This document shows, one piece after another, positions 1 to 64,000 of a stretch of DNA of 64,000 bases (within the stretch, counting starts at the first letter, position 1; the number at the start of each line of letters is the position of its first letter). Origin of the DNA: Syntrophales bacterium (lineage in GTDB: Bacteria; Desulfobacterota; Syntrophia; Syntrophales; UBA2210); the NCBI GenBank assembly GCA_963662405.2, contig CAXXKT010000001.1, forward strand, positions 128,001 to 192,000, in the 5' to 3' direction. The notes below the pieces were generated by a model that was not told the origin of the DNA, made no database searches, and saw only the letters and a program-made list of their open reading frames with translations. The translations under genes and the position numbers were made by a program.

Positions 1-3
1 CCC

Positions 4-47
4 GCCTGATGGTTTCTCTGCCAGGAGAGACCGTCGGGCTTTTTTTT
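4..47 (+). terminator. Intrinsic terminator of a gene upstream of the window
   Basis: GCCTGATGGTTTCTC / GAGACCGTCGGGC stem followed by a T run. Confidence 0.6.
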
Positions 48-517
48 ACCCTCATTGTTGCCTTATCTTATTACAAATTCATAAATACTGAGAAGCAGTA
101 ATTTAGGCTAAAAACTCAAACTGGGCTAATAAGCTAATATAACTATAGATATTTTTTTAATTTGTTGATAATCTTCCAAAGAATTCAGGGGAGTTCAAAG
201 AAGAGAATCTCCCCCGGTTTATTGCTGTTTCCGATAATATTATATATATCAAGCACGTGGAGTCTATCCCCCATAATAAGTATTCTTGCATGTCTCCGCC
301 CCCTTCGCGTCCCTGTAGGTAGGTGGGGGAAGACCGGGCAGGGTCCCCGGTTTTTCGGTAGCGAACCTATCCCCCTAAATTGTGCCTTTTCCTGTGCCCG
401 TGAGGTCAAATTTTGCTGAATTTTACCGCATATTCCCCAACGTGAACAACAAAATAAACACCTAATCTTTCAAATAGTTGCCTTTTCCCTTGCGTTTTCC
501 AACTTTCTTTTTTCGAA

Positions 518-562
518 CTCCGGAGCCAAAGGCCCTGGGTTCGAGTCCCAGATCGCCTACCA
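518..562 (+). other. 3' half of tRNA-Arg(CCG); probable att site of a tRNA-integrated element
   Basis: CT-CCG-GA anticodon loop, GCCAA stem strand, T-arm CTGGG-TTCGAGT-CCCAG, acceptor strand and ACCA; no 5' half upstream. Confidence 0.8.
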
Positions 563-567
563 TAAAA

Positions 568-606
568 GTTATAAGGGGTTATAGCTGTCCTATAACCCCT
601 TATAAC
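568..606. repeat. Perfect 17-bp inverted repeat after the tRNA fragment
   Basis: GTTATAAGGGGTTATAG-ctgtc-CTATAACCCCTTATAAC. Confidence 0.85.
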
Positions 607-963
607 AACCATCTTTCATTTTACCCCACACCCTACCCCACACGGGAAGATGAATTTGGTCCTTTTCAGGCAATATGGGCGAAATATTTGTTGGGGTGGA
701 TGTTGATATATACTTGAAGGAATATCGTTGTTTCTTCCTCCTACCATGAATTTATATAGAGTGGTGTATAATCGATTAGTCGATGTTCATGGGAAGGCGG
801 GAGGACTCAGTGCTTCCTGGGCGTTAGAGCCCTCATTTCAGTATGTCCCAAGCCTCTGTGAACCATAATAGGTTGGTTGGATCATTGAATCCTTGTCACG
901 CTGGAGGATTGGTCTGGAGGCTATGGTTCCTGCTTTTCCTTTCATTCGTTAGGAGGTGAAGCG

Positions 964-2166
964 ATGTCAGGATTAACGGACAGCTTTAATGATTTTGTTG
1001 GAATAGATGTTTCCAAAGATAAATTCGACGCCTGCGGAATCACAAGAGATGCAGCACAGCTCTTCCAGTTTTCCGCGAGCATGGATCGTAAGGGCTTCGA
1101 TAAGTTGAGGGAACATCTTGCTTCTGTTTCCATTTCGTCCGTTTTAATCGGGATGGAATCAACAGCATCTTATCATATCAATCTTTTCTCGTACTTGATT
1201 TCAGAGGGTTACCGAGTGATCATCATTAATCCTCTGCTGATTTCCAATTACGTGAAGATGCAGCTCCGGAAAACCAAGACAGATAAGAAGGATGCCGCTG
1301 TTATTGCCATGTTTCTTCTTGCACACAGAAATACCCTGAGCCAACGATCATATTCTCCTTTGATTTCCGAGCTTCGGGATCTTTCACGTCAGCGGGAGAA
1401 TCTGGTTGATGAGATGACCGCTCTGAAGATCAACATCAAACGGCTCCTGAATATCACTTTTCCGGAATTGGAGCATATGACGTTGGTCTTTACGAAGTCT
1501 ATGCTGAAGCTTCTCCAGCAATACCCATCTGCTGTTGCTCTGAGAAGTGCGGATCCTATTCAATTGTCCCAGACGCTCATTGCAGATTCCTATGGGCACA
1601 AAAGAGAAGCATTTACCGCGGAGTTAATGAAGGCAGCTAGAGCGTCGGTCGGTACCCACAGTGCTGCGAAGGAAGTCATTCTTAAACAACAGGTGACCTT
1701 GCTCCTTCACTTTGAAGAGGACCTGCAAGAGATAACCGGCATATTAATTGAGATGAGCCGAAATCTGATGGAAGAAGACATAAACATTCTGACTTCCATA
1801 AAGGGCATTGGTAACAAAACTGCTGTTAATTTTCTCATTGAGATGGGGGGCGACATCAATCAGTATGATGATTCCGGGAAGATCATTGCCATGGCGGGCT
1901 TAGATCCGGCTGTTTACCAGTCAGGCAAACATGAAGGTAAAGGCAAGATCACGAAACGAGGGAACCGCCATTTACGGAGAGTCATCTGGATGATGGCAAC
2001 CAGGGTGATCAACTATAGCGATGTTTTCAAGACTTACTACCTCAAACGTAGAAAGGAGGGATTGCCGTATAAGATGGCAGTATTGGCCACCGCTCACAAA
2101 TTGATCCGTGTCATCTATGCCATGCTGACGCAACGGACAACTTTCTGCCCACAGATAAATTCATGA
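964..2166 (+). CDS. IS110-family transposase (recombinase)
   Basis: VGIDVSK, GMESTA, KTDKKDA DEDD domain; AGLDP..YQSG...KRGN..LR C-terminal domain; ~200-bp noncoding leader. Element ends not resolved. Confidence 0.95.
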   Translation: MSGLTDSFNDFVGIDVSKDKFDACGITRDAAQLFQFSASMDRKGFDKLREHLASVSISSVLIGMESTASYHINLFSYLISEGYRVIIINPLLISNYVKMQLRKTKTDKKDAAVIAMFLLAHRNTLSQRSYSPLISELRDLSRQRENLVDEMTALKINIKRLLNITFPELEHMTLVFTKSMLKLLQQYPSAVALRSADPIQLSQTLIADSYGHKREAFTAELMKAARASVGTHSAAKEVILKQQVTLLLHFEEDLQEITGILIEMSRNLMEEDINILTSIKGIGNKTAVNFLIEMGGDINQYDDSGKIIAMAGLDPAVYQSGKHEGKGKITKRGNRHLRRVIWMMATRVINYSDVFKTYYLKRRKEGLPYKMAVLATAHKLIRVIYAMLTQRTTFCPQINS

Positions 2167-2227
2167 TAGTTGACTGAAAGAGATGGGATCAAGAGTGAAG
2201 AAAAAGTGGAGGATTTCTTTCCGTATT

Positions 2228-2283
2228 CATTAACACAGAGTTCACCGGGGCGCTTACGCATCCGGTGAAACAACTTGTTCAGC
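2228..2283 (-). other. attC site, array 1
   Basis: Minus strand GCTGAAC...GTTTCACCGGATGCG-TAAG-CGCCCCGGTGAAC-tctgt-GTTAATG; imperfect palindrome with extra bases overlapping the gene stop. Confidence 0.8.
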
Positions 2284-2613
2284 ATTCGTGCTTTTAGACT
2301 CCGGGAGTGTGCCGGTTTTTAGTCGATACTCGTAGGTCTGTTCCTTTTTGCATCGGTTTACGATGGTTGTCTCATTAACGGGTGCTCCCATTGTCCAGTA
2401 GACTATTTCGTCTTCATCGAAATACGTAATACGTTTCTTGTAAAAGTGCCCCTCGTATCCGTATGATCTGATATGCCCGACAAGCTGAATAAATAATTCT
2501 TCGTCAAGGCGGTCACGTACAATATACTCGTGTGGCCAAGTAGGCGCATAGGTCTTGGCAAACGTCCACTTCTGCTCTGTGATAAAAGCTTTGAGGTTGG
2601 TGGGAAGCTTCAT
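2254..2613 (-). CDS. Hypothetical cassette protein
   Basis: ORF from MKLPTNL ending inside attC; start chosen downstream of the previous gene's stop. Confidence 0.75.
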   Translation of the reverse strand: MKLPTNLKAFITEQKWTFAKTYAPTWPHEYIVRDRLDEELFIQLVGHIRSYGYEGHFYKKRITYFDEDEIVYWTMGAPVNETTIVNRCKKEQTYEYRLKTGTLPESKSTNAEQVVSPDA

Positions 2614-2647
2614 CGTCTCATTCCTGTTCGGTGTCCCGGATGGCCTT

Positions 2648-3226
2648 TCAATATGGGATTCGTTCGTCCAGCCCGCGAATTGTCTCAGGTGCTGCAATAA
2701 CGAGTTGTCCGCGATTCTTCTCGCTCTTGGTTCCGATATGATTGTCAGCCGGATATAGCGCCGTGTCTACAGGATGGTTGTTCCTCAGATTCCAACCGAT
2801 GCACCCTTCAATGTGTTTTCGCAATTGAGGGTCAACCTCTACTGGGGCAAAGAAGATGTTTAGAACGGACACATATTTGATGACTGAACCATGGATGGTC
2901 TCGTATGCGTCAATCTGCTTATGCGGTCCATCTGGTGATTTGTCTCTCCACAGCCCCGGCCAAATGAGTTCGCAGATGCCTTGTTGCGCCTTGTCGGGAT
3001 CGAATATACCATAGTTGAGTCCGAGGATATGGATGAGGTGTTCCCGTTGTCGTTTTGCGAGAGACACCGTCTCTCCCACGTAGTGCACCATGTGTGTACG
3101 GTCAGCATGTTGCTGAATAGTCCATAGATATACTCCGGCAACACTGGCGCATGGTGCCGTGAAAACAGAATTATGACGATCCAGAAAGCTGAATGGCCCA
3201 GTAAAGTTTAGATTAAGCGTTTCCAT
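2648..3226 (-). CDS. Cassette protein, GIY-YIG nuclease-like
   Basis: GVYLW...VHYVGET..LAKR..EH motif; starts just after GTTCGGC. Confidence 0.6.
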   Translation of the reverse strand: METLNLNFTGPFSFLDRHNSVFTAPCASVAGVYLWTIQQHADRTHMVHYVGETVSLAKRQREHLIHILGLNYGIFDPDKAQQGICELIWPGLWRDKSPDGPHKQIDAYETIHGSVIKYVSVLNIFFAPVEVDPQLRKHIEGCIGWNLRNNHPVDTALYPADNHIGTKSEKNRGQLVIAAPETIRGLDERIPY

Positions 3227-3244
3227 GTGTTCCGTATCCTGGTT

Positions 3245-3281
3245 GCCGAACAATGTTTATATGGATCCTGATAAAAACCTA
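3245..3281 (-). other. attI-like site, array 1
   Basis: TAGGTTTTTATCAGGATCCATATAAACATT-GTTCGGC; 32/33 identical to 30267-30299. Confidence 0.7.
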
Positions 3282-3359
3282 TTTTCCTTCCTGCTATACG
3301 TACCAAAGTGGTGATTGCAACTGAGGTAATTTAGGTTCATCATCTGTCTGTATTTCTTA

Positions 3360-4532
3360 TTGATTCAGGATAAGGAGGCAGAGATGACCATGAAAGACGA
3401 TACTACACGGAAGGCAGCAATGTCTTCTGCAGTTACAGAACATCCCACCGCAACGACATCCTGGCATTACCAGACTCGTTTCCGTTTTTCATTACATCGT
3501 GATGGAAGTGTTGAGACACTCGCTACGATTTTGCAGCATCTTTCCCACATGGATCTTCCGGGCACGGATCATGTTGCGGCCTATCTGCGTTACCTGACCT
3601 ATCGTAACCGGCGCCCCCGGACGTTGACAAGTCGTTTTGGTTCCATAGTTTTGTTCCTCGCCATGGTGCGTGACAGCGGGAAGACACGTATTGAAGACGT
3701 TACCAGGAGAGATATTGAGTGCTTTATCGAGCACGAGCAGGACAGGGGCAATAAGATTACGACGATACGGACAAAGCTCGTCAATGTGCAAGCCTTTCTG
3801 CGCTATCTCGTGGAGGAGGAGATTGTTTCCCCGGATGTGTTTGGCAGGAGGATACGGTTGCAGCTGCCGGAGCGGCTGCCGAGGGCTATGGATCCTGACG
3901 ATCTACAGAAGCTGTTATCCGTGATTGACGATACCCGGGACCGAGCCATGATCATGGTACTGTTGAGGACGGGGATGCGCATCGGCGAGTTGCTCAATAC
4001 GAAGGTATCAGATGTCCACATCGGGGAACGGAGGATAGAGATTTACGAAGGCGAGAAGAACCGCCTGGGGCGCGTGGTGTATCTCAGTGACGATGCGATC
4101 CGTGCGCTCCGGAGGTGGTTGCAGGAGAGGAATCCCTGGGAGGCGTACCTTTTTTCCACTCATAGAAGCATATACCAGATGTCGTACAGCACCGCCCGTC
4201 TGATCTTCCATCGATATCTTGAGAAGGCGGGGTTACGTGACCGGGGCTATACGCTCCATACGCTTCGGCACACCTTTGCAACGGAGTTTCTCAACGCTGG
4301 CATGCGCCTGGAGTGTCTCCAGGTGCTGCTGGGTCACCGGAGTATCGAGGAGACCAGGCGCTATGCCAGGCTTACCGACAAGACCCGCGAGGAAGAGTAC
4401 TTTCGGGCCATGGCCCGGATAGAAGGGAGGGATAGTGATGGACATAACCAATGTCATCGTGAACTGGCGGCGGTTTCTGAAACGGAGAAACTGTTCGCCC
4501 AATACCGTGAAGAACTATCTGAATCTCATTAA
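3360..4532 (+). CDS. Tyrosine recombinase A with N-terminal SAM-like domain
   Basis: TGMRIGE, HTLRH, LLGH, TRRY motifs; start uncertain. Confidence 0.92.
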   Translation: MIQDKEAEMTMKDDTTRKAAMSSAVTEHPTATTSWHYQTRFRFSLHRDGSVETLATILQHLSHMDLPGTDHVAAYLRYLTYRNRRPRTLTSRFGSIVLFLAMVRDSGKTRIEDVTRRDIECFIEHEQDRGNKITTIRTKLVNVQAFLRYLVEEEIVSPDVFGRRIRLQLPERLPRAMDPDDLQKLLSVIDDTRDRAMIMVLLRTGMRIGELLNTKVSDVHIGERRIEIYEGEKNRLGRVVYLSDDAIRALRRWLQERNPWEAYLFSTHRSIYQMSYSTARLIFHRYLEKAGLRDRGYTLHTLRHTFATEFLNAGMRLECLQVLLGHRSIEETRRYARLTDKTREEEYFRAMARIEGRDSDGHNQCHRELAAVSETEKLFAQYREELSESH

Positions 4533-5331
4533 ACACTTTGTTGTCTGGGCGGACGTGCCCGTTGAGGAGGTGACGCATGCAACGGTATCGCGCTACATAG
4601 AGTATCTGATGCAGAAGCGGCTATCGCCCAAGACCGTCAACTGTCATCTGAACGGTATTCGTCAGTTCTATCACTATCTGCGGGAAGAGGAAGGGATCGG
4701 TATTGTCAATCCCATCAGGAACAAACATACACAGAAGATGCCCCGACCCCTTCCCCGGCATTTACGAGACGAGCAGGTGGATCGTTTCTTTAACGTTGTG
4801 AATGGACACCGTGACCGTGCCATGTTCATGCTCATGCTCCGTTGCGGTCTCAGGGTGGAAGAGGTTGCCACCCTTGCCATCGGTGCCATAGACATCAAAC
4901 GCAGGGCTATCTTGATTGAGGACGGCAAGGGTGCAAAGGACCGGGTCGTGTATATGAGTAATGATGTGATTCAGTCACTGGCAGCCTATCTGAGAGTACG
5001 GCCGGCATCCCGGGCACGGAAGATCTTTCTGGCAGAGAAAGAGCCGTGCAGGGGCCAGCCCATCTCCATCCGCGGCATTCAACGGCGCATGGAACACTAT
5101 GCCCGCAAAGCGCGGATCAAAATGTCCTGTCATCATCTCCGGCATACGATGGCTACGCAGATGCTCAATGCCGATGCTGATCTGTGTACGATTCAGGATC
5201 TTCTCGGCCACAGCAATATAAAAACCACCCAGAGGTATTGCCGTGTATCGAACATGAAGGTTCAGAGAGATTACTTCAATGCCATGGAGGTCATTATGCA
5301 CCGAAGGGCCTGCAACCCACATAACACTTGA
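4438..5331 (+). CDS. Tyrosine recombinase B (XerC/D-like)
   Basis: CGLRVEE, GKGAKDR, HHLRH, LLGH, TQRY; GGAGG RBS; overlaps recombinase A. Confidence 0.92.
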   Translation: MDITNVIVNWRRFLKRRNCSPNTVKNYLNLIKHFVVWADVPVEEVTHATVSRYIEYLMQKRLSPKTVNCHLNGIRQFYHYLREEEGIGIVNPIRNKHTQKMPRPLPRHLRDEQVDRFFNVVNGHRDRAMFMLMLRCGLRVEEVATLAIGAIDIKRRAILIEDGKGAKDRVVYMSNDVIQSLAAYLRVRPASRARKIFLAEKEPCRGQPISIRGIQRRMEHYARKARIKMSCHHLRHTMATQMLNADADLCTIQDLLGHSNIKTTQRYCRVSNMKVQRDYFNAMEVIMHRRACNPHNT

Positions 5332-5509
5332 CGGAACAGAGAATATGTGAAATGGTAAACAACAACTAACCGCATAGAATCAATAGGTAAATCAGACTAT
5401 AGTACGTATAGCTTCCTGTAGTTGAGAAAAACAAGGGTGAAGAAGAAGTAGAATATTTCTTCCTGCAATCATTAGGAAAATAGTCGCTGTTGTCACTATT
5501 TTTCAAGAC

Positions 5510-8500
5510 TTATACGGCGTTATTTTTGGACTTCAAGATAATAGTGTCTGTATAAGCTTTTTGAAAAAGGTCGCTTTCTGCCGTACCGCTTGTCAATCCC
5601 GATGCAAGATGATTGAAAATTCTTTTTTTAGACTCAATCTCATATTCAGCGATCATTTCTGCTAATAACGATTTCGATCTGTTTTCTATATCTCTGTCCA
5701 TATCAATCCCATAGGCAAATTCCACGACGTCTTTATATATACTCCAAGCTTGTGCCCAGTATTTTATATCTTCGTGGTCACGTCTTATTCTCTTTAAAAG
5801 TTCAAGAGATATAGACAGAAATGATCTCGCTAAGAAGTTAAGCTTGTCCCTTTCTGCTTTTTGAACGAACTGTATTTTTTTGAACCAAACATACCAAATA
5901 GCTGTAATTATATTTTGTTCAACTAATATGCCATCCTCTTTACTGATCATGTATGATAAAAATTGTCCAATCTCGGTCAATGCGTTTTTGTAATCCCCTT
6001 TAAACCACCAAATAGCATTTATGAATGAATTGAAGGCTTGGTGATTATTTAATATCTCCAAATAATTCTCTATGCTTCCCCCCGCCTCTGAAAGATCATC
6101 TTCGAGAACAATCAATATATCCTTATAGTTTATCGGCATTCCAACCACATTAAATGCGCATAGCTGGGCGAATTTCTCTGCGGCTTCTTTTTGAGTTATT
6201 ACCTTCTTTTCTTTTAATATCGTTATTATATCGATTGTAGATATAGTATCTTCATAATGATTCTTACCACAAACATAGAGCCTTGATATTGCATCATCTG
6301 TATAAAATATGGGTTTTAATGAGTCATAAACAGACTTTATTTTATCTAATTCACTGAAAATATTATTTTCATCTATTATATCTTTACTTGAAGGTTGTTG
6401 AATCTGTTCAACATATCTTGATAATAATTCAACTATATCTTTAGCTTTGGTTGCATAGGGGATAAAAACAAATTGTTGAGCCAACATCTGTAAGTTAGCG
6501 ATTGAGTCTTTTGCGATTGCAATTTTAGGAAATATATCAAAAATGTATTCTAATAATGCTAAGTCGAATAAAATCAACAAAGCCACATCATCAATAAGAG
6601 GCATTCGCCCTCTAAGGTTCTCTATTCTTCTTGGCACATAGGGCCCGGGGCTAATAGTCAGCTGATATTGCAGATCATCCTTTCCGGTTATCTTGGACAA
6701 CTCCCACAGGTGAATAAAGTTCGAAACGTTCAATAAAAAATGATGCCTGATTAAATAAGGAACAGGAAGCGTGCCGCTGCTTAAAAGATTTTCATTCCGC
6801 TGGTACCATTCCCTTTTTTCTTTTGTGAATCCTGTTATAGTTTCTAGTTGAGATAATAGATCTTCGTGCGATTTTTCTTTTACATGGAATGATCTTAAAA
6901 CTTTTGACTCTGGAAATCTCTCTGTATATTTCTTAAGCCGTTTTTGAAACTCTTGAACGTTCTCATCTTGAACCGTTTTTTCAGGATCAAGTGTTGCCAC
7001 AAAGAAATTTAACAAATAAAGTCCTTCTTCAGCTTCATCATTTTGGTCACACAATTGGCCATATTTTAAACATATATCAATCAACCTCTCACTCTTTGGA
7101 TTGATATACATTTCAATGTTAAACAACATCCTCAAAAAATGTACCTTCTGCTTTTGATAAGTTGCTTTCTCAAGAAGTCGGGTGACCAAGGTTTTGGCTT
7201 TTTCGATCAGACCACATCTTGCTGATATATTTATATAGATTTCAAGTGCAAACGGGTCATGTTTTTCTCCTTGTGAGATTTCTTCTAAAAGTGTTAATGA
7301 TTTTCCTGTTTCTCCAATTCCATCTAGTGCTAAAGCCTCAAATGCTTTAAACTGAGAGTTGGTTGAAAATCTGATTTGTGCCTTGCGGGATGTTGCTAAA
7401 ACGCCATGCCAGTCTTGGACTGTTACTTTAGCCTGACAAAGAATAGTGTATTCGCTGTCTAGTAAATCCCTCTCCGAAATGATATCAATCGAAATTTCAA
7501 TAATTTTTTGTGCTGCGGCGTTTTCATATGGGTTAAGGTTATTAAAAAGTTGAGCTAATAATTGATTGTGTTTGTGACCTTCTTTGTAAACATCATATAG
7601 TTTTTCAATTGCCTCAGGCTTTTTTAACGCTTCCTGATTTGCGTGCAAAATAAAATCATATACTGCGATCAATGACCTTGAATTAGGGACCGTTTGTAGT
7701 GCCTCAAGAAACTTGTCTCTTTCAGTATACTTCATGAGATCATTAGCGCATTCAGCTGCAATTGCGATAACGGTGTCATAGTTAGCGGGTTTTTCTTTGA
7801 TTAGATCGTCAAGTATTTCAATAGCTAATTTGACCACTTCCGCTTTATCGTTTTTCCAATAAGTTAAAATGATTTTATTGGCTTTATTGTTTAGTGTATT
7901 TGGTAGCTTACATAATTGCCGCTCTGCAATGGTTCGATCACTTGTATGCATTGCAACTTGAAACAAACTTTCCTGTACAATTTGAATGGATGGTCTGATG
8001 TCTGCCAATTTAACGAGGTGTTTTTTAACGATTTCTGGCTCATTAAAATACATGCCTAAAATAGAGAATATATCGATCATCGATTGAACGTCAGGGGGGT
8101 ACCCTAATTTATCAGCTAAATTCATCGCAGATATTAACTCTATCCATGCGTTCTTTAATATTTCCGGATTCATGTCAGGAGTGCCTGCGAAAGATATCGC
8201 TTTGTCATCAGGAGTTTTTCTGAATCCAAGATTGAAGTATGATCTGGCTTTTAATGATCTTAAACTTAGTTCTTGTCTATCAGTTAAATCTTGTTCTGAG
8301 AATGCTTTGTTGACTTGGTTTATACAGTCATTGTATGAGCCTGAAAGCAAATGTATAAGCGCTTTAAGGACGAAAATGTCTTGTTCGTCCTGGTTTTCTA
8401 AAATTTTAAAGGCTTCTTCATATCTTTCGTTTAAAGCCAGCAATTTTGACTTCAGCCGAAGGTAATCAAGATCATTCTTTTTTTCTATCTCTGATAAAAT

Positions 8501-9478
8501 GCCATCAATTGTTTTGTCGTCTTTCCTTTCATCCGGAATTCTCGATTCTAAATAGGCGAGATGATATTTTTGAAACTCCTTAGAAGTTAGATGGGCTTGC
8601 TTGTGTAAGTTGAGTGCTTCTTCACGTTTCCCAACAAGACTTGCCAAGTAGGCTCTTTGGTAATAGTATTCAGATTGTTCATGCTGACTTGCTTCTTCTA
8701 ATTGATCTGCTAATTTATCAAGCCTGTCTTGAGCTAGTATTGCGTTATTTAAAGATAGAATCTCGGAGACTTTTTTTAATTCATACGCAAAACTACCTTC
8801 TGGCGCATCTAACCAAGGTGTCTCAGTTTTGTTAAGGATTGTATCGAGAGCTACTTTATTGGTCCCAAAAATGCTTCCAATCTGATTAATCTTATTTATA
8901 GGATCAGAATATTTTTTCTCTACTATATCGTATATTCCTTCCAGAACCCTCTTTTTTTCTAAACGGTTGTTTAAGTATGGCAAAACGTTTAGACTTGAGT
9001 TTAAGACATTTTCGACAGGAATGTGAAATGTGTGTGTATCCTCGCCTAAATGATCGAGAGTTGGCTTTCCTGCTCGAAGCTGGTCAATTTTTTCATCCAT
9101 CCACAAATAGTAAGCTGTACACTTCCTAGGTTCTTCATCTTGGGTAAGATCCGCAAACACCAACATAACTGGGTTTTCGATTCTTATATAATAATTTAAA
9201 TTTCGAATGTCTAAAGGTTGAGAGAAATGTTTACCATCAGCACTGAGCCATTTATTTCTGCCATCCTTTATCTGTGCTGAACCCTTTATTTGAGCATTAA
9301 ACACGTTCTTATAATGCCCTTGTTCAACGATTTGCACTTGCATGTCTAAACCAGCATCAGCATCACCATCAGTCTGAGTTGGTCTCCATGACTTGGGATG
9401 ACAGCTGTTAAACGTCATAACTGCAAAATGCCCTATTTCTTGTGAAACAGATTCTTTTGGTAACTTAGTCTCTTTCAT
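5510..9478 (-). CDS. 1322-aa DUF4365-like PD-(D/E)xK nuclease + TPR-like repeats + probable C-terminal PIN domain; defence candidate
   Basis: DAGLDMQV...AQIKGS at N-terminus; long helical middle; LIDDVAL...FYTDD at C-terminus; AT-rich. Confidence 0.7.
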   Translation of the reverse strand: MKETKLPKESVSQEIGHFAVMTFNSCHPKSWRPTQTDGDADAGLDMQVQIVEQGHYKNVFNAQIKGSAQIKDGRNKWLSADGKHFSQPLDIRNLNYYIRIENPVMLVFADLTQDEEPRKCTAYYLWMDEKIDQLRAGKPTLDHLGEDTHTFHIPVENVLNSSLNVLPYLNNRLEKKRVLEGIYDIVEKKYSDPINKINQIGSIFGTNKVALDTILNKTETPWLDAPEGSFAYELKKVSEILSLNNAILAQDRLDKLADQLEEASQHEQSEYYYQRAYLASLVGKREEALNLHKQAHLTSKEFQKYHLAYLESRIPDERKDDKTIDGILSEIEKKNDLDYLRLKSKLLALNERYEEAFKILENQDEQDIFVLKALIHLLSGSYNDCINQVNKAFSEQDLTDRQELSLRSLKARSYFNLGFRKTPDDKAISFAGTPDMNPEILKNAWIELISAMNLADKLGYPPDVQSMIDIFSILGMYFNEPEIVKKHLVKLADIRPSIQIVQESLFQVAMHTSDRTIAERQLCKLPNTLNNKANKIILTYWKNDKAEVVKLAIEILDDLIKEKPANYDTVIAIAAECANDLMKYTERDKFLEALQTVPNSRSLIAVYDFILHANQEALKKPEAIEKLYDVYKEGHKHNQLLAQLFNNLNPYENAAAQKIIEISIDIISERDLLDSEYTILCQAKVTVQDWHGVLATSRKAQIRFSTNSQFKAFEALALDGIGETGKSLTLLEEISQGEKHDPFALEIYINISARCGLIEKAKTLVTRLLEKATYQKQKVHFLRMLFNIEMYINPKSERLIDICLKYGQLCDQNDEAEEGLYLLNFFVATLDPEKTVQDENVQEFQKRLKKYTERFPESKVLRSFHVKEKSHEDLLSQLETITGFTKEKREWYQRNENLLSSGTLPVPYLIRHHFLLNVSNFIHLWELSKITGKDDLQYQLTISPGPYVPRRIENLRGRMPLIDDVALLILFDLALLEYIFDIFPKIAIAKDSIANLQMLAQQFVFIPYATKAKDIVELLSRYVEQIQQPSSKDIIDENNIFSELDKIKSVYDSLKPIFYTDDAISRLYVCGKNHYEDTISTIDIITILKEKKVITQKEAAEKFAQLCAFNVVGMPINYKDILIVLEDDLSEAGGSIENYLEILNNHQAFNSFINAIWWFKGDYKNALTEIGQFLSYMISKEDGILVEQNIITAIWYVWFKKIQFVQKAERDKLNFLARSFLSISLELLKRIRRDHEDIKYWAQAWSIYKDVVEFAYGIDMDRDIENRSKSLLAEMIAEYEIESKKRIFNHLASGLTSGTAESDLFQKAYTDTIILKSKNNAV

Positions 9479-10018
9479 AGAAACACCAGTTTTTGTAATG
9501 CGGGGTTTGTGTATTATTGTAGGGTCATCTTTACCGCTTAATTAGAACCTCCTAAGCTATGATGATACATTAAGAAAGATATGATAGGGTTATCGGTGAA
9601 GTAACTCCATAGAGGATGTTTGTCAAGTATTATTAATAATATTGTATATTTCAATCTGTAATCTTTGAATTCCTAATGATAGGTTCTTGAGTATTTGTGA
9701 ATGCAATAACAAAAAACACTCATCTCCATATGAGCGTCACAAGCTATTCAAAGTCCATCCTCGGCGCTTTATATTGATTTGGTGACAGGTAATATGTTAT
9801 GTGCGGACGCGCCAATGGGGAAGTGTAAATCGGTCAGACTATCTTAACAAGCTGCGAGATAGTTTCTAACCTGTATCAACCAGCGACCCCAATATATTGT
9901 ACCCATGTTTGCAGCACCCGCAAAAATCCGATATCATCGATTCTCTTGTGTAAAACAGCTGCTTACCAAAAACATAATTAGGCAATAACGTGATAATAAG
10001 TCACAATTAAGAAAACGT

Positions 10019-10954
10019 ATGTACCATCCCTTTCGTTGGCTACTCGGGCTCAGAAGAAAGGAGCCCAAACTCAAAACTATTCGCGAACTGGCAAAAACGT
10101 TGGATGCCGGTCGACTGATTGGGGATAGTGACGATATCCCCCATTTTGACGTACGGGACCTGTACACCGAAAACGCCCCATCAAAGCTGTTCGGTTATTA
10201 CAGTGCTAACGGTGTACGCTATGCCCTTGAAACCTTGGGTATTTTTAAACTTCTCGAAACTCAAGGATTTAGGGATTTCAAGGTCGAGGTCACCGGTTAC
10301 GACGCCTGGACGCAGTTGCTGCGCCTCTGGGGCCATAATGGAGGACGGTCCCTGTTGCTGACCGAGGGTCGTTTCAGGCGTAGCAGTTGGATTGTGCCCT
10401 CTGAAACACCGTTGCTGAAATCAGAATGTGGTAACCATCCCTTTGACGTTGCCTTCATCGACTGGATGACCTTGCAGAATCCGCTGGCTGAGTTCACGGC
10501 GGAACGACCGCGTTTGCCGGGGCAACAATATCCCGGTCTGGGAATTGTTCATGAGGTTATGGAAGTCTTCTATGCCGTGGCCCGCCGGTTGCATCTGGAC
10601 GCCCTGCTCGCCGTTTCTGACCGTTTTCACAACTCTGTCATTTACAGCCCTTCTTTTTTCTTTGTTGACCCTCGGCGACAGGCCGAACTGGTGGCTATCG
10701 AGCGGGCTGGCGCAGGGCATTCCCTTCAGGATATGGCCTTGGCGCTGGAGGCGGGCCTGTTGTACCGGGACCGGTCTGAGCCTTACGTCTGGCATGGGGA
10801 CTTGATGATAAATCCGCTGGAGGTCGAGATTCAGGAAGCTCACCGACGCAGCGGCTATGTGGAGAAGGTCGAGGAAATGTCCCGGGGATTTGATTTTGAG
10901 TTTGACTGGCCGGTTTTCGAAGACCGCCGCACAGCTATCAGGGAAAGTAAATAA
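10019..10954 (+). CDS. Conserved hypothetical protein; resembles the C-terminal domain of some bacterial histone-deacetylase-family proteins
   Basis: W.TLQNP...F..ERPRLPGQQYPGLG motif, recognised from memory only. Confidence 0.55.
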   Translation: MYHPFRWLLGLRRKEPKLKTIRELAKTLDAGRLIGDSDDIPHFDVRDLYTENAPSKLFGYYSANGVRYALETLGIFKLLETQGFRDFKVEVTGYDAWTQLLRLWGHNGGRSLLLTEGRFRRSSWIVPSETPLLKSECGNHPFDVAFIDWMTLQNPLAEFTAERPRLPGQQYPGLGIVHEVMEVFYAVARRLHLDALLAVSDRFHNSVIYSPSFFFVDPRRQAELVAIERAGAGHSLQDMALALEAGLLYRDRSEPYVWHGDLMINPLEVEIQEAHRRSGYVEKVEEMSRGFDFEFDWPVFEDRRTAIRESK

Positions 10955-11296
10955 TGGGGTCAACCCTAGACTATTTACTAAGAAAGGATCTGATTCTCTT
11001 TAGGATAATGGCGACAGCGACTATTTTTAGCCAATACCGTGACTTGTTTTAAATAAGAATTATTCCCCCCGGAATGTAAGAAACAATACATCTAAAAAAT
11101 ATTATGTCAAGGAGTTTCAAGGATATTGTATATTTCAATCCGTAACAAACACTACTCACGCTCTACAAACAACCAAACAGCATTTCACATTTTGCGGCCA
11201 AGCTCTCATTGACATACGAGTCCATTTTACCTATATCGTTTCCATGAAAAGCAAGTTCTTATCAATCAATAAATAATACATAAGGATGGGAGTGGC

Positions 11297-11917
11297 ATGA
11301 AATTTAAATTTATACTAGTTCAGGTAATGTTTCTTGCTCTGTTTTCCCCCTATGCACAGAGCGCATTAGCTGCATGTCCTCCCGTTGATCCTGTCCAAGC
11401 ATCCTTCACTGGTGCAAATACACAGTCAGGGCGGATTTATCGGGACGGTAATCCCAGCACTTGCCCAGGCAAGGCATACCCAGGGATATATAATGTAGGC
11501 ACCAGTTATTATTATGAAACCTTCACCTATAATAACACAAGTAGCTCGGCAGCTTGTGTGACGGTCAATTTTGACCCAAATGCTGGAGCTACACCGAGTG
11601 GAAATAATGCACATATGAGTGCATACATTGGTTCCTACGACCCAAACAACCAGGCAGCCAACTTTGTAGGAGATGTGGGGTCAAGCATAACTCAATCATT
11701 TTCTTTCCAAGTCCCGGCTTTGTCCAGCCTAGTTTTGGTCGTTACCAATACCTCTTCGCTGCAAATGTCTGATTTTGCCTTTCAAGTCGTGGACCTTCCT
11801 TGTACTGACGAAACGCCTATCCCAACCCTCAATGAATGGGGAATCATCATTTTTGTGATGCTGATAGCCGGAACGGCGATTGTGTTCATGAGAAGAAGAA
11901 AAGACATGGCTGTATAG
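11297..11917 (+). CDS. Secreted protein with IPTL-CTERM sorting signal
   Basis: Signal peptide; C-terminal IPTLNEWG + TM helix + RRRK. Confidence 0.9.
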   Translation: MKFKFILVQVMFLALFSPYAQSALAACPPVDPVQASFTGANTQSGRIYRDGNPSTCPGKAYPGIYNVGTSYYYETFTYNNTSSSAACVTVNFDPNAGATPSGNNAHMSAYIGSYDPNNQAANFVGDVGSSITQSFSFQVPALSSLVLVVTNTSSLQMSDFAFQVVDLPCTDETPIPTLNEWGIIIFVMLIAGTAIVFMRRRKDMAV

Positions 11918-12354
11918 AACGATCAACGGGGCAAATCAAATATTTCGAGACGAAATATCCAATAAATCAATCAAGCTTGTTTCCATCGAGTACAGAAAGG
12001 CACGCGCGTTTCCCTTAAGAGGAAAAAGACACGGTTCATTTCTGCACCTTTCATCCCGTATTCAATGAGTTGATGAGGAAATCCGACATGCACCTTTGCA
12101 GGTGGAATATGCAAAATTGGCCATTGGATAAGCAAAAACCCGTCGCGCCTTCTCTCATGGGATCCCATCATATATTGTTCTTTAACCTTAGATGGATGCG
12201 CGGCCAGTGTGAAGGGAACCGAGAAGATGTCTGGAGAATACCTCTCCGGGCTGAGGGAATGGACAGATTTTCAAGCGCAATACTGCAGTATCATTTCCAC
12301 CGAAATCGGTCCTGGACCGTAACGTAAGAACCGAAAGAGTGCCCTCTCATACCC

Positions 12355-12585
12355 CTACTCTCCTCCTGAGTACTGGTACCCCGGATACACTTTTTCGAAA
12401 CAGGTCGGGCAGATACTGTGGCTGAAATCCGCATGGGTCCGATCCCGGACATAGGTCTCCACCTGCTGCCAATACCCCTCATCATTACGTACCTTTTTCC
12501 AATTGCAGCAGATAGGGATCAGGCCACTGAGTGTCTTGATCTCTCCCAGCGCTTCCTCAAGGCGTTCCTTTCCCTCACCGAGACG
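12355..12585 (-). pseudogene. Orphan C-terminal fragment of a response-regulator/PAS protein with a Cys/His motif
   Basis: Reads IKTLSGLIPICCNWKKVRNDEGYWQQVETYVRDRTHADFSHSICPTCFEKVYP*; in-frame stop upstream, no start codon. Confidence 0.7.
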
Positions 12586-12633
12586 CTACCGATTTGGGAA
12601 AATATGTGGTACTGGAAGGGAGGAGGGTTTGCC

Positions 12634-13284
12634 ATGAGAAATACCAATCCCGCAAGAGAAAGGGGAACAGTCGGCACGAATCTCCCGCAGCGGAGCATCA
12701 TTGGGATCGGTTCCAGCCCGCGCAAGAGGGGAAACTCGGACATCTTGCTGGAACACATCCTGACCGGCGCGGCGCGGCGCGGCGTCAAAGGCGAGGCCAT
12801 CCGTCTGCGTGATTACGCGTTCGAGCCCTGTATCGGGTGCGAGAAGTGCCGGAAAGACGGTATCTGTACCGGTCTCGACGACGGGATGCAGGTCCTCTAT
12901 CCGAAGGTACTGGGATCGCAGGGGCTTGTCCTCGTTTCCCCCACCCACAACTACAACGTCACCGCCTGGATGAAGGCCTTCATCGACCGGCTGTACTGCT
13001 TTTACATCTTCGATAACAACCGTCCGCGGGGGTGGTCGAGTCGCCTGGCGGGACAGGGTCGGAAGGCGGTCATCGCCACGATCTGTGAGCAGGAGACACA
13101 GAAGGACATGGGCTTTACCCTCGAGGCGATGCGTCTCCCCCTCGAGGCCCTGGGATATGATATCATCGGGGAGCTGGGGGTACTGAAGCTGTTCGACAGG
13201 GGATCGATCAAAAATGAACTGAAGACCCTGGCCGAGGCGTCACGGCTGGGGGCACAACTTGCGGAAGCCCTCAGGCAACCCTGA
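12634..13284 (+). CDS. Flavodoxin-family iron-sulfur flavoprotein / NADPH-dependent FMN reductase
   Basis: SSPRKRGNS, CIGCEKC...C, SPTHNYNV..MKAFIDR; GGAGG RBS before 12634. Confidence 0.9.
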   Translation: MRNTNPARERGTVGTNLPQRSIIGIGSSPRKRGNSDILLEHILTGAARRGVKGEAIRLRDYAFEPCIGCEKCRKDGICTGLDDGMQVLYPKVLGSQGLVLVSPTHNYNVTAWMKAFIDRLYCFYIFDNNRPRGWSSRLAGQGRKAVIATICEQETQKDMGFTLEAMRLPLEALGYDIIGELGVLKLFDRGSIKNELKTLAEASRLGAQLAEALRQP

Positions 13285-14299
13285 GAACCTTCCCTCCCCT
13301 GATCTTTCCCTCTTTCAATTCACACAGCGCCCGGTTGGCCTCTTCCAAAGGAAATTCCTGGACATGGGGCGCGATGGAGATCTCGGCGGCCAGCGCCAGG
13401 AATTCACTGATATCGTTTCGGGCCACGTTGGCGACGCTCTTGATCTCCTTTTCGAGCCACAGGTGGGTCGGATAGTCGATTTTCAGAAGGTAATCCTTGT
13501 CGGCATCTTCTTTCCGGATGGCGTTGACAACGAGCCGCCCGCCGGGCCCCAGATTTTTCAGGGCCTCCACGATCGGCCTCCAGGCCGGGGTGGTATCGAT
13601 AATACTGTGGAGCCGTTCGGGGGCCTGCTCTTCGGTTCCCCCTGCCCAGACCGCCCCCAGCTCACGGGCAAAGGCCTGTTCCCGCTCACTCCGGGCGAAT
13701 ACGAATACCGATGAGTTCGGATAGAGGTGGCGCGCCATGGTGAGGACCAGGTGGGCGGAGGCCCCGAAACCGGTCAGCCCCAGGTTTTGTCCATCCTCGA
13801 TAGCGACCAGACGGAGCGACCGATACCCGATGGCCCCGGCGCACATGAGGGGGGCCGCCTCAGCATCGGTAAAGCAATCGGGAATCGGATAGGCAGACGC
13901 CTCCGGGACGGTCAGGTACTCGGCGTATCCACCGTTGGCGTCCCTCCCCGTCGCGCGGAACTGTTCGCAGACATTCTCGTTCCCGGAAAGGCAGGAGGCA
14001 CATCTTCCACAGGCGGAATGAATCCAGCCGACACCGACGCGGTCACCCCTGTGAAACCGTACTGCGCCCTTCCCCGCCCCGGCGACCCTTCCCACGACCT
14101 CGTGCCCCGGGACAACGGGGAAATATGGCGGGGGCGTTCGCCCCTCGATCTCATCGAGTTCCGTGTGACAGACGCCGCAGGTGGAGACCCGGATCAGGAT
14201 TTCCCCCTCTCCCGGGACGGGATCGGGGAGATCGACCATCTGCAGGGGGTCCTTCGTATCGCGAAAGCTGGATAGCCTGTTCAGCACCATCGCCTGCAT
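13271..14299 (-). CDS. Zinc-dependent alcohol dehydrogenase
   Basis: CGVCHT, GHE..G, CGRCASC...C, GFGASA. Confidence 0.93.
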   Translation of the reverse strand: MQAMVLNRLSSFRDTKDPLQMVDLPDPVPGEGEILIRVSTCGVCHTELDEIEGRTPPPYFPVVPGHEVVGRVAGAGKGAVRFHRGDRVGVGWIHSACGRCASCLSGNENVCEQFRATGRDANGGYAEYLTVPEASAYPIPDCFTDAEAAPLMCAGAIGYRSLRLVAIEDGQNLGLTGFGASAHLVLTMARHLYPNSSVFVFARSEREQAFARELGAVWAGGTEEQAPERLHSIIDTTPAWRPIVEALKNLGPGGRLVVNAIRKEDADKDYLLKIDYPTHLWLEKEIKSVANVARNDISEFLALAAEISIAPHVQEFPLEEANRALCELKEGKIRGGKVLRVA

Positions 14300-14345
14300 T
14301 GTGCGTTTCCCTCCCCTGTTCGCATCACGAAAGTCCGGCAAGGAC

Positions 14346-16166
14346 TTATTTGTTCACGCGCCGTCCGCTCTGCGCCATGTCCATCTTGCGCAGGCGGATC
14401 GTCTTCGGCGTCACCTCGATCAGTTCGTCCTCCGCGATAAACTCGATCGACTGGTCAAGCGACAGGCGACGCGGTGGGCGCAGCGTCACCGTGGCATCCG
14501 ATGTGGCGCTCCGCATGTTCGTCAGGTGCTTTTCCTTGGTAATGTTGACGTTCAGGTCCCCGGGGCGGTTTCGCTCACCGAGGATCATCCCGCAGTAGAC
14601 CTCGGTCCCGATCTCGACGAAGAGTTCGCCGCGGTCCTCCATGGCGAGACTCGCGTAGGGAGTAACCCTCCCCGGTCGGTCGGCGACCAGCGCCCCGTTG
14701 CCCCGCTGGGGGATCGGGCCGAACCACGGTTCGTACCCCTCGAAGATCGTATTCATGACGCCGGCCCCCTTGGTATCCGTCAGGAAGTGGTTCCGGAAGC
14801 CAATCAGCCCGCGCGACGGAATGACGAATTCGAGCTTTGTGCGGCCGCTCCCCTTGTTGATCAGGTTCGTCATGCGCCCCTTCCGCCGGGAGAGCACCTC
14901 CGTTATAGTGCCTATGTACTCTTCCGGGATATCGATCAGAAGAAGTTCGGTCGGCTCAAGAACCTGTCCTTTCTCCTCCCGGGTGATTACCTGCGGCTTG
15001 GATACCATGAACTCGTACCCTTCGCGGCGCATCGTCTCGATCAGGACCGCCATCTGCAACTCGCCGCGGCCGCAGACCTCGAACATATCCTTGCGCTCGA
15101 GGTGTCGGATTTTCAGGGCAACGTTGCGCAGGGTCTCCTTTTCCAGCCGCTCCTTCAAATGGCGGGAGGTCAGATATTTGCCGTCATTCCCGGCGGTGGG
15201 ACTGTTGTTGACGTAGAAGACCATCGAGACGGTCGGCTCGTCGATATAGATACGGGGGAGTGGGACGGGATCTTCCAGGGACGAGATCGTATCACCGATG
15301 GTGAGCCGGTCGACACCGGCGACGGCAATAATGTCCCCCGCCTCTACCCGGTCGACCTGCACTTTTCTGAGACCGTCGAAGGTGTAGAGGGCGGAGAATT
15401 TCACCCCCGGGGTGACCTTTTCCTCCCCGCAGAGGGAGTAGCTTTTCTGCATCTCCAGAATTCCGTTCGCCAGGCGTCCGATGGCTACCTGGCCGACGTA
15501 GGGATCATAATCAAGGTTGGTGACCAGGAACTGCGGAGCCGCCCCGTCGTCCGCCACAGGGGCGGGGACATGGGAGAGAATCGTATCGAAGAGGAGACGC
15601 AGATCGGCGGAGTCATCTCCCTGCTTGATATGGGCGACCCCCGTCTTGGCATTGGTGTAGAGGACCGGAAACTCGATCTGCTCCTCAGTGGCATCGAGGT
15701 CGATAAAAAGATCGTACACCTCGTTGATCACCTCTTCGATTCGCGAGTCGCTCCGGTCAATTTTGTTGATGACGACGATCATCGGCAGGCGTTTGGCAAG
15801 GGCCTTCTTGACGACAAAACGGGTCTGCGGCAGGGGGCCTTCGCTGGCGTCGACGAGAAGAATCGCTCCGTCAACGAGGTTGAGCCCCCGCTCCACCTCG
15901 CCGCCGAAATCGGCGTGACCGGGGGTATCGATAATGTTGATCTTGACGTCACCGTACCAGATGGCGGTGTTCTTCGACAGGATCGTGATGCCCCGTTCCC
16001 GCTCGAGGTCCATCGAATCCATGACGCGTTCCGCCACCTCCTGGTGCTCCCTGAAGATGCCGCTCTGTCTGAGCATCCCGTCGACAAGGGTCGTCTTCCC
16101 GTGATCGACGTGGGCAATAATTGCGATATTTCTAATGTTCTGTTTCTGCATATGGGTTGTTTCCAT
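14346..16166 (-). CDS. typA: Translational GTPase TypA/BipA
   Basis: [36 protein letters not shown]-terminal [12 protein letters not shown]. Confidence 0.98.
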
Positions 16167-16328
16167 CTCCGTTTAAAAAAGAAAAAGCCCGGCTTGAAGA
16201 AACCGGGTCCTAAGTTCTGCGATTCTAACAGAAAGGAGAGGGGAGAGCAACTCGTTTTCACTCGAGACACGTCATTAATCAGGCGAATAAATACTTCTAT
16301 TTTGTACTCTTATAGTTATGCCCTCTGT

Positions 16329-16610
16329 ATGGAAAAGACAGATACACGGAAACTCAGCAAAGACGTCCCGCATGCCCTACGCAGGCAGATAGTTCGGCTT
16401 CGTAAGCACGGGAGATCCAATCAAGAAGGTGCCCGGATTGTTGGTACCTCGGAGCACCATACCAGCACGATTTGGCAGAAGCATGCGAGGGAAGCCACCA
16501 AGTCGCTCAAGCTTGGACAAGGAGGTCATCGTCACGGTGGTAACCGCAAGCCGGCAAATGAGCAAGGGCAAAATGATCCCACCGTGCATGATCCTCCGCA
16601 GTTCTCGTTT
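16329..16610 (+). pseudogene. Degenerate IS630-family transposase N-terminal remnant
   Basis: MEKTDTRKLS...LRRQIVRLRKHG.SNQE.ARIVG.SEHH.STIWQK HTH region; no DDE domain follows. Confidence 0.65.
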
Positions 16611-16781
16611 CCGTACATTCCTGTCCGAAAGAGATCGCATTCGCAAAAGGAACTGTTTTGACGGACTTCTTTCGGATTTTACCTGCACGCAAGAAACTGC
16701 AAATGGGGTATAAACCGATCTATCCCCGACATGCGAAGTTCTCGTTTCGAAGATGAAGGGGGGGGGGAGTAATCGAAGAGA

Positions 16782-17165
16782 CTATTTCTGCGATTTAGAT
16801 TCGGCAGGAGATTTCTTGACATCGCGAACGGCGGTTTTACCCATAAACGGCAAGAGGAGATTCTGGCTCGTTTCCTCCAGGAAGGCCTCCGTCTTCTGCT
16901 CCAGCAGGTCGAATTGTCTGAGGAGGGCGACTGCTTCAGCCGTCAGATACATGCCCTTTCCCTGGGTTCGTTCCACGAGTTTCGTCCCCATCCGTTCCTC
17001 AGAGGCCTTCACCCGCCCCCAGGCCGCTCGATAAGACATCTTCAATTTCTTTGCCGCCGCATTGAGGGAGTGTGATTCGTCTATCGCCTTGAACAGTTCG
17101 TACCGGCCCGATCCGAAAATCACCCTGCCACCCTTTTCAAACCAGATTTTATGTCTGATATCCAT
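16782..17165 (-). CDS. modE: ModE-family regulator (wHTH domain only)
   Basis: FGSGRYELF.AI....SLNAAAKKLKMSYRAAW; next to mod operon. Confidence 0.85.
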   Translation of the reverse strand: MDIRHKIWFEKGGRVIFGSGRYELFKAIDESHSLNAAAKKLKMSYRAAWGRVKASEERMGTKLVERTQGKGMYLTAEAVALLRQFDLLEQKTEAFLEETSQNLLLPFMGKTAVRDVKKSPAESKSQK

Positions 17166-17366
17166 AGCATGCTCCAAATCGTTCTCAAAGATATTTCATT
17201 GAGAACCAACCCTTTCAATACAAAGCAGTATAGGGAAAACCGCCACACGAGTCAATGGAATAATAACTTCATGCAATAATGGCATCAGAGTGATAGCTTA
17301 AGTGCATGGCATACCATCCTATCATGGATCGCCGCACTGCGGTGAAACCGTATCCGTGTGGTACCA

Positions 17367-19001
17367 CTATCGACCGAAGGGACAGAGGGGAAAGGTGCAC
17401 GTCGGACATTCGAGGCAGAAGGCGCCGCTGCCCATCCGCGCAAGGTCATCCCGTGATATGGTCAGACCAGCCAGGAGGCGCGGAACAAGGAGATCAAAAC
17501 TGGTCGTCTTGAAATAGAGGGCGGCGGCAGGGACACCGATCACCTGCACCTCTCCGATACGGGCAATGAGCGTCATCGCCCCCGGCAGTATGGGCGCGCC
17601 GTAGAGTATATCCGTCGCACCGGCATCTTCCAGCCCTGCGCGGGTGACATCGTCCGGGTCCACAGAGAGCCCTCCGGTCGTGACGAGGAGATCGATACCT
17701 TCCCCGATCAGCTCCCCGATCGTGTCGGCGATGCTCTTCCGGTCATCGGGGGCCACGCGCGTGTGGAAGGTTTCGGCACCCAGGCCCTCCAGCTTCCGCC
17801 GTATCAGGGGGGCAAACCCGTCCTCCACCAGTCCCTCGTACACCTCCGTTCCGGTCACCAGGATACCGACGCGGGGTCTTCTGAGGGGAAAGACGGAAAA
17901 CAGAGGATCGTCACCAAGCACCGTCAGGGCCTTGTCGAGGTTTTCCCGGGAGAGATAGAGAGGGATTGCCCGTGTCCCGCCGATCTTGTCGCCCCGGGAT
18001 ACCGGGAAACCGCTCTGCCTGCTCGCGCACATGACATCGGGGACACGGTTGAAACGCGTCAGGCGCTCTTCATCGAATACAAGGAGCCCGTCACGCTCCG
18101 CTGTAAAGGTTACCTTTCCCTCGCTCGGGGCATCCGTGAAGGCAACCCCGTCACCCGCCATTGTTCGACCCATTGCCATTGCCGCGTCGTTTTCATGGAC
18201 CCATTCGTCTCCGGGTCCGTCAGATCCTTCCACATAGACCCTCTTCTTCCCCATCGTCAGGAGGAGATCGATATCGTCCCGTTCCAGCACCTGTCTGCTC
18301 TTGAATGCGGGTCCCTTTTCACTGGCAGGGATGACACGGGTCATATCGTGGAGCAGGGAGCGCCCGACGGCATCTTCCACCGCTATGACCTCCAATGACG
18401 GTCTTTTTGCGGTGCTGGCGGGGGAGGAGACGGTAACATCCGTGTACAGCTTCCGATCACCGCATGCCCGGCAGACCTCGCCGTCTTTTGACGGATAGGC
18501 CTCACCGCACAGGGGACAGACCGCGATACCGCCCTTCGACCGTCTTTCCAGAAACTGCGGCTGGACGCGGACATTCTGGAGGCTGTACAGACCGGTTCCG
18601 GCATCCCGGATCTGCCGATACAGTTCCGTCGAGTCCTGTTCCTTTTTCGGCTTCAGCTTGAAAAACCACTCCTTGATTCCCGGCCACGCGTCAAGCTTGG
18701 AGGTATCGAGATAGACCCGTATCCCCTCCCCTTCGTATTTTTCGTAAAGCGTGAGCGCGTATCGTCCCACATTGACGATCCGAAGCCATCCGTTCCCGAC
18801 CGTACAGGGGGTCAGGAGCTGAACCGCGTCGGGGAGACAGCTCTCCGTCTCGCAGAGGGCGTCGAACAGATCACCTGCGGGGGTGTTTCTGAGGGCCATA
18901 TCAACCATCACCCCGCCGATAATCATACCGGGGGCGACGTGACCATGAAACGACTTGACCAGATGGATATACTCATCAAAGGAATAGGGACCGATATTCA
19001 T
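17367..19001 (-). CDS. FmdE-domain + MoeA-like molybdopterin-binding protein
   Basis: FHGHVAPG, CLPDAVQLLTPCTVGN, CPLCGE zinc finger, TGGLSVDPDDVT, CxxCxxCxFPxC tail. Confidence 0.88.
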   Translation of the reverse strand: MNIGPYSFDEYIHLVKSFHGHVAPGMIIGGVMVDMALRNTPAGDLFDALCETESCLPDAVQLLTPCTVGNGWLRIVNVGRYALTLYEKYEGEGIRVYLDTSKLDAWPGIKEWFFKLKPKKEQDSTELYRQIRDAGTGLYSLQNVRVQPQFLERRSKGGIAVCPLCGEAYPSKDGEVCRACGDRKLYTDVTVSSPASTAKRPSLEVIAVEDAVGRSLLHDMTRVIPASEKGPAFKSRQVLERDDIDLLLTMGKKRVYVEGSDGPGDEWVHENDAAMAMGRTMAGDGVAFTDAPSEGKVTFTAERDGLLVFDEERLTRFNRVPDVMCASRQSGFPVSRGDKIGGTRAIPLYLSRENLDKALTVLGDDPLFSVFPLRRPRVGILVTGTEVYEGLVEDGFAPLIRRKLEGLGAETFHTRVAPDDRKSIADTIGELIGEGIDLLVTTGGLSVDPDDVTRAGLEDAGATDILYGAPILPGAMTLIARIGEVQVIGVPAAALYFKTTSFDLLVPRLLAGLTISRDDLARMGSGAFCLECPTCTFPLCPFGR

Positions 19002-19765
19002 TACTGTATCACCTTCAGCGAATCATATAAAATAGAAAGGTCTTCCCGGTCACGGGAATCACCACCATAACCATCCATATCTCCGGCGGCCCTCTGCTGC
19101 TCGGGAGGGCGTCCCTTCAGCATGAATTGAACCATCCATTTCCGCACGATCCTCCCCCCCACCAGGGGGAGGACATCATCCGCCAGATAGAGGGCCTCGG
19201 AGATATCGTGGGTGACATGGATGACGGGAATCGACAGGTCCCGTTTCAGCGTCCGCAGTTCCGCGCGGAGCCCCTGCCGGGTCACCGCGTCGAGTGCGGA
19301 AAAGGGTTCGTCCAGGAGGAGGAGACGGGGGTGCCGGGCCATGGCCTGACAGATGGCGCAGCGCTGACGCTCCCCCCCCGATATCTTGTCCGGCTTGCGA
19401 TCTTTCAGATGCCCGATATTGAAACGCCGGAGCAGGGAATCGATGTCACCCTTATCGGCGGCGGCGAAGGCCACATTCCCCGCAACCGTCAGATGGGGGA
19501 AAAGCGTATATTCCTGAAAGACATACCCCAGATGCCGCTCCTGCGGGGGGACATATATCTTTTTATCAGTATCTACCCAGACCTCATTATTGTAGGTGAT
19601 CCGTCCTTCGTCGGGCCGATCGAGCCCCGCCAGGATCCTGATGATGGTTGTCTTCCCCGCCCCTGACGGCCCGACCAGGGCAAGGAGGCGGCTTCTCCGG
19701 CAGGAAAAAGAGACATCGAGATCAAAATGGGGCAACTTCTTTTTTATCGAGACATTAAGCTCCAT
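19001..19765 (-). CDS. modC: Molybdate ABC transporter ATPase
   Basis: GPSGAGKT, ISGGERQR, LLLDEPFSALD. Confidence 0.92.
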   Translation of the reverse strand: MELNVSIKKKLPHFDLDVSFSCRRSRLLALVGPSGAGKTTIIRILAGLDRPDEGRITYNNEVWVDTDKKIYVPPQERHLGYVFQEYTLFPHLTVAGNVAFAAADKGDIDSLLRRFNIGHLKDRKPDKISGGERQRCAICQAMARHPRLLLLDEPFSALDAVTRQGLRAELRTLKRDLSIPVIHVTHDISEALYLADDVLPLVGGRIVRKWMVQFMLKGRPPEQQRAAGDMDGYGGDSRDREDLSILYDSLKVIQ

Positions 19766-20420
19766 AGATCTGCCTCCGGGTCAGGCGGTTGATGAGGAGG
19801 AGAAAGAGGTAACTGACCGGTACCAGTATGAGGCACATCATCCCGGCGTCCCGATAGCGGAGCGCCTCGACCGCCTCGTATATCGCGATGGACGCGACCT
19901 TGGTCTCGCCGGGGATACTTCCCCCGACCATGAGGATCACCCCAAACTCACCGAGGGTATGGATAAAGACGAGGATCGCCGATGCCGCAAGTCCGTTGAC
20001 GGCATTGGGGATAATCACCTTGAAAAAAGCGGTCAGGGGAGAGAGTCCCAGGACATAGGCGTTCTCCAGGAGGCGACGGTCGATCTTTTCAAAGGCCGCC
20101 TTCATGGGCTGGATAGCGAAGGGAAGACTGTAGACCAGCGATGCCACGACAATCCCGGCGAAGGTGAAGATCAGGGGTGAACCGGTGACGGCCTCCCAGA
20201 AGCGGCCGATATTCCCCTGAGGCGTCATGACCAGGAGGAGATAAAATCCGAGGACCGTCGGCGGCAGGACCATGGGGAGGGTGAGTAGCGCCTCAAAGAA
20301 CGACTTGCCGGCGAAGCGGACATAGACCAGGAGATAGGTCAGCGGCGCCGCCAGGATGACGAGCACCACGGTCGTTACCAACGCGAGTTTCAGTGAAAGC
20401 CAGAGCGGTATCAGGTCCAT
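19755..20420 (-). CDS. modB: Molybdate ABC transporter permease
   Basis: LPMVLPPTVLGFYLL, LGEFGV.LMVGGSIPGET. Confidence 0.95.
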   Translation of the reverse strand: MDLIPLWLSLKLALVTTVVLVILAAPLTYLLVYVRFAGKSFFEALLTLPMVLPPTVLGFYLLLVMTPQGNIGRFWEAVTGSPLIFTFAGIVVASLVYSLPFAIQPMKAAFEKIDRRLLENAYVLGLSPLTAFFKVIIPNAVNGLAASAILVFIHTLGEFGVILMVGGSIPGETKVASIAIYEAVEALRYRDAGMMCLILVPVSYLFLLLINRLTRRQIYGA

Positions 20421-21170
20421 CTAACGATATCCGTATTTTTCCTTGATCTTCCGGGCTTGGGGCGACTGTATGAATGTGACAAACCGTTCGGCAGCCGATC
20501 GGTTTTCCGTCCTCTTGAGGATACAGGCTGCCTGAACGATGGTCGGTGCCTCCGGGACCTCATAAAAACATCCCTTCTTCCCCTTTTCGGAGAGGGCCGA
20601 CGAATAGGCACAGAACCCTACGTCGGCGCTCTTCGTCTCGGCATATTGAAATGACTGTGCCACCGTCTGGGGAAAGACGTATTTACCTTTCAGCGTATCC
20701 CACAATCCAACCTTCTTGAGGGCAACCATCGCCGCGGTACCGTAAGGGGCGCTCTCGGTATTGGCGATGGCGATCTTCCGGACCTCCGGATCCTTCACCA
20801 CGGCCTGCCAGCCTGCCGCCCCGCACAGCGCCTGATGTGCCGTCCAGACCACCACCTGCCCCCGCGCGTAGACAAAGGGCGTATCGCACAGCCCCTTTTC
20901 ATCAAGGAGTTTCGGCCTCTTTTCATCGGCGGCGAAAAAGATATCGTACGGCGCCCCCTTGACAATCTGGCCGTATAATTTCCCCGTCGATGTATATGTC
21001 GCCTCGACAGGTATCCCCGTCTGTTCCTGGAACATCTGCGTCAGTTCTCCCGAGGGGAGAATAAAATTAGCGGCAACGGCAATCAACAGTTTTTCTCCGG
21101 CGAAAACCGGAGAAAAAGAGACAAGAACAAAGAATGCAATGGTGATAATGGTGGTGACAGAGCGGCGCAT
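20421..21170 (-). CDS. modA: Molybdate ABC transporter substrate-binding protein
   Basis: Signal peptide, AVAANF, STGKLYGQI..GAPYD, APYG.AA. Confidence 0.95.
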   Translation of the reverse strand: MRRSVTTIITIAFFVLVSFSPVFAGEKLLIAVAANFILPSGELTQMFQEQTGIPVEATYTSTGKLYGQIVKGAPYDIFFAADEKRPKLLDEKGLCDTPFVYARGQVVVWTAHQALCGAAGWQAVVKDPEVRKIAIANTESAPYGTAAMVALKKVGLWDTLKGKYVFPQTVAQSFQYAETKSADVGFCAYSSALSEKGKKGCFYEVPEAPTIVQAACILKRTENRSAAERFVTFIQSPQARKIKEKYGYR

Positions 21171-21245
21171 GATGAGACTCCTTTTCTATAGCGTTTTTCC
21201 TCGAGCGATTGAAACGGTACACCCCTGATGAGTGAGCTGAAAGCA

Positions 21246-21322
21246 TATGCCTTTTATGACACGTCTGGGCTTATAGGCAAAAGAAGTGAGGATGTCAAGG
21301 TTTATATGTTATTTCTAGCATA
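21246..21322. promoter_or_regulatory. Two TATGTC-N6-GACATA-like boxes upstream of modA
   Basis: TATGCC-N6-GACACG (21246-21263); TATGTT-N6-AGCATA (21305-21322). Confidence 0.55.
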
Positions 21323-21570
21323 TAAATACGAAAAAGGACACGCTAATTTTAACATATCCGGAACACCGTGCCAGATCCGATGCAACCATAAAAAGGCATA
21401 AAAGACTTGCACTCTTTCCCGACGGTTATAAACGATACCCCTGAAAAATACGCAGGCTCACGCGGGCGTACCCTGACACGCCGGAAAGCATGCTTCATTT
21501 TCTTCGCAGGACCGTGACGATTAAGGATTGACTTCTTGTTCGTATTCAGGGTATCAGGTCAAGCGGTTGT

Positions 21571-21588
21571 TATGCCAATATTGACATA
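21571..21588. promoter_or_regulatory. Palindromic operator box upstream of fdhE
   Basis: TATGCC-aatatt-GACATA. Confidence 0.65.
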
Positions 21589-21668
21589 GAGGATCACTTT
21601 CATACAAACTCGCATTGGATAGAACGTATTTCACTCCAAAACGCCATGCGACATCAAGAGGTTATAAC

Positions 21669-22577
21669 ATGAGCAAAAGTGCCGAAGGGTTGTCAACGCT
21701 GGAGAAACAGATAGAGGAAATGAACGAGACAAATCCGCACAGCCGGAATATCCTCCTCGCCTTCAAGGCAATCTTGCTGGCAAGGAAACACCTCGTCGAG
21801 GACGGAGGCTGTATGAACGTGGACGTTTCACCCGTCGATACGGTTCGACTGCAGGGAGGAGTGCCTGTCTGCAGGCAGACACCGCTCCTTCACCCCGATG
21901 AACCGTGGAATGAAATCGCCTCGGCGGTGATTCCATCGATTGCGATCGGGTTCCCGGACCTTGCGGAGGAACTGCAGAAAATTGAAGCGGGTATCAAACG
22001 TGAACGTATAGAACTAACAGAATACTTTACTCCCTTTCCCGAACTCGACGAAAAACTTACCCGGAACTGGTCGGCAACCCTGGGCGTCAGACCGGAGGCC
22101 ATGCACCTGGTGCTGACGAGTATCCTTCGGCCCGTCCTGGAAATGAAGGCGAGAGCGGTCGCCGGAACGCTCGGAGATGTATCCTGGGACAAGGGATACT
22201 GCCCGATCTGCGGCGCCTTTCCCGATATCGCCGTGATCAAGGACAAAATTTCACAGCGGTGGCTCCACTGTTCCCAATGCCGTCATGAATGGCGCTTCAG
22301 TCGCGTCCTGTGTCCATACTGCGAGCATGAAGGGAAAGAAGAAGGAACACCCTATTTCTTTGTCGAAGGAAAAGAACAGGAGGCGGCATTCGCCTGCGAT
22401 CGGTGCAAGCGGTATGTGGTCACCCTGAACCGTATCAGTGATCTTGGCAGTCCTGATTTCGATGTTATATCCATGGGACTTACCCACCTCGATGTGATCA
22501 TGCAGGAAAAGGGGTATACCCCTGCAGCCTTCAATGAGTGGAACGATTTTGGGCCACCCGCCTCCCCTCTTTCATAA
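21669..22577 (+). CDS. fdhE: Formate dehydrogenase accessory protein FdhE
   Basis: GYCPICG, RWLHCSQCRHEW, CPYC, CDRCKRY. Confidence 0.92.
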   Translation: MSKSAEGLSTLEKQIEEMNETNPHSRNILLAFKAILLARKHLVEDGGCMNVDVSPVDTVRLQGGVPVCRQTPLLHPDEPWNEIASAVIPSIAIGFPDLAEELQKIEAGIKRERIELTEYFTPFPELDEKLTRNWSATLGVRPEAMHLVLTSILRPVLEMKARAVAGTLGDVSWDKGYCPICGAFPDIAVIKDKISQRWLHCSQCRHEWRFSRVLCPYCEHEGKEEGTPYFFVEGKEQEAAFACDRCKRYVVTLNRISDLGSPDFDVISMGLTHLDVIMQEKGYTPAAFNEWNDFGPPASPLS

Positions 22578-22651
22578 AAAGAGCCAATCCAAATCCCTTC
22601 CAACACATTTATGTTAATAGTAACATATTGACAAAACAGGGGAAAACTGCT

Positions 22652-22699
22652 TATGTCACCCATGACATATGGGAATAGTAATATGTTGCCGATGCCATA
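22652..22699. promoter_or_regulatory. Palindromic operator boxes upstream of fdnG
   Basis: Perfect TATGTC-acccat-GACATA (22652-22669); TATGTT-N6-GCCATA (22682-22699). Confidence 0.7.
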
Positions 22700-22741
22700 T
22701 AGTAATAATAGTAGTGACATAGAGTACTAAAGGAGGCTTTT

Positions 22742-25700
22742 ATGGATGTTACGAGAAGAGGTTTTCTAACTATTTCCGGCGCGGTCGGATCGGGCATCGC
22801 CTTGTCCTCTCTGGGCATCAATCTGAAACCAACGAAGGCGTATGCAAGCGAACTCAACAAGATGAACCGGCTCAGGGCAGCCAAGCAGGTCACGACGGTA
22901 TGCTGCTACTGCGCCGTGGGGTGCGGCCTCATCTGCAGTGTCGACAAGGTTACCGGCAAGATATTCAATATCGAGGGCGACGCCGATCATCCCATTAATG
23001 AAGGGTCACTGTGCGCGAAGGGGGCCGGATTCTTCGACCTGACGGAGGCCAACAAGTACCGTCTCCGGAAAGTTCTCTACCGTGCGCCGAAGAGCGACCG
23101 GTGGGAAGAAAAGGACTGGGACTGGGCCCTTGCCCGTATCGCCCGCCTGGTCAAAGACACCAGAGAAAAGGATTTCATCACCACCAACAGCAAAGGCCAG
23201 ATCGTCAACCGGACCGAATCGATCGGACATCTGGGAAGTTCCAACGTCGACAGCGAGGAGTGCTGGCTGATGAGCGTGATCTCACGCGCCATGGGGCTTG
23301 TCTATGTTGATCACCAGGCCCGGGTCTGACACAGCCCGACTGTAGCGGCTCTGGCAGAGTCGTTCGGACGCGGTTCCATGACAAACCACTGGATAGATCT
23401 CCAGCACAGCGATTGTATACTGATTATGGGCAGCAATGCGGCGGAACATCACCCCATTGCCTTCAAATGGATGCTCCGGGGAAAAGAAAAGAACGGAACG
23501 AGACTCATCCATGTCGATCCCCGCTTCACCAGGACATCGGCCCGTTGCGATTATCACGTTCCCCTGCGTTCCGGAACCGATATCGCCTTCCTGGGCGGGA
23601 TGATCAACTACATTCTCAACTCCGATAAATATTTCAAAGATTACGTCGTCAACTACACCAACGCCCCCTTTATCGTGGCGGAGGGTTTCGGCTTCAACGA
23701 CGGTCTCTTTACGGGGTACGACAAAGACAAGAAAAAATACAACAAGGAGACATGGGTGTTTGAAAAGGACTTTGCGGGAAATCCCAAGAAAGATCCTTCC
23801 CTCAATCATCCGCGCTGTGTCTTCCAGCTCCTGAAAAAACACTACACCCGCTACACCCTGGAGAAGGTCTCCAGCACCACCGGCGTTTCCAAGGAAGACC
23901 TGATGAAGGTCTACACGGACTACGGGAGCACCGGCGTGGGCACCCGCGCGGGGACGATCTGTTACGCCCTGGGCTGGACGCACCATTCGACGGGTACGCA
24001 GAATATCCGCACCATGGCCATGATTCAGCTCCTGCTCGGCAATATCGGGATCAACGGCGGCGGCGTCAACGCCCTTCGAGGCGAACCCAATGTCCAGGGA
24101 TCGACCGATCACTGTATCCTGTACGGCAATCTGCCGGGCTACCTGAAGATGCCCAAGGCGTCTCAAGACACGCTCGATAAATATCTCAAAAAGTACACCC
24201 CGGTGACAAACGATTCCCAGTCGCCGAACTACTACCGGAACTATCCGAAGTTCTACGTGAGTTTCCTCAAGTCGCTCTTCGACGACAAGGGGACACCGGA
24301 AAACGAATTCGGCTATTCCTGGATGCCCAAACTGGATGACGACGTACCGTACTCCCTCATGCACCTCTTCGACACGATGTACAAGGGCACGGTGAAGGGG
24401 CTGTTTTCCGTAGGTACCGATCCGGCCGTCAGCTCGCCCAACGCGAACAAGGTGAGAAAGGCGCTGAAAAAACTGGACTGGCTGGTAAGCGCCAACATCT
24501 TCGACAACGAGACCTGTTCCTTCTGGAAGGGCCCCGGTGTCGATCCATCGAAGATCAAAACGGAGTGTTTCCTCCTCCCCGCCTCGGCCTCCATGGAAAA
24601 GGAAGGCAGCCAGACCAACAGCGGCAGATGGGTGCAGTGGAAATACAAAGCGGCCGAAGCCCCCGGCGATGCGATTCCCGTGGGAGAAATATTCATAAAG
24701 ATCATGCAGTCCGTTCAATCTCTCTACGCCAAGGAAGGCGGCATCAATCCCGAACCGATCCTGAATTTCAAATGCGATTACCATGACCGGAGCGGCAACT
24801 TCGTTGCCCTGGGAGCGGCCAAGCAGATCAACGGTTACTTCCTTAAGGACACGGTCATCAAGGGCAAAACCTTCAAGAAGGGACAACTGGTTCCGACCTT
24901 CGGCATGCTCCAGGACGACGGTTCCACCTCCAGCGGCAACTGGCTCATGGCGGGAAGCTTCACCGCCGACGGCGAAAACAATATGACCAAACGCGGGAAG
25001 GACGATCCGACAGGTCTCGGCCTCTACCCCAACTGGACGTGGGCCTGGCCCGTCAACAGGCGCATCCTGTACAACCGCGCCTCCTGCGATATTAACGGAA
25101 AACCGTACAACCCGAAGAGAAAGCTCCTCGAGTGGACCGGTGAAAAATGGGTGGGCGACGTCCCCGACGGCGGCTGGGCGCCCATGGCCGATCGCGAGAA
25201 TGGGAAGTACCCCTTCATCATGAAACCCGACGGCGTGGGATCGCTCTTCGGTCCCGGTATGGCGGAAGGACCGTTCTCCGAGCATTACGAGCCCTATGAG
25301 ACGCCTCTGAAGAAAAATCCCCTTTCCAGCCAGTTGAACAATCCGGCGCTCCACGTGTTCACGACCGACATGGATCAGTTGGCCAACGGAGACGGGAAGT
25401 TCCCTTATGTCTGTACCACCTATTCCTGCACCGAGCACTGGTGTTCCGGTGCGCTGACGCGATGGCAGGCGTGGCTCCTGGAGATGCAGCCGGAGGCATA
25501 CGTCGAAATCGGCGAAAAGCTTGCGCAGGAAAAGGGCATCAAGAACGGCGAAAAAGTAAAGGTGTCCTCGGCCCGGGGATTTGTGAAATGCGTGGCCATG
25601 GTTACCAAGCGATTCCGCCCCTTCCTCGTTGAAGGCAAGACGGTGCATCAGGTCGGTCTGCCCTTCAATTATGGGTGGTTGTTCCCCGAAGATGGCGGGG

Positions 25701-25792
25701 ATAGCGCCAACATACTTACGCCCTCTGTCGGTGACGCGAATACCCACTGTCCCGAATACAAGGCGTTCATGGTTAACGTGACGAAGAGTTAG
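22742..25792 (+). CDS. fdnG: Periplasmic formate dehydrogenase alpha subunit, selenoprotein (UGA 23327-23329)
   Basis: Tat motif TRRGFL; CCYCAVGC; DHQARV-U-HSPTV joins the two ORF-track pieces in frame. Confidence 0.95.
23337..23362 (+). promoter_or_regulatory. SECIS hairpin
   Basis: CGACTGTAGCGGCTCTGGCAGAGTCG just 3' of the UGA. Confidence 0.7.
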
Positions 25793-25803
25793 GAGGGTGG
25801 ACA

Positions 25804-26607
25804 ATGAAAAAACATGAGATTGTACAACTGATCGATACGACAAAGTGTACTGCCTGCCGCGGCTGTCAGGTGGCATGCAAGCAGTGGAATGAAAACCCCG
25901 GCTTGAGGACCAAAAACTGGGGCAGTTATCAGAACCCGCCCGACCTGGAGTGGAACACCTGGACGCTGGTCCGTTTTCAGGAACATGTCGATTCAAAGGG
26001 GACACTGAAGTGGCTGTTCAGAAAGGATGGCTGCATGCACTGCACCGATGCGGCCTGCGTGAAGGTCTGCCCCAGCGGCGCCTTGTTCCATACCGAATTC
26101 GGTACAGTTGGCATGAACCCCTCATTATGCATCGGCTGCAAGGAATGCATCGCCGTCTGTCCCTTCGACGTTCCCCGGTATAATAAGGAAACGGACAAAG
26201 TGACGAAGTGTGACTTCTGTTATAACCGCCTGAAGGGGGACGAGCTTCCCGCCTGTGTCAAATCATGCCCCACCGGCGCCTTATCCGTCGGCAGGAAAGA
26301 GGATATGATTAAAAAGGCGTATCAGCGGGTCAAGGAACTCGGGGGCGATGCCAATGTCTACGGCGATAAATTCGTCGGTGGGACCCATCTCATCTACGTA
26401 CTGGGCGAAAAACCGGAGGTCTATGACAAGCTGCCGACCCGGCCCGCCGTTCCTCTTTCAGTTATTGCCTGGAAGGACTGGCTGAAGCCGCTGAGTCTGA
26501 TCGCCGGCGGCGGCGTAGTGGTGGGCGCGTTCCTCCACTATCTCATCCACGGACCCAAAGACACCGGCGGCGATAGTGATCAGGCCGGCCAGGGAGGAGG
26601 TGAATAA
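25804..26607 (+). CDS. fdnH: Formate dehydrogenase beta (4Fe-4S) subunit
   Basis: Four CxxCxxC-type clusters; C-terminal TM helix. Confidence 0.93.
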   Translation: MKKHEIVQLIDTTKCTACRGCQVACKQWNENPGLRTKNWGSYQNPPDLEWNTWTLVRFQEHVDSKGTLKWLFRKDGCMHCTDAACVKVCPSGALFHTEFGTVGMNPSLCIGCKECIAVCPFDVPRYNKETDKVTKCDFCYNRLKGDELPACVKSCPTGALSVGRKEDMIKKAYQRVKELGGDANVYGDKFVGGTHLIYVLGEKPEVYDKLPTRPAVPLSVIAWKDWLKPLSLIAGGGVVVGAFLHYLIHGPKDTGGDSDQAGQGGGE

Positions 26608-26608
26608 G

Positions 26609-27280
26609 ATGATACCACAGAAGGGAATGATTAAAGTATCGGACGCGTTTGAGAGAATCGTTCATTGGTGCCTGGCCATCTCCTGCCTTATCCTGATGAT
26701 CTCGGGACTGGGGATGATGTTTCATGCCTTCAACTTCCTGGCGATTCCGGTGGGCGGGCTCAAGAGCCTGAAACTTATCCACAACTTTACCGGGTTGATA
26801 TTTGTACCGTCGCTCTTCTTCGCTATCCTGATCTGGTGGAAGGAAGCGGGCGTATTCGACTTTCCCGACGATCTGGAATGGATCAAATGCGCGGGCGGGT
26901 ACCTCTGGCACGTGGACAATCCACCGGAGACGGGGAAATACAACCCCGGCCAGAAGGCCTTCTTCCTTGCCGTGGCTATCTTCGGCATCATTATGATCAT
27001 CAGCGGGCTCATCATGTGGTTCTCCCTGAGTTTCCCCGCCGGGACGGTACAGATAGCGTATTTGCTCCACGCGCTGGGGTTCCTGGTGATCTTCCCCTTC
27101 TTCTTTATCCACCTCTACCTGGGAACCATCGGTGTCCCCGGTTCGTTCCCCGCCGTGGCGACCGGTTACGTGACCCGGTCCTGGTGTGAGAAACAATGCC
27201 CCAAGTGGCTCAGAGAAAAGGAAGAAGAAGGAACACTTGAGATCTACGGTGAAGAAAAGGCGGCGGCTGAACATCACTAA
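26609..27280 (+). CDS. fdnI: Formate dehydrogenase gamma (cytochrome b) subunit
   Basis: ERIVHW, GKYNPGQK, IHLYLG. Confidence 0.92.
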   Translation: MIPQKGMIKVSDAFERIVHWCLAISCLILMISGLGMMFHAFNFLAIPVGGLKSLKLIHNFTGLIFVPSLFFAILIWWKEAGVFDFPDDLEWIKCAGGYLWHVDNPPETGKYNPGQKAFFLAVAIFGIIMIISGLIMWFSLSFPAGTVQIAYLLHALGFLVIFPFFFIHLYLGTIGVPGSFPAVATGYVTRSWCEKQCPKWLREKEEEGTLEIYGEEKAAAEHH

Positions 27281-27304
27281 GCGCCCTCTTTCCATTTGAA
27301 AAGG

Positions 27305-27336
27305 AAAGGACCCGTACTTTGTACGGGTCCTTTTTT
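27305..27336 (+). terminator. Intrinsic terminator of the fdn operon
   Basis: AAAGGACCCGTAC-ttt-GTACGGGTCCTTTTTT. Confidence 0.9.
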
Positions 27337-27350
27337 ATTGTTCATCCGGC

Positions 27351-27444
27351 TAATGAGTACGAATGAAGGCTGTCTTTGTTTGCTTCCTGTAGTCGATAAA
27401 AACCAGAGTGAAGAAATAGTAGTGGTTTCTTTCAGTACTCATTA
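27351..27444. repeat. 94-bp unit with 10-bp terminal inverted repeats, containing the conserved array-distal segment
   Basis: TAATGAGTAC...GTACTCATTA; right part similar to 5412-5474 and 2190-2232. Confidence 0.6.
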
Positions 27445-27501
27445 CGGACTGCTGTGGGGCGCGCGGTCGTTTTGCGCGCCCCTACCAGCAGATAGTTAGC
27501 A
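27439..27501 (-). other. attC site, array 2, third cassette
   Basis: TGCTAAC...GCTGGTAGGGGCGCGC-loop-GCGCGCCCCACAGC-agtcc-GTAATGA (GTA instead of GTT). Confidence 0.8.
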
Positions 27502-27508
27502 TAGCTTT

Positions 27509-28243
27509 TTATGTTTTCGCCATCGCTTTTGAAAGATTACCTGATTTTTTCCACCCATAAAAAGTTTTTTCAAAAAATTCTTTAGACGCTGTATTTTCAA
27601 TCAGGACAGGTAATATACCATTATAATTTAGGAAAAGCTTTTCATTGTATGGTAGCTGTCCAGTATGGTTTGAAATAAAAAACACCCATGTTAAACCCGC
27701 CAACACAAACATATAACATCGATGTCCATCAAATCTTGTTTCTTTAGCGAGCATCATCATTTTGCTGGTAAAATCGAAATAGGACGGGGTAAAGATTATG
27801 AGGCATCCATAGTCATAAGATGCACCTGGATTACCCTCGTATAACATAGAACGTAATTTTTCTTCATGAGGTCCTAAGCTAACGTTTGTAAATTGATGAA
27901 GATTTGATGCTCCTGCTCGCCATATAAGCGAAAGCTGAAATAGTTTAAACTTTGTATAATCAATATTTTTTATTATGATAAAATCACTCATTTTCTCCAT
28001 ACTTAGCTTATTACCACTAAAAAACACTTGAGCAGCATATGTTTCCCATTTATTCAGTCTGTCTTCGCATTCTCGGCAAAGCATCTTTTCCCTAAAGCCC
28101 TTTTGCCATTTTCTTACTTTTGGTGCACCTTCTATTTGAACGAATTGATGCTTTTCCTTGGCATAAAGAGCTTTGAAAAGAAATTCTGGGACTATATGCG
28201 AATTACATAGTTCTTTTTCTTTAAGGCACAATCTACATTTCAT
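27509..28243 (-). CDS. Cassette protein, HNH-endonuclease-like
   Basis: CRLC....L..SHIVP...LCRECE N-terminal motif. Confidence 0.65.
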   Translation of the reverse strand: MKCRLCLKEKELCNSHIVPEFLFKALYAKEKHQFVQIEGAPKVRKWQKGFREKMLCRECEDRLNKWETYAAQVFFSGNKLSMEKMSDFIIIKNIDYTKFKLFQLSLIWRAGASNLHQFTNVSLGPHEEKLRSMLYEGNPGASYDYGCLIIFTPSYFDFTSKMMMLAKETRFDGHRCYMFVLAGLTWVFFISNHTGQLPYNEKLFLNYNGILPVLIENTASKEFFEKTFYGWKKSGNLSKAMAKT

Positions 28244-28253
28244 AGTGAATTGA

Positions 28254-28315
28254 TGCTAACGGGCTGCTCAGGGGCGCGCGGCTTTTGCGCGTTTACTGCA
28301 GCAGCAATGTTATAG
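28254..28315 (-). other. attC site, array 2, second cassette
   Basis: CTATAAC...GCTGCAGTAAACGCGC-loop-GCGCGCCCCTGAGC-agccc-GTTAGCA; CTATAAC is complementary to the GTTATAG that opens the cassette. Confidence 0.9.
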
Positions 28316-28333
28316 CAACGTCTTATGATTCAA

Positions 28334-28936
28334 TTATAGAGGGTCTTCATTAGATAAACGTATTTCAAAAGTGTTACCTAAATACATAATATTTAGACAG
28401 TTTCCATGGCCTAAAAATACTCTTTCCATACCTTCTTTAGCTGGTTGAAGTCGGTATTCGACCTGAGTAACCTTTGCTGCAACCGCAATTTTAACACCGA
28501 AAAATGTATCTGGATCGTTTTTTATTGCTTTGATAATTGAATAAACCTTTTGCTTGGGGCAAAGAAGTTCCAGCTTAAGCTCTGGCGAATGCCTTGAGGC
28601 CCTTATCAATAGCTGGTAGTTGATATCATCACATGTAGCCACATTCTCCAAGGTTCCGATAAACAGAATGGGTTTGCCAATTAACCATACTGCCTCTAAA
28701 TCAATCGAGTAGAGACATCGGGAATGCTTTTTAATAATGGATTCTCTCCAGCTAGTATCAGCTCCCGAATCCCTAGCAAAAGCTTGGACTGCCAAGCGTA
28801 GGGCCTCTTCTTGAGCTTTTTCTTTAGCGCCAGAATCTGCGATATCTTTCTGACGATCTGAGCATGATAGCATACACAAGCTAAGAATGGCCGCAGTTAC
28901 AATAATGAGCCTCTTAAATCGATGTATATGTGTCAT
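28334..28936 (-). CDS. Cassette-encoded putative lipoprotein
   Basis: Start after GTTATAG-AGGTAGG; signal peptide ending LCMLSC. Confidence 0.7.
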   Translation of the reverse strand: MTHIHRFKRLIIVTAAILSLCMLSCSDRQKDIADSGAKEKAQEEALRLAVQAFARDSGADTSWRESIIKKHSRCLYSIDLEAVWLIGKPILFIGTLENVATCDDINYQLLIRASRHSPELKLELLCPKQKVYSIIKAIKNDPDTFFGVKIAVAAKVTQVEYRLQPAKEGMERVFLGHGNCLNIMYLGNTFEIRLSNEDPL

Positions 28937-28950
28937 GGGTTTTCCTACCT

Positions 28951-29024
28951 CTATAACGTTGTCTTCACCGGTGGCGACGAAGTGAAGTGGAATTGTCCCA
29001 TCCGAGTGCAAGGCATGGTTGGCA
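28951..29024 (-). other. attC site, array 2, first cassette
   Basis: TGCCAAC-catgc-CTTGCACTCGGATGG...CCACCGGTGAAG-acaac-GTTATAG with extrahelical bases. Confidence 0.9.
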
Positions 29025-29027
29025 TTT

Positions 29028-30248
29028 TCATCCAAATGAAAAAGACGTATTCTTGCTAAATACTTTTATCTCACCATCGGCGGAGATTTTCACAGAAAGC
29101 CCATAATCTTTCAGTGTGTTCGCTGCTGCAAGTCGCGCACCTCCGTCTGACCCTGCTTCCAGCTTAAGTATCGCTCCTGCAGAAATAAACTTTCCTGTAG
29201 CATCAAGAACCACCGCACCGTCAATACCGAGAATTTCTTGCCTCAATCTTCTATCTGTATTTTGAAAGGTAGCATTATTTATAGCCGCTAATAATACCTT
29301 GGTTTTGATAGATCGATTATTTTCGAAATGATCTGATTCATTAACCCTTTGATCATCATGAAATTTTTTAGATTTCGCCTTTTGAAGTATCCCGATGCAA
29401 GCACCAGTACGTGCAAATGAAACGTCAATGATTGACTCATAAAGGCTTTCCCTCAGATTTCTATCAAGTTTCCTGCTTTTAAACGCTAATTGTCTTAATA
29501 CTGAATTGTAAGCGAATAGCCTCCATTCCCCTCTTCTTTTAGCAAATATGAGGGTCCCAGAGTTGAAAACTAATATTTCGCCATTTCTATTTAATATAAG
29601 GGCGATCTTGTTGTTTCCCTCAGTATATTTTGCAAAGGTGGTGTAGCGGAAAGGTGAGTTGTGAGTTTCTGGTGCGAGGTTAAGTGTTTGGTATCCAATA
29701 AGATTATTTCCGATGGAAAATTCCACCAATGTATCGTACCCATTTGTCAATACCTTCGAAAAATCATTCTTTGTATATTCTTCAAAAGTTGTACCATTTG
29801 ACGAAATAACATTCATATCAATGCCAATAGATACAGCTATCCTATTACCTTCATATGTCTCTCCTGACCAACGTTCCAATTTTTCAATAAATCTGGCTAT
29901 CTCCAGAATTTTATTAGAATCGTCATCCTCAACCAAAGATTTTGCTATAACCCTACTAACAGTGTTCGATATCAGATACTTTTGAATTTGTTCATCAAGT
30001 GTTGCATAATCATTAGCTATATTAAATACATCTCTGATAATTTTTGTTTCATTAGATTCAAAAGGTTGGGCTCTATAAACAATATACCGTCCTCCTTCTT
30101 CACAAAGAATCCCAATTTTAGAGCCTCCGCTTAGGTGTGATACATCTTTCTTCTGATTTCCTGAATCTTGTTCAAAAGATATATCAATACCAGAGAAAAA
30201 TTTAACAATTTGGTTAGAGAGTATAAAGTCAACTAAATCTTTTTTCAC
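29028..30248 (-). CDS. Cassette protein with C-terminal DisA_N/diadenylate-cyclase-like domain
   Basis: TGACIG, IDGAVVLD..G, GGARLAAA, VKISADG. Confidence 0.75.
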   Translation of the reverse strand: MKKDLVDFILSNQIVKFFSGIDISFEQDSGNQKKDVSHLSGGSKIGILCEEGGRYIVYRAQPFESNETKIIRDVFNIANDYATLDEQIQKYLISNTVSRVIAKSLVEDDDSNKILEIARFIEKLERWSGETYEGNRIAVSIGIDMNVISSNGTTFEEYTKNDFSKVLTNGYDTLVEFSIGNNLIGYQTLNLAPETHNSPFRYTTFAKYTEGNNKIALILNRNGEILVFNSGTLIFAKRRGEWRLFAYNSVLRQLAFKSRKLDRNLRESLYESIIDVSFARTGACIGILQKAKSKKFHDDQRVNESDHFENNRSIKTKVLLAAINNATFQNTDRRLRQEILGIDGAVVLDATGKFISAGAILKLEAGSDGGARLAAANTLKDYGLSVKISADGEIKVFSKNTSFSFG

Positions 30249-30262
30249 ATCTGCTCCTTATA

Positions 30263-30299
30263 TACCAACAATGTTTATCTGGATCCTGATAAAAACCTA
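30263..30299 (-). other. attI-like site, array 2
   Basis: TAGGTTTTTATCAGGATCCAGATAAACATT-GTTGGTA; GTTGGTA pairs with TGCCAAC of the first attC. Confidence 0.7.
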
Positions 30300-30561
30300 A
30301 ACACGGCAGTTTTGCTGTATGAAGCCTCTCACGAAAAACAAAAAGCCCCACCTCTCTTTGATGAGAAACAGGGCTTTGATAATCAGACCATAATCCACTC
30401 CTTGGTTACAGCCAGTCACAAGCAGAAAAAATCAAGATCAAGATTTCATCTAGCTAACTCTATGATGATGTATTGTCAAGAGATTTTACCATGAGACCTT
30501 CAATCAGTATTCATCGATTTTCTTCTGGAATTATTTTGAGCAGTAGTAGATACCGTTCTTG

Positions 30562-31530
30562 TCAAGCGAAAGCTGGTTTATAATTTGGGTCATACTTTTT
30601 GCCGGATTTCAGGATTCCAAAGATAATGTGCACCAGCTTCCTCATTATCGCACAGACAATCACTTTCCCGTTTTTTCCTTTCTCTTTAAGGCGATTATAA
30701 AAAGCAATCATAACGGGATTACATTGGATCGATACCAGTGCCGGCATATACAGAGCTTTTCTGAGCCGCGCATGTCCGATTTTGCATAACCTGGGTTTGC
30801 CTTTAATAGATGATCCTGAAAGTGTTTCCCGTGGCGCAAGCCCGATGAACGCCACCAGTTCCCGCACATGACTGAATTTGTCCAGATCATCCAATTCTGC
30901 CAGGATGTGAGGAATGGTTGCCGTGCCGATACCTGGAATGGAAGCCAAGAGCCCTTTCTTGTTTTTCAGGTTCGGATCCCGATCAATTAGATCAGCAATC
31001 TGTTCCCTGATTTTCTCTATTTCCTTATCAAGATAGTTAATGTGTTCTCTGATCAATGGAATAACTGATTCATGAGCTGCACTTATTCGATTCTTCTCCT
31101 GACTTCGCATGTTGATCAGACTGTCAACTCGCCTGACCAACGCCCTCAGGGCTCTGATCTCCGGTGAGGGTGGACTCCAGGGATCTGGTCTCATAGCCAG
31201 ACAGAATCTGGCAATCAAGGCTGCATCAACCTTATCCGTCTTGGTGCGAATCAACTCGCTCTGGCCAAACCCTTTGATGCGAGCGGGATTGACAACACTG
31301 ACCACATGGCCGGTTTCATGGAGATAGATCGCCAATTCCTCTCCATAGTTGCCGGTCGCCTCAAGGCAGGCATGTACCTTATGAACTCCCTGTCTCTCCA
31401 GCCAGATCGTCAGTGTCTCAAAACCTTCCACCGTATTTTTGCAGGTTTTGTGTTTTGTCTTCCCCTCTACAAGAAGTGCAACGTCGAATTTCTGTTTTGC
31501 GATATCTATCCCAAGAACCGATACTGACAT
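30562..31530 (-). CDS. IS110 transposase (IS621-like size)
   Basis: LGIDIAK, LEATG, KTDKVDA, GLAP...SGSS. Confidence 0.96.
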   Translation of the reverse strand: MSVSVLGIDIAKQKFDVALLVEGKTKHKTCKNTVEGFETLTIWLERQGVHKVHACLEATGNYGEELAIYLHETGHVVSVVNPARIKGFGQSELIRTKTDKVDAALIARFCLAMRPDPWSPPSPEIRALRALVRRVDSLINMRSQEKNRISAAHESVIPLIREHINYLDKEIEKIREQIADLIDRDPNLKNKKGLLASIPGIGTATIPHILAELDDLDKFSHVRELVAFIGLAPRETLSGSSIKGKPRLCKIGHARLRKALYMPALVSIQCNPVMIAFYNRLKEKGKNGKVIVCAIMRKLVHIIFGILKSGKKYDPNYKPAFA

Positions 31531-31574
31531 ACTACAATACTCCCTCGTACATTAATCTAATCTCCAGTAAAATA

Positions 31575-31735
31575 GCTTCGTTCGAATCAACCTTGTAAGT
31601 GCAAACTCATTCCCATCTGAGAAGGTTTATGATACCGTACGAGTTATTGAACAAAGCTGTGGGAAGAGGATCTACTCTACAAATCATGCTCTCTGGCATC
31701 AGGTGAAACACAGATTCACTCTCCCCATTTTACCC
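31575..31735 (-). ncRNA. Putative bridge RNA of IS110 copy A; ends approximate
   Basis: Two loops with segments matching target (GTTTCACCT, GTAG) and donor junction (ACGGTATCA, ACAAG). Confidence 0.7.
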
Positions 31736-31875
31736 CAGTGTCTCAAGATCTCTTATATCTCCTAATCCCCTTCTAGAACACAAGGTGCTATACGTAACAA
31801 AATGGTGGTTGCAACTGAGCCATCATAGGTTCATCATCTATCTGTATTTCCTGTTGATTTGGTGGGAAGGAGAGA

Positions 31876-33039
31876 GTGATGAGCCAAAAAGCCACAGAAA
31901 CGTATTCTGTCTTATCTCCGTCATCCCTGACTGGTTTGAGAAACACCGATCATGGTGAGGGGATACAGCACACCGTTGTTTTCAAACCGGGCATTCCTGA
32001 AAAAACAGGGTGCATTGAGGGCCTTCGATACCAGCAACAGTCAAAAGCACTTCGATGGGCATTAGATCGTATTGCGGCCTGGAACCTGCCTGGCACGGAG
32101 CATGTTGAGGAATATTTTCGGAGCATGTATCGGCGGAACTTCAGGCCCAGAACATACGCTAGCAACTTGGCAGCGATTCATGTCTTTCTCACCGTTGTCA
32201 GGGATTCGGGAAAGGCCCATTTGGAAGAGGTTACCAAAGGTGACATTGAAGCCTTTATCGAGCATGAGCAGGATCGAGGGTTGATGTTATCAACAGTACG
32301 GACGAGGCTGCATTGCGTCAATGCCTTTTTAGGCTATGCAATAGATTCAGGTATTGTTGGCACCGATGTCCTGGCACGAAGGATCCGCCTGAAAAAGCCG
32401 GAGACATTGCCTCGAGCCATAGATCCTGATGACGTCAAGCTTCTTCTCTCCGTTATCGATCATCCCAGAGATCGAGCCATGGTCACGGTACTTCTACGGA
32501 CGGGAATGAGAATCGGCGAGTTACTCGGTACCATGGTACGGGATCTTCACATGAAAGACCGGAGGGTTGATATTTACGAAGGGGAGAAGAATCGTATCGG
32601 GAGAGTGGTCTATCTCAGCGATGATGCGGTCAGTACTTTGAAGGCATGGCTCAAGATGAGAGATGCCCATAAGGAGTTTCTCTTTTATGCCCGAGGTAAA
32701 AGTAGCATGTCTTACAGCACTGCTCGTCAGATATTTGTAGATTATCTCACGAAAGCCGGTCTTGCTTATAAGGGATACTCCCTTCATGCGCTTCGCCATA
32801 CCTTTGCCAGTGAGCTACTAAATGCCGGTATGAGGATCGAGTGTCTCCAGCCACTGATGGGGCATACATCTCTGGATGTCACCAGGCGCTATGCACGGCT
32901 TACGGACAAGACAAGAGAGGGAGAGTACTTCAGAGCCATGACAATCATAGAAAGGGGGAAAATTGATGGACATTACCGATGCGATCATCAGGTACAGGCG
33001 TTTCTTGAAGAGAAGGAACATCTCACCGAACACTATTAA
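31876..33039 (+). CDS. Tyrosine recombinase A
   Basis: TGMRIGE, HALRH, LMGH, TRRY; paralogue of 3360-4532. Confidence 0.92.
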   Translation: MMSQKATETYSVLSPSSLTGLRNTDHGEGIQHTVVFKPGIPEKTGCIEGLRYQQQSKALRWALDRIAAWNLPGTEHVEEYFRSMYRRNFRPRTYASNLAAIHVFLTVVRDSGKAHLEEVTKGDIEAFIEHEQDRGLMLSTVRTRLHCVNAFLGYAIDSGIVGTDVLARRIRLKKPETLPRAIDPDDVKLLLSVIDHPRDRAMVTVLLRTGMRIGELLGTMVRDLHMKDRRVDIYEGEKNRIGRVVYLSDDAVSTLKAWLKMRDAHKEFLFYARGKSSMSYSTARQIFVDYLTKAGLAYKGYSLHALRHTFASELLNAGMRIECLQPLMGHTSLDVTRRYARLTDKTREGEYFRAMTIIERGKIDGHYRCDHQVQAFLEEKEHLTEHY

Positions 33040-33859
33040 GAACTATTTGAATAGTCTCAAACGGTTTGTGATCTGGCTCGATGTACCGATCGAGGAGGTT
33101 ACATACCATAAGATTACAGCGTATATAGATTGCATGATCGGCCAACGGTTACGTCCGAAGACTATCAACTGTCATCTGAATACGGTTTGTCAGTTTTATC
33201 ACTACCTCATCGAAGAGGAAGGGCTCCCGATCGTGAATCCTGTCAGGAAACCAAATATCATGAAACTCCCCCGGGGACTTCCCAAACATCTCAGAGAAGA
33301 CCACATAGATATCCTCTTCAATCATCTGAAAGGATATCGGGATCGAGCCATGTTTACGCTCATGCTCCGATGTGGCCTGCGAGTGGAAGAAGTGGCTCAT
33401 CTTTCACTCGGCAACATTGATCTTAAACGCAGAATGCTCCTCATCCAGGATGGCAAGGGTGCCAAAGATCGAATTGTCTATATCAGTAACGATGCCCTTC
33501 ATGCTCTCGTGAAATATCTCTGGGTGAGGCCCGCAAACAAAGTAAGGAGGGTTTTTCTGGTAGAGAAAGGGCCATGCACGGGACGTCCTCTCTCCATTCG
33601 CGGCATTCAAAAGCGCATGGAGTATTATGCGCGTAAAACAGGACTCAAGATATCCTGTCACCATCTTCGTCATACAATGGCCACTCAGATGTTGAATGCA
33701 GATGCTGATCTGTCTACCATCCAGGATCTCTTGGGACATAACTCAATCAGGACAACACAACGATACTGCCGAATATCAAATCTCAAAGTACAGAGAGATT
33801 ACTACAAAGCCATGGAGGTGATCATGCAGAAGACGGCTGGCAACTCAAATAATCCTTGA
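32966..33859 (+). CDS. Tyrosine recombinase B
   Basis: CGLRVEE, GKGAKDR, HHLRH, LLGH, TQRY; paralogue of 4438-5331. Confidence 0.92.
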   Translation: MDITDAIIRYRRFLKRRNISPNTIKNYLNSLKRFVIWLDVPIEEVTYHKITAYIDCMIGQRLRPKTINCHLNTVCQFYHYLIEEEGLPIVNPVRKPNIMKLPRGLPKHLREDHIDILFNHLKGYRDRAMFTLMLRCGLRVEEVAHLSLGNIDLKRRMLLIQDGKGAKDRIVYISNDALHALVKYLWVRPANKVRRVFLVEKGPCTGRPLSIRGIQKRMEYYARKTGLKISCHHLRHTMATQMLNADADLSTIQDLLGHNSIRTTQRYCRISNLKVQRDYYKAMEVIMQKTAGNSNNP

Positions 33860-33950
33860 CGGGATAGAGGATTTATGAAACTTTAAACACAGCATAACAC
33901 CATAATATCAATGGTAAATATAGATTATGTTACGTATAGGTAGGTGCAAG

Positions 33951-34151
33951 ATGTGAGGTCCGGTGTAGCAGGGGCAGAGCTAGTGTTTGGTTGCGCTGTG
34001 CTTCCTGTTGTCAAGCTTCCAGTTAAGAGGGTTGTGCTTTATTACAAACGGTAATGGTTGACATACTGTAGTGCCGTTGGGAAACCAAGTGGAAAACGGA
34101 GTAAACAAGTCTAATCAACATGTAGAATCGAGAGAAAACGGTCTATTTGAC
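33951..34151 (+). mobile_element. Possible degenerate, internally deleted group II intron relic
   Basis: 5' similar to 37358 (GTGTG start); 3' GGGAAACCAAGTGG...GGTCTATTTGAC resembles an intron domain VI end. Confidence 0.4.
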
Positions 34152-35048
34152 GCAATCCAATCCCAAGTGATGGGAAAAGTATTGTCGCTCCGCTAACAGG
34201 TTCAGAAAAGTCGCCACTTCTTCAAATACATCACGGGATATCTCGCCTCTTACGATACCATGAAGATGAAAATGAACATCCCGATAAATTTTGTCGGTAG
34301 ATGAAATCCGATCATAGATTCTCCTACCGCTCCGACTTGCCACCTTGGGATCGTTTTTCGATTGAATGATCAGTGCGGGTATGGACAAAGCGGGAAGAGC
34401 CCCGTATACTTTTTTCATTAACGCCTTAACTTGAACGATGCTCCTGACGGGACAACGGTGATAGTTGATATGCGGGTTGTCAGGATGATTGGCAACAAAA
34501 TCCCTGCGCATGCGTTTAATGCCCATGACGCGAAGCAACCTATTCCACTGGTCAAGCATTTCTGCAAAACAGGAAGAGATGCCCTTAAACTTCAGAGGAG
34601 CATTGACAGAAATCACCGCCGCAAATGCTTCGGGATTGCTGAGAGCTTGATACAGGGCCAACCCGGCACCGGTTGAGAAACCGGCCACAATGATTTGATC
34701 GCAGCAGGTTTTCAGGATGGCGTGTCCACGGTTTACGGACTCAACCCAATCTTCATAGCTGCGCTGTGACAGATCGACTGCTGAAGTTCCATGACCTGCC
34801 AGCCGGGGTGCATAGACAGTATACTCTTGGGAATATAAAAAATCTGCCCATTCACGAACCTCCTCCGGTGCGGCCATAAGACCATGAATCAGGAGCACTC
34901 CCCGATTTGTCCCCTCATGATTAAGCAGATAGGGCTCCCCAATATGACGGCCCTTTGTTTCCCCTGCCAGGAAGTGTTCTTTATAATCCCTTTCAAAAAG
35001 CAGAGATTCTTGGTGGATAAGTCGCTTACATTCGGCTGAGACCAACAT
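34143..35048 (-). CDS. Alpha/beta-hydrolase (carboxylesterase/lipase)
   Basis: LIHG, LAGHG, GFSTG nucleophile motif, Asp and His candidates. Confidence 0.88.
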   Translation of the reverse strand: MLVSAECKRLIHQESLLFERDYKEHFLAGETKGRHIGEPYLLNHEGTNRGVLLIHGLMAAPEEVREWADFLYSQEYTVYAPRLAGHGTSAVDLSQRSYEDWVESVNRGHAILKTCCDQIIVAGFSTGAGLALYQALSNPEAFAAVISVNAPLKFKGISSCFAEMLDQWNRLLRVMGIKRMRRDFVANHPDNPHINYHRCPVRSIVQVKALMKKVYGALPALSIPALIIQSKNDPKVASRSGRRIYDRISSTDKIYRDVHFHLHGIVRGEISRDVFEEVATFLNLLAERQYFSHHLGLDCVK

Positions 35049-35109
35049 CGTTATTGAAGACCTTGTGCTAATGCCTGAATGATCGGTTTATTCAAAATCT
35101 TTAATGCCA

Positions 35110-35760
35110 CTAGGCGATCTTTTGGAAATAGACGATGTAAATCATCGCATAGTGAAGCCCACTTCCGATCAGAACCATGACGTGAAACAGCTCATGAAAG
35201 CTGAAGATTCCTGGAACAAGCTTCGGTTTCTTTATTGCATAGATTAAACCGCCCAGTGTAAAAAACGCCCCACCGGTAAATAACAAAATCCCTGGCACGA
35301 GGGTCATGGATGGCAGCATCTGTTTAATCGGAATGAGCGAGAGACAGCCCATGATGAAATAAATAATGAAATAAAGAACTCTAGGTGCCCGAGGGAAAAA
35401 AAGTTGAGAGACAAGACCGAATCCCACAAGTCCCCACTGGACTGCAATCATTGACCAACGCCAAGGACCATCTAGGTACATATAACAGACAGGCGTTGAA
35501 GTTCCGGCGATCATGCAAAAGATGGCGAGGCGGTCCATTCTTCTCCAGAAAGACAGCTCATTTTCCCTTTTCTTGAAGGCGTGGTAAAGTGAACTCGCTA
35601 AGAAAAGAAAGATCACTGAGCTCCCATAAATCAATGCAACAATCAACGCTGCAATCGAATAGCATGCGACTATCACTAAAAATACAGTGCCGACCACCGC
35701 CGCAATGACGCCTACCAGATGTGAATAGACATTAAAAGCTTCCTGGATTCTTATGCGCAT
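35110..35760 (-). CDS. Hemolysin III / PAQR family membrane protein
   Basis: N.YSH, SSLYH, D..AIF..IAGT.TP, HELFH. Confidence 0.92.
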   Translation of the reverse strand: MRIRIQEAFNVYSHLVGVIAAVVGTVFLVIVACYSIAALIVALIYGSSVIFLFLASSLYHAFKKRENELSFWRRMDRLAIFCMIAGTSTPVCYMYLDGPWRWSMIAVQWGLVGFGLVSQLFFPRAPRVLYFIIYFIMGCLSLIPIKQMLPSMTLVPGILLFTGGAFFTLGGLIYAIKKPKLVPGIFSFHELFHVMVLIGSGLHYAMIYIVYFQKIA

Positions 35761-36031
35761 GATTCTTTCCTTTTATCTGGTTTGCTTTGCCAGCAAAGGG
35801 GATTTTTGATGTCAGACCCGATAAAAAAAACTACCATAGCAATCTGTCCATCACATCTATACCACATGTTAATTTAGAATACTGTCATTTTACATTGCTT
35901 AATGCAGATAATTCGTTGTCACTGTATGAAAGTAATTCCATGGACTATATGACCTGAATATTTTATATCCAAGTCGAGATCTTTCAATCCGCAATCATCA
36001 GTATGCGAAGTTTTCAAGGATATTTGTTTGT

Positions 36032-37268
36032 AGATACCGTTCTTGTCAAGCGAAAGCTGGTTTATAATTTGGGTCATACTTTTTGCCGGATTTCAGGATT
36101 CCAAAGATAAGGTGCACCAGCTTCCTCATTATCGCACAGACAATCACTTTCCCGTTTTTTCCTTTCTCTTTAAGGCGATTATAAAAAGCAATCATAACGG
36201 GATTACATTGGATCGATACCAGTGCCGGCATATACAGAGCTTTTCTGAGCCGCGCATGTCCGATTTTGCATAACCTGGGTTTGCCTTTAATAGATGATCC
36301 TGAAAGTGTTTCCCGTGGCGCAAGCCCGATGAACGCCACCAGTTCCCGCACATGACTGAATTTGTCCAGATCATCCAATTCTGCCAGGATGTGAGGAATG
36401 GTTGCCGTGCCGATACCTGGAATGGAAGCCAAGAGCCCTTTCTTGTTTTTCAGGTTCGGATCCCGATCAATTAGATCAGCAATCTGTTCCCTGATTTTCT
36501 CTATTTCCTTATCAAGATAGTTAATGTGTTCTCTGATCAATGGAATAACTGATTCATGAGCTGCACTTATTCGATTCTTCTCCTGACTTCGCATGTTGAT
36601 CAGACTGTCAACTCGCCTGACCAACGCCCTCAGGGCTCTGATCTCCGGTGAGGGTGGACTCCAGGGATCTGGTCTCATAGCCAGACAGAATCTGGCAATC
36701 AAGGCTGCATCAATCTTATCCGTCTTGGTGCGAATCAACTCGCTCTGGCCAAACCCTTTGATGCGAGCGGGATTGACAACACTGACCACATGGCCGGTTT
36801 CATGGAGATAGATCGCCAATTCCTCTCCATAGTTGCCGGTCGCCTCAAGGCAGGCATGTACCTTATGAACTCCCTGTCTCTCCAGCCAGATCGTCAGTGT
36901 CTCAAAACCTTCCACCGTATTTTTGCAGGTTTTGTGTTTTGTCTTCCCCTCTACAAGAAGTGCAACGTCGAATTTCTGTTTTGCGATATCTATCCCAAGA
37001 ACCGATACTGACATACTACAATACTCCCTCGTACATTAATCTAATCTCCAGTAAAATAGCTTCGTTCGAATCAACCTTGCAAGTGCAAACTCATTCCCAT
37101 CTGAGAAGGTTTATGATACCGTACGAGTTATTGAACAAAGCTGTGGGAAGAGGATCTACTCTACAAATCATGCTCTCTGGCATCAGGTGAAACACAGATT
37201 CACTCTCCCCATTTTACCCCAGTGTCTCAAGATCTCTTATATCTCCTAATCCCCTTCTAGAACACAAG
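36032..37268 (-). mobile_element. IS110-family element, copy B
   Basis: Differs from copy A by a few SNPs; target GT-AG-GTG. Confidence 0.93.
36046..37014 (-). CDS. IS110 transposase
   Basis: Two amino-acid differences from copy A (KTDKI/V, VHL/I). Confidence 0.96.
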   Translation of the reverse strand: MSVSVLGIDIAKQKFDVALLVEGKTKHKTCKNTVEGFETLTIWLERQGVHKVHACLEATGNYGEELAIYLHETGHVVSVVNPARIKGFGQSELIRTKTDKIDAALIARFCLAMRPDPWSPPSPEIRALRALVRRVDSLINMRSQEKNRISAAHESVIPLIREHINYLDKEIEKIREQIADLIDRDPNLKNKKGLLASIPGIGTATIPHILAELDDLDKFSHVRELVAFIGLAPRETLSGSSIKGKPRLCKIGHARLRKALYMPALVSIQCNPVMIAFYNRLKEKGKNGKVIVCAIMRKLVHLIFGILKSGKKYDPNYKPAFA

Positions 37269-37350
37269 GTGAAACACAGATTCACTCTCCCCATTTTACC
37301 CCAGTGTCTCAAGATCTCTTATATCTCCTAATCCCCTTCTAGAACACAAG
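37187..37350. repeat. Exact 82-bp tandem duplication of the IS110 left end
   Basis: 37187-37268 equals 37269-37350. Confidence 0.95.
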
Positions 37351-37357
37351 GTGAAAA

Positions 37358-37620
37358 GTGTGAGATCCGGTATAGTAGGGGCAGATCGAGTGTTTTGCTG
37401 CACCATTCTTCCTCCTTGATACAATTCAAATTGAAGCAATTGTCAAAGATTGTTTTCAGGAAGGGTTTGCCCTGACCAAAGGAGTCCTCGGCCCAAAAGG
37501 ATGGAACCCGGAAGCCGATTAAGACGGGTAGATGGTAAATCCTGCTTGGACATTGTTATTGGTTTTGAAGACCCTCGACAGAAAGAATGCAAGCCCACCT
37601 GAAAAGGCTCAAGCTAAGAC
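37358..37620 (+). mobile_element. Possible group II intron 5' fragment; right end approximate
   Basis: GTGTG start; similar to 33951; GAACCCGGAAGCCGA...GGTAAA domain-I-like segment; no RT ORF. Confidence 0.4.
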
Positions 37621-38093
37621 CAAGGCGGGAGTGATGGGGTCCGAAATATGCTTTCGCGGTGTGTTAAGGTGGCATTTATCATCTTGATATGAAATGACTT
37701 TCTCGACATGATATATGGTCACATATCCACTGGCTGACGGTCTTGACACTCCTTCCTGCCCGTTTCCATATCCTGGGTTAGGCCTTTTTTTCAAAGAAAA
37801 GGCTTGATTATCTCAAAACGCGAGTATAACTTTATTTGGAGGATGTTGTGTATTTCAACAGTTCTAGAAAATATCTGACTCAGAGGTTCCTATAGCGAAA
37901 TATCCAAGCCCCATTTCTCGCAATAGAGAGGATGGGTTTTGTGTTTTCAGGAGGACTCCTTGCCCGATCAGCGGGTAGGAAAGGTCAGGTGAATTAAGGT
38001 GAACGTTTTTTATGCGTGCGGTGCGCATTGGACACTTTGGAGTGCTCGCGCAATCGAATCGAAAACCATGTAGGACATCAGAGGAGAGGATAC

Positions 38094-38546
38094 ATGAAAA
38101 TCTTCAGATTCACTTTGACGGTCTGGGTGGCCCTGATGCTGTTGATGTTTGTTGCAGGGGGTACCGCCGTGGCGGAAGCAGGGTCCCTGCAGGATGACTA
38201 TGAGATAGTTATCAGGGACAGCGTCAACTGGTTTGTGATGCTCAATCATGTCGAAACGGATAACAACCTCATCAGGTACAAGGGAATTCTGTTTTACACT
38301 TATAGCGGCAGAGACATTCAGGGCGAGGCCAAAGCGGTTTATAATGCAAACCCCGACGTCTTGACCATCCAGTGCGAAGACACCTACGATGAGGCCGAGC
38401 CCGACATGATGGCTTACGGGTTTGTGTTTGACACCACAACGTCGAGACATATGCGGGGCGGGTGGGCCTATCTCAAGGCAAAGTGGCAGGGAGGTACCGC
38501 GGCGAGATTGATCAAGGGCACAATCGGTACGCATAGCGCCGATTGA
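38094..38546 (+). CDS. Hypothetical secreted protein
   Basis: GAGGAGAGG RBS; signal peptide ending AEA. Confidence 0.75.
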   Translation: MKIFRFTLTVWVALMLLMFVAGGTAVAEAGSLQDDYEIVIRDSVNWFVMLNHVETDNNLIRYKGILFYTYSGRDIQGEAKAVYNANPDVLTIQCEDTYDEAEPDMMAYGFVFDTTTSRHMRGGWAYLKAKWQGGTAARLIKGTIGTHSAD

Positions 38547-38559
38547 GGGAGGCCGATGC

Positions 38560-39846
38560 ATGAGAAAATCCGTCAGGAATACATCGAGGCGGTTGTGCCT
38601 CATCACAGTCCTCATAGTGATGGCCGTCTCAAGCGGCTGCGGCGACGATACGGATGTCCGATACCGTGATACCGAATGGGTGAACGTCGGGAGTATCGTT
38701 GCTCTGTCGGAAGCCTCGCCCATCTGGGGTTGGTCCTGCCTGGAAGCGCTTCGCTGTGCCGAGGCCGACGTGAATGCAGACCCGGCGAATCAAAATTCAG
38801 GTAAGAAGGTTCGACTGATTTATGGAGACAGCGGAACGGATCCGGATGTAGCGGACGCGCTCCTTGAGTCCTTCATCAACCAGGGGGCGCGTGCCGTGAT
38901 CGGTCCGTTGACCAGTTCGGAATTGTTGACCATGGCCGATACCGTCAACGCCTCCGATTCGATCGTGATCAGCCCCAGCAGCACGATGTCGCAACTATCC
39001 GTTGCCGGCGACAACATCTTCCGCATGGTTCCCGACGATCGCCTCATGATCGAGGCTGTTGTAGAAGCCCTTTTGTACAAGGGTATACGGCATCTTGCGG
39101 TTATGTATATCGATGACGAATGGGGAGCGGCCATTTTCGAGGACTTGAGCCGCTCTTTTGAAGAACGAGGCGGGACCCTGCTGGGGAGTCAAAATTATTT
39201 GAACCTGCGGCCCGACATTCTTCAGGGAGCTCTGGACGATTTAAGTGGTCTGGTGTCGGACCAGATGACAATAAGCGATCCGTCCACAATCGGTTTTATG
39301 ATCATCTGTTACGATGAGGGGTCCGGGATTATCGAGCTGGCTGCTCCAGACCCCGTGCTGGGTGCAATCAGATGGTTCGGTACCGACGGATTTGCCAACT
39401 CCCGATCGCTGCTTGAAAACGAGACAGCCGCTCTTTTTATGGTTCAAACCGAATACCTCGCTCCTTCCCTGTATGTGCCCCTGACGCCTGAAGGGGAGGC
39501 ACTGAAGGAAAGAATCGAGACCGCCACAGGAGTGCCTGCCACCCACTATTCCCTTCTGGCCTACGATGCCTTTCGTACGGCAGCCGAAGTTCTGCTCAAT
39601 GCGTCAAGAAATATTACCCTTGATGATCTGCAGCGCAGCATATTCTCCGGACTCGAATCCGACCACTATGCAACCGGCAACATGGCACTTAACGAAACCG
39701 GCGACAGGGCAACGGGCACCTATTATTTCTATACGGTGGAAGCCGACGGCGGATCATACGCGTGGCGACACGTTCTGACCTGGGAAGATGACCGCATCGC
39801 CCCGGCCGCGACCGCTCCGCTCATTGCGCTGAGCTATCATCAATAG
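38560..39846 (+). CDS. Branched-chain amino-acid-type periplasmic binding lipoprotein
   Basis: Lipobox SSGC; VIGPLTS, ISPSST, FRMVPDD, AYDA. Confidence 0.88.
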   Translation: MRKSVRNTSRRLCLITVLIVMAVSSGCGDDTDVRYRDTEWVNVGSIVALSEASPIWGWSCLEALRCAEADVNADPANQNSGKKVRLIYGDSGTDPDVADALLESFINQGARAVIGPLTSSELLTMADTVNASDSIVISPSSTMSQLSVAGDNIFRMVPDDRLMIEAVVEALLYKGIRHLAVMYIDDEWGAAIFEDLSRSFEERGGTLLGSQNYLNLRPDILQGALDDLSGLVSDQMTISDPSTIGFMIICYDEGSGIIELAAPDPVLGAIRWFGTDGFANSRSLLENETAALFMVQTEYLAPSLYVPLTPEGEALKERIETATGVPATHYSLLAYDAFRTAAEVLLNASRNITLDDLQRSIFSGLESDHYATGNMALNETGDRATGTYYFYTVEADGGSYAWRHVLTWEDDRIAPAATAPLIALSYHQ

Positions 39847-40103
39847 CCGTTTCCGGACATACGGACCGGGTTAATTCCCAACCGACCGTTGGTTCATTAG
39901 GTGTTGAGTACCAGGACATCGATAACGATTCTTTGTGCCACGACATCGCTCACGCTCGACAGTTTTATCGCAGTTGATAATCGAATTCCTCTGCCCCGAG
40001 TTGATCCCTTGATTATCCACGCATGTATCAGCCGGCCTCGATGAGTGCCCTGCGTAATGTTTCCGTTTCGGCCTCTTCCACCAATTATGTAAATAATATC
40101 AAT

Positions 40104-40121
40104 TATGTCAATAATGTCATA
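40104..40121. promoter_or_regulatory. Palindromic operator box upstream of first fdhF-like gene
   Basis: TATGTC-aataat-GTCATA next to TTGACA. Confidence 0.6.
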
Positions 40122-40495
40122 TCTTGACAAGCATGAGGGCTTGGTCTATAGGATGCATGCCTGATTGTGTAAATCAAGCGTGATGCCCTTGTAAAAAGTC
40201 GGCCGGCGAATGAGACGTTGCTGCCGGCTGAAAGCGTATATTGTGTAAGAATTTTGCCCACTATTTTCAAGTGAGCGCGTAGCTCTGCTCTTTAACAGAG
40301 TTAAGCTCCCCGTGGTGAGCCGCGGGATATCCTGCAGAGGACTTTCGTAAAGAGTCAAAGTTTTCATTTCTATTTTCTATACAACTGAAAAATGTGAAAG
40401 AGGCCTGGCCCGTGTCCGGGCGGATTTCTTTCGCCATGGAACTAAAGACATAAAGCCCGTTGGAATACAGTTCAATAAATGAAAGGATCTAAGAG

Positions 40496-43189
40496 ATGGA
40501 CAAGAAAATCACCTTAACGATCGATGGGAAGGCGTGTGAGGCTTCTCCAGACCAAACCATCTTGGATGTCGCGAGGGCTGCCGGAATTCATATCCCCACT
40601 CTCTGTTATTTCAAGGGAACCACCAATGTGGGAGCCTGCAGGGTATGCGTCGTGGAGGTGGAAAACGCCCGGTCGCTGGTTGCGTCGTGTTGTATGCCGG
40701 TCAGCCAGGGAATGGTCGTCACGACCAACTCGGAGCGGGTCCTTACGGCCCGAAAGATGGTAGTGGAACTCCTCTGGTCGTCCGGAAATCACAATTGTCT
40801 TCAGTGCGAACAGAACGGAAACTGCGAACTCCAGGACCTCGTCTATGAACTGGGTATCGAACAGCCTCGCTTCGAGATCGAATCCCCGGGGTACGAAACA
40901 GAAGAAACCAATGCCATGATACAGCGGGACCTGAACAAGTGCATCCTCTGCGGGAGATGCGTCCGCGTCTGTAACGAGATCCAGGTCCACGAGGTCCTCG
41001 ACTTTTCCATGCGCGGATCACACGCGAAGGTCGGCCCCGCCTTCGGTGAGGACTACATCGATTCGAACTGCGTCTTCTGCGGCTCATGTGTAGACGCCTG
41101 TCCCGTCGGTGCCCTGACGTTCAAACAGGCACGGTTCAAGGGGCGCCCGTGGGAGATCGAAAAAGTCCGTACCACCTGCCCCTATTGCGGCGTGGGATGC
41201 CAGATGGACCTCAACATCAGCGAGGGAAAGATCATCAAGGTCACGGCCGACCGGGAGTACGGCAAACCCAATGAGGGGATGCTCTGCTCGAAGGGGCGAT
41301 TCGGAATGAACTTTATCGACAGCCCCGACCGCCTGAAAATGCCCCTCATCCGCAAGAACGGGGAACTCCAGGAGGCGACCTGGAACGAGGCCTATGACTA
41401 CATCACGAAAAAGCTGACCGGCATCAAAGAAAAGAACGGCCCCGACAGTATCGCGGGGCTTTCCTCGGCCCGGGTCACCAATGAAGAAAACTATCTCTTC
41501 CAGAAATTCATGCGAGCGGTGATCGGAACAAACAATGTCGATCACTGCGCCCGTCTCTGACACTCCGTCACGGTAGCCGGTCTGGCTGCCACATTCGGAT
41601 CAGGGGCCATGACGAATTCGATCGAGGAGATAGAATTTACGGACGCGATCCTCGCCATCGGGACGAACACGACGGAGAATCACCCGGTGATCGGATCGGG
41701 GGTGAAACGGGCGGTCCGCCGGCGCGGCGCCAAGCTGATCGTGATCGATCCCCGGAAGATCGGTCTCGTCGACTACGCCACCATCTGGCTGCGTCCCCGG
41801 CCCGGCACGAATGTCGCCGTCCTTAACGGCCTGATGAACGTGATCATCGAGGAGAGACTCTACGCCAAGGAATATGTGGCGGAGCGCACCGAGGGGTTCG
41901 AGGCGTTGAAGGAGGCCCTTGCGAAATACACCCCCGAGCATGTCTCGGGGATCACCGGCGTACCGGCCGAGGATATCAGGAAAGCCGCCCGGATATATGC
42001 CGAGGCGAAGAGCGCTTCCATCCTGTACGCCATGGGAATCACCCAGCACACGCACGGTACCGACAATGTGAAATCCTGCGCCAATCTGGCGATGCTGTGC
42101 GGCAATGTCGGGATCGAAGGGGGCGGTGTCAACCCCCTCAGGGGCCAGAACAACGTCCAGGGGGCCTGCGACATGGGGGCGCTTCCCAACGTCTTCCCCG
42201 CATACCAGCAGGTCGCCAATGACGAGGCCCGGGTAAAGTTTGAACAGGCGTGGAACGCCTCGCTCCCCGCAAAACCGGGGCTGACGATCATGGAGATCAT
42301 GGACGCGGCCCACCGGGGAGACCTCAAGGCCCTGTATATCATGGGCGAAAATCCGATGATGTCGGACCCCGATCTCTCTCATGTCGAGGCGGCATTGAAA
42401 AACCTTGATCTTCTCGTTGTCCAGGATATCTTCCTGAATGAAACGGGGCAACTTGCCGACGTGGTCCTCCCCTCCGCCTGTTTTGCCGAAAAGGACGGGA
42501 CCTTCTCCAATACGGAGCGGAGGGTCCAGCGCATCCGCAAGGCCGTGGATGCCCCCGGCGAGGCGAAGGCCGACTGGCAGATCATCTCCGACCTGGCGAC
42601 GCGGATGGGGTACGCCATGAGTTATGCCTCCGCCAAGGAGATCATGGACGAGATCAACACCGTGACCCCCAGCTACGCGGGGATCACGTACGAGCGGATC
42701 GAAGAGGAAGGGCTTCAGTGGCCCTGCCCCACGCTCGAGCATCCCGGGACGAAATACCTGCACAAGGACAAGTTCTCCCGGGGACTGGGACTCTTTTCAG
42801 CGATCGAGTACCGGTCGTCTGAAGAGGTACCGGACAAGGAATACCCCTTCTTCCTCACGACCGGACGCGTTCTCTACCACTTCCACACGGCGACCATGAC
42901 CCGCAGGAGTAAAGGGCTCGTCGAGCGGTACCCGGAGAGTCTGGCGGAGATTAACCCCACAGACGCCGGGAAGCTGGGAATCAAAGATGGAGACTTCGTG
43001 ACCGTCACATCGCGGCGCGGGAGTCTCAAGGTGAAGGCCAGCGTGGTGGAGACCCCGCCGGAGGGGACGATCTTCATGAATTTCCACTTCAGCGAGGCGG
43101 CGGTGAATCTCCTGACTAACCCCGCGCTCGACCCGGTGGGGAAGATCCCCGAATACAAGGTCTGCGCGGTGAAGATCGAGGCCGCGTAA
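40496..43189 (+). CDS. fdhF: Cytoplasmic formate dehydrogenase alpha subunit with NuoG-like Fe-S N-terminus, selenoprotein (UGA 41558-41560)
   Basis: [42 protein letters not shown]. Confidence 0.93.
41572..41590 (+). promoter_or_regulatory. SECIS hairpin
   Basis: GGTAGCC-GGTCT-GGCTGCC, 11 nt after the UGA. Confidence 0.85.
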
Positions 43190-43228
43190 ACATTCGTTAG
43201 AACCAAACCGCAACGCGGGAGTAAATAC

Positions 43229-43260
43229 AAAAGGAGACGGCTTCAGGGCCGTCTCCTTTT
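43229..43260. terminator. Bidirectional terminator between the convergent fdh genes
   Basis: AAAAGGAGACGGC-ttcagg-GCCGTCTCCTTTT. Confidence 0.9.
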
Positions 43261-43284
43261 ATTGTTTTGATCTGCTGCCTATTG

Positions 43285-45978
43285 TTACAGTTTTTCCAGC
43301 GTCACGGCGCAGGCCTTATACTCGGCGGTCTGCGTGGCGGGATCGAATACCGGATTGGTAAGCCAGTTCGCGCATCCCTCGCGGAAATGGAATGCCATCC
43401 AGACCATTCCCGGCGGGACCTGCTCCGTCACCTTGGCCTTGACCTTCACGTCGCCGCGTCTCGACCGGACCCGGATCATCTCGTCGTGGGCGATACCGAG
43501 GCTCCTGGCATCGGCAGCCGATATGTCGGCCGTCTCCTCGGGGAGGAGGAAGTCCATTCCGGCGCGGCCGGTCTGCGTCCGGGTGTGGTACTGGTAGAGC
43601 CGCCTCCCCGTGCTGAGAACGAAGGGGTACTCCTTGTCGGGGACCTCCGCCGGCGGCGTCCAGTCCACCGCATTGAATTGACCCAGCCCGCAGGTGAACT
43701 TCCCTTCCCGGTGGAGAAAAGCCGTACCGGGGTGCTCCTCATCGGGGCACGGCCACTGGAGTCCGTCGTTCTCGATCCGCCGGTATTTGATGCCGCAGAG
43801 GGCCGGCGCCAGGACGGATACCTCGTTGTCCCAGATCTCCTGGGAGCTTTCAGAGGCCCACTCGTGCCCCATGCGTTTCGCGATCTCTCTGAAGATCCAC
43901 CAGTTGGGCCTCGCGATTCCCGGGGGCTCGCTGACCTTTCGGACGCGGTTGACCCGGCGCTCACTGTTCGTGAAGGTCCCGTCGTCTTCGCACCAGGCGG
44001 CGGCCGGGAGGATCACGTCGGCGAATCGCGTCGTCTCGGTGGGGAAGATATCCTGGCAGACGATGAATTCGGCCGCCGCAAGTTCCTCTTCCACCTTGGT
44101 GATATCGGGCTCGCTGTTCGCCAGGTTCTCACCGAAGATATAAAAGGCCTTCACCGCCCCGCTCTTCAGCCCCTCCATCATCTGGGGGATCATAAGACCG
44201 TTCGCGCCGGGAAGATCCTTCACGCCCCATGCCTTCTCGAACTTGGCACGGGCATCGGCGTTGGCGACCTGCTGGTAGCCGGGAAAAACGTTGGGGAGGG
44301 CACCCATGTCGCAGGCCCCCTGGACGTTGTTCTGACCGCGGAGGGGATTGACACCCCCGCACTCCTTCCCCATGTTCCCCAGGAGCATCTGGAGATTCGC
44401 CGTGGACATGACGTTGTTCTTGCCGCAGGTGTGCTCGGTGATCCCGAGGGTGTAGCAGAGCATGCAGGATTCGGCGGCCGCCAGGCGGCGGGCCACGTCA
44501 CGGATCATCTCTTCGGATACACCTGCCACCTCCGCCGCCCGTGACACCGGATATTCGAGGACCTTCTCCTTCAGTTCCTCGAACCCGACACAGCATGTCG
44601 ATATGAACTCTTTATCGTACAGGTCTTCGGTGATGAGGACGTTCATCACCCCGTTCAGAAAAGCGATATCGGACCCCACCTTGATGGGGACATGGAGCGA
44701 GGCGAAGTCGACCAGGGGCTGTCTCCGCGGATCGACCACGATCAGCTCGGCCCCTTTGCGCACGGCATTCTTGAGGAAGGTCGCCGCCACGGGGTGGGCC
44801 TCGATCATGTTGGTGCCGATGCAGAAGAACATCTTCGCCCGGCTGAACTCGTCAAAGGAATTGGTCATGGCCCCGGAACCGAAGGAAGCCGCCAGACCGG
44901 CGACTGTGGGGGCGTGTCAGGTACGGGCACAGTGATCGATGTTGTTTGTCCCCAGCACCGATCGGAAGAGTTTCTGCATCTGGTAGGAGTCTTCGTTGAT
45001 GCTGCGGGCACAGCTGACACCGGCGATGGCATCGGGCCCGTCCTTTTCGATGATCTCCTTGAACTTGGAGGCGACGAGATCCAGGGCCTCGTCCCATGAG
45101 GCCTCCCGGAAATCCCCTCCCTTCTTGATGAGGGGCGTGGTCAACCGGTCCTCCGAGTAGATAAAGTCATAGGCGAAGCGTCCCTTCACACAGAGACGGC
45201 CCTTGTTCGGCGCGCCGTCCTCGACGGCGGTCACCTTGGCAACCTTTCCTTCCTTGTTGACATGGAGCCACATCTGGCAACCCACACCGCAGTAGGGACA
45301 GGTGGTACGCACCTTTTTCATATCCCAAGGGCGCCCCTTGTACCGCGATTTCTTCTCGATCAGGGCACCGACGGGGCAGACCTCAACGCACTGACCGCAA
45401 AAGACACAGTCACTATCGAAATAGGGCTGATCGGTTCCCGCGATGATCTTCAGATCCGATCCCCGGTAGCCGTAGCTGAGGGCCCGGTTGACCACGAGTT
45501 CGTTGCAGGCCTGGACACAACGGCCGCAGCGGATACACCGGGTGAAATCGCGGATGATAAAGGGATTATCATCTTCTTTCGGGTACGGCTGCGGGCTGCT
45601 GGCGAAGGGGACATAGTCAACCTCGTACCGGTAGGCCAGATCCTGCAGCTTGCAGTTGCCGTTCGCCTCGCAGGAGATGCACTCATGAGCGCCGCTGGCG
45701 AGGAGAAGTTCCACATTCAGTTTCCGCGCCCGGCGGACCCGGTCCGACTCGCTCCATATCTCCATACCCGCCGTCGCCGGCGTGCTGCAGGCGGCAACGA
45801 GGGATCGTGCCCCCGTCACCTCGACCAGGCACATGCGGCATGCACCCGTGGGTGTGGCGCCCTTCAGATAGCAGAGCGTCGGGATGTCGACTCCGTTGTC
45901 CGTTGCGACATCGAGAATTGTCTGCCCGGGCTCGAACGCAACGGGTTTCCCGTCCAATTGTAACGTTGCTGTGGCCAT
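43285..45978 (-). CDS. fdhF: Second cytoplasmic formate dehydrogenase alpha subunit, selenoprotein (UGA 44917-44919)
   Basis: Same architecture; DHCART-U-HAPTVAGL in frame. Confidence 0.93.
44887..44905 (-). promoter_or_regulatory. SECIS hairpin
   Basis: AGTCGCC-GGTCT-GGCGGCT, 11 nt after the UGA. Confidence 0.85.
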
Positions 45979-46113
45979 GATTTCACCTCGTTATGTAATT
46001 ATCGGTTCTATAACAACTCGGCTCGGTCTCAATAAGAAAATCTGGAATGATACAATTGATCACCCGGTTGCGGCCCACCGAGAGCCATGAAATGCATGAT
46101 TCGGTATTAAAAA

Positions 46114-46147
46114 TATACCAGTGACGACATAAGTCAATAATGGCATA
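46114..46147. promoter_or_regulatory. Tandem operator boxes upstream of second fdhF-like gene
   Basis: TATACC-N6-GACATA and TAAGTC-N6-GGCATA, next to a minus-strand TTGACA. Confidence 0.55.
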
Positions 46148-46404
46148 TTGTCAACCCTTTTATCGTCCCCCCGTGATTTCTTGCTGCTACGGAAGAACAG
46201 AGAGAGTAAAATCGAGGCGGATTTCATCCGGCGTATGGCGAATAAAGCTATAAGTTGGTAAATGATAATTGCGATGGATAGAGGTCTTTCCCAAAATTAT
46301 AAAAAGAGGGAAATTACCAAAAATGTGTGAAAAACACTTGCATTCCCCCCCCGTTGATGTAAATGAAACGAGGAAATTTATTCGAATGAGGAAAGGACGC
46401 TCAA

Positions 46405-47421
46405 ATGCAGATAATTCAACGAAGATGGTTCTATCTATCCGTCATGATGATAATCATGACGTTTTTCGCCCTGCAGGCATGCAAGAAAGGGGACGAAAAG
46501 CCTCCCGAGGGAGCTGTAGCGGTGGTTAATGGGGAGATCATCACACAGGAGGAATTCGACTCCGAACTTGCCATCATGCAAAAACAGCTCGCCAATATGG
46601 GGCAAGCGGGCGATGAGAAGCTTGCCACGATCAAGGGTAACATCCTCGAAAATCTGATTACCCGGAAGGTCCTCTCCCAGGAGAGCACGAAAAAAGGGAT
46701 CGGAGCAGATGAGGCAACCATCGATGAGCGCCTTGCCAACATCAAGACACGTTTTTCACAGGAAGGAAGTTTCGAGAAGATGCTCCAAGATATGCATCTT
46801 ACCGAAGACGCACTCAGGGACCAGTTACGGAAAGGGATGGTAATTCAGAAACTGATAGAACAGGAAGTCATCAGCCATATTGAGATATCGGACCAGGAGT
46901 CAAAAGACTATTACGATAAAAACCCCAATCTTTTTAAACAACCCGAAAAGATACAGGCACGTCATATTCTTGTCAAGATTGAACCGGAAGGGGACGAGAC
47001 CAAAAAGGCCGAGGCCCTGCAAGAGATCAAGAAGATACAGGAAGAGCTGAAGAAGGGGGGAGATTTTGCGGAGCTGGCCAAGAAACACTCCCAGTGCCCC
47101 AGCAGCGCGAAAGGTGGGGACCTCGGGGCCTTCGCTCGGGGACAGATGGTAAAACCATTTGAAGACGCCGCCTTCTCATTGAAGGAAGGCGAAACAAGCG
47201 ATATCGTTGAGACCCAGTTCGGCTATCATCTCATACAGGCGGGAAGCCGAACACCGGAAACCGCCAGCGCATACGATGACATCAAAGACAGACTTGCCCA
47301 ATATCTGAAGCGCATGAAGGCCGATACGGAGGCGGAAAAATATGTTGAAGGATTGAAGGAATCAGCTGAAATAAAGCGGTTCCTCTCCGTTGAGGATACA
47401 GGGGAGGAAAAAGCCAAGTAA
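46405..47421 (+). CDS. Parvulin-type peptidyl-prolyl isomerase (PrsA/SurA-like lipoprotein)
   Basis: ARHIL, FAELAKKHS.CPS...GGDLG, ETQFGYHLI. Confidence 0.92.
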   Translation: MQIIQRRWFYLSVMMIIMTFFALQACKKGDEKPPEGAVAVVNGEIITQEEFDSELAIMQKQLANMGQAGDEKLATIKGNILENLITRKVLSQESTKKGIGADEATIDERLANIKTRFSQEGSFEKMLQDMHLTEDALRDQLRKGMVIQKLIEQEVISHIEISDQESKDYYDKNPNLFKQPEKIQARHILVKIEPEGDETKKAEALQEIKKIQEELKKGGDFAELAKKHSQCPSSAKGGDLGAFARGQMVKPFEDAAFSLKEGETSDIVETQFGYHLIQAGSRTPETASAYDDIKDRLAQYLKRMKADTEAEKYVEGLKESAEIKRFLSVEDTGEEKAK

Positions 47422-47686
47422 GCCCCGGCGGTATGTGGCCGCACGTATTCCCCTTTTCTCGAAATTTGCGTGGGCCTTTTGTGGACACCACTGCTGTAGA
47501 TTGATTCTGCCGCTCTTCTCAGGCAGACCGAAAGAAACGAGGCCGTGCTCCATGAAACTAATCGACTTAATCCTGGTTGCATCTGCATAAACGCGCTGAA
47601 AGAGGAAAGGGGATATCCCTTTCCTCTTTTGTTTTTAACAGCAGTCAACAACCTGAATACCAGAGAACGAAAGGGGGGAAACACAC

Positions 47687-48451
47687 ATGGAATTCAAGAA
47701 TATACTCTACGACAAGAAGGGGCACATTGCCATATTGACCCTGAATCGTCCGCCGGCGAACTCGGTGAACCTTGCCACGTTGACCGACATTGAAGCCGCC
47801 CTCGATGCCGCCGAGCAGGATAAAGAGGTGCGGGTGCTCGTCGTGACGGGGGCGGGAGATAAAGGCTTCTCCGCCGGTTTCGATGTCAGTGATGCCGCCA
47901 ACGGCCACATTACCGGTCCCAAGGGGCAGGCGGTCTGGACGAGGATCGACCGGTTCACCAAACCGGTTATCGCCGCGATCAACGGCTATGCCTTCGGTGG
48001 CGGCTGTGAACTGGCCATGGCATCGACCTTCCGGGTCATGCAGGAGAACGCAAAGATCGGTCTCACGGAACTGAATCTCGGGATTATCCCCGGCTGGGGT
48101 GGAACTCAGCGCATGCCCCGGATTCTGGGCAAATCGAAGGCCCTCGAGTTGATCCTCTTCAGTAAACGCCTGACCGCCGCCGAGGCCCTGGAGATCGGAC
48201 TGGTGGACCGAGTCTCTGCCGAAGGGGAGCTGATGAAGGACGTCATGGAGATGGCCGATTTCTTGGCGAAACGTCCTCCCCTCGCCGTCACGGCCGTACT
48301 CAAGGCGGTAACAACCGGGCTCGAAAAAGGGCTGGACGAGGGAACAAAGGTGGAATGGGAAGGGACCCAGACGGTTTCGTCATCAAAGGATGCTATTGAG
48401 GGCTTCACCGCCTTCATGGAGAAACGCGCGCCCAATTTCACGGGCGAATAA
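47687..48451 (+). CDS. Enoyl-CoA hydratase/isomerase
   Basis: FSAGFD, AAINGYAFGGGCEL, E..LGIIPGWGG. Confidence 0.95.
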   Translation: MEFKNILYDKKGHIAILTLNRPPANSVNLATLTDIEAALDAAEQDKEVRVLVVTGAGDKGFSAGFDVSDAANGHITGPKGQAVWTRIDRFTKPVIAAINGYAFGGGCELAMASTFRVMQENAKIGLTELNLGIIPGWGGTQRMPRILGKSKALELILFSKRLTAAEALEIGLVDRVSAEGELMKDVMEMADFLAKRPPLAVTAVLKAVTTGLEKGLDEGTKVEWEGTQTVSSSKDAIEGFTAFMEKRAPNFTGE

Positions 48452-48479
48452 CGTATTTTAGAGGAAAGGAGTCTGGAGT

Positions 48480-49631
48480 ATGAAGCTGGAAGATGTGAAG
48501 AAGATCGTAATGATCGGTGCCGGAGACATGGGACACGGGATTGCCGCCAATTGTCTCCTCGGTGGGTACACGGTGGTGCTCCGCGATATCAAACAGGAGT
48601 TTGTTGATCGCGGAGTCGAGCTTATCAAGAAGAGTTTGGCCAAGTTCAAGGAAAAGGGGAAGATTAGCCCTGAGGCCTATGACGACGCGCTGGCACGGCT
48701 GATCCCCATGGTTGATCTTGCAGAGGCGGTCACGGATGCCGATTTCATCATCGAGGCGGTCCCGGAGAAGCTGGAACTCAAGAAGAGTGTCCTTGCCGAA
48801 CTCGACAAGCTCTCCCCCAAACATGCCATCCTCGCTTCCAATACGTCCAACATCAGCATTACCGAACTTGCGAAGGCAACGAACAGGCCGGACAAGGTGA
48901 TCGGGTACCATTTTTTCAACCCCGCCATCCTGATGAAGCTGGTTGAGGTCACCCGGGGTGCTCAGTCTTCGGATGAATCGATCCAGATCGGTTACGAACT
49001 GGCGAAAAAGATCAACAAGGTACCCGTCATCGTCGAGAAGGATTCCCCCGGGTTCATCTACAATCGTGTTAACGAGCCAACCCTGGTATTCCTCTCCGAG
49101 ATCTTGAGAGTGGGACACCCCACACCGGAGGAGTTCGACGCGGCAATGAAACCCTTCACTCCGATGACACCCTTCGAGCTTCTCGATTACGTGGGAATCG
49201 ATGTCGCATACCACGGTCTGGAATATTTCGCGGAGGTCCTCTCCTCCGACTACACACCCTCCGAGGCGATGGGCGAGTACATCAAATCGGGTAACTTGGG
49301 GAAAAAGACGGGAAAGGGTTTCTACGACTGGTCCCAGGGAAGACCACAGATCGATCTCTCCAAGGCGACGAAGGAATATGACATGAATCATCTGATTGCC
49401 TTACAAGTGAACGAGGCGACAAAGCTGATCGATGAGGGAGTCTGCCCCGATCCGAAGGAGATCGATCTGGCCATGGCGAACGGCGGCGGTTCACCCTTCG
49501 GCCCCTTTGCGCTGGCAAAGGGGATCGGGTACGACGTCCTGAACGCGAAACTGGAAGAAATTTATGACAAATTCAAGCTGGAGATCTTCAAACCCACGAA
49601 ACTCATGAAAGAGGGAAAGATCGAGGTTTAG
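48480..49631 (+). CDS. 3-hydroxyacyl-CoA dehydrogenase
   Basis: GAGDMGHG, IEAVPE, SNTS, HFFNP, LGKKTGKGFY. Confidence 0.95.
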   Translation: MKLEDVKKIVMIGAGDMGHGIAANCLLGGYTVVLRDIKQEFVDRGVELIKKSLAKFKEKGKISPEAYDDALARLIPMVDLAEAVTDADFIIEAVPEKLELKKSVLAELDKLSPKHAILASNTSNISITELAKATNRPDKVIGYHFFNPAILMKLVEVTRGAQSSDESIQIGYELAKKINKVPVIVEKDSPGFIYNRVNEPTLVFLSEILRVGHPTPEEFDAAMKPFTPMTPFELLDYVGIDVAYHGLEYFAEVLSSDYTPSEAMGEYIKSGNLGKKTGKGFYDWSQGRPQIDLSKATKEYDMNHLIALQVNEATKLIDEGVCPDPKEIDLAMANGGGSPFGPFALAKGIGYDVLNAKLEEIYDKFKLEIFKPTKLMKEGKIEV

Positions 49632-49646
49632 CCATTCACTGGCAAC

Positions 49647-49688
49647 GGGAAGGGGCACGGCCCTTTACACAGGGCCGTGCCCCTTCCC
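49647..49688 (+). terminator. 18-bp GC-rich hairpin, terminator-like without a U tract
   Basis: GGGAAGGGGCACGGCCCT-ttacac-AGGGCCGTGCCCCTTCCC. Confidence 0.6.
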
Positions 49689-49787
49689 TCGCCCGGCACG
49701 AAACCGCGGACTGCCTCCGTGCGAATCCCTTCAAAGCCCAGTCAACCGAACCCGTCGGCGCGGTGGCATTTTTCCGGAGAAACTGAC

Positions 49788-50183
49788 ATGATCCCCAAAG
49801 GTGTTCGGTACGGGTGGTATGGAGGAATTATCGGAGGATACCTGTTCCTGCCGACCGGTTCTCTGATCTTCCTGTTCACGCAACACTACGGATATGGCGT
49901 CATATGCATGGCGGTGTATATCGGCATAATCATGTATGCCCTTCTGGTCGCGCCGTGGAAGTATCCCGACACCTCCTATGGAAAATTGCTGATCCCGGTT
50001 ATTGCTCCGCTGGTCATTATCTCCCTGAGCATCGCGGTCGTGCGATTTGAATACGGGGGACAAACGATACGTTTGTGGCAGCTTATCTTTCTCATTCCGG
50101 TTTTTCTTGTCCCGGTCGTAACCACATGGAAAACGACATACCAAATGGTAACGGGTGATGACAACATTGGTTCTTCTGATTGA
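49788..50183 (+). CDS. Hypothetical membrane protein
   Basis: GGAG RBS; about four hydrophobic segments. Confidence 0.7.
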   Translation: MIPKGVRYGWYGGIIGGYLFLPTGSLIFLFTQHYGYGVICMAVYIGIIMYALLVAPWKYPDTSYGKLLIPVIAPLVIISLSIAVVRFEYGGQTIRLWQLIFLIPVFLVPVVTTWKTTYQMVTGDDNIGSSD

Positions 50184-50326
50184 CCTGCCAACTTCGCGAC
50201 AACCGTGAAGGACAAGATAAGGCACAACGTATTTTCTAATTGACTACATACATTATATGGGATATTAAAGAAAGCTATACCACAACAGGTAGTAGCAAAC
50301 AAATCTTCGCACCGAAGGAGGGCATA

Positions 50327-50710
50327 ATGAATCAGACATTAAAAAATCAGAAGGGTTTTACCTTGATCGAGATCATTGCGGTCCTGATCATCCTGGGTAT
50401 CTTGGCGGCGGTAGCCATTCCGAAGTATATGGATCTGACGTCTGACGCCCAGAAACGGGCCCTGGAAGGGGCGCGGGCCGAGGGCCTGTCGACGGTCAGT
50501 CTCGCCTACGGAAAACTGATGCTCTCGAATAGCGGCACCGCGACGGCCGCTGATATCGTTGCCTATGCAACTGCGAACCCTCCCGCAAGCGATGAATTCA
50601 GCTATACCTTTGCGACCAGCGGATCTAATGTGCTGGTGACGGTGGGCGGCAAGGCAGGATCTGATTTTGCGGGGGCGACTGCTGTCACCAAGACGTGGAA
50701 GAGACCATAA
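50327..50710 (+). CDS. Type IV major pilin-like protein
   Basis: QKG/FTLIEIIAVLIILGILAAVAIPKY; AAGGAGG RBS. Confidence 0.93.
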   Translation: MNQTLKNQKGFTLIEIIAVLIILGILAAVAIPKYMDLTSDAQKRALEGARAEGLSTVSLAYGKLMLSNSGTATAADIVAYATANPPASDEFSYTFATSGSNVLVTVGGKAGSDFAGATAVTKTWKRP

Positions 50711-50837
50711 TCTGCTTACAACACACAATCATCGTTTTCCCGGCCCGGGCAAGTCTCCACCTTGCCTGGGCTTTTTGTGCACCTGTAACCCCCAAAATCC
50801 GGGGTGATGACTGATCGGAGCCGTTTGCACGAACATC

Positions 50838-52919
50838 TTACCGGCATACCGACATCTTGATGCACTCTGTAATAATGGGGATAATGACTTCCGGCTCCGG
50901 TAGGTATACCGGCAGCGATGTCTCTTTCTCGACCCGCTCAATCAGGTCATGCCAGTCCTGTGATCCCTTCAGACAGATGAGCTCCTCGATGGTTCGCGAG
51001 AGGGCGTCGGAGGCGCCACTGATGGCATAGAGTTCGACCAGCGCGAATTTTCCTTCCAGGCTGTCCGGTTTTTTCTCCTCATACCGTTCCCAACAGACCG
51101 TTGCCGGGCGAATCTTTCCTTTGCTAAGAAAAGACTCCCCCAGGACACGGAGGGCACCCGCCAGATCCGGATCGAGCGCCAGGGCATGGCGGGCCTCCTC
51201 AACCGCCTGATCGTACTTCCCCAGCTTGAGCAGGACTACTCCCAGGGTACAGTGAAGAGAGGCGTTTTCCGGCCATGACGAGAGCGCCGCCGTGATCGTA
51301 TTGTGAGCTTCCGAAATATCACCCTTCCGAGTGAGACACGCGGCAAGATCATTGTAGATGGGCCAGTACCCGGGATAGGCCTCCAGGGCGGACCGGAAAA
51401 ATGTCAGTGCCGTGTCATACTCACCCTTGATATACAGATGATGAGCCCCGAGGTTATAGAGGTTCACCCCCCGGTTCGAAAGATTCATCTGCCGGTTCAG
51501 CTTCAGTGCCCGGGAAAACGTCTCATAGGCTTCGTCGTACAGTCCCAGACGCACGTAGGCCGTCCCCAGGTTGTTATAAGAGCGGCTCGATGCGGGGGCC
51601 TTGTGGACATTGTCCGACCAGAGAAGCAGGGGGGACTGAAAGAGCGTGTTCCGAAGGGAAACGGTGTGACCCTGTGCCCAGAGCAGAAACACACACAGCG
51701 CCGCCGTCGTAATCTGGAGCCGTTTCGTATATGAAAAGTAATCCAGGATCCGGACGATGAAGATGGCGACCGGGACAAAAAACAGCATCGACGGTATATA
51801 GTTCCTGTGCTCGTAAATGAGCTCCAGCGGGATGATGGAACCTTCAATGACGTGATTGAGAAAAAAGAAGAGGATACAAAAAGAGATAAGGGGTCTCTTC
51901 CGGGAGAGGTATGCGGCAAGGGTGACGGTACCGGCGATGAGGATAATGGCCGGCAGGGTATCCCAGGGCGACAGGAGCGAGTGCGACAGTTCGATATCGT
52001 GAATCAGCGCCAGCCGGGAACTGACGGGATACAGGAGGAGCGTGACGTACCAGACGATAACCCGTGGTTCCGTGAGAAGCCTCTCGGTCATCGTGAAGGG
52101 ACGATTTTCATACCCGGCCAGAAGCCTTGAAATATCAACATACCACAGACCGACTGCCAGAACGCCCAAAATGACGGGAACGAGGACCATGGCATTCTTT
52201 TTGATATTTTCGCGCGTCACTCCCTGGATCAACAGAAAATCATAAAGCCATATGCTGACCGAGAGCATGACAGCGTTTTCCTTGGCGGCAAAGGAGAGTA
52301 CCGCCGAGAGGACACACAGCCCCCAGAAGCATGTCCGCCTCCACGGTCCGTCGGTCATTCTCCCCTTGAGGTAGAAATAGAGGGCCATGATGTACAGGAG
52401 CCCGGCCAGGCTCGCCATCCGCTGGACGATATAGGTGACAGCAGTTGTCTGCACCGGGCTGGTTGCCCAGAAGACCGTGGCGAGGAGCGCGATACCGTAG
52501 GAGGCGGAATCAGATCGCTCACGGACCATTGGAAGCTTCAACGTATTGTACAGAAAGAGAAAGAGAAAGAGCGATGCCAGGTAATGAATCCCGAAATTGA
52601 CGATGTGATATCCCACGACATCCAAACCGCCGACATAGTAGTTCAGGGCGAAGCTGAGATACGAAAGGGGCCTGCCGATAGAGTCTTTCCCCGGTTCATA
52701 TAGCGTCTTTGCTATGTCGGCCCGGTCAAGGGTCTTCAGAAAGATATTCCTGTTTTCGACGATATTCGGGGTATCGTCGAATTGCCATGCGCCATGAAAG
52801 CTGTTTCCGTAGATGACAATCAGAAAGAGGAAGAGTGTGATACCGACAAAGAGATACCGCCTTCCTTCGGGGAACCGTTCTCCCCAGCGCAGATCGAATC
52901 CGTCGTCTCTCGTGATCAT
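50838..52919 (-). CDS. TMTC-like GT-C membrane glycosyltransferase with C-terminal TPRs
   Basis: FDD..NI..N, RPL...SFALNY, YH.VN..IH, KE, EHR.Y.P, then TPR repeats. Confidence 0.82.
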   Translation of the reverse strand: MITRDDGFDLRWGERFPEGRRYLFVGITLFLFLIVIYGNSFHGAWQFDDTPNIVENRNIFLKTLDRADIAKTLYEPGKDSIGRPLSYLSFALNYYVGGLDVVGYHIVNFGIHYLASLFLFLFLYNTLKLPMVRERSDSASYGIALLATVFWATSPVQTTAVTYIVQRMASLAGLLYIMALYFYLKGRMTDGPWRRTCFWGLCVLSAVLSFAAKENAVMLSVSIWLYDFLLIQGVTRENIKKNAMVLVPVILGVLAVGLWYVDISRLLAGYENRPFTMTERLLTEPRVIVWYVTLLLYPVSSRLALIHDIELSHSLLSPWDTLPAIILIAGTVTLAAYLSRKRPLISFCILFFFLNHVIEGSIIPLELIYEHRNYIPSMLFFVPVAIFIVRILDYFSYTKRLQITTAALCVFLLWAQGHTVSLRNTLFQSPLLLWSDNVHKAPASSRSYNNLGTAYVRLGLYDEAYETFSRALKLNRQMNLSNRGVNLYNLGAHHLYIKGEYDTALTFFRSALEAYPGYWPIYNDLAACLTRKGDISEAHNTITAALSSWPENASLHCTLGVVLLKLGKYDQAVEEARHALALDPDLAGALRVLGESFLSKGKIRPATVCWERYEEKKPDSLEGKFALVELYAISGASDALSRTIEELICLKGSQDWHDLIERVEKETSLPVYLPEPEVIIPIITECIKMSVCR

Positions 52920-53845
52920 CTCCTGCTCCCCGTCAGTTCCCGTGTAAGAAGAAGGCTGAAGACCGGCCCCAGGACAAAAATGGGGATCAGCGAGGCCGCC
53001 CTGATGAGGAGTGACGCCATGAAACCCATCCCGGCACCCATCCCCAGGAATTCCGAGGCGAGCGTGGCAATGGCCTCCGAGATACCGAGGTTCCCCGGCG
53101 TGACCCGGATAAAGATGGAAAAACTGAAAAATATACTGATCACGAAAGGTAGGCCGAACGACACGGGACCGCCGGAGAGCGCATTGAACGCCAACCAGAA
53201 CGCGATCCCGTTCAGGAGGACCGTGGCGGATGTACACAGGGCAAGTCTTGTCAAGATCGCCGGGTCCTTTCGTATCAGGAGCCATCCTTCAACAGCGCTG
53301 TTGAGAAAAGCGATCGCGGGGTGTTCTCCGGGAACCCTGACGGCGGGCATCACCCCACAGAATGAAAAAATCAGTACCATCGCCACAAAGAACAGGATCA
53401 ATTCCTTCGAGTACGCCGCCTCCTCCGCCAGGAGCACAACTCCGGCAATCCCCGCAATCCCGGAGATCCACCAGTAGATCAGGTAGCTGGCCCCGAGGAC
53501 CGATACAAATTTCGCATAGGGGAAAGAATGCCGATACTTCAAATAGGATGCCCGGGCGAACATCCCACCGGCAAAGGGGGTAATGTAGTTTCCCATGGCG
53601 GTGACGAAGGGGAGTCCGAACCACTCTTTCGCCCTCAGCACAACACCGAACTTGGACGCGACCACCCGCAGCAGGAGACCGTTAAAGGCGTGAAAAAGGA
53701 GTAGAACCGCGATCAGTTCCGCTGTCGTGATCAGGTTGATATGCTCGAGGTAGCCGAACAGATGACGCTGGGATACGAGGGAAGCCGCGATGGCAACGAC
53801 CGAAACCACCGTCGCGCATATTATCCATATGTGTCTTTTCCCCAT
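52916..53845 (-). CDS. UPF0104 / LPG-synthase TM-domain flippase-like protein
   Basis: NYITPFAGG..AR, TPGNLGISEA; polytopic. Confidence 0.82.
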   Translation of the reverse strand: MGKRHIWIICATVVSVVAIAASLVSQRHLFGYLEHINLITTAELIAVLLLFHAFNGLLLRVVASKFGVVLRAKEWFGLPFVTAMGNYITPFAGGMFARASYLKYRHSFPYAKFVSVLGASYLIYWWISGIAGIAGVVLLAEEAAYSKELILFFVAMVLIFSFCGVMPAVRVPGEHPAIAFLNSAVEGWLLIRKDPAILTRLALCTSATVLLNGIAFWLAFNALSGGPVSFGLPFVISIFFSFSIFIRVTPGNLGISEAIATLASEFLGMGAGMGFMASLLIRAASLIPIFVLGPVFSLLLTRELTGSRR

Positions 53846-53991
53846 TGTATCGCGAACCCCGTGTTACCGAACCATTATCCGTCTTTTTGGAAAGTGATAC
53901 CTCTTCAGTTTTCGATGCTACTCTGTGCCCGTCTTCCCTGCCAATCATATTCGGCAGAGCCCTTGCTCACCATATCGTGCCCGTTTTGTAT

Positions 53992-55074
53992 TCAGGCATA
54001 CCGTCTCAGGTATGCCACTATACTGTCAGAAGGTGAAACAGCGCTCCTTATCGGACCTATCCGATATCGACCGGAGTGCCTGATAAAATCTACGGTTCTG
54101 TTTTTATCATAATTGCTTATAACGACATTTCCCTTCATCCCTTCGGTCCGTTCCGTCACCCGCCGCAACAAGAGACAGGGTTTCCCCAGGTAATAGCTCT
54201 CTTCCTGATTGCTTCCCCCGTCAGTGACCAGGCATGTCGACCGGTTGAGGAGGTGAATAAAGGTAAAATAGTCGTAGCGGGGGTGAAGCTCGATGGAGGG
54301 ATTGGTTTCCAGACGTTTTCTCAGATTGAAGCGGGCAAGCGCTCGATCGGTAACCGGATGGAGGATAAAGACAACCCGGATATACCGGGCAACCGTCTCG
54401 ATCAGAGACAGTGTCTGTTCAAAGGAGGAACGTGAGCACAGATTCTCGAAACGGTGAACACTGGCAATGCAATACGTTCTGTCGGGAATGCTCATCCTGG
54501 TTGTTTTCTCCTGCAGGGCGCGGTTCAGAGCGTCAAGCAGTGTATTGTGTTCGGTATTGATTTTGATACCCTTTTGTTTTTTCAGATTATGTACAGCCCA
54601 CTGCCCCGGACAGAAGTAGATGGCGGACAGGCGGAAGGTTATGCGCCGGATCAGCTCTTCAGGAAAAGGATTCCACAGGTCAAAGGAGCTCAGGCCAGCC
54701 TCTACATGCGCAACCGGAATGCGCGCGATTCGCCCCATCACCCCCCCTACAAGCGTGGAAAAGGTGTCACCGTGAACGAGGATAATTGAATCCCTCCCCC
54801 GGCCCCTCTGGAACAGGCCGGTTCTCCGGGAAAAGGTCTTCAATGACAGTTTCACGATCCACACCAGCATGGAAGGGATGGATGTGATCTCTCTGCCGGA
54901 ATGCAGGATGAAATCCGGTGATTTAATAGCAAAGTTTTCGCGCAGGTCATCCATGGTTTCCCGGTGCTGACCTGTCAGGATGAAGGTGTACGGAATGTTC
55001 TCCTCTTGGAGCCGGAGCATCACCGGTGCCATCTTGATCAACTGAGCCTTTGTTCCAATTATGATATGTATCAT
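53992..55074 (-). CDS. UDP-N-acetylglucosamine 2-epimerase (WecB-like)
   Basis: TGQH, VHGDT, HVEAGL, FPEE, TDGG..QEE. Confidence 0.9.
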   Translation of the reverse strand: MIHIIIGTKAQLIKMAPVMLRLQEENIPYTFILTGQHRETMDDLRENFAIKSPDFILHSGREITSIPSMLVWIVKLSLKTFSRRTGLFQRGRGRDSIILVHGDTFSTLVGGVMGRIARIPVAHVEAGLSSFDLWNPFPEELIRRITFRLSAIYFCPGQWAVHNLKKQKGIKINTEHNTLLDALNRALQEKTTRMSIPDRTYCIASVHRFENLCSRSSFEQTLSLIETVARYIRVVFILHPVTDRALARFNLRKRLETNPSIELHPRYDYFTFIHLLNRSTCLVTDGGSNQEESYYLGKPCLLLRRVTERTEGMKGNVVISNYDKNRTVDFIRHSGRYRIGPIRSAVSPSDSIVAYLRRYA

Positions 55075-55123
55075 TGCCACAGTGGTCTTGTGAAAGTCAC
55101 ACAGAAGGAGTCCCGCATACCGA

Positions 55124-56047
55124 TCAGACGATATCTTTTTCCCCCGCATTATTGTCCCGGGAACGGCATTCTTCACCGGAAGCCTTCGCCCCATCGAACC
55201 GGAGCTGCGCTACCTGTTCCGACACGAGTCCCACCATGAAGACCACCACCGAAACCGTCATCAGCATCGCCGAGGTCGGCCCGTACCGTTCCCCGAGGCA
55301 GAAGATCTTGAAGAGGCCGTACCCCAGCCCCGTGAGGAACATGATACCACTGACGGGGAGGAAAACCCGCATAGGCGAAAAGAGGGTCGCCACCTTGACG
55401 ATGATCAGGAAAAAACGCGAGCCGTCCCGCAGGGGACGGATCTTACTGGTTCCCACGCGGCGGTGGGTCGTCACCGGGACGTAGACGAGGCTGTAACCGG
55501 AACGGACCACCGCCATCGTGATGGTCGTCGGGTAGGAAAAGGTGTTGGGGAGAAGGGATACAAACTGGCGAGCTATATCGGTTTTGATTACCCTGAATCC
55601 CGATGTCAGGTCTTCGATCCTGCGGCGACACATGTACGTGGCGAACCGGCTGTACAACCGGTTCGCTGTCCTGCGCAGGACGGATTGCCTCGAGTCGTTC
55701 CTCCGGGCTCCGACTGCCATGTCATAGGTATCCATCATCTCCACGAGGCGGGGGATATCACCCGGCTCATGCTGCCCATCTCCGTCGAGCGTCACGAGGA
55801 TATCACCCCGGGCGTTCCTGATCCCGGTCTTGACCGCCGCTCCGTTGCCGATGTTATACGGATGAGACAGCACGTGTGCCCCTGCCCGTCTCGCCTCCGT
55901 GGCCGTTTCGTCATCCGATCCGTCATCGATCACCAGTATCTCGCAGCTGCGGCCCATCGTATCCATGACCCGGCGTGTCTCCTCGATAATACCGAAGATC
56001 GCCCTTCCTTCGCGATACGCGGGAATGATGATTGTTATCTCGGGCAT
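55124..56047 (-). CDS. Glycosyltransferase family 2 (polyprenol-phosphate glycosyltransferase-like)
   Basis: IIIPAY.E, IDDGS.D, DGDGQH, D.TSGFR, two C-terminal TM helices. Confidence 0.92.
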   Translation of the reverse strand: MPEITIIIPAYREGRAIFGIIEETRRVMDTMGRSCEILVIDDGSDDETATEARRAGAHVLSHPYNIGNGAAVKTGIRNARGDILVTLDGDGQHEPGDIPRLVEMMDTYDMAVGARRNDSRQSVLRRTANRLYSRFATYMCRRRIEDLTSGFRVIKTDIARQFVSLLPNTFSYPTTITMAVVRSGYSLVYVPVTTHRRVGTSKIRPLRDGSRFFLIIVKVATLFSPMRVFLPVSGIMFLTGLGYGLFKIFCLGERYGPTSAMLMTVSVVVFMVGLVSEQVAQLRFDGAKASGEECRSRDNNAGEKDIV

Positions 56048-56302
56048 GGCATGGGTCTCGCTTTCGTTCGGTCCCCTCTCGGTGGAAACACCCCGTATAG
56101 ATATACTTTCCGACGTACTATTTGCAAGAAGATTCTGTGAAACACATTGACATTTCAACATTATATCCATATAACAACGAGGAAGGACGGCGTTGTCGCG
56201 AGTTCCGGCCGGTGCCCGGCATCAACGAGGTCAATACGATATTGCCCCCGAGGGATACCGGGGTGTGTCGGGGAGGAACGGCACGCACGAAAGGTCTTCA
56301 GG

Positions 56303-56800
56303 ATGGAAACCGCCCTCAGCTCAAGACCGAGAAGTGACCACGGCTTCACCATGGTGGAAGTGATCACCGTTCTCATCATCGTCGGTATCGTGGTCGCAAT
56401 CGCCGTGGTCGGGTTTCTATCAACGGATACCCACGCCACGAAATCACAGTTCGAAATGGTCAAGGCCCACCTCCGCTATGCCCAGGCGCGCGCGATGCAC
56501 TCCAATTCCGCGTGGGGTGTCAACTTCTCCGGCACGCGGAGTTATGACGGCAGGACATACAGCAACTACTGGCTCTATAAAAACGAAGATACCACGACCC
56601 CGGTTCGATTCCAGGTCGAGGATGATTCACGGTATATTGTGGTATTCAGTGACGGTTCCGTCGGGGTCTGGCCGCTTACCATCGGAACAGCGGCGACGGT
56701 CGAGTTCAATAAGTGGGGAAGCCCGGGCTCCAGCACGATCACGATCACGACAAACGCCGGCAATATCGTCATTACCCGGAATACCGGCTATATCGATTGA
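56303..56800 (+). CDS. Minor pilin/pseudopilin (FimT/GspH-like)
   Basis: G/FTMVEVITVLII; F...GSP. Confidence 0.85.
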   Translation: METALSSRPRSDHGFTMVEVITVLIIVGIVVAIAVVGFLSTDTHATKSQFEMVKAHLRYAQARAMHSNSAWGVNFSGTRSYDGRTYSNYWLYKNEDTTTPVRFQVEDDSRYIVVFSDGSVGVWPLTIGTAATVEFNKWGSPGSSTITITTNAGNIVITRNTGYID

Positions 56801-56829
56801 AAACACAGATCCGTGATATGGTGTCTGCT

Positions 56830-58014
56830 ATGGGGAAACGATCCAGGCTGAAAAAAACAGGCAAGAGAACCGCCCATTCCCGCATCCGTGATCAGGGGGG
56901 AAGCATTCTCCTGGCCCTCATTATTACCATGGTCATTCTGTCGGTCCTGGCGGCCGCGCTCCTCCCCACCCTGTTCACTTCACAGATGGGACAGGTATCC
57001 GCAGGCGGGGCGATGAAGGCATACTATCTCGCCGAGGCGGGGGGAAGGTACATACTCCCGAGACTGAATGTATTTACGAGCGGAGAATACACCTTTAAAT
57101 TCAGCGGCGGCGACACGTTCTTCATAATAAATAAAATCTCCGCTACGGAGTTTACATCCACGGGTGTTGTCTTCGAGGGTACCGATCTCGAATCGCGTGT
57201 GGCGATTACCTATAAACTGTCGGGCGGTCTCTTCGATTACGGCGTGTTCGGCGGTGAAGAGGTCACGTTTCGCGGTCTCGTTTCCGTCAATGGTAAGATA
57301 GGAACGAACGGGTCCTCGATCAATCCAAACTTTTTTCCGGGAGAAACATTAGTGGGGAAAGACATGACACCGAAATCCCTCCCTTCCGGTGTGGATCGTG
57401 ACGTTGCGGAGAGTGAATGGGAGGATATCGACCAGATCACTGATTCAATCACTTTGGAAGATGGACATCAGTATTTCGCAGATGAAATAAGCCTTTCAGG
57501 ATCCGGTCCTTCCGCACAGGTTCTCACGATAAGCGGGGATGTCGACCTCTGGGTCGATGGACCAATAAGCTTCTCAGGCAATGCTAGGTTGAGAATTGAA
57601 GAGGGGGCTTCACTGAACCTCTATGCCGCGGGATCAACAAACTTTTCTGACTGGGCTCAAGTGCGTTTCGAAGAGGGGGCTTCGCTGACCCTCTATGCCA
57701 TGGAGGACGTTAGTTTTTCAGATCAGTCGGGCACGAATTACTTAATCCCAACGGTACCTGCGGATCATTTTATTGTATATGGGATTCCCGGTTGTAATAA
57801 CATCACTTTTTCCGACTGGTGCGACATTTCCATCGGCGTCTACGCGCCGGATGCCGATATTACCATAAGCGATTTCGTCCATGTTCGTGGGTCGCTCGTC
57901 GGAGAGACGTTTACCATGACCGACTTGGCACACCTGACGTACGATGAGTCTTTACAGAGTATCGGCGACAGCGGTACCAGCACGAGCGTTGTGCAGTATT
58001 TTACGCCGGATTAG
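56830..58014 (+). CDS. PilX-like minor pilin with beta-helical C-terminus
   Basis: GGSILLALIITM...AYYLAEAG; YAPDA.I...GSLVG. Confidence 0.78.
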   Translation: MGKRSRLKKTGKRTAHSRIRDQGGSILLALIITMVILSVLAAALLPTLFTSQMGQVSAGGAMKAYYLAEAGGRYILPRLNVFTSGEYTFKFSGGDTFFIINKISATEFTSTGVVFEGTDLESRVAITYKLSGGLFDYGVFGGEEVTFRGLVSVNGKIGTNGSSINPNFFPGETLVGKDMTPKSLPSGVDRDVAESEWEDIDQITDSITLEDGHQYFADEISLSGSGPSAQVLTISGDVDLWVDGPISFSGNARLRIEEGASLNLYAAGSTNFSDWAQVRFEEGASLTLYAMEDVSFSDQSGTNYLIPTVPADHFIVYGIPGCNNITFSDWCDISIGVYAPDADITISDFVHVRGSLVGETFTMTDLAHLTYDESLQSIGDSGTSTSVVQYFTPD

Positions 58015-58048
58015 ATTTACCCGGGCAGGCAATCATCAGGGGAAAGAT

Positions 58049-58480
58049 ATGGTCTCACATTTTAATCAGAAAGGGTTTTCCCTGATCGAGGTTATCGTCA
58101 CCCTCGTCCTGGTAGCCATCGTGGGGGCCATGGTGGTGTCCTTTATGGGGTCAACAACGAGGCAGACCGGGAAGACCCTGGCATGGTTGAGCGATGAATT
58201 CGAGCTGTCTCACGTGATGGAACAAATCGTTGCCGACTACCGGGAGGAACTGAACAGCACCCCCCCGAACTGGGCAACTTTTTTCGGCAGCAGGGACACC
58301 GTGGGCGAGATCAACACCCGGTATGGGGCCGACATTGATGACGTGAATGTAGAGCCAACCGCTTTTCAGGCCGATCCCTCTCCCTCTACCGATTACACGG
58401 AGAACGGGGCCGACAGCTCCGTACAGAAAGTTACATTAAAAAAGGGAAAACAGACACTGATCACCCTCTTTACTGAATAG
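58049..58480 (+). CDS. Minor pilin/pseudopilin
   Basis: QKG/FSLIEVIVTL. Confidence 0.87.
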   Translation: MVSHFNQKGFSLIEVIVTLVLVAIVGAMVVSFMGSTTRQTGKTLAWLSDEFELSHVMEQIVADYREELNSTPPNWATFFGSRDTVGEINTRYGADIDDVNVEPTAFQADPSPSTDYTENGADSSVQKVTLKKGKQTLITLFTE

Positions 58481-58497
58481 TCATGCGATAAGGGAAG

Positions 58498-59646
58498 ATG
58501 AAGAAGGAAGCGGGCTTCACACTGATTGAAATCATTATGGTGCTGATCCTGACGGGGATGCTGGTTGCCGCCGCGGGAATCGGCATCATGAGGGGGATCG
58601 ACGGCTATATCCTCTCAAAGGAGTCGTCCCACCTGAGTCAGAAGGCCCAGCTGGCCATGGAACGGATGCGGCGGGAAATGGTCCAGATCCGGGGCATATC
58701 ATCCGCGACCGCTTCTTCCATCGAGTTTACGACACCGGACGGGGCGGCCTCCGCGGGGAGTCGGGGAATCGGCCTTTCCGGGAACGAACTCAAAATTTCC
58801 GTCGGATCGACGAACTGGTCCGGCGGCGACATACTGATCAATGGCGTGAGCAGCCTGACATTGACCTATTACAAGGAAGACGGTTCGTCATGGACGACGG
58901 CAAGCACTATCCGTGAACTGGCCACGATACGAATGGATCTCGTTCTTGATCATTCTATCGAGGGGGCAACACCCCTCCGGGTCACCACCTACGTCAACCC
59001 GCGGAACACCGGGAACCCCCTGGCTCCCGAGGCAGACGGGTCGGGAGGAGCCCCAACCCCGACGACGACCACCACGACAACGACTACCACAACAACCACG
59101 ACGACTACGACGACTACGACCACCACCACGACAACGACTACCACTACTACGACTACTACAACAACTACGACGACCACCACGCTTCCCACGCCCCGATTCT
59201 GGGAATACAGTTGTGACACGACCGATTACGCGACCGTCGCGGCGGGGAATGTGTCGTCAACCCGCGAGCTAAACAGTGCCTCCCTGTATTCCGTACATGT
59301 GGACACGAGTTCTTCCAGATCGGGGACTTCCGGCCCGAACAACTGGGAATTCAACTATATGTACGACTATGCCTGGCTGTATATCGACCGACCGACACGG
59401 GTCCGGTTTCACCTCGATGCCGACAACTGGGGACATGGCAAAAGGATCGCTGTGTACGCGAATGGTGATCTCCTGGACATTTTTACCGGGGACAGAAACA
59501 CGCGATCATACGACGGTTGGAACTGCGATACGGGGTACTTTACCGAATACAATGACGAGGACAACGTGAAGATCGAACTGAGACGGATCTGGTCCAGTGA
59601 CGGTGAACTGCATATCGATGACGTCCATATAGACTGTGACGACTGA
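58498..59646 (+). CDS. Minor pilin (PilW/GspJ-like) with 40-Thr linker and C-terminal beta-rich domain
   Basis: AG/FTLIEIIMV; ACN x40 at 59062-59181. Confidence 0.87.
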   Translation: MKKEAGFTLIEIIMVLILTGMLVAAAGIGIMRGIDGYILSKESSHLSQKAQLAMERMRREMVQIRGISSATASSIEFTTPDGAASAGSRGIGLSGNELKISVGSTNWSGGDILINGVSSLTLTYYKEDGSSWTTASTIRELATIRMDLVLDHSIEGATPLRVTTYVNPRNTGNPLAPEADGSGGAPTPTTTTTTTTTTTTTTTTTTTTTTTTTTTTTTTTTTTTTTTTLPTPRFWEYSCDTTDYATVAAGNVSSTRELNSASLYSVHVDTSSSRSGTSGPNNWEFNYMYDYAWLYIDRPTRVRFHLDADNWGHGKRIAVYANGDLLDIFTGDRNTRSYDGWNCDTGYFTEYNDEDNVKIELRRIWSSDGELHIDDVHIDCDD

Positions 59647-59696
59647 TCCCCTTACGTCAAAGAGGAACGGCACTCCCACCGATGGTGAAAAGGATT

Positions 59697-61022
59697 CTAC
59701 GATTTCACGCTATCTTTCACCCGCTCGGCTATCTTTCGCACCCGATCCATCGCCTCGTCCATATCGATCGTGAGGAGCCGGCGGTCTTCCATGACCGTCT
59801 TCCCGTCTATGATCACCGTCTTGACGTCCGATCCGCTCATGGTGTAGGCGATGTGGGAATATTCGTCATAAAGCGGCGTCAGGTGGGGCTTGTTCAGATC
59901 GATGATAATGATATCCGCCCGCATCCCCTCTTTCAGTGACCCCACCATGTCCCCCATCCCCAACACACGGGCGCCGTCCCGCGTCGCCATCCGCGTCACC
60001 GTCTTCGCGGACATCACCGTGGGATCGAGACGTGCCACCTTTTCAAGCCTCGCTGCCGTGGCCATCTCTCCGAACATGTCGAGATCGTTGTTGCTGGCGC
60101 AGCCGTCGGTCCCCAGACCGACAATAATACCGTGCTCCATCATCCTCGTTACCGGGGCCACTCCCGAGGCCAGCTTCATGTTGCTTTCGGGGTTGTGAAC
60201 GACCTTGCAGCCGTGGTCGGCAAAGATCCGTATGTCCTCATCATCCATGCAGACGCAGTGAAAGGCAAAAAATCGCTCGTCGAGACACCCCAGATCCTTC
60301 AAAAAGGAAACCGCCCCCATCCCGAACCGTTCCTCCAATTGCTGTTTTTCACCCCGGTTTTCGAGGAGGTGAATCGCGAAGGGGATCGCGTACTCATCGG
60401 CCAGGGCCTTCGCCTCCTTGATAACGGAGGGGGAACAGGTGTACAGTGTGTGGGGTTCGACCATGATGTTCACGAGAGGATTCCCCGCCCACTTTTTAAT
60501 CAGCATCCGCGTATACGCCAACCCCTCAGCGGGGGTCTTGGAATTGGGTGAAGGGAAATCGAAGAGCCCCTCCCCGAGGAGGCAGCGCATCCCCGCCCGG
60601 CGGGCGGCCTGGGCGGTCTCGTCCTCGAACATATACATGTCGCAGAAGGTCGTCGTTCCCGATCGGATCATCTCGGCGCAGGCGAGCAGGCTCCCCCAGT
60701 AGGCCAGTTCGGGATCGACATTCCGCGCCTCCGCGGGAAAGATATAGTTATTCAGCCAGTCCATCAATTCCATGTCATCCGCCAGCCCGCGGAAACAGGT
60801 CATCGCCGCGTGCGTATGGGCATTGATCAGACCGGGCATGACCAGACAGTCGCGGGCGTTGATGATCCTGCTCCCTGAATAGCGCCCCTCTATCTCTTCA
60901 GTGGTCCCGACTGCGACGATTGTGTTTCCATTGATGGCAAGAGAAGCGTCACGAATAATAGTGTCCGCTTCGTTCGATGTGAGAATCCGCCCCCCCGATA
61001 TAACGATGTCAACTTCCCGCAT
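59697..61022 (-). CDS. mtaD: 5'-methylthioadenosine/S-adenosylhomocysteine deaminase family amidohydrolase, copy 2
   Basis: PGLINAHTH, HLLE, HNPESNMKLASG, GTDG.ASNN. Confidence 0.85.
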   Translation of the reverse strand: MREVDIVISGGRILTSNEADTIIRDASLAINGNTIVAVGTTEEIEGRYSGSRIINARDCLVMPGLINAHTHAAMTCFRGLADDMELMDWLNNYIFPAEARNVDPELAYWGSLLACAEMIRSGTTTFCDMYMFEDETAQAARRAGMRCLLGEGLFDFPSPNSKTPAEGLAYTRMLIKKWAGNPLVNIMVEPHTLYTCSPSVIKEAKALADEYAIPFAIHLLENRGEKQQLEERFGMGAVSFLKDLGCLDERFFAFHCVCMDDEDIRIFADHGCKVVHNPESNMKLASGVAPVTRMMEHGIIVGLGTDGCASNNDLDMFGEMATAARLEKVARLDPTVMSAKTVTRMATRDGARVLGMGDMVGSLKEGMRADIIIIDLNKPHLTPLYDEYSHIAYTMSGSDVKTVIIDGKTVMEDRRLLTIDMDEAMDRVRKIAERVKDSVKS

Positions 61023-61067
61023 CTTGATTTCGTCCTCTTGTCCTTGTAAGCAGACATTTCCGGAGCA

Positions 61068-62393
61068 TCACGATTTCACGCTATCTTTCACCCGCTCGGC
61101 TATCTTTCGCACCCGATCCATCGCCTCGTCCATATCGATCGTGAGGAGCCGGCGGTCTTCCATGACCGTCTTCCCGTCTATGATCACCGTCTTGACGTCC
61201 GATCCGCTCATGGCATAGGCGATGTGGGAATATTCGTCATAAAGCGGCGTCAGGTGGGGCTTGTTCAGATCGATGATAATGATATCCGCCCGCATCCCCT
61301 CTTTCAGTGACCCCACCATGTCCCCCATCCCCAACACACGGGCGCCGTCCCGCGTCGCCATCCGCGTCACCGTCTTCGCGGACATCACCGTGGGATCGAG
61401 ACGTGCCACCTTTTCAAGCCTCGCTGCCGTGGCCATCTCTCCGAACATGTCGAGATCGTTGTTGCTGGCGCAGCCATCGGTCCCCAGACCGACAATAATA
61501 CCGTGCTCCATCATCCTCGTTACCGGGGCCACTCCCGAGGCCAGCTTCATGTTGCTTTCGGGGTTGTGAACGACCTTGCAGCCGTGGTCGGCAAAGATCC
61601 GTATGTCCTCATCATCCATGCAGACGCAGTGAAAGGCAAAAAATCGCTCGTCGAGACACCCCAGATCCTTCAAAAAGGGAACCGCCCCCATCCCGAACCG
61701 TTCCTCCAATTGCTGTTTTTCACCCCGGTTTTCGAGGAGGTGAATCGCGAAGGGGATCGCGTACTCATCGGCCAGGGCCTTGGCATCCTTGATAACGGAG
61801 GGGGAACAGGTGTACAGCGCATGGGGTTCAACCATGATGTTGACGAAGGGATCGTCCGCCCACTTTTTAATCAGCATCCGCGTATACGCCAACCCCTCCT
61901 CGGGGGTCTTGCAACTGGGTGACGGAAAATCGAAGATCACCTCCCCGAGGAGGCAGCGCATCCCCGCCCGGCGAGTCGCCTGGGCGGTCTCGTCCTCGAA
62001 CATATACATGTCGCAGAAGGTCGTTGTCCCTGATCGGATCATCTCGGCGCAGGCGAGCAGGCTCCCCCAGTAGGCCAGTTCGGGATCGACATTTCCGGCT
62101 TCCGCGGGAAAGATGTAATTGTTCAGCCAGTCCATCAACTCCATGTCATCCGCCAGCCCGCGGAAACAGGTCATCGCCGCGTGCGTATGGGCATTGATCA
62201 GACCGGGCATGACCAGACAGCCACGGGCATCTATACTCGTACGCCCCCTATAGCGCCCTTCAACCTCCCTCGATAGGCCGATATCGACAATCGTATTTCC
62301 ATTGATGGCAAGAGAAGCGTCACGAATAATAGTGTCCTCTTCGTCCAATGTGAGAATCCGCCCCCCCGATATAACGATGTCGACTTCCTGCAT
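61068..62393 (-). CDS. mtaD: 5'-methylthioadenosine/S-adenosylhomocysteine deaminase family amidohydrolase, copy 1
   Basis: Same motifs; tandem paralogue of the same length. Confidence 0.85.
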   Translation of the reverse strand: MQEVDIVISGGRILTLDEEDTIIRDASLAINGNTIVDIGLSREVEGRYRGRTSIDARGCLVMPGLINAHTHAAMTCFRGLADDMELMDWLNNYIFPAEAGNVDPELAYWGSLLACAEMIRSGTTTFCDMYMFEDETAQATRRAGMRCLLGEVIFDFPSPSCKTPEEGLAYTRMLIKKWADDPFVNIMVEPHALYTCSPSVIKDAKALADEYAIPFAIHLLENRGEKQQLEERFGMGAVPFLKDLGCLDERFFAFHCVCMDDEDIRIFADHGCKVVHNPESNMKLASGVAPVTRMMEHGIIVGLGTDGCASNNDLDMFGEMATAARLEKVARLDPTVMSAKTVTRMATRDGARVLGMGDMVGSLKEGMRADIIIIDLNKPHLTPLYDEYSHIAYAMSGSDVKTVIIDGKTVMEDRRLLTIDMDEAMDRVRKIAERVKDSVKS

Positions 62394-62582
62394 CGTGACT
62401 TCGTCCTCCTTATATCCGTTTTAGATCCGTTTTAGAAAGGAAGTTTTCTTACCATTCCCCCGCTCTCCCTTCAAGGATAATTCATGCCCCGGGAGGACCA
62501 CTGTCAACACCGGATATAGCCGAATATACCTTGACATGGTTTTTTAAAAATAATAGGTAGGTGACCGGTAGCCTATAATTGT

Positions 62583-62670
62583 GCCTGGGTGGCGGAACTG
62601 GTAGACGCAAGGGACTTAAAATCCCTCGAAGCTTGCCTTCATGAGGGTTCGATTCCCTCCCCAGGCACCA
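62583..62670 (+). tRNA. tRNA-Leu(TAA)
   Basis: GCCTGGG/CCCAGGC acceptor stem, AGGGA-CTTAAAA-TCCCT, long variable arm, GTTCGA, ACCA. Confidence 0.97.
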
Positions 62671-62957
62671 TTTTGTGAACATAACCATTTTTGCAAAAGG
62701 ATGCCGAGTTGGTGCGACTTTGATCTTTTGTTTTTTTGGTTTACGCGTTTGGGGGCAACAGTGAAAACCAGAGGTAGTGTTTATGCGCCAGTCGTTCAGG
62801 GCCCTACTTATCATGGCAAGAGAGAGTTCGTTCCCTTGTAATACCGAGCGATAAGCTCCTGCACGGATGCAACAAGGAAACCGAATCCTGGGAAAGAGGA
62901 AACGTGTAACACAGACAAAACAATCGACTCGAGAAGCCGAATGCGAGACCATCTCAG

Positions 62958-63674
62958 GTGGAGGAATCAGGCGTGAGCAATGATTCTGAAGGTTTAGAAC
63001 TGGAGAGAGACCTTGCCTATCTCGGTCTCCTTGATAAGGCCCAGGAGATATATATTGAACTGGGCGGGCAAGCAGTCCTTTCTTACGTGAAGTCAAGCTA
63101 TCGCCTCCTGAGCAAGGTCTACCATCCCGATCTCAACCCCGGCGCCAATCGAAAGGCAACCATAGCGCAACAAGCATTGAACCGGGTCAATCATACCATT
63201 TCCCGTATATCAGACGTAGAACTCCTTGATGTCATCAGACGGGGGATTATTGGAGACTCATCGGGAAGACAAAAAATTCTCGTTGTTGAAGATGAACCTG
63301 CAATGCATACGGTTATCCAACAAATCCTGACGATGGAGGGGTATGACTCGAGATTTGCCGAGGACGGAATCAAGGGGTACAAGGCCTTTCACCGGTTCAA
63401 GCCCGACCTGCTGCTTTGCGATGTTGTTATGCCGGGAATGAACGGCCTCGAACTCGTCGGAAAAGTCAGAAAGATCCATCCAAAAATTAAAGTTATTTAT
63501 ATAAGTGGTTTTTTTGACATAGAACCATTGAAGGGACAAATCCATGCCGATGTTACTCGGTACGGTTACCGCACTCTTGCTAAACCATTCAAGATCAGCG
63601 AAATGTTGATGCTGATAGAGGACTATCTGCAGAATGACCGAGGGCAGATTTCAGGTGTCGATACCGTTGCGTGA
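62958..63674 (+). CDS. Response regulator with N-terminal J-domain-like segment
   Basis: YRLLSKVYHPDLN; ILVVEDE, CDVVMPGMNG, KPF; start uncertain. Confidence 0.82.
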   Translation: MEESGVSNDSEGLELERDLAYLGLLDKAQEIYIELGGQAVLSYVKSSYRLLSKVYHPDLNPGANRKATIAQQALNRVNHTISRISDVELLDVIRRGIIGDSSGRQKILVVEDEPAMHTVIQQILTMEGYDSRFAEDGIKGYKAFHRFKPDLLLCDVVMPGMNGLELVGKVRKIHPKIKVIYISGFFDIEPLKGQIHADVTRYGYRTLAKPFKISEMLMLIEDYLQNDRGQISGVDTVA

Positions 63675-63739
63675 CACACGCCCAGGCATATAACCCATCA
63701 TTCAGGTTCGTATTGAAAAAGCCCCTGCCTGAGGCGATC

Positions 63740-64000
63740 TCAGTCGGCCGCCCCCCTCCACGATGCATAGCGCGCCATGTACCCCAGGGATCTAACGGCC
63801 TTGCGCGTGGTGAAAAAAAAGGTATGTGGTGTGATTCCGCCATGGTGGCGAATTCCCCTACCAAGCTTTTCGATGTCCCGTATGCCCACGTCACGACCGG
63901 TTTCGCCCTGAAAGAGCTGATGTATTCAAAGAGTCCGTCATAGTACTCCGGTCTCACGATGTGAGACAGATACGTGTTCAGATAAATACCGTCGATGTTC
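63740..64000 (-). CDS. C-terminus of a probable NDP-forming acyl-CoA synthetase subunit; truncated by window end, apparent frameshift at 63813-63820
   Basis: NIDGI...KPVVTWAYG...IPFF, then TTRKAVRSLGYMARY* in a shifted frame. Confidence 0.5.

What the first reader, a model, noticed from the sequence alone, without database searches (positions are those of the whole stretch)
2228..5411. Integron-like platform where a two-recombinase element sits in the place of intI (locus 1 of 2)
Seen: attC (2228-2283), two cassette-like genes, an attI-like site (3245-3281), then 12 bp further a pair of tyrosine recombinases transcribed away from the cassettes. The same layout recurs at 27.4-33.9 kb with diverged recombinases and unrelated cassettes. 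Known: canonical integrons put intI in this divergent position, and IntI has an extra insertion near patch III for folded single-stranded attC. Neither protein here has it (ALRRWLQERNPWEAYLF; YLRVRPASRARKIFL). Inference: either a non-canonical integron run by a recombinase pair, or a mobile element that preferentially lands next to attI sites of intI-less arrays.
Basis: partly seen in the sequence, partly recalled or inferred. Interest (0 to 1): 0.9.

Follow-up and report, generated by a model that had tools for sequence, protein, structure and literature searches.

The report
Two-recombinase jumping element beside integron array
The two recombinase genes are not the integron's own enzyme but a small self-contained jumping element, apparently of an undescribed kind, that has landed beside an ordinary integrase-less gene-cassette array.

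Summary
The layout recurs at 27.4-33.9 kb. The reading "the pair replaces intI" does not hold.

The pair is a discrete 2.1-kb element (3294-5411; second copy 31788-33939). It has terminal inverted repeats (CTATACGTA...) and a 7-bp repeat on each flank (CTTCCTG; GTAGGTG-type). I delimited 52 such elements in 48 of 77 related loci, from Syntrophales, Nitrospirota and other anaerobe MAGs. The flanking 7-mers are identical in 39 of 50. Copies within one MAG are 99.5-100% identical with unrelated flanks.

None of the 77 loci carries the attI-like motif or a canonical intI. The window's genome has its own canonical IntI with a cassette array elsewhere, plus XerD.

Best reading: an insertion-sequence-like transposon moved by two Xer-like recombinases. 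Its closest analogues are Tn554 and SE elements, but it is smaller and has no accessory genes. It sits beside a CALIN-type array.

Earlier notes of this scan on the same genome reached a similar view. A sequence look-up found no look-alike in other genomes' windows.

The parts
2228..2283 (-). attC-type site closing the cassette of locus 1 (R'' GCTGAAC ... R' GTTAATG)
   Evidence: ssDNA fold z -4.26, 1 of 200 shuffles as good. Found by my heuristic scan, missed by the stricter one.
2254..3253 (-). Two overlapping ORFs (2648-3253 and 2254-2697), probably one two-gene cassette
   Evidence: ORF list. No Pfam or NCBIfam family. No hairpin seen between them.
3249..3281 (-). attI-like site: palindrome TTATCWGGATCCWGATAA followed by AAACATT|GTT
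   Evidence: 6 copies in the genome, conserved up to GTT and then divergent. An ORF starts 20-67 nt after each. Multi-copy with varying flanks in a sediment metagenome. Also present in 5 related genomes.
3287..3293 (+). Left copy of the 7-bp core CTTCCTG (target side)
   Evidence: Read directly. Same 7-mer on both sides in 17 elements of this subfamily.
3294..5411 (+). Two-recombinase element, copy 1 (2118 bp). Perfect 10-bp terminal inverted repeats at 3294-3303 and 5402-5411. Second inverted-repeat block at 3347-3366 and 5377-5396.
   Evidence: Ends and sub-terminal block are conserved across 18 aligned elements. Metagenome contigs carry 3283-5415 at about 98% identity with other flanks.
3384..4532 (+). 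Recombinase A (382 aa from the ATG behind AAGGAGG; the ORF is open from TTG at 3360)
   Evidence: PF00589 2.3e-37. R-K-H-R-H-Y invariant in 19 homologues. Integron-integrase model 72.8 bits against a cut-off of 265.
4438..5331 (+). Recombinase B (297 aa), overlapping the end of A
   Evidence: PF00589 1.2e-37. Catalytic residues invariant in 19 homologues. Best solved relative is 4a8e, a XerC-like/XerA protein, 2.6e-36.
5412..5418 (+). Right copy of the 7-bp core CTTCCTG (the copy that appears to travel with the element)
   Evidence: Read directly. In the 11 of 50 elements whose two 7-mers differ, it is the left copy that departs from the subfamily's 7-mer in the listed cases.
5412..5480 (-). 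'R' repeat unit (about 65 nt), ending in CAGGAAG on the - strand
   Evidence: nhmmer profile: 13 places in the genome at E <= 0.016. Unstructured as ssDNA, z +0.47.
2184..2240 (-). Second R unit, directly after the attC, cut short by an IS110-family element (734-2183)
   Evidence: Alignment of R units. IS ends defined from a second copy at C1:879589.
27439..27501 (-). Last attC of locus 2, followed by R unit 27384-27450
   Evidence: Fold z -5.41, 0 of 200 shuffles as good. Coordinates.
28254..28315 (-). Internal attC of locus 2 (CTATAAC ... GTTAGCA)
   Evidence: Fold pairs both ends, z -2.28. Found by the scan. Same end boxes as C1:2220001 in the array beside the canonical intI.
27509..30248 (-). 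Cassette ORFs of locus 2 (27509-28243, 28334-29035, 29028-30248)
   Evidence: ORF list. No Pfam or NCBIfam family.
30267..30300 (-). attI-like site of locus 2
30340..31787 (-). IS110-family element inserted between the attI-like site and element 2
   Evidence: DEDD and Transposase_20 domains. Copies at 93-100% identity elsewhere in the genome share the right end ...ACAAGGTG.
31788..33939 (+). Two-recombinase element, copy 2 (A2 31876-33039, B2 32966-33859). Flanking 7-mers are CAAGGTG (31781-31787) and GTAGGTG (33940-33946).
   Evidence: A1/A2 59.5% and B1/B2 66% identical.

Best explanation
The pair is an autonomous, insertion-sequence-like transposable element of about 2.1 kb. It encodes only two Xer-like tyrosine recombinases, A and B, in an overlapping operon. 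It ends in inverted repeats CTATACGTA(A/C)C, with a second inverted block of about 20 bp inside each end.

Shown:
- discrete ends;
- a 7-bp sequence repeated on both flanks that is constant within a subfamily;
- many near-identical copies at unrelated sites;
- complete catalytic residues in both proteins;
- patchy distribution among related genomes.

Inferred:
- A and B act together, as XerC and XerD do.
- The element leaves as a circle whose junction reads right repeat, 7-bp spacer, left repeat. That is the layout of a classical core site.
- It enters a target that carries the same or a similar 7-mer. The spacer it carries ends up at the right border and the target's own 7-mer at the left border, as described for SE elements and Tn554.

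Copy 1 has entered CTTCCTG at the outer end of a 65-nt repeat unit, next to the attI-like site of an integrase-less cassette array. That array is served, if by anything, by the canonical IntI encoded 2.08 Mb away.
For: Ends and flank repeats. 52 complete elements in 48 loci are 2034-2479 bp long, median 2118. The flanking 7-mers are identical in 39 of 50. The most frequent pairs are CTTCCTG 17, GTAGGTG 7, CACCTAC 5 and CTTGCCA 4.

Synteny. A and B lie adjacent in nearly all loci long enough to show both.

Recent movement. Copies within one MAG are 99.5-100% identical over 2.1 kb, while 600-bp flanks give no match (L015/L016/L035, L037/L038, L060/L062, L028/L029). Several contigs are about the size of the element. 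Sediment-metagenome contigs carry window 3283-5415 at about 98% identity and then continue into unrelated sequence on both sides.

Catalysis. R-K-H-R-H-Y is invariant in 19 A and 19 B sequences.

Not IntI and not the housekeeping Xer pair. Integron-integrase model scores are 72.8-120 bits against a cut-off of 265. XerC and XerD models score 125-205 bits against cut-offs of about 330. The genome has a separate XerD at 371.8 bits and an intact IntI at 471 bits.

Independent distribution. The pair is in 4 of 31 related genomes and the attI-like motif in 6 of 31. Only the window's genome has both.

Asymmetry. Among the 11 elements with unequal 7-mers, the left copy is the deviant one in the listed cases. 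SE elements show the same pattern in PMC10214605 (Background section read).

A-B contact. Weak support only: score 0.34 against a best control of 0.00. That mark was reached by 116 of 157 solved complexes and 2 of 215 mismatched pairs, but a pass at 0.60 or under is weak. The three runs agree in at least 76% of contacts and the partner's pLDDT is at least 78. The result may reflect likeness to solved recombinase assemblies.
Against: No circular junction or empty site was observed. Of 24 metagenome stretches matching right repeat-N7-left repeat, none is a clean circle or tandem junction. Only assembled contigs, not raw reads, could be laid on the window.

The same near-identical element occurs with its 7-mer in either orientation: CACCTAC and GTAGGTG in L028/L029. 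Simple conservative recombination that needs spacer homology does not explain this.

The targets show no arms resembling the element's repeats, so how a target is bound is unknown.

No sigma-70 consensus promoter was found in the left end of copy 1.

That both proteins are needed rests on synteny alone.
Confidence: 0.78

Rival explanations
1. The element is a site-specific parasite of integron platforms. It recognises the conserved modules that border cassette arrays (the R unit ending CAGGAAG, and the following unit ending CACCTAC), so its place beside attI is no accident.
For: In this genome both copies sit exactly at module ends. Copy 1 is at the CAGGAAG end of an R unit abutting the attI-like site. 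Copy 2 is at the CACCTAC end of the unit that follows an R-like unit.

CTTCCTG occurs 968 times and GTAGGTG 265 times in the genome, against about 13 R units.

R units directly follow an attC in at least 10 places.

With the core excluded and each locus left out in turn, the best match to the flank profile lies in the right flank in 10 of 13 loci of the CTTCCTG subfamily, with E < 0.01 in 6 of 13.

Two IS110-family elements also sit in or beside these modules.
Against: The core-less flank profile from other genomes does not significantly hit this genome's R units, so homology of the two flank families is unproven.

I saw no attC next to the flank unit in the 13 other loci.

The 77 loci hold 0 attI-like motifs and 0 canonical intI genes.

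The heuristic attC scan gives 4 places in 75.7 kb near elements against 8 in 394 kb elsewhere. None of the 4 is convincing, and the scan recovered only 2 of 9 known sites.

Only two insertions exist in this genome.
Confidence: 0.14
2. The pair is the working integrase of a non-canonical integron and recombines the attI-like site with attC sites.
For: Position and divergent orientation beside the attI-like site at two loci. The proteins are Xer/IntI-related simple tyrosine recombinases with full catalytic sets.
Against: The pair's own inverted repeats and 7-bp flank repeat exclude the attI-like site from the unit.

At locus 2 an IS110-family element of 1.45 kb lies in between.

4 of the 6 attI-like sites in the genome have no pair nearby.

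Genomes G005, G006, G007 and G011 have the motif without the pair. G002, G013 and G016 have the pair without the motif.

Both proteins lack the IntI insertion.

A canonical IntI with an array of like attC sites is present in the genome.
Confidence: 0.04
3. The unit is a fixed invertible or regulatory switch: recombinases flanked by inverted repeats that flip their own segment, not a transposon.
For: Perfect terminal inverted repeats flank the two genes. The 7-mer is found in both orientations relative to near-identical elements.
Against: Near-identical copies lie at unrelated sites within one genome. The distribution is patchy, 4 of 31 relatives. The element occurs in another sample with different flanks.
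Confidence: 0.03

Closest known systems
Tn554 and strand-biased circularizing integrative elements (SE), as described in PMC10214605 (Background section read)
   Same: Two tyrosine recombinase genes in one operon. Imperfect terminal inverted repeats. A short spacer (6 bp there, 7 bp here) that appears to travel with the element to the right border, while the target's own copy stays at the left border. Target preference. No conjugation genes.
   Different: No third or fourth core gene (no TnpC, Tfp or Srap). No large (>600 aa) recombinase. The element is only about 2.1 kb and carries no cargo. Both proteins are Xer-like simple recombinases. Hosts are anaerobic Thermodesulfobacteriota and Nitrospirota rather than Firmicutes or Gammaproteobacteria. 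Sequence relatedness to TnpA/TnpB or IntA/IntB was not tested.
Recombinase-in-trio (RIT) elements and GInts (PMC3414803 passages; PMC8138268 passages; PMC5385486 abstract only)
   Same: Compact units built around several tandem tyrosine recombinases, suspected or shown to be mobile.
   Different: Three recombinases (plus a fourth gene in GInt) and about 3.5 kb or island size. Here there are two genes and clear short terminal repeats with a 7-bp flank repeat.
XerC/XerD with dif
   Same: Two paralogous Xer-type recombinases. A core site made of two inverted arms around a short central region, which is the layout inferred here for the circle junction.
   Different: The A and B genes are adjacent, multi-copy and carried inside the mobile unit. 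They score below the XerC and XerD model cut-offs. The genome has its own XerD.
CALIN, clusters of attC sites lacking an integron integrase (Cury et al. 2016, PMC4889954; passages read)
   Same: The cassette arrays beside the elements: attC sites with no intI nearby, in a genome that encodes IntI elsewhere.
   Different: These arrays keep a conserved attI-like site and a conserved 65-nt unit after the last attC. Locus 1 has only one clear attC, whereas a CALIN needs at least two.

Membership tests
Integron integrase (IntI) | Score above the curated cut-off of the integron-integrase model TIGR02249 | tested here: not met
   A1 72.8, B1 120.1, A2 77.8 and B2 102.2 bits against a cut-off of 265. 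The genome's true IntI scores 471.4.
Integron integrase (IntI) | IntI-specific extra segment between the conserved catalytic blocks | tested here: not met
   In the alignment with the genome's IntI, the long insertion is present in IntI only and is gapped in A1, A2, B1 and B2.
Complete integron | intI adjacent to attI and at least one attC | tested here: not met
   No intI in the window. The nearest is a broken one at C1:30608-31553, and the intact one is at C1:2211990. IntegronFinder itself was not available.
CALIN | At least two attC sites with no intI nearby | tested here: inconclusive
   Locus 2 has two attC-type hairpins (z -5.41 and -2.28). Locus 1 has one clear hairpin (z -4.26) and one weak hairpin (z -0.85). 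The sites were judged by fold and end boxes, not by the IntegronFinder model.
Tn554 / SE-type paired-recombinase transposons | Two tyrosine recombinases with catalytic motifs in one operon between imperfect inverted repeats | tested here: met
Tn554 / SE-type paired-recombinase transposons | Accessory core gene(s) (TnpC, or Tfp plus Srap) and one large recombinase | tested here: not met
   Only A (382-390 aa) and B (297 aa) fit between the repeats, and the element is 2034-2479 bp long.
Tn554 / SE-type paired-recombinase transposons | The short spacer of the circle is placed at the right border and the target's own copy at the left border | tested here: inconclusive
   The pattern of unequal 7-mers (left copy deviant) fits. 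No circle or fresh insertion was observed.
Recombinase-in-trio (RIT) | Three tandem recombinase genes | tested here: not met
   Two genes only.
XerC/XerD chromosome dimer resolution | Score above the curated XerC or XerD cut-offs; housekeeping role | tested here: not met
   Best scores are 204.8 against 335 (XerC) and 173.5 against 329.6 (XerD). A separate XerD scores 371.8 bits at C2:216895. The pair is multi-copy and patchy.
Insertion sequence (operational definition) | Under about 2.5 kb, only mobility genes, terminal inverted repeats, multiple copies at different sites | tested here: met
   Actual transposition was not observed.

The most novel reading that the evidence does not exclude
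The 7-bp cores at the ends of the repeat modules that bracket cassette arrays are working recombination sites for the A+B pair. If so, the pair can excise and re-insert whole blocks (attI-like site, cassettes, last attC and R unit) lying between two directly repeated cores. That would be a second, array-level layer of cassette mobility, run by a mobile two-recombinase element on top of the IntI system.
Probability: 0.08. Interest if true: 0.85.

Novelty: new variant of a known kind. Interest (0 to 1): 0.62.

Why it matters
No established insertion-sequence family that I know of (recalled, not checked) is moved by tyrosine recombinases. A 2.1-kb element with nothing but two Xer-like recombinases, clear ends and a 7-bp core would be the smallest member of the paired-recombinase transposons (Tn554, SE). 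It would be a simple model for how two recombinases divide the work between donor ends and target.

The element is widespread and multi-copy in uncultured anaerobes. It breaks assemblies there and is likely to be annotated as XerC/XerD or as an integron integrase.

For integron work the lesson is practical: a Xer-like pair beside attI is not evidence of a new integrase.

Tried and rejected
- BIM (bipartite module) as the known two-gene element: rejected. It is one recombinase plus an unrelated protein (PMC3414803 passages).

- Literature searches for a described two-recombinase IS-like element: nothing fitting in the held library. Subscription papers and ISfinder were not searched.

- Rfam: no family at the R unit, the attI-like site or the element ends.

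- First attC pattern finder: found nothing. A looser one was noisy.

- Covariance model for attC: abandoned. The MAFFT alignment of 10 sites (A4) was not in structural register.

- Final heuristic attC scan: recovered only 2 of 9 known sites, so the enrichment test on the 77 loci has little power.

- Empty-site search in 30 relatives: the flanking cassettes are not conserved, so no empty site could be found.

- Sequencing runs: no RNA holder listed. All runs laid were contigs and no joints were reported.

- Metagenome scan for the circle junction: 24 stretches, none a clean junction.

- Plasmid collection: no relative above 31% identity.

- Apparent likeness between the start of the R unit and the sequence upstream of the canonical intI genes: not backed by the nhmmer profile, so dropped.

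- Promoter scan of the left end of copy 1: none found.
Full report
SETTING. The window is C1:128001-192000 of a 3.8-Mb, three-contig genome with 52-54% G+C. The two loci of the finding lie in lower-G+C stretches, 34-54% in 1-kb windows at 1-12 kb and 38-50% at 27-38 kb. Related loci come from MAGs labelled Syntrophales, Smithella, Syntrophaceae, Nitrospirota, Thermodesulfovibrionales and Desulfobacterales (record titles).

On the - strand, 2228-2283 folds as single-stranded DNA far better than shuffles (-12.3 kcal/mol, z -4.26, 1 of 200). Its AAC and GTT ends pair, a spacer stays unpaired, and the inner stem is bulged. It overlaps the stop of ORF 2254-2697. That ORF and ORF 2648-3253 match no family and have no hairpin between them, so they look like one two-gene cassette.

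The attI-like site is a perfect 18-bp palindrome, TTATCWGGATCCWGATAA, followed by AAACATT|GTT. It occurs 6 times in the genome. Every copy is conserved up to the GTT and diverges after it, and every copy has an ORF start 20-67 nt further on. That is the behaviour expected of a cassette insertion point. The motif also occurs in 5 of 30 related genomes. In a sediment metagenome it is multi-copy with varying flanks.

Locus 2 has two attC-type hairpins (27439-27501, z -5.41; 28254-28315, z -2.28), three ORFs without family, and the same attI-like site.

THE PAIR IS A UNIT OF ITS OWN. Twelve bases after the attI-like site, copy 1 begins with CTATACGTAC (3294). It ends with GTACGTATAG (5411). CTTCCTG stands on both sides, at 3287-3293 and 5412-5418. 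Copy 2 runs from 31788 to 33939 and is flanked by CAAGGTG and GTAGGTG.

A search of one genome per species with protein A returned 77 loci. A and B lie next to each other in nearly all loci long enough to show it. In 48 loci I could delimit 52 complete elements of 2034-2479 bp, median 2118.

All 52 carry the terminal repeat CTATACGTA(A/C)C or a close variant. They also carry a second inverted block of about 20 bp. At the right end this block follows the terminal repeat almost directly. At the left end it lies some 40 bp further in, just before the ribosome-binding site of A.

The two flanking 7-mers are identical in 39 of 50 elements. The most frequent pairs are CTTCCTG 17, GTAGGTG 7, CACCTAC 5 and CTTGCCA 4. 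In the 11 unequal cases listed, the right copy is the subfamily's 7-mer and the left copy deviates.

IT MOVES. Within single MAGs, copies are 99.5-100% identical over 2.1 kb while 600 bp of flank on either side give no match. Several contigs are barely longer than the element. Contigs of a sediment metagenome carry window 3283-5415 at about 98% identity and then run on into unrelated sequence at both ends. Among 31 related genomes the pair is present in 4.

I did not see a circle, a tandem junction or an empty site. The circular intermediate is therefore inferred, not shown.

IT IS NOT THE INTEGRON'S ENZYME. Both proteins keep the full R-K-H-R-H-Y set, invariant in 19 + 19 homologues. Their best models are archaeal XerA, XerC and XerD, all below cut-off. 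The integron-integrase model gives 72.8-120 bits against a cut-off of 265. Neither protein has the long insertion that the genome's own IntI has.

The genome encodes an intact IntI at C1:2211990-2212934 (471 bits) and a broken one at C1:30608-31553. A crude structural scan recovered only 2 of 9 known sites. Even so, it found at least 9 attC-like sites between C1:2214480 and 2225079, just beyond the 3' end of the intact intI. One of them has the same end boxes (CTATAAC ... GTTAGCA) as the window's 28254-28315. A housekeeping XerD is present as well.

The attI-like motif and the pair are distributed independently:
- 0 motifs in the 77 loci, 575 kb;
- 0 canonical intI in those loci. The one stronger hit, in L069, is a 293-aa recombinase next to a 420-aa ORF that I took, from its sequence alone, for an IS91-family transposase; no family scan was run on it;
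- 4 of the genome's 6 motif copies have no pair nearby;
- only the window's genome has both features among the 31 genomes.

At locus 2 an IS110-family element separates the pair from the attI-like site.

HOW IT MOST LIKELY WORKS. The joined ends would read right repeat, 7-bp spacer, left repeat: two inverted arms around a short asymmetric centre, as in dif, loxP or FRT (that comparison is from general knowledge). Two paralogous recombinases in an overlapping operon suggest a hetero-oligomer like XerC/XerD.

A complex prediction gives only weak support. The score was 0.34 against a best control of 0.00. That mark was reached by 116 of 157 solved complexes and 2 of 215 mismatched pairs, but a pass at 0.60 or under is weak. 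The three runs agree in at least 76% of contacts and the partner's pLDDT is at least 78. The result may simply reflect likeness to solved recombinase assemblies.

The constant 7-mer on the right and the occasionally deviant 7-mer on the left match what is described for SE elements and proposed for Tn554. There the spacer of the circle goes to the right border and the target's own bases stay at the left (PMC10214605, Background).

Two facts do not fit a simple homology-dependent exchange. Near-identical elements carry the 7-mer in either orientation. The targets have no arms resembling the element's repeats. A tolerant, SE- or Tn554-like mechanism therefore seems more likely than a Cre-like one.

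TARGET CHOICE AND THE INTEGRON CONTEXT. In this genome a 65-nt unit, here called R, ends in CAGGAAG on the cassette strand and follows the last attC directly in at least 10 places. At two places a second unit ending in CACCTAC follows it, and then a repeat of about 200 bp that precedes several attI-like sites.

Copy 1 sits exactly at the CAGGAAG end of an R unit, and copy 2 at the CACCTAC end of the following unit. An IS110-family element interrupts another R unit near the same end. CTTCCTG occurs 968 times and GTAGGTG 265 times in the genome, so this placement is unlikely to be random. But it rests on two insertions.

In other genomes the right flank of the CTTCCTG subfamily shares a motif beyond the core. 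Leaving each locus out in turn and excluding the core, the best hit of the locus lies in that flank in 10 of 13 loci, with E < 0.01 in 6 of 13. That profile does not significantly hit this genome's R units. I saw no attC beside those flanks. The low-power attC scan shows no clear enrichment: 4 places in 75.7 kb near elements against 8 in 394 kb elsewhere. A preference for integron platforms therefore remains a minority reading.

COMPARISON WITH WHAT IS KNOWN. The arrays fit CALIN-type elements (PMC4889954, passages), with the addition of a conserved attI-like site and the R unit. The pair resembles Tn554 and SE elements in logic. It lacks their accessory genes, their large recombinase and their cargo. 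RIT and GInt have three recombinases, and BIM has one.

Five searches of the held library found no description of a two-recombinase element of IS size. ISfinder and subscription journals could not be checked, and no supplements were opened.

Earlier notes of this scan on the same genome (e1-7687078, e1-7687080) reached the same overall view. I tested their main points independently. A sequence look-up found no look-alike in other genomes' windows.

VERDICT. The integron-integrase reading is not supported. The mobile-element reading is supported. The element is best filed as a new, minimal variant of the paired tyrosine-recombinase transposons, sitting beside ordinary integrase-less cassette arrays.

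Noticed in passing
G000 C1:2211885-2225079 (outside the window): An intact canonical intI, followed from 1.5 kb beyond its 3' end by at least 9 attC-like sites. Several are near-identical (CCCGAAC...GCATGTT). This looks like a complete chromosomal integron whose array lies on the 3' side of intI.
   Followed up: partly
window 734-2183 (+); second copy at C1:879589-881038: An IS110-family element (400-aa DEDD transposase), 99.9% identical to its second copy. It is inserted in an R unit close to the same end that the recombinase element uses.
   Followed up: partly
window 30340-31787 (-), 36030-37353; C1:1415565, C1:305115, C2:343179: A second IS110-family element with 4-5 copies. The roughly 200 bp downstream of its transposase gene resemble about 50 solo repeats scattered over the genome at 72-87% identity. 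Read by eye, that stretch shows a TTGACA-type hexamer and a terminator-like hairpin; no tool scan was run there. Several of the repeats lie directly in front of attI-like sites. This could be a guide-RNA region of the IS family or a leader, and is unresolved.
   Followed up: partly
window 33947-34067 (-); C2:332100-332420: A conserved unit of about 60 nt ending in TTGCACCTAC follows an R-like unit. The 7-mer at its end is the target of the second element subfamily.
   Followed up: partly
window 311-377 (-): Rfam match to the int-alpA RNA motif (38.2 bits against a gathering score of 35.8).
   Followed up: no
window 5510-9478 (-): A 1322-aa ORF with an N-terminal DUF4365 domain and no other family. 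It is followed by only a weak hairpin (z -0.85) before the R unit.
   Followed up: no
G000 C2:407198-407236: A solo right end of the element (92% identical over 39 nt) followed by CTTCCTG, with no recombinase genes attached. A distant tyrosine recombinase gene lies 1.5 kb away.
   Followed up: no
L120 (metagenome contig), around 360-480: Tandem mini-units of about 42 bp (left repeat, 20 nt, right repeat) separated by the 7-mer CCAAGTG. They look like miniature derivatives of the element family.
   Followed up: no
L028 and L029 (one MAG): Three and two elements of two subfamilies clustered within 11 kb, with 7-mers CACCTAC, CTTCCTG and GTAGGTG.
   Followed up: partly
window 59697-61022 and 61068-62393 (-): Two adjacent 441-aa ORFs of equal length, possibly a tandem duplication.
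   Followed up: no

Follow-up and report, generated by a model that had tools for sequence, protein, structure and literature searches.

A 33-bp attI-type motif at the head of integrase-less cassette rows in a Syntrophales genome, probably loaded in trans

Why does a short motif resembling an integron attachment site stand twice in a stretch of chromosome that has no integron integrase gene beside it? The stretch (hereafter the window) comprises 64,000 nucleotides, C1:128001-192000, of a Syntrophales genome of 3.8 Mb in three contigs. The 33-bp motif lies at 3249-3281 and 30267-30299, and a single base separates the copies (32/33 identical). As a sequence-only reading of the window had reported, the immediate flanks of the copies are unrelated and the minus strand of each ends TAAACATT-GTT. 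When the window was searched at up to three mismatches, these two matches were obtained, and 100 shuffles gave none. Both copies are covered, with no differences, by contigs of the probable source sample, which are not independent support. The statement that the motif is present twice holds within the window and not genome-wide, where four copies match copy 2 at 32-33 of 33 positions and the family has 16 members.

On the minus strand, an ORF begins within 25 bp of the GTT of each copy. Copy 1 heads one cassette with two ORFs; behind copy 2 there are three cassettes, and every one of these ends in an attC-type hairpin. In array 1 (minus strand unless stated), the attI core (3249..3281) has its crossover, G|TT, at 3251 and has lost the upstream 30 bp of the full site. 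The first ORF (2648..3226, 192 aa) had no match in Pfam, NCBIfam, PADLOC or PHROG. The second ORF of the same cassette (2254..2697) has 147 aa from its first possible start, and no attC was found between the two. The closing attC (2228..2283) was recognized by a fold heuristic and missed by our attC covariance model. An end segment, D, follows (2169..2234) and is interrupted by an IS110-family element (781..2183, plus strand; transposase 964-2166). On the other side lies element 1 (3294..5411, plus strand), which has inverted ends and encodes two tyrosine recombinases other than IntI (ORFs 3360-4532 and 4435-5331); it is flanked by a 7-bp direct repeat (3287-3293 and 5412-5418). If it is discounted, a further D segment (5411..5476) stands directly upstream of attI copy 1, which has D on both sides. 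A 1322-aa AT-rich ORF with a DUF4365 domain (5510-9478, minus strand) ends just before that D segment and gave a weak PADLOC match to an Argonaute-associated nuclease (E 2e-4).

Array 2 (minus strand unless stated) begins with attI copy 2 (30267..30330), made up of the core (30267-30299) and an upstream half-site, with the crossover G|TT at 30269. It is followed by the ORF of cassette 1 (29028..30248, 406 aa, no family match), attC 1 (28951..29024, missed by the covariance model), the ORF of cassette 2 (28334..29035, 233 aa from the first possible start), attC 2 (28254..28315, covariance model E 0.043), the ORF of cassette 3 (27509..28243, 244 aa, phrog_19960 of unknown function), attC 3 (27439..27501, E 0.38) and segment D (27382..27446). 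Upstream of the attI is a leader, U (30335..30541), which has a promoter-like TTGACA, a Met-X-stop minigene and a terminator (30342-30377) and is related to the leader of intI. Beyond it are an IS110-family element (30546..31787) inserted at the junction of segments G and U, the two-tyrosine-recombinase element 2 (31788..33939, plus strand; 60% and 66% amino acid identity to element 1) and segment G (33940..34006), which joins D to U in uninterrupted copies. PADLOC gave no match on the five cassette ORFs of the window. At array 2, TAATGAGTAC and its reverse complement (27351-27445) bracket D plus 30 bp; this bracket was not seen in the orthologous locus of genome G007 or in most other D copies.

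The attC covariance model was built from 10 attC sites, all outside the window, with covariation above that of all 500 shuffles. The model is insensitive: in the window it matched attC 2 and attC 3 of array 2 only, missing two of four attCs, and on 22 short loci of relatives it gave only two matches. By the published definitions, array 2 (three attC, no intI nearby) is a CALIN, for which at least two attC are required, and array 1 (one attC) is a SALIN. Neither attI has intI next to it as in a complete integron, the nearest intI lying 101 kb and 128 kb from the window copies.

The motif contains an inverted repeat (TTTATC...GATAAA), as might be expected of an attC tail, a possibility that the sequence-only reading had itself raised, or of a dif-like palindrome. 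However, it barely folds (-0.4 to -2.1 kcal/mol, compared with -9.5 to -19.1 for the bottom strands of the four window attCs) and is, unlike attC, not a single-strand hairpin site; the covariance model gave no match on it, and it does not follow the end of any co-oriented ORF. The arms of the repeat face opposite to those of dif. We see next to no chance that the motif is either of these.

Each window copy also has a two-recombinase element upstream (elements 1 and 2, 2.1 kb with inverted ends, both within the D-G-U repeat), which would suit a reading of the motif as the attachment site or end of that element, with the element also loading the arrays. However, the window recombinases score below the cut-off of TIGR02249 (integron integrase), the pairs are without the IntI-specific insertion near patch III, and the elements have inverted ends and 7-bp direct repeats of their own; we therefore regard them as separate insertions. 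The direct repeats of the two elements differ in sequence. Such elements stand at just 2 of the 16 family sites of the genome and at none of 11 metagenome sites, and their end motif was found in none of 150 other genomes. We consider it highly improbable that they explain the motif.

Mismatch, profile and matrix scans of the genome gave the 16 family members (the matrix score identified 13; of the others, one is gapped and two are decayed). Fourteen, hereafter orphans, lie more than 100 kb from any intI or on contig C2, which bears out the dispersal proposed earlier. The expectation that each copy would be followed by a gene and an attC also held at 12 of the 14 orphans, where an attC closes the first cassette or the row (two by eye only); orphan C1:1955934 has a damaged attC and orphan C2:150426 no clear one. 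The exact window-type pattern had one match among genome contigs, a search of viral contigs gave none, and Rfam at gathering score returned nothing for the motif or for U.

Two intI genes are present in the genome, one intact (C1:2211990-2212934), with the catalytic residues present, and one frameshifted. A family member lies 3' of each, in the same orientation as the gene; the distance is 139 bp for the frameshifted gene, and an IS3 intervenes for the intact one. A matrix was built from 10 orphan copies alone and applied to 24 intI loci of the bacterial family; the top match lay 177-188 bp 3' of intI at four loci and about 190-195 bp at a fifth, with the IS3 discounted. These are the five testable close loci, in which downstream DNA is present (66-100% identity); a sixth ends at a contig edge. 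At the distant loci the best score was below 9 in 18 of 18, and 8 of 500 random 4-kb windows scored at least 15. Because the broken-intI site is almost the same as two of the training rows, and one training row was off by a base, four of the matches count as independent.

In an alignment of 37 sites, information drops to background past GTT, and the next four bases fit RRRY in 24-25 of 37 sites at each position. GTT belonged to the patterns used in the site searches, and the RRRY bias behind it did not. The site consensus is about 62 bp long and includes a second TTATAC-type sub-site about 30 bp upstream, kept in copy 2 and lost in copy 1. The 33-mer is thus not the minimal attI that it had been called, but the conserved core of a longer site inside a larger platform. 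The same site family 3' of intI, the boundary of conservation at G|TT and the attC-closed cassettes support its identification as attI, and we consider it very likely that the motif is an attI-type site. The window subtype agrees with the two intI-linked sites of the same genome at 22 of 33 positions only. No intI, and no window subtype beside one, was seen at 17 sites of relatives or at the 11 metagenome sites, of which 9 are independent; the flanks covered ranged from 70 bp to 2.5 kb. Given this subtype and linkage, the window sites are putative cognate sites of the IntI of this genome. Behind a window-type attI in metagenome loci L125/L133, a 69-bp tandem repeat lies within an ORF (2883-3638).

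Orphans recur in the order D-G-U-(S)-attI-cassettes-attC-D. U lies within 600 bp upstream of attI at 10 of the 14 orphans, and D is found downstream at 10 and upstream at 7 of the 14 and at neither of the two intI-linked rows; the D counts include five D starts added by eye, and some D segments are shared between two neighbouring rows. The platform is present in other genera of the same bacterial family, with a D of 65 bp. Among genomes of that family, U was found in 28/36 and D in 24/37; U-S-attI-cassette-D recurs in G005 and G017, and attI-cassette-D in G014. U stands directly upstream of the site in 12/17 cases in relatives and 7/11 in metagenomes. The GGTTTTTATC 10-mer, suggested earlier as a possible protein-binding site, lies within D of array 2 at 27395-27404 and not at 27393-27402. 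It is exact in only one of 13 aligned D segments, of whose consensus TTTTATC is a part, and a fourth copy (46915-46924) falls within an unrelated ORF (expectation, 0.21 per window). The right end of D was also considered as an element end and rejected as unproven, several recurring continuations following D.

The genome has 51 full copies of U, all with TTGACA, followed by a conserved TA 17 nt later and a weak -10 box; the spacing from TTGACA to TAGAGT is 11. No promoter was called here by a promoter scanner. In 37 of the 51 copies, a Shine-Dalgarno sequence and Met-X-stop minigene end five bases before a strong terminator. Because this terminator precedes attI and the -10 box is weak, U is only a candidate for Pc; attI copy 1 has no U-type promoter-like TTGACA before it. 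An attenuator or small RNA is a candidate role for U on sequence grounds. No attI stands behind 41 of the 51 copies; besides intI and cassette rows, the genes preceded by U include HU- and MscS-like ones (named from reading of their sequences). Two tandem genes have U-attI-like heads in G005 and U alone in the source genome. U gave a clear match to two of six intI leaders (E 4e-6 and 0.0016), and this resemblance suggests that the platforms began as intI deletions. The junction of G and U (window 30546 and 31787; C1:306362 and 1415773; C2:343269) is an insertion hot spot, with several copies of an IS110 as well as recombinase element 2 and, at four loci, inserts of about 150 bp. At its end, the second IS110 copy has an 82-bp tandem duplication (37160-37353).

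How did the sites come to be dispersed? The sequence-only reading had suggested a possibly mobile 33-mer. A minimal attI hopping alone would fit the unrelated immediate flanks of the four copies at 32-33/33, of which two have no upstream half-site, and the finding that 19 other fdnI-like genes, some of which may be paralogues, have no platform within 1.5 kb. However, the 33-mer is usually embedded in U-(S)-attI, has no inverted ends and no target duplication, and is kept at orthologous places, the platform occupying the same chromosomal place in another genome at two loci. When 301 genomes were searched for an empty platform (attI joined to D), five one-mismatch matches were obtained, none in a context of U, D, S or attI, and no such empty site was found before 27 D loci of relatives. 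Independent hopping of the 33-mer is thus very improbable. Terminal inverted repeats or target duplications were likewise not seen in the flanks of attI, U and D, where no allele pair fixes the ends.

Terminase, integrase or resolvase genes adjoin some orphans, and others lie among housekeeping genes. At C1:2671760-2679996, a platform starts at the G|TT that follows the final attC of another platform and ends in an attC, intact except for an IS, and it is therefore formally a composite cassette. IntI could excise such a unit (D-G-U-attI-cassettes-attC), an integron inside a cassette, and seed new platforms at D-type targets; we regard this as possible but doubtful, and spread of composite units by IntI would follow from it. 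Near the start of the window, an int-alpA RNA match (311-377) and an apparent tRNA 3' fragment (about 520-563) were noted; they likely mark the end of an island with an integrase at C1:119.4 kb.

The proposal that orphan sites are loaded in trans is supported by identical cassettes at orphan and intI-linked rows and by differing cassettes at orthologous loci. Behind orphan C2:54201, whose attI matches copy 2 at 32/33, lies an 896-bp cassette with 100% identity to cassette 3 of the broken-intI row. In that row the cassette stands after an attC and has since been interrupted by an IS. The identity extends from G|TT to 13 bp beyond the closing attC crossover, and this overrun leaves room for transfer of more than a single cassette, or for conversion. 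Similarly, orphan C2:287955 is followed by a 140-bp geneless cassette that has a 100% identical counterpart in the intact-intI row. A geneless cassette of about 140 bp (C1:2214391-2214533 and at least eight further places) is repeated through the intact-intI row and occurs also at orphan rows. Cassettes of the window rows are not duplicated elsewhere in the genome.

Metagenome locus L128 corresponds to C1:693.5 kb in its flank gene (89%) and has U-attI at the same place, and three different cassettes follow. G007:C38 and window array 2 have the fdnI 3' end, the terminator and the D end in common, and U-attI with two different cassettes lies at G007:C38, where attI has lost GTT; no intI was found in G007. 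In both orthologous orphan pairs neither partner has intI, yet the cassettes differ. Across genomes the last 28 bp of the site are exact and the flanks have diverged. A 94-nt stretch homologous to the start of cassette 2, found in run X3 from a separate study, is joined to a different attC-like hairpin, and the joint lies no more than 3 nt from the crossover. No excision joints were seen in contigs; a candidate joint, 30299-31826, was rejected as cross-mapping of copy 1.

These observations bear on whether the orphan rows are inert relics of many complete integrons, each of which lost intI, with cassette differences older than the loss. Such a history would account for the resemblance of U-attI to an intI deletion and for the decay of several sites, and the CALIN literature lists intI loss as a source (PMC4889954). 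However, it sits poorly with the 100% identical cassettes at orphan and intI-linked rows, the 28 exact bases within diverging flanks and the different cassettes at orthologous pairs without intI on either side, and we consider it unlikely. Several cassette products look defence-related (TIR, HNH and RelE).

Loading in trans of the orphan sites by an intact IntI elsewhere is, on these comparisons of sequence, quite probable, and we hold the explanation as a whole, an attI heading integrase-less rows that are loaded in trans, to be equally so. The motif is very likely the attI core of the co-oriented integron integrase of this lineage, and its rows, which have no integrase of their own, are likely served by the intact IntI about 2 Mb away. 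Each orphan would be a small platform of leader U, an attI of about 62 bp, one to a few cassettes and the 65-bp D, possibly derived from an integron with intI deleted, and IntI would insert cassette circles at G|TT. The near-identical cores amid diverged flanks would reflect selection or conversion and not recent copying. Most tentatively, the platforms may have spread as larger units, on islands and prophages and perhaps as composite cassettes moved by IntI.

Other features of the window were also noted. Three formate-dehydrogenase-like alpha subunits (22742-25792, 40496-43189 and 43285-45978) are each split into two ORFs with a short gap, which suggests, from the sequence, a selenocysteine TGA. 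A Thr-rich tandem repeat (59044-59198) lies in a pilin-like ORF, and two near-identical tandem amidohydrolase genes (59697-62393) are 1371 bp apart.

In the available portions of the CALIN/SALIN papers (PMC4889954; bioRxiv 10.1101/2022.09.11.507474), attC-closed cassettes with no intI nearby, often with an IntI elsewhere, are treated as relics, cassette donors or insertions at secondary sites (attG), and attI is not searchable. The rows described here share the intI-less, attC-closed organization, but they keep a conserved attI and leader and have apparently received cassettes. As far as the accessible text of PMC12901181 describes it, class 1 attI1 has 65 bp with L and R boxes and DR1/DR2. 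The family site resembles it in its G|TTRRRY crossover, its similar length (about 62 bp) and perhaps its repeated upstream sub-sites, whereas sequence likeness is limited to TAAA...GTT, the family site lies 3' of a co-oriented intI, and this one genome has 16 copies. Transcription of intI toward attI and cassettes is shared with the co-oriented integrons of Treponema (PMC3607928) and with archaeal integrons, in which attI is downstream of intI (PMC9668308); those two papers, in their accessible parts, have one attI for each integron and do not describe an orphan attI family. In Delta-attI-type cassettes a truncated attI can remain active, according to the same part of PMC12901181. There, Delta-attI replaces attC behind an ORF, whereas the family sites head a row, and what stands before them is U, S, D or an IS and not a cassette ORF. 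Integrase-defective integrons flanked by IMU/MITE are described, in the portion available, as moved by their flanking elements (PMC3575428), whereas the surroundings of the platform showed neither a MITE pair nor a target duplication.

In the open-access literature we found no description of multiple orphan attI sites. What sets these rows apart from CALIN/SALIN as described is that they keep a multi-copy attI and show signs of cassette uptake. Integrase-less clusters are common and are usually read as relics, partly because attI is unsearchable outside classes 1-3. With a searchable attI family, integrase-less rows can be seen as able to keep their docking site and to trade cassettes with rows linked to intI, which bears directly on the origin of CALINs. 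The 33-bp core and the 64-bp site form a natural pair for defining the attI of a co-oriented integrase. If one integrase serves 14 extra sites, new genes would be placed at many loci and islands, and if the composite-cassette reading is true, the lineage would have a distributed integron in which one integrase both serves and multiplies many docking sites.

Follow-up and report, generated by a model that had tools for sequence, protein, structure and literature searches.

A 2023 overview, in the portion available, lists five groups of tyrosine-recombinase transposons and states that transposition of RIT and GInt elements has not been reproduced in the laboratory (PMC10214605), and the RIT mechanism is left open in the accessible text of PMC5737581. 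In the Tn554 family, Tn552-II forms a circle with a 7-bp spacer that comes mostly from the left flank, and bottom-strand integration has been proposed for it (PMC12486829); SEs are described as behaving like Tn552-II but with a 6 bp spacer (PMC10214605). The accessible sections of Van Houdt 2012 (PMC3414803) cover trios, BIM and Tn554-like pairs that include one long protein, which is not the design described here, and a search of passages from Smyshlyaev 2021 and its preprint showed no such recombinase pair. What makes more than one tyrosine recombinase necessary for Tn554, RIT, SE and GInt elements is still unsettled; the family described here bears on it and is the smallest case that we found (two genes, no accessory protein, and single-chain fusions). 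No published description of this family was found in the literature searched, the main text of mostly open-access papers.

The window, by which we mean the whole 64,000-nucleotide stretch of Syntrophales DNA that was analyzed, holds the only two full copies of the family in its host genome (3.8 Mb, 3 contigs). An initial annotation had described two elements of 2118 bp and 2152 bp with 16-bp imperfect inverted repeats, a conserved left end, two overlapping recombinase ORFs with catalytic motifs, and no cargo. We confirmed the lengths at 3294-5411 and 31788-33939, and comparison of the ends gave 14/16 and 15/16 matches between the inverted repeats. The left ends of the two elements are 80% identical over 95 bp, and the elements as a whole share 68% DNA identity. 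All four recombinases contain PF00589 and a SAM-like domain, with R, K, HxxR, H and Y present in both recombinases of each element, and recombinases A and B are ~30% identical to one another. Neither element contains a cargo gene. Element 1 is laid out as follows.

3294-5411: element 1, 2118 bp, two recombinase ORFs between inverted repeats
3287..3293, plus strand: left 7-bp core, CTTCCTG, probably target-derived, judging by the polarity of other elements
3294..3309, plus strand: left terminal inverted repeat, 14/16 against the right repeat, also seen in the family end consensus
3348..3365, plus strand: left subterminal motif, inverted partner of 5378-5395 (14/18), kept across the family
3384..4532, plus strand: recombinase A, 382 aa from an ATG behind AAGGAGG, in an ORF open from 3360
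4438..5331, plus strand: recombinase B, 297 aa, overlapping A by 95 bp
5378..5395, minus strand: right subterminal motif, from the sequence and the family end consensus
5396..5411, minus strand: right terminal inverted repeat, from pairwise end comparison
5412..5418, plus strand: right 7-bp core, CTTCCTG, probably element-borne

The catalytic residues of element 1 are R207, K233, H300, R303, H326 and Y335 in recombinase A (390-aa numbering) and R140, K165, H233, R236, H259 and Y268 in recombinase B (298-aa numbering). The subterminal motif at 3348..3365 is a probable accessory binding site. A promoter scan of the left end of element 1 found no promoter.

Element 2 has the same plan, except that its left core is interrupted.

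31788-33939: element 2, 2152 bp, two recombinase ORFs between inverted repeats
30546..30549, plus strand: GTAG, first 4 bases of the left core, cut off from the remainder by IS110
30550..31784, minus strand: IS110-family element in the left core, separate from the two-recombinase element
31785..31787, plus strand: GTG, last 3 bases of the left core
31788..31803, plus strand: left terminal inverted repeat, 15/16
31879..33039, plus strand: recombinase A, 59.5% identical to element 1 A
32966..33859, plus strand: recombinase B, 66% identical to element 1 B, overlapping A by 74 bp
33924..33939, minus strand: right terminal inverted repeat
33940..33946, plus strand: right 7-bp core, GTAGGTG

The 7-bp flanking repeats that had been reported for both elements are exact at element 1, where CTTCCTG stands on each flank (the chance of an exact 7-mer at a fixed place is ~6e-5), but not at element 2 as it stands. 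There the left 7-mer reads CAAGGTG, which matches the right GTAGGTG at 5/7 positions, because the IS110 copy splits GTAG from GTG. Excising the IS110 copy in silico restores GTAGGTG, and the near-full-length IS110 copies in the genome are all bounded by GTAG and GTG (5/5), the same 7-mer that element 2 uses. A history in which the two-recombinase element came first and IS110 second gives a target half-site profile score of 4.59 versus -1.79 for the alternative, on a scale where the 10th percentile of real family sites is -1.4. Being the better match to the family half-site profile, the presence of element 2 before IS110 fits better, and insertion of IS110 first, followed by a 5/7 insertion of element 2, would yield the identical sequence with a less good fit. 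The second IS110 copy in the window (36034-37268) carries an 82-bp tandem duplication of its end (37160-37353).

The family belongs to sediment bacteria. Counting the window's own genome each time, a DNA search found family matches in 20 of 61 related genomes, and a protein search found the family in 13 of the phylum's 301 genomes. Scanning one genome per species gave 166 stretches, from which 77 loci were kept, mostly from deltaproteobacterial (Syntrophales, Desulfobacterales) and Nitrospirota bins; the few other taxon labels lie on short contigs, where mis-binning is possible. A metagenome scan seeded with a Nitrospirota member gave at least 584 stretches, of which 80 were kept. In all, 129 complete elements of 2022-2424 bp (median 2109 bp) were recovered. 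As simple ORF counts, exactly two long same-strand ORFs occur in 114 of the 129, one in 8, three in 6 and none in 1. As extracted from the 74 elements whose two proteins both passed a length filter, A has 286-401 aa and B has 265-337 aa, and the six catalytic residues R, K, H, R, H and Y are kept in 97-100% of the 74 A and 74 B proteins. The distance from the B match to the right end is 58-376 bp (median 98), a gap in which no ORF is common to the family. Insertions are mostly intergenic: of 63 tested sites, 3 lie within a reading frame that stays open for 50 codons to the left and to the right. Among the best matches listed, plasmid records gave nothing above ~34% protein identity and no family member; likewise, no family member was found among the 80 viral loci scoring best with profile B (identity no higher than 36%) or with the fused-protein profile. 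The genes are often labeled 'XerD' in one source database, and such labels hide the family in annotations. The family has spread in multiple copies to unrelated sites, and we judge it to be real and recently active.

The family is not a member of the RIT, Tn554, SE/GInt or Xer groups; at the integration step it would work most like Tn554. A and B each form one clade in quick trees, which single out no nearest outside family for either. Scores of the partner family on the two profiles (132-197 and 138-181 bits) equal or exceed those of the strongest outside references (118 and 148 bits); a short recombinase of Tn554-like type also ranks high among the outside matches of profile B (141.6 bits). 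On profiles A and B, RitA, RitB and RitC (six pHG1 proteins, identified as Rit from their size and gene order) reach 24-98 bits, which is less than either the partner family or the host XerC/XerD attains. Like RIT elements, the present elements are cargo-free and multi-copy, and their terminal inverted repeats enclose no genes except overlapping ones for tyrosine recombinases (PMC3414803, PMC10214605). RIT elements, however, have three genes (ritA-ritB-ritC), ~3.5 kb and 28-34-bp repeats, whereas the present family has two genes, a median of 2109 bp and 12-16-bp repeats with a subterminal motif, and its size range leaves no space for a third recombinase. A deleted RIT element was rejected on the grounds of profiles, trees and uniform length. 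The earlier proposal of a minimal two-recombinase family is supported, and the family is distinct from RIT and Tn554.

With the Tn554 family and the actinobacterial Tn554-like pairs the elements share two co-oriented tyrosine recombinases (PMC3414803, PMC12486829). The Tn554-family circular intermediate with its 7-bp spacer (PMC12486829) would have a counterpart in the circle that we propose here, and the Tn554 polarity, with the target 7-mer on the left and the brought-in 7-mer on the right, is seen in our relaxed clades and hidden in the window's clade. Unlike Tn554, the family has no recombinase above 600 aa and no tnpC, which some published actinobacterial Tn554-like pairs also lack according to the accessible text of PMC3414803; it has clear terminal inverted repeats, and it occupies many unrelated, mostly intergenic sites. 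The 7-mer carried by Tn554 is the left flank and changes with each hop, whereas that of the present family appears to be the right flank and stable (1/43 by comparative evidence, see below). Like SEs and GInts, the family would use strand-biased recombination, and it leaves a footprint on the right flank (PMC10214605). SEs and GInts have four core genes (intA-tfp-intB-srap or ginABCD) with one large recombinase, against two genes only here, and also differ in their 6-bp spacer from the left flank, few selected targets, cargo and occurrence in Gamma/Betaproteobacteria (PMC10214605). IntDOT of CTnDOT resembles the present system in its 7-bp-type overlap with identity needed only beside the first cleavage, but is a single arm-binding integrase on a large conjugative element (PMC2817482). 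XerC/XerD are likewise two simple recombinases of similar size and are the best family-level models; yet the window recombinases fall below the curated cut-offs (at best 205 vs 335 for XerC and 174 vs 330 for XerD, with the XerA cut-off also missed), the host XerC and XerD are at other genome loci, and the element sites are not dif-like.

We compared the flanks of 116 elements with at least 12 bases on both sides, representing 115 distinct insertion sites. Exact 7-bp repeats are present at 71 of the 115 sites and the flanks differ at 43, element 2 being uncounted; for the genome-derived complete elements (n=74), the repeat is perfect in 58 and imperfect in 16. The right 7-mer is common to 43/43 pairs of elements at >=95% identity that occupy different sites (the pairs are not independent), to 37/39 pairs at 85-95%, to 50/183 at 75-85% and to 61/360 below 75%. 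It is therefore inherited with the element and slow to change. The left 7-mer is common to 37/43 and 28/39 pairs in the two upper classes. The two window elements have different 7-mers because they belong to different lineages, as indicated by their 68% DNA identity. Outside the 7-mer, the target has a weak symmetric consensus, outward ~WAAT.C on both sides, that is unlike the element end.

Targets without an element were compared as paralogues at ~65-76% identity. Three empty paralogues of the element 2 site that span both flanks hold GTAGGTG once, rather than the two pre-existing copies that the initial annotation had named as the refuting case, and two further paralogues are without the full GTAGGTG. 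Flank searches at three mismatched insertions gave partial paralogues and no orthologous empty site. Two other candidates were set aside: a 98%-identical apparent empty site with one extra base (L156), which lies in a frameshifted remnant and is a possible assembly blend, and a paralogue (L178) with an uninformative deletion across the core. At element 1, four other genome copies of the right-flank repeat start with one CTTCCTG, a fifth is truncated, and the left flank is common to none. In run X4, from another study, a ~98%-identical element 1 has a different left neighbor and the same left CTTCCTG; on the right it follows the window sequence through only 4 of the 7 core bases, close to the end of its contig, a departure that the model below does not account for. 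A 38-bp right-end remnant of element 1's lineage on C2 is also followed by CTTCCTG. The 7-mer is thus very probably an element-borne crossover core that is inherited with the element. Given one-copy empty targets and a constant right 7-mer, ordinary circle-into-target integration by a tyrosine recombinase suffices to produce the repeats.

The mismatched sites reveal a polarity. The window's clade (27/29 perfect repeats) and a clade with the core CACCTAC (13/14) are strict, whereas two Nitrospirota-type groups with low branch support are relaxed (29/39 and 7/7 mismatched). In one long-contig genome (G061), CAGGGTG is the right 7-mer of each of five copies at ~100% identity, whereas their left 7-mers are CTTGGTG, CAGAGTG, CAGGGTG, CTTGGTG and GGAGGTG, that is, four different ones. 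In another genome (G062), four diverged copies all have CGTGGTG on the right and none has it on the left. Left and right match at positions 1-7 in 8, 4, 5, 11, 14, 15 and 16 of the 16 mismatched genome-derived elements, and in 15, 7, 12, 27, 33, 36 and 41 of the 43 mismatched elements when metagenome contigs, the source of 27 of the 43 and possibly chimeric, are included; agreement is concentrated at the 3' end, while the rest of the left 7-mer varies. Paralogues of two mismatched sites (L169, L181) are like the left 7-mer and unlike the right. Where a mismatched element has a neighbor at >=85% identity (33 cases), its right 7-mer equals the neighbor's right in 21 and its left equals the neighbor's left in 4. 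A right 7-mer that recurs as the left 7-mer of a different mismatched element was seen in just 1/43, and in the 39-member relaxed clade the common left 7-mers GTCGGTG (8 times) and GTAGGTG (3 times) never occur on the right. For the window's clade this polarity is borrowed from the relaxed clades, since perfect repeats would conceal it.

The left 7-mers are also non-random: GTC begins 8 of 18 GGTG-type sites in the relaxed clade, and none of 20000 draws from the background of this genome gave as many identical pairs as the 34 observed, the sites being related. Homology alone therefore does not pick the target, and a protein preference or a heteroduplex memory also acts. Left-type 7-mers are found at six relaxed-clade members whose repeats are perfect, and two pairs of cores are each other's reverse complement, which suggests rare resetting of a lineage's core.

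We favor, with a probability of about 0.65, a strand-biased model in which a circle with a right-flank spacer finds a matching target 7-mer and the bottom-strand product is fixed. The element would be autonomous, IS-sized and moved by two paralogous tyrosine recombinases, both of them needed. Its ends would be joined in a circle with the junction IR-7bp-IR, the spacer coming from the right flank. The circle would pair with a target 7-mer in which the last 3-4 bases, beside the bottom-strand cleavage site, weigh most. The bottom-strand product would be fixed, either by a one-strand exchange resolved by replication or by biased repair, leaving the target 7-mer on the left and the carried 7-mer on the right. 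In the window's clade the target would match at all 7 bases, hence an outcome that resembles a direct repeat. Capture of the left 7-mer or inverted insertion, both rare, would reset the core. By the established geometry of tyrosine recombinases, bottom-strand cleavage takes place where the overlap ends on the right. Bottom-strand exchange would hence require identity at the right edge and give the target-left, donor-right outcome, and both match the data. Since the right 7-mer is rarely another element's left (1/43), the circle should take the right flank. More speculatively, the element ends may be read by one recombinase and the target half-sites by its partner.

Two-strand Campbell integration and excision could lead to much of the same record without a single-strand step, if strict clades need 7-bp identity, relaxed clades tolerate mismatch like IntDOT, and repair or daughter loss gives the polarity. 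It accounts for the perfect repeats of the window clade (27/29) and the CACCTAC clade (13/14), IntDOT is reported to require identity only beside the first cleavage site (PMC2817482, available text), and recurring left/right pairs would suit a heteroduplex circle. Unbiased resolution, however, predicts target 7-mers equally often on the right and the left, and the observed split is 21 vs 4 of 33, so that we consider this account unlikely, though worth keeping in view. The Tn554/SE mode, in which the circle takes a copy of the left flank from the donor and leaves it to the right of the next insertion, would end in the same polarity, target left and brought-in right (PMC10214605, PMC12486829). 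It would suit the five identical copies in G061, provided that the one perfect-repeat copy was the sole donor, and also the six perfect-repeat relaxed-clade members with left-type 7-mers. Yet this mode is hard to reconcile with common left 7-mers that never appear on the right in the 39-member clade (1/43 overall), or with the four diverged G062 copies whose shared right 7-mer is never on the left, and we regard it as very improbable.

The notion, raised by the initial annotation, of a fixed 7-bp target recognized by the proteins and duplicated by a non-standard route would give the same genomic outcome in strict clades, and target 7-mers do recur non-randomly, with GTAGGTG or its reverse complement serving as the core in three separate clades. 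Against it, the flanks differ at 43/115 sites with the right one following the element lineage, 38 different right 7-mers stand beside nearly identical element ends, and the proteins are conservative recombinases with no gap-filling gene aboard; it is the least probable account of all. True target duplication is rejected because the right 7-mer follows lineage (43/43 pairs) and empty paralogous targets hold one copy. The overlap is nonetheless resolved in an unusual way, though not the one suspected: where the flanks differ, the target's 7-mer lies on the left and the element's own, passed on unaltered, on the right.

The strand-biased model predicts a circle junction. In 4 runs, no circle junction or skipped-element joint was found across window 2400-6400, a search of contigs only, which is silent on circles and excision. 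A bare palindrome in one genome (G722, L290:1498-1527) has 11-12-bp element-end arms, a 7-bp core-like spacer and no element body, a geometry equal to that of the predicted junction; the pattern occurred in 1 of 602 genome searches (0/301 and 1/301), and a reversed control also occurred once. Two viral contigs that match the junction pattern were rejected: they are AT-rich palindromes, their spacer has 8 bp, and they contain no genes of the element. At L187:2011-2037, a short end-like motif stands 7 bp beyond a right end.

A broader proposal, which we offer tentatively as possible rather than probable, is that these elements form a sixth group of tyrosine-recombinase transposons that needs no more than two proteins, or a single fused chain. 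The 7-bp circle spacer would be a heritable, swappable address, the same strand would leave and enter, and the ends would be bound by one recombinase while its partner binds a loose target. Were this true, swapping 7 bases of donor DNA would retarget insertion, and a swappable spacer would make a compact integration tool. The natural strict and relaxed variants, with 38 cores on near-constant ends, make the division of labor, the strand bias and the homology rules testable.

Profile B, searched against 1.84 billion representatives, matched 44 proteins of at least 560 aa among the 150 matches listed, and nearly all of the 44 have two recombinase units. In the 14 closest, when aligned, both active sites are intact; one is labeled Anaerolineae. 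The halves of the fused proteins group with A, B and other single recombinases, apart from Xer, IntI and Rit (support 93 in a quick tree), and quick trees gave no answer as to which half is sister to A or B. These relatives support the view that two recombinase units would act together. Fused genes were found in 3/401 and 2/251 genomes, which together gave four loci. Two of these are complete single-gene elements (2064 and 2079 bp, inverted ends of 15-16 bp), another is cut by a contig end and the last is bounded differently. The single-chain double recombinases (P0123-P0157; L376, L459, L378) have 604-695 aa and are the only gene of ~2.07-kb elements. In one genome (G934), fused elements lie within short tandem repeats of 7-bp period; three left ends share a 6-mer, and two right ends show it or a variant matching at the 5' end, a pattern that may mirror that of the two-gene elements at very few sites. 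At L377:1471-3413, a fused double recombinase gene lies between long inverted repeats, with its ribosome-binding site and start codon inside the repeat, resembling an invertible cassette. There is also a second class of double recombinases of ~620-870 aa (P0156, P0166, P0167 and about 27 more); the halves of four sampled proteins of this class group near XerC/XerD.

The surroundings of the window elements hold other repeats. A dispersed repeat at window 5412-5474, 27383-27444 and 2190-2232 starts exactly at CTTCCTG, has unrelated left neighbors in 5 of 6 copies, and sits at the downstream end of cassette-like runs; it may be the end of another mobile unit with the same core. Directly beyond element 1, window 5510-9478 encodes a 1322-aa protein with an N-terminal DUF4365 domain. 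On the other side, element 1 begins a few bases past one copy of a motif (window 3245-3281 and 30267-30299) that has 9 copies in the genome and heads minus-strand gene runs (2254-3253, 27509-30248). One of its copies, on C1 near 2214394, is ~1.5 kb from an integron-integrase-like gene (C1:2211900-2212950), and the copies of the motif are probably attI-like sites, dispersed through the genome and accompanied by cassettes. An unrelated 279-aa tyrosine recombinase (C2:404829-405668) lies near an IS3 and the element 1-lineage remnant. Elsewhere in the window are a 228-bp inverted repeat at 75% (42026-44454), a threonine-codon-type short repeat tract (59044-59198) and a 1371-bp tandem duplication (59699-62408).

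What the first reader, a model, noticed from the sequence alone, without database searches (positions are those of the whole stretch)
5412..5474. Conserved ~60-bp noncoding segment terminating both arrays and abutting attI 1
Seen: CTTCCTGTAGT-GA-AAAAAC-AG-GTGAAGAA---GTAG---ATTTCTT...TCATTA at 5412-5474 and 27383-27444, and its right part at ~2190-2232. Two copies begin (minus strand, TAATGA) right at the crossover of the last attC of each array. With element 1 removed, the third lies 5 bp from the attI-like site, so array 1 is bracketed by direct copies. Inference: the other half of the empty platform, a noncoding module that carries attI, or the end of a separate element targeting attC.
Basis: partly seen in the sequence, partly recalled or inferred. 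Interest (0 to 1): 0.7.

Follow-up and report, generated by a model that had tools for sequence, protein, structure and literature searches.

The report
Paired recombinase site bounding mini-integrons
The 63-base repeat is real and is likely one half of a two-part DNA cut-and-join site at which this bacterium's small gene-carrying units, including integron arrays that lack their own enzyme, appear to have been moved and swapped, probably by a small undescribed recombinase found between such sites in related bacteria.

Summary
The segment (S) is real: three copies in the window are 71-78% identical (one split by an IS110), with at least 22 in the genome and matches in 25 of 38 family genomes. 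It shows no RNA structure or coding signal. It is a 7-bp core (CTTCCTG) plus a second palindromic site 47 bp inward; an integron crossover lies just beyond. Flanks switch partners exactly at such cores, both window arrays sit between direct CTTCCTG repeats, and a 152-bp unit occurs opened at two different cores. A 279-aa tyrosine recombinase (my label RecZ) has this site pair 105-123 bp behind its gene in 13 of 15 close homologs. The twin-recombinase element inserts at the same pairs (12 of 13 in other genomes), as do two IS110s. Best reading: S is the cargo-side end of recombinase-mobilised units, here integrase-less integron platforms. The enzyme, circles and activity are inferred; no empty attI+S junction was found. 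The scan had noted these arrays and the twin element in this genome, not the paired sites or RecZ; one note on another genome may describe a similar system.

The parts
734..739 (+). First 6 bp of the core of copy C, left of the IS110 insertion
   Evidence: the second copy of this IS (C1:879589) has the same CTTCCT|GAAAG flanks
740..2175 (+). IS110-family element (400-aa transposase 964-2166) inserted at the CT of the core of copy C
   Evidence: Pfam PF01548/PF02371, NF033542 over cut-off, ends from two copies
2176..2234 (+). Rest of S copy C; second site GATTT-CTTTCCG-TATTC at 2212-2228; integron crossover at 2233/2234
2228..2283 (-). attC abutting copy C (end of array 1)
   Evidence: heuristic score 14.3, sequence
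3249..3281 (-). attI-like site of array 1, crossover at 3250/3251; only 5 bp to the next core (X-Z-Y missing)
   Evidence: same motif downstream of both intI genes
3287..3293 (+). CTTCCTG core: right end of the array-1 unit and left duplication of element 1
3294..5411 (+). Element 1: twin tyrosine recombinase element (380 aa + 298 aa) with inverted ends, inserted into the core of copy A
5412..5474 (+). S copy A: core CTTCCTG 5412-5418, second site TATTT-CTTCCTG-CAATC 5454-5470
11936..12064 (-). Diverged S copy D with its upstream linker and a CGGGATG core at 12058
27383..27445 (+). S copy B: core 27383-27389, second site GGTTT-CTTTCAG-TACTC 27424-27440, crossover at 27444/27445; left end of the array-2 unit
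   Evidence: homology with the orthologous locus of G007 stops at this core
27439..27501 (-). Last attC of array 2
   Evidence: score 14.8
27509..30248 (-). Three cassette ORFs of array 2, no Pfam or NCBIfam match; further attC sites near 28255-28315 and 28955-29022
30267..30306 (-). attI-like site of array 2
30337..30498 (-). Module X: TTGACA-17-TAGAGT promoter-like sequence, short leader with ATG-GTC-TGA, terminator-like hairpin, pointing to attI
   Evidence: sequence, terminator hit; the promoter was read by eye and not listed by the scan; 57 copies in the iterated set
30496..30550 (-). Module Z: a second site pair, inner site at 30497-30513 and core GTAG|GTG split by IS110
30551..31784 (-). 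IS110-family element (322 aa) inserted in the GTAGGTG core; 5 of 5 copies in the genome follow a Z-type GTAG
31788..33939 (+). Element 2: second twin recombinase element, at the GTAGGTG core
33940..34007 (+). Linker Y from core GTAGGTG to core CTTCCTG; right end of the array-2 unit
34008..34056 (+). Right flank carrying its own second site TATTA-CAAACGG-TAATG at 34040-34056 (predicted target half)
   Evidence: contigs of two other runs have 3 extra bases at 34026, which gives the usual spacing
37345..37471 (+). Y joined to a degenerate S copy, behind a second IS110 copy

Best explanation
S is a 7-bp core followed 47 bp inward by a second palindromic site, and is likely the cargo-side half of a tyrosine-recombinase site that marks one end of mobile cargo units, here integron platforms without an integrase gene. 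Shown: the layout nYTn-CTTCCTG-WARTC, about 30 variable bases, then GAYTW-C(N6)-WAATC; flanks change partner exactly at the core; units lie between direct repeats of a core; the other unit end (Z) has the same layout around a different core (GTAGGTG), facing inward. Inferred: a unit plus its linker (Y, M2-M3, or the linker that carries recZ) would excise as a circle and re-enter at any site with the same core, so the same parts appear opened at different cores; the 279-aa recombinase RecZ, which sits between the two cores, is the probable enzyme, acting in trans; the second site would be an accessory binding site. IntI from elsewhere in the genome would load cassettes at attI, and the array ends at the G|TT just inside S. 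Twin-recombinase elements and two IS110s use the same sites as landing pads.
For: No structure (0 pairs) and no codon-phase signal. Second site at +33 to +37 after 18 of 968 CTTCCTG in G000 against 2 at a control offset; 12 of 54 against 0 when the short arms are present. Among 31 such sites, one near-identical 45-bp left flank (7 copies) joins 7 different right flanks, and one S lineage (6 copies) joins 5 left flanks; the same holds at 14 CACCTAC sites. A 152-bp unit is flanked by CTTCCTG at C2:332197 and by CAAATAC at C1:316590, 148/152 identical after rotation; a 148-bp unit is present between GTAGGTG repeats at C1:1947170 and absent from the same Z-Y junction at C1:2644521 and 2673088. Array 2 (CTTCCTG S..attI X Z Y CTTCCTG) and the unit at C1:247179-245666 (GTAGGTG Y S..attI X Z GTAGGTG) are permutations. 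G016 has a unit built like array 1. RecZ homologs at 58% identity or more: CTTCCTG-type pair 105-123 bp after the stop in 13 of 15 loci (10 genomes, 4 families), GTAGGTG-type pair upstream in 8 of 15; more distant homologs 1 of 20 and 1 of 20. Three recZ copies in G479 keep the gene side and change the outer side at the cores. Twin elements: identical 7-bp flanks in 46 of 57 end pairs; partner site on one fixed side, CTTCCTG right 12 of 13 and left 0 of 14, GTAG(G/A)TG left 5 of 5 and right 1 of 4.
Against: No circle or empty site was seen: no such joint in contigs of 4 runs, no ortholog of the right flank in 5 genus genomes, and G007 has other cargo, not an empty site, at the orthologous core. 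S is in 25 of 38 family genomes but RecZ in 6, the twin element in 9 and IntI in 12; G020 (2 contigs, 94% complete) has 4 S matches and none of the three at my thresholds. RecZ could itself be a passenger that uses these sites, and its gene is flanked by a separate 13-bp inverted repeat that may be its true binding site. The second-site score was written by hand after seeing S and these flanks, so only the side and position contrasts are independent. For twin elements with other cores the signal is weak (8 of 27 against 6 of 54 control windows). Permuted units could arise by stepwise swaps between linear chains. 14 of 21 intact S copies fail the strict attC score.
Confidence: 0.62

Rival explanations
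1. Same sites, other enzyme: the twin-recombinase elements (or an unidentified host recombinase) do the swapping in trans, and RecZ is only another user of the sites.
For: Both twin elements in the window sit in these cores with 7-bp duplications, and their relatives choose sites with the partner on a fixed side. All four proteins show the catalytic R, K and HxLRH motifs. G000 holds two twin elements and one recZ.
Against: Twin elements have their own inverted ends, unlike S; the small units M1 and M4 lack those ends. recZ is tied to both cores at fixed distances in four families. The likely host dif site has a 6-bp spacer and different arms.
Confidence: 0.17
2. S is simply the downstream half of an integron platform, spread by IntI (an attI-carrying circle entering attC sites) and by duplication within islands; the cores break often only because mobile elements insert there.
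For: S ends at a G|TT-like crossover in 16 of 21 copies, with a strong attC excess; S, attI, X, Z and Y keep one order; IntI is intact elsewhere.
Against: No empty attI+S junction. Many site pairs have spacers unrelated to S and no integron parts. S was not found within 1.5 kb of 15 intI genes of relatives. It does not explain units bounded by core repeats, or recZ between the cores.
Confidence: 0.12
3. S is the end of a non-autonomous IS110/IS1111-type or MITE-like element that targets attC.
For: Two IS110 families are present and insert in these cores; attC abuts many copies.
Against: Both IS110s split the cores, so S is their target, not their end. S has no terminal inverted repeat partner and no RNA structure. 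Swaps also occur at CAAATAC, which has no CT dinucleotide.
Confidence: 0.04
4. S is a regulatory sequence (operator or promoter) or a decayed small gene, copied with islands; the recombinases only exploit it.
For: The inner site is a 17-bp palindrome, and a like site lies about 60 bp upstream of the promoter-like X.
Against: No LexA over cut-off in the genome; no promoter hit in copy B; best frame open in 11 of 25 copies with no third-position relaxation; the centre of the palindrome is itself used as a crossover core (CAAATAC).
Confidence: 0.05

Closest known systems
CALIN (Cury et al. 2016, PMC4889954; passages read)
   Same: attC arrays with no intI nearby, in a genome that encodes IntI elsewhere.
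   Different: These arrays keep attI and a promoter-like leader, recur with one layout, and are bounded by recombinase-type sites; the passages read list loss, rearrangement or secondary-site insertion as origins, not a dedicated mobilising site system.
pdif (XerC/D-dif) modules of Acinetobacter (PMC9771954; passages read)
   Same: Cargo flanked by short tyrosine-recombinase sites and shuffled without an enzyme in the module.
   Different: The sites are not dif-like (7-bp core, 5-bp arms, second site at 47 bp, several non-identical cores), and the probable enzyme is not XerC/D.
IMU and MITE-flanked integrons (PMC3575428, PMC9771954; passages read)
   Same: A defective integron moved as a unit by an enzyme supplied in trans.
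   Different: IMU/MITE ends are 288-439 bp inverted-repeat elements served by a transposase; here the ends are 63-bp site pairs with direct 7-bp cores.
Tn554, SE, GInt and RIT multi-recombinase elements (PMC10214605, PMC3414803, PMC8138268, PMC5737581; passages read)
   Same: For the twin element: small element, more than one tyrosine recombinase, target preference, short flanking core.
   Different: Two simple recombinases of 380 and 298 aa, no TnpC/Srap/third recombinase gene, identical 7-bp flanks in 46 of 57 pairs rather than a 6-bp footprint, and a two-site target.
GMT islands (bioRxiv 10.1101/2023.03.28.534373; passages read)
   Same: Cargo islands that enter repeat-containing sites through a circle, with spacer dependence.
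   Different: GMT needs three proteins; the twin recombinases score about 22 bits against a 340 cut-off for GmtY and RecZ has no hit.
attG sites (bioRxiv 10.1101/2022.09.11.507474; passages read)
   Same: The inner end of S offers G|TT, where cassettes could enter outside attI.
   Different: The CRGM motif at +6 to +9 described for IntI1 hot spots is not in the S consensus, and most S arrays lead on to attI or X.

Membership tests
CALIN | At least two attC sites | tested here: inconclusive
   Array 2 has three attC-like sites; array 1 has one clear attC (heuristic, no covariance model)
CALIN | No intI nearby | tested here: met
   intI only at C1:2211990 and C1:30608 (broken), about 97 kb or more from the window
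Integron attI | Same site found beside a cognate intI with cassettes starting at G|TT | tested here: met
Empty integron platform (attI joined to S) | An uninterrupted attI|S junction exists | tested here: not met
   38 family genomes: one 2-mismatch hit with no S match; metagenomes: 2 hits, both filled; viral: 1 chance hit. Patterns were narrow, so this is not proof of absence
pdif modules | XerC and XerD boxes around a 6-bp spacer | tested here: not met
   The dif-like site at C2:85547 does not resemble S sites
pdif modules | Cargo flanked by recombinase sites and exchanged at them | tested here: met
   (comparative, not experimental)
IMU / MITE | Terminal inverted repeats and transposase-type movement | tested here: not met
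   Units are bounded by direct 7-bp cores; S has no folding
IS1111-attC group (recalled, no paper read) | IS110-family transposase element inserted within attC | tested here: not met
   Both IS110s insert into the cores, not into attC
RIT (twin element) | Three adjacent tyrosine recombinase genes | tested here: not met
   Two genes in elements of 2.04-2.41 kb
Tn554 / SE (twin element) | One long and one ordinary recombinase plus TnpC/Srap, 6-bp footprint | tested here: not met
   380 and 298 aa, no third ORF in the two window elements, identical 7-bp flanks in 46 of 57 pairs
GMT islands | GmtZ, GmtY, GmtX trio | tested here: not met
   NF040693 far below cut-off; no hit for RecZ; GmtZ and GmtX were not searched
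Tyrosine recombinase att site | 6-8 bp overlap that must match between partners | tested here: met
   Partners switch only at identical cores
Tyrosine recombinase att site | Enzyme binds the arms and catalyses exchange | not testable with these tools
   Needs binding and recombination assays
SOS (LexA) box | Genome encodes LexA and the motif precedes SOS genes | tested here: not met
   No TIGR00498 match over cut-off; top motif hits lie at S and Z modules

The most novel reading that the evidence does not exclude
These bacteria run a natural cassette-exchange system: one small tyrosine recombinase sits between two non-identical sites, cargo units carry the matching two-part sites at both ends, and several mutually exclusive 7-bp cores let units be excised, permuted or swapped between loci. 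One class of cargo is a bare integron platform (promoter, attI, array), so two independent shuffling systems are nested, and a widespread twin-recombinase element and two RNA-guided IS110s have evolved to land on the same sites.
Probability: 0.4. Interest if true: 0.88.

Novelty: new variant of a known kind. Interest (0 to 1): 0.72.

Why it matters
How integrase-less arrays arise and spread is an open question (PMC4889954 passages list several possible routes). Here a specific, testable route appears: attI-bearing platforms bounded by their own recombination sites. The finding also gives target-site rules for two apparently undescribed tyrosine recombinase systems (RecZ and the twin element), with natural sets of non-cross-reacting cores, which is the design used in engineered cassette exchange. 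Nine literature searches of an open-licence library returned no description of this layout in the listings or in the passages I read; subscription papers and unread supplements were not covered.

Tried and rejected
RNA role: RNAalifold gave 0 pairs on 25 copies; Rfam had no match at S, X, Y or Z in 1-40000. Small protein: no codon-phase signal. SOS box: no LexA over cut-off; I fetched the recA locus but did not scan it separately. Xer/dif: different layout. Promoter: none listed in copy B, and the scan of 27250-30650 gave 10 hits against 10.8 expected. Empty attI+S junction: not found. Empty chromosomal site of array 2: right flank not found in 5 genus genomes; G007 is filled. Reads: no RNA holder listed; contigs of 4 runs showed no joint at the cores among the rows printed, and 29 joint rows were not shown; this is no evidence either way. 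The recombinase next to S in G020 belongs to an IS91-like passenger read from its ORFs, not to the system. The first genome-wide attC heuristic was too noisy to use as a census. An ungapped S profile scored twin-element flanks only weakly; the signal appeared when the second site was scored alone. Rows dropped before the counts: the window's own elements and two mis-called ends (GGATGAG, CGCCGCA). The CAAATAC part returned no rows under my filter. The ESM Atlas gave only generic integrase clusters for RecZ. No fold or complex job was run.

Full report
Labels. S, X, Y, Z, M1-M4, 'site 2' and RecZ are my labels. Genome handles are those of the tools; the window is G000:C1:128001-192000.

1. Observation. 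Copy C is whole but split by an IS110 at 740-2175; the second copy of that IS has the same CTTCCT|GAAAG flanks. The three copies are 45-49 of 63 identical. An iterated profile found 22 copies at E<0.05. A model built from 25 copies (20 from G000, 5 from relatives, which match by construction) found S in 25 of 38 family genomes and 16 of 151 order genomes. S has no consensus fold, no Rfam match and no codon-phase signal. Its length is nearly fixed.

2. Integron context. There is no intI in the window. G000 has an intact intI and a broken one. In both, a site of the same family as window 3249-3281 and 30267-30306 lies downstream of the gene, so the attI call holds. The inner end of S reads G|TT-like on the cassette strand in 16 of 21 intact copies; a strict attC score is met in 7 of 21 against 6 of 264 control GTTs, and in relatives 5 of 23 against 5 of 350. 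Walking on from S, the next attI or X is on the same strand in 15 of 22 copies, opposite in 1, absent within 8 kb in 6. So arrays run from attI to S. An empty attI+S junction was not found, and S was not within 1.5 kb of 15 intI genes of relatives.

3. The outer end is the sharp one. S copies start at CTTCCTG after unrelated DNA. In G007 the locus orthologous to copy B matches up to that 7-mer and then carries other cargo, followed by attI and X. Element 1 duplicates the same 7-mer. One scan for its second recombinase kept 77 loci; in 57 paired ends, which include the two window elements and one mis-paired row, the 7-bp flanks are identical in 46, and each variant has its own core. Their targets share a second site of the form GAYTW-N7-WARTC starting 35-36 bp from the core, on one fixed side: CTTCCTG right 12 of 13, left 0 of 14; CAAATAC right 3 of 4, left 0 of 4; CACCTAC right 3 of 4, left 0 of 3; GTAG(G/A)TG left 5 of 5, right 1 of 4; CGGGATG 0 of 2 at threshold; other cores 8 of 27 against 6 of 54 control windows. 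The conserved distal part of S is exactly this site. In G000 it follows 18 of 968 CTTCCTG against 2 at a control offset, and the 30 bases between the sites differ among lineages, S being one. The centre of site 2 is sometimes CAAATAC or CAGGAAG, which serve as cores for other twin variants. The score was hand-made after seeing these sequences; the side and offset contrasts are the independent part.

4. Swapping at cores. Among 31 CTTCCTG-type pairs in G000, seven near-identical left flanks join seven different right flanks, five Y-type left flanks join four, and six S copies join five left flanks; 14 CACCTAC pairs behave alike. A 152-bp unit is bounded by CTTCCTG in one place and by CAAATAC in another, 148/152 identical after rotation, and a 148-bp unit is present or absent at the Z-Y junction with a GTAGGTG duplication. 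Array 2 lies between CTTCCTG at 27383 and 34001, and its right flank has its own site 2 at 34040. The unit at C1:247179-245666 has the same parts opened at GTAGGTG. Array 1 lies between the cores at 734 and 3287 with X-Z-Y lost; G016 has a like unit with 47 bp between attI and the next core. S followed by cargo, X and a GTAGGTG pair also recurs in G003, G016 and G020.

5. Candidate enzyme. A 279-aa simple tyrosine recombinase at C2:404829 (below every NCBIfam cut-off; about 26% identical to the twin proteins; catalytic R, K, H, R, H, Y read from its sequence) lies between GTAGGTG and CCTCCTG plus an S-like flank, in the place of linker Y. It is in 6 of 38 family genomes and has homologs in 22 of 401 phylum genomes. 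Of 35 loci examined, 15 are 58% identical or more: 13 have the CTTCCTG-type pair 105-123 bp after the stop and 8 have the GTAGGTG-type pair upstream; of 20 more distant loci, 1 and 1 do. The two misses are a copy with inserted cargo and one whose site 2 scores under threshold. Three copies in G479 change outer flanks at the cores. The left part of linker M3 resembles the DNA upstream of recZ in three relatives (by eye); that linkers are recZ deletions is an inference. Against it: RecZ, the twin element and IntI are each found in fewer genomes than S, and G020 has S without any of them at my thresholds.

6. Mechanism. Shown: two-site layout, core-exact partner changes, direct-repeat boundaries, permuted units, fixed linkage of recZ, targeting by twin elements and IS110s. 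Inferred: circles, strand exchange within the 7-bp core (from general knowledge of tyrosine recombinases), an accessory role for site 2, RecZ as enzyme, IntI acting in trans, and double exchange at two cores. Contigs of four runs showed no excision joint, which is no evidence either way.

7. Known systems. It works like pdif modules (site-flanked cargo, enzyme elsewhere) and like IMU/MITE-flanked integrons (a defective integron moved in trans), but fails their defining tests. The arrays fit the CALIN definition in part. The twin element is neither RIT, Tn554/SE nor GMT by the tests listed. Papers: passages only of PMC10214605, PMC8138268, PMC5737581, PMC3414803, PMC4889954, PMC9771954, PMC3575428 and two bioRxiv preprints; no supplements read; the IS1111-attC group is recalled. 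Nine searches showed no account of this layout in the listings.

8. Earlier scan notes. Two notes on this genome agree that the arrays lack an integrase and that the twin pair is a separate element; one first-reader note that the platform is anchored to the twin pair is contradicted, since the pair is an insertion into the core. A note on another genome describes arrays separated by a junction derived from a small recombinase gene; I did not test whether it is related.

9. Verdict. Real, non-coding, and best read as a two-part recombinase site that ends mobile cargo units. New variant of a known kind, interest 0.72; a natural multi-core exchange system nested with integrons has probability about 0.4.

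Noticed in passing
window 30337-30498 (-); 57 copies in the iterated G000 set: Module X: promoter-like sequence, ribosome-site-like run with a three-codon ORF (ATG-GTC-TGA) and a terminator hairpin; the leaders of both intI genes have the same plan (ATG-x-stop before a terminator). No Rfam match. It may be an attenuator.
   Followed up: partly
window 3294-5411, 31788-33939; L075-L151: Twin tyrosine recombinase element: 77 loci kept from one scan, record titles mostly deltaproteobacteria, also Nitrospira and others; each variant has its own 7-bp core, repeated at several loci of one genome.
   Followed up: yes
G000:C2:404829-405665 (L187:530-1366): recZ is flanked by a 13-bp inverted repeat about 35 bp before the start and 30 bp after the stop; close homologs keep such a repeat with changed letters.
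   Followed up: partly
window 740-2175 and 30551-31784: Two IS110 families target the two cores (2 of 2 and 5 of 5 copies); their guide RNAs were not looked for.
   Followed up: partly
G000:C1:2211990-2214400 and C1:30429-31553: Both integrons are of the inverted type, with attI downstream of intI; one intI is broken near codon 145.
   Followed up: partly
window 27444 and G000:C2:286993: Two arrays with different last attC sites both meet S at G|TAATGA instead of G|TT; unexplained.
   Followed up: no
window 311-377 (-) and about 500-562 (+): int-alpA RNA above gathering score and a tRNA 3' fragment read by eye: array 1 lies at the edge of an integrated island. Several other S copies also lie next to island ends.
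   Followed up: no
window 5476-5504 and 11014-11029: REP-like hairpin directly after copy A; related hairpins follow S in several relatives (L049, L062, L063, L065).
   Followed up: no
window 9621-9661 and 11105-11145: Two remnants of the X end with a second-site palindrome but no leader or terminator.
   Followed up: partly
window 37160-37353: An 82-bp tandem duplication at the end of the second IS110 copy, ending at the GGTG core.
   Followed up: no
L052 (G016:C57): A 40-bp spacer between CTTCCTG and CAAATAC that starts like S and ends like the right end of the twin element.
   Followed up: no
G000:C1:1944-1956 kb and C2:394-408 kb: Repeated HD-GYP-like gene ends (read by eye) joined to core chains, suggesting that non-integron cargo moves the same way.
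   Followed up: no
window 23324-23382: SECIS_3 match below gathering score at the split of a formate dehydrogenase ORF, consistent with a selenocysteine codon.
   Followed up: no

Follow-up and report, generated by a model that had tools for sequence, protein, structure and literature searches.

A probable integrase-less integron platform with three gene cassettes beside an independent dual tyrosine recombinase element in a Syntrophales bacterium

How can an integron cassette array stand 127 kb from the nearest integrase gene (intI), and what is a pair of tyrosine recombinase genes doing beside it? These questions are raised by locus 2 of the 64-kb stretch of DNA that we analysed (G000:C1:128001-192000, hereafter the window, to which positions without a contig name refer), which belongs to a Syntrophales genome of 3.8 Mb and about 54% GC. 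The locus lies between a formate dehydrogenase (fdh) operon and a hydrolase gene, and overlapping contig pieces of the best-matching sequencing run span the whole of it. We read it as an integrase-less integron platform, made up of a leader, an attI site and three cassettes, accompanied by an independent hitchhiking element, and give this reading a probability of roughly 0.7. Its features are as follows, M, A, R and 'platform' being labels coined in this analysis.

27381-27445, minus strand: M module, a non-coding repeat of about 66 bp, with its start at the final crossover G|TAATGA and the 7-mer CAGGAAG (27383-27389) at its end
27439-27501, minus strand: attC3, with a non-canonical R' (GTA); 16.9 bits with model R1, fold z -4.4
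27509-28243, minus strand: cassette 3 gene, 244 aa, 34% GC, with a Cys/His-rich N-terminus, HNH-like as a lead only
28254-28315, minus strand: attC2, with one extra spacer base; 18.7 bits with R1
28334-28936, minus strand: cassette 2 gene, 200 aa, with an N-terminus that looks lipoprotein-like by eye and no family match
28951-29024, minus strand: attC1, 25.7 bits with R1; homologous arms accompany the same gene in L270
29028-30248, minus strand: cassette 1 gene, 406 aa, 36% GC, diadenylate-cyclase-like (DGA motif) as a lead only
30263-30318, minus strand: attI site, of a family found 3' of intI genes, with the crossover G|TT between 30269 and 30268
30336-30547, minus strand: R leader repeat, distant kin of the intI leader, with a TTGACA box, a terminator-like hairpin and, at the 5' end, a recombinase target
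30550-31784, minus strand: IS110-family element, transposase at 30562-31530, insertion point GTAG|GTG
31788-33939, plus strand: dual tyrosine recombinase element, 2152 bp with 11-bp inverted ends, genes at 31876-33039 and 32963-33859
33940-33946, plus strand: 7-bp core GTAGGTG, the left copy of which is split by IS110 (30546-30549 and 31785-31787)
33943-33998, minus strand: A module, about 56 bp from CAGGAAG to CACCTAC, 15 copies in the genome
33999-34008, no strand: 10-bp direct repeat TGCTTCCTGT, with a second copy at 27381-27390; both bound the whole locus-2 unit

An earlier note on this DNA had described three attC sites whose boxes pair cassette by cassette, and this description holds. 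On the minus strand GTTGGTA (30263-30269) is complementary to TGCCAAC (29018-29024) at 6 of 7 positions, and GTTATAG (28951-28957) with CTATAAC (28309-28315) as well as GTTAGCA (28254-28260) with TGCTAAC (27495-27501) at all 7. Beyond the fixed GTT/AAC, 11 of the 12 variable positions pair, for which a calculation by hand with equal base frequencies gives a chance of about 2e-6. The covariance-model scan proposed in the note was carried out with a home-made model, R1, built from nine attC sites (an initial alignment of 14 was misaligned and was reduced to 9) that all come from the two intI-linked arrays of G000 and none from the window; heuristic scans for attC, with 58 and 681 matches, gave too much noise and served only for picking training sites. 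With filters off and E<=1, R1 returned five matches in the 64 kb, namely four sites and one weaker match on an opposite strand. Three are those of locus 2, all accepted by this independently trained model, and the fourth lies in locus 1 (2228-2283, 30.4 bits, its opposite strand being the weaker match); R1 found no further attC in the window. When folded, the bottom strands show the extrahelical base that attC should have, the stability of attC1 being unremarkable (fold z -0.7, with -2.5 for attC2 and -4.4 for attC3). Two sites depart from the canonical form, attC2 by an R''-L'' spacer that is one base longer and attC3 by an end that reads GTAATGA instead of GTT. The contigs of four sequencing runs held no cassette circle or excision joint, and the joints 30299-31826 and 31859-32881 seen in run contigs most likely derive from the locus-1 paralogue. 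Run X1 contains two attC-side loose ends that are absent from G000.

The three cassette genes have a GC content of 34-40% compared to about 54% for the genome, and two of them recur in other arrays. A relative of cassette 3 (71% identical) is the GTTAGCA..TGCTAAC cassette of another array (G026:C64), and a relative of cassette 1 (84% identical) is found in another array with homologous attC arms and a different attC ahead of it. Comparison of these arrays demonstrates that the cassettes of locus 2 are mobile and, together with the occurrence of the attI family 3' of intI, bears out the note's view of them as integrated cassettes. Searches of the cassette genes against PADLOC, Pfam and PDB gave nothing useful; the product of cassette 1 may be diadenylate-cyclase-like, a lead (Atlas features 0.95, DAC in 11% of members) with no Pfam or PDB match. 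Behind a leader-attI platform of another genome (G020, L268:9819-11134) the first-cassette position is taken by a tyrosine recombinase gene with 34% identity to IntI.

The 33-bp attI-like block of locus 2 is identical to that of locus 1 at 32 of 33 positions, so that the two loci do share the same site. An attI HMM gave 15 matches in G000, 13 of them at E<0.001, most matches being its own seeds, which originally came from BLAST. The genome encodes a full-length IntI (C1:2211990-2212934, 471 bits, catalytic residues present) and a second, frameshifted intI, and the attI family with an array is located 3' of both genes on the same strand, in the case of the intact intI beyond an inserted IS. In L002, L215, L216 and L217 attI-like ends lie 166-177 nt 3' of intI, and in three relatives with a 72-77% identical IntI and the 3' flank present the attI family follows at a distance of 173-177 nt from the gene; in the case of more distant IntIs (45-54%) it is mostly missing there (18 loci examined). 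As many as 13 of the 15 attI copies are separated from every intI by 99 kb or more, or lie on a different contig, 11 of these 13 intI-less copies have an R1-detected attC downstream, and intI-less attI sites of similar type occur in at least ten relatives. Sequence comparison thus demonstrates the site family and its link to intI, and judged in the same way the locus-2 attI is a genuine integron site at the head of an array from which intI is missing. Its subtype agrees with the attI behind the intact intI at 26 of 37 aligned positions, and no intI was seen with this subtype immediately behind it; an attI is reportedly recognised only by its cognate integrase (PMC2095811).

Could the cassettes instead have entered a secondary site (attG), with the 'attI' as a chance look-alike? 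IntI is described as inserting widely at GWT sites, spreading cassettes off the integron (attG/SALINs, 10.1101/2022.09.11.507474), and the last crossover at locus 2, into M, is of this type (GTA). However, the attG consensus in that source is short, while locus 2 starts at a conserved 50-bp attI that heads 15 loci and also stands behind intI. Furthermore, an attI-type end is present within 260 nt in 13 of the 51 copies of the leader, the background rate being 0.7%, using a pattern that is partly fitted to known sites. This explanation is very improbable as a whole and has been shown to be wrong for the upstream site, even if M may be an attG-like hotspot.

The layout resembles a CALIN, with at least two attC, no intI nearby and an IntI elsewhere in the genome; for CALINs it has been proposed that intI was lost and that another integrase makes use of them (PMC4889954), and they can be mobilised in trans (10.1101/2025.06.18.660453). 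With three attC and the nearest intI at 127 kb, locus 2 fits the CALIN definition and would work like an integron. It is not a complete integron: attI heads the array, but an adjacent intI is absent. It differs from CALINs in keeping a full attI and leader with intI cleanly absent, and in being one of 13 intI-less attI sites in a single genome, a situation that recurs across the family; the CALIN study, as far as its text was available, matched class 1-3 attI only (PMC4889954). From the inverted-integrase integrons of the Treponema group treated there it is set apart by non-autonomous, intI-less platform copies dispersed genome-wide. Further literature was compared (PMC5737581, PMC12901181), and in the open-licence papers searched, supplements aside, neither multi-copy intI-less attI platforms nor the element discussed below turned up.

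The earlier note implied a non-canonical integron in which the neighbouring recombinase pair serves as cassette integrase, as two co-occurrences within 30 kb, both divergent, might suggest. The observation itself is correct: with IS110 removed, the second dual-recombinase element starts 253 bp from the attI-like block (the note gave about 250 bp) and 284 bp from the crossover, in divergent orientation. An attC was also detected by the model in the flank of 5 of 52 element-bearing loci (60 sources scanned; many short loci are among the 52, in at least three cases one element is present twice, and the scan excluded 17 matches with flanks of 300 bp). Against such a role, the IntI insertion is absent from all four recombinases of loci 1 and 2, and those of locus 2 reach only 78 and 102 bits against TIGR02249 with its cut-off of 265. 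The element stands beside 2 of the 15 attI-family matches, leaving 13 without it, it has its own ends, cores and targets, and an IntI linked to the same site family is resident in the genome. The idea is largely refuted: the recombinase pair is a separate mobile element and not the enzyme that inserts the cassettes.

This element of 2.15 kb is filled by its two recombinase genes (387 and 298 aa). After removal of IS110 the locus-2 copy has GTAGGTG on both sides, and the core of the locus-1 element is CTTCCTG. A pattern scan found at least 118 loci. Among the matches listed, 54 of 120 oriented matches have the element's leader or recombinase, the most frequent of their 7-mers being GTAGGTG (12), CACCTAC (8), CTTCCTG (7) and CAAATAC (5), and the named records are mostly deltaproteobacteria and Nitrospirota. 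Both sides carry equal 7-mers in 12 of 17 complete copies, one other copy being cut by a contig end; mismatched 7-mers could reflect a core carried along by the element. The attI HMM, which was trained on G000 and may miss distant sites, had no match at the element ends (0/54). In run X6 near-identical element DNA with the same core was found between unrelated flanks. Two copies of 3.2 kb carry extra ORFs and have no attI or leader match. At L030:14714-17245 (C2:404719-407245) a lone tyrosine recombinase gene is located beside a CACCTAC target site, and 1.5 kb further on there is an orphan right end of the element with a CTTCCTG core.

Why the element and attI come together is explained by the target of the GTAGGTG lineage. 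In 18 of 20 flanks of this lineage a 14-base motif follows the core, and its offset is 34-35 bases in 19 of 20; with other cores it was seen in 15 of 117 (chance pattern matches included) and in shuffles at 6.7%. The motif itself was derived from these flanks and from the leader, so that it is the fixed offset that counts as independent evidence. Among the core-plus-motif sites of G000, 12 of 26 are leader starts. The co-occurrence is thus due to a lineage that targets a fixed site at the leader 5' end, so the shared insertion hotspot, which the note had kept as its fallback, accounts for both cases. Mechanistically, the element would be cut out and inserted by recombination at the 7-bp core, the GTAGGTG lineage recognising a two-part target of core and motif 34-35 bases on, and would have landed before IS110 split its left core, because the motif would otherwise be 1.2 kb away. 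The IS110 transposase has DEDD and Transposase_20 domains, and all five IS110 copies are at the same junction type as in locus 2. A second copy in the window (37160-37353) shows an 82-bp tandem duplication of its end. Locus 1 (2169-5475) has the order M, element, attI, cassette, M, and here IS110 cuts the distal M at the core.

The origin of the platforms can be traced through the leader. It is a repeat of 215 bp with 67 matches that precedes many attI copies and contains a conserved TTGACA box (30474-30479) with no canonical -10, as well as a terminator-like hairpin (30342-30377) ahead of attI. It had no match in Rfam; a structure alignment revealed the terminator and two-sided changes in 1 of 28 pairs, which is why we do not claim a riboswitch. 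With the leader profile the intI leader of G019 is recovered (E 6e-5), and this one matches the intI leaders of G000; a direct comparison of R with the latter is at noise level, so that the kinship runs via G019 and G011. The G011 platform aligns with the G019 intI leader with a score of 87 (shuffle maximum 30) and with the post-intI segment with a score of 74 (shuffle maximum 31), no intI lying between the two parts. In the platforms of G011 and G019 an intI-type leader is joined straight to the post-intI segment and a locus-2-type attI. Platforms would accordingly be integrons minus intI, and these intI-less leader-attI fusions, established by alignment, are the best evidence for their origin. 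The ancestor would have been an integron with intI and array in the same direction and attI about 170 bp behind the intI stop, which lost intI and kept leader and attI. Cassettes would then be loaded by an IntI via attC x attI, most simply by the intact IntI of G000 in trans, and the leader might drive or gate their transcription. If integrons with intI and array in one orientation lost intI cleanly, and did so repeatedly within a bacterial family, this would be a concrete route to CALINs, and the remaining docking sites may still accept cassettes.

Locus 2 might also be a frozen relic, filled at a time when intI was still part of the platform, or by an integrase that has since disappeared, with no resident enzyme serving its attI today. 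The deviating attI subtype and the imperfect attC2 and attC3 fit such a history, as does the detection of IntI in 12 of 38 family genomes, many of them fragmented, compared to 29 of 38 for the leader. In G007, of the same genus, the syntenic region contains the HTH gene, what remains of a molybdopterin gene, the 3' end of fdh, the terminator and a remnant of M, followed (G007:C38) by a leader, a damaged attI and two other ORFs, without element or IS110. R1 had no match on this array (L051), whose sites are eroded, and G007 gave no intI match. Against a relic speak two distant platforms that share 375 of 422 bases and carry different cassettes; their post-leader segment agrees with the one of an intI at 155 of 167 positions. 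In addition, a cassette of about 140 bp that holds no gene and has at least five copies in the main intI array (G000:C1:2214392 on) is also the first cassette at the distant intI-less attI C2:287957. We therefore regard a relic as possible but rather unlikely.

The G007 locus, a comparison of the kind suggested in the note, has other ORFs after leader and attI, but with its different leader-attI spacer it may be a paralogue at the same hotspot. Relatives usually lack the element, one half of a condition that the note had named as telling against its view; the other half, an array fixed among them, was not observed. None of the relatives joins the fdh side to the hydrolase side, and at the corresponding place G016 has no array and only an 11-bp element end. 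The element of G021 sits at a leader without attI. Elsewhere in G016 (C39) an M-attI-cassette-M arrangement is found without the element.

A further possibility concerns the movement of entire platforms, which recombinases of the dual-element family may have spread. In this explanation they would move a circle of A, leader, attI, cassettes and M joined at CAGGAAG or CACCTAC. M has 21 HMM matches in the genome, many straight after an attC. The module ends coincide with the three commonest cores of the element: M ends in CAGGAAG, A extends from CAGGAAG to CACCTAC, R starts with CACCTAC, and another module holds GTATTTG. Of 252 homology breakpoints 42 are no more than 4 nt from an exact core (control mean 12.2, maximum 24, none of 300 controls reaching 42), although breakpoints are not independent and the neighbourhoods were picked around these modules. 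The 10-bp direct repeat over the core bounds the locus-2 unit, and core-bounded platforms are also present in G016 and G005. On the other hand, a search of 251 genomes yielded neither an empty target nor an attI-M junction, the module ends resemble target arms and not element ends, IS110 and other inserts at the same junctions also make breakpoints and could give part of the signal, and the platform at C2:288375 has unequal cores at its two ends. Taken together, we consider mobile platforms unlikely. Distinctly unlikely is a two-tier capture, in which IntI loads platforms in trans and dual-element recombinases relocate them between 7-bp cores; if true, one integrase would serve a genome-wide, re-locatable set of docking sites. 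The pdif modules of Acinetobacter are bounded by simple tyrosine-recombinase sites and offer an analogy for platform movement, the difference being that the 7-bp cores here are also those of a mobile element. The idea that M is an empty attI's right half was discarded, as 3 pattern matches in the 251 genomes all lacked an attI or M profile and a longer pattern gave none. A 150-bp module with CACC(TAC) on both sides is located between A and the leader at G000:C1:235921, 1941815, 1947177 and 2642176, and around M and the fdh-side flank (27351-27445) a short inverted repeat, TAATGAGTAC, can be seen by eye.

Among known elements, Tn554, SEs, RIT and GInt are likewise small with several tyrosine recombinases and terminal inverted repeats (PMC10214605, PMC3414803, as far as these texts were available). 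The element described here differs from all of them: it has two recombinases and neither a third nor any accessory gene, its ends are 11 bp long, its 7-bp core is usually identical left and right, and its target includes a second motif at a fixed distance. RIT have three overlapping recombinase genes and inverted repeats of 34 bp at their termini; SEs and Tn554 combine an ordinary and a large recombinase with accessory genes and carry a 6-bp footprint without target duplication, in contrast to two proteins of 387 and 298 aa only and identical flanking 7-mers in 12 of 17 copies (PMC10214605, PMC3414803). By these defining features the element is not a RIT, SE or Tn554. A circle joint as expected for an SE/Tn554-type circular intermediate was absent from the contigs of four runs. 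With core plus motif at a fixed distance, the target of a small two-recombinase element is now defined.

Other features of the window include an Rfam int-alpA motif above the gathering score (311-377) and a low-GC DUF4365 protein of 1322 aa with a weak restriction-endonuclease-type PADLOC match, followed by M (5510-9478). The formate dehydrogenase large subunits at 22742-25792 and 40496-45978 are each split into two adjacent ORFs, a pattern that a read-through TGA (selenocysteine) would produce.
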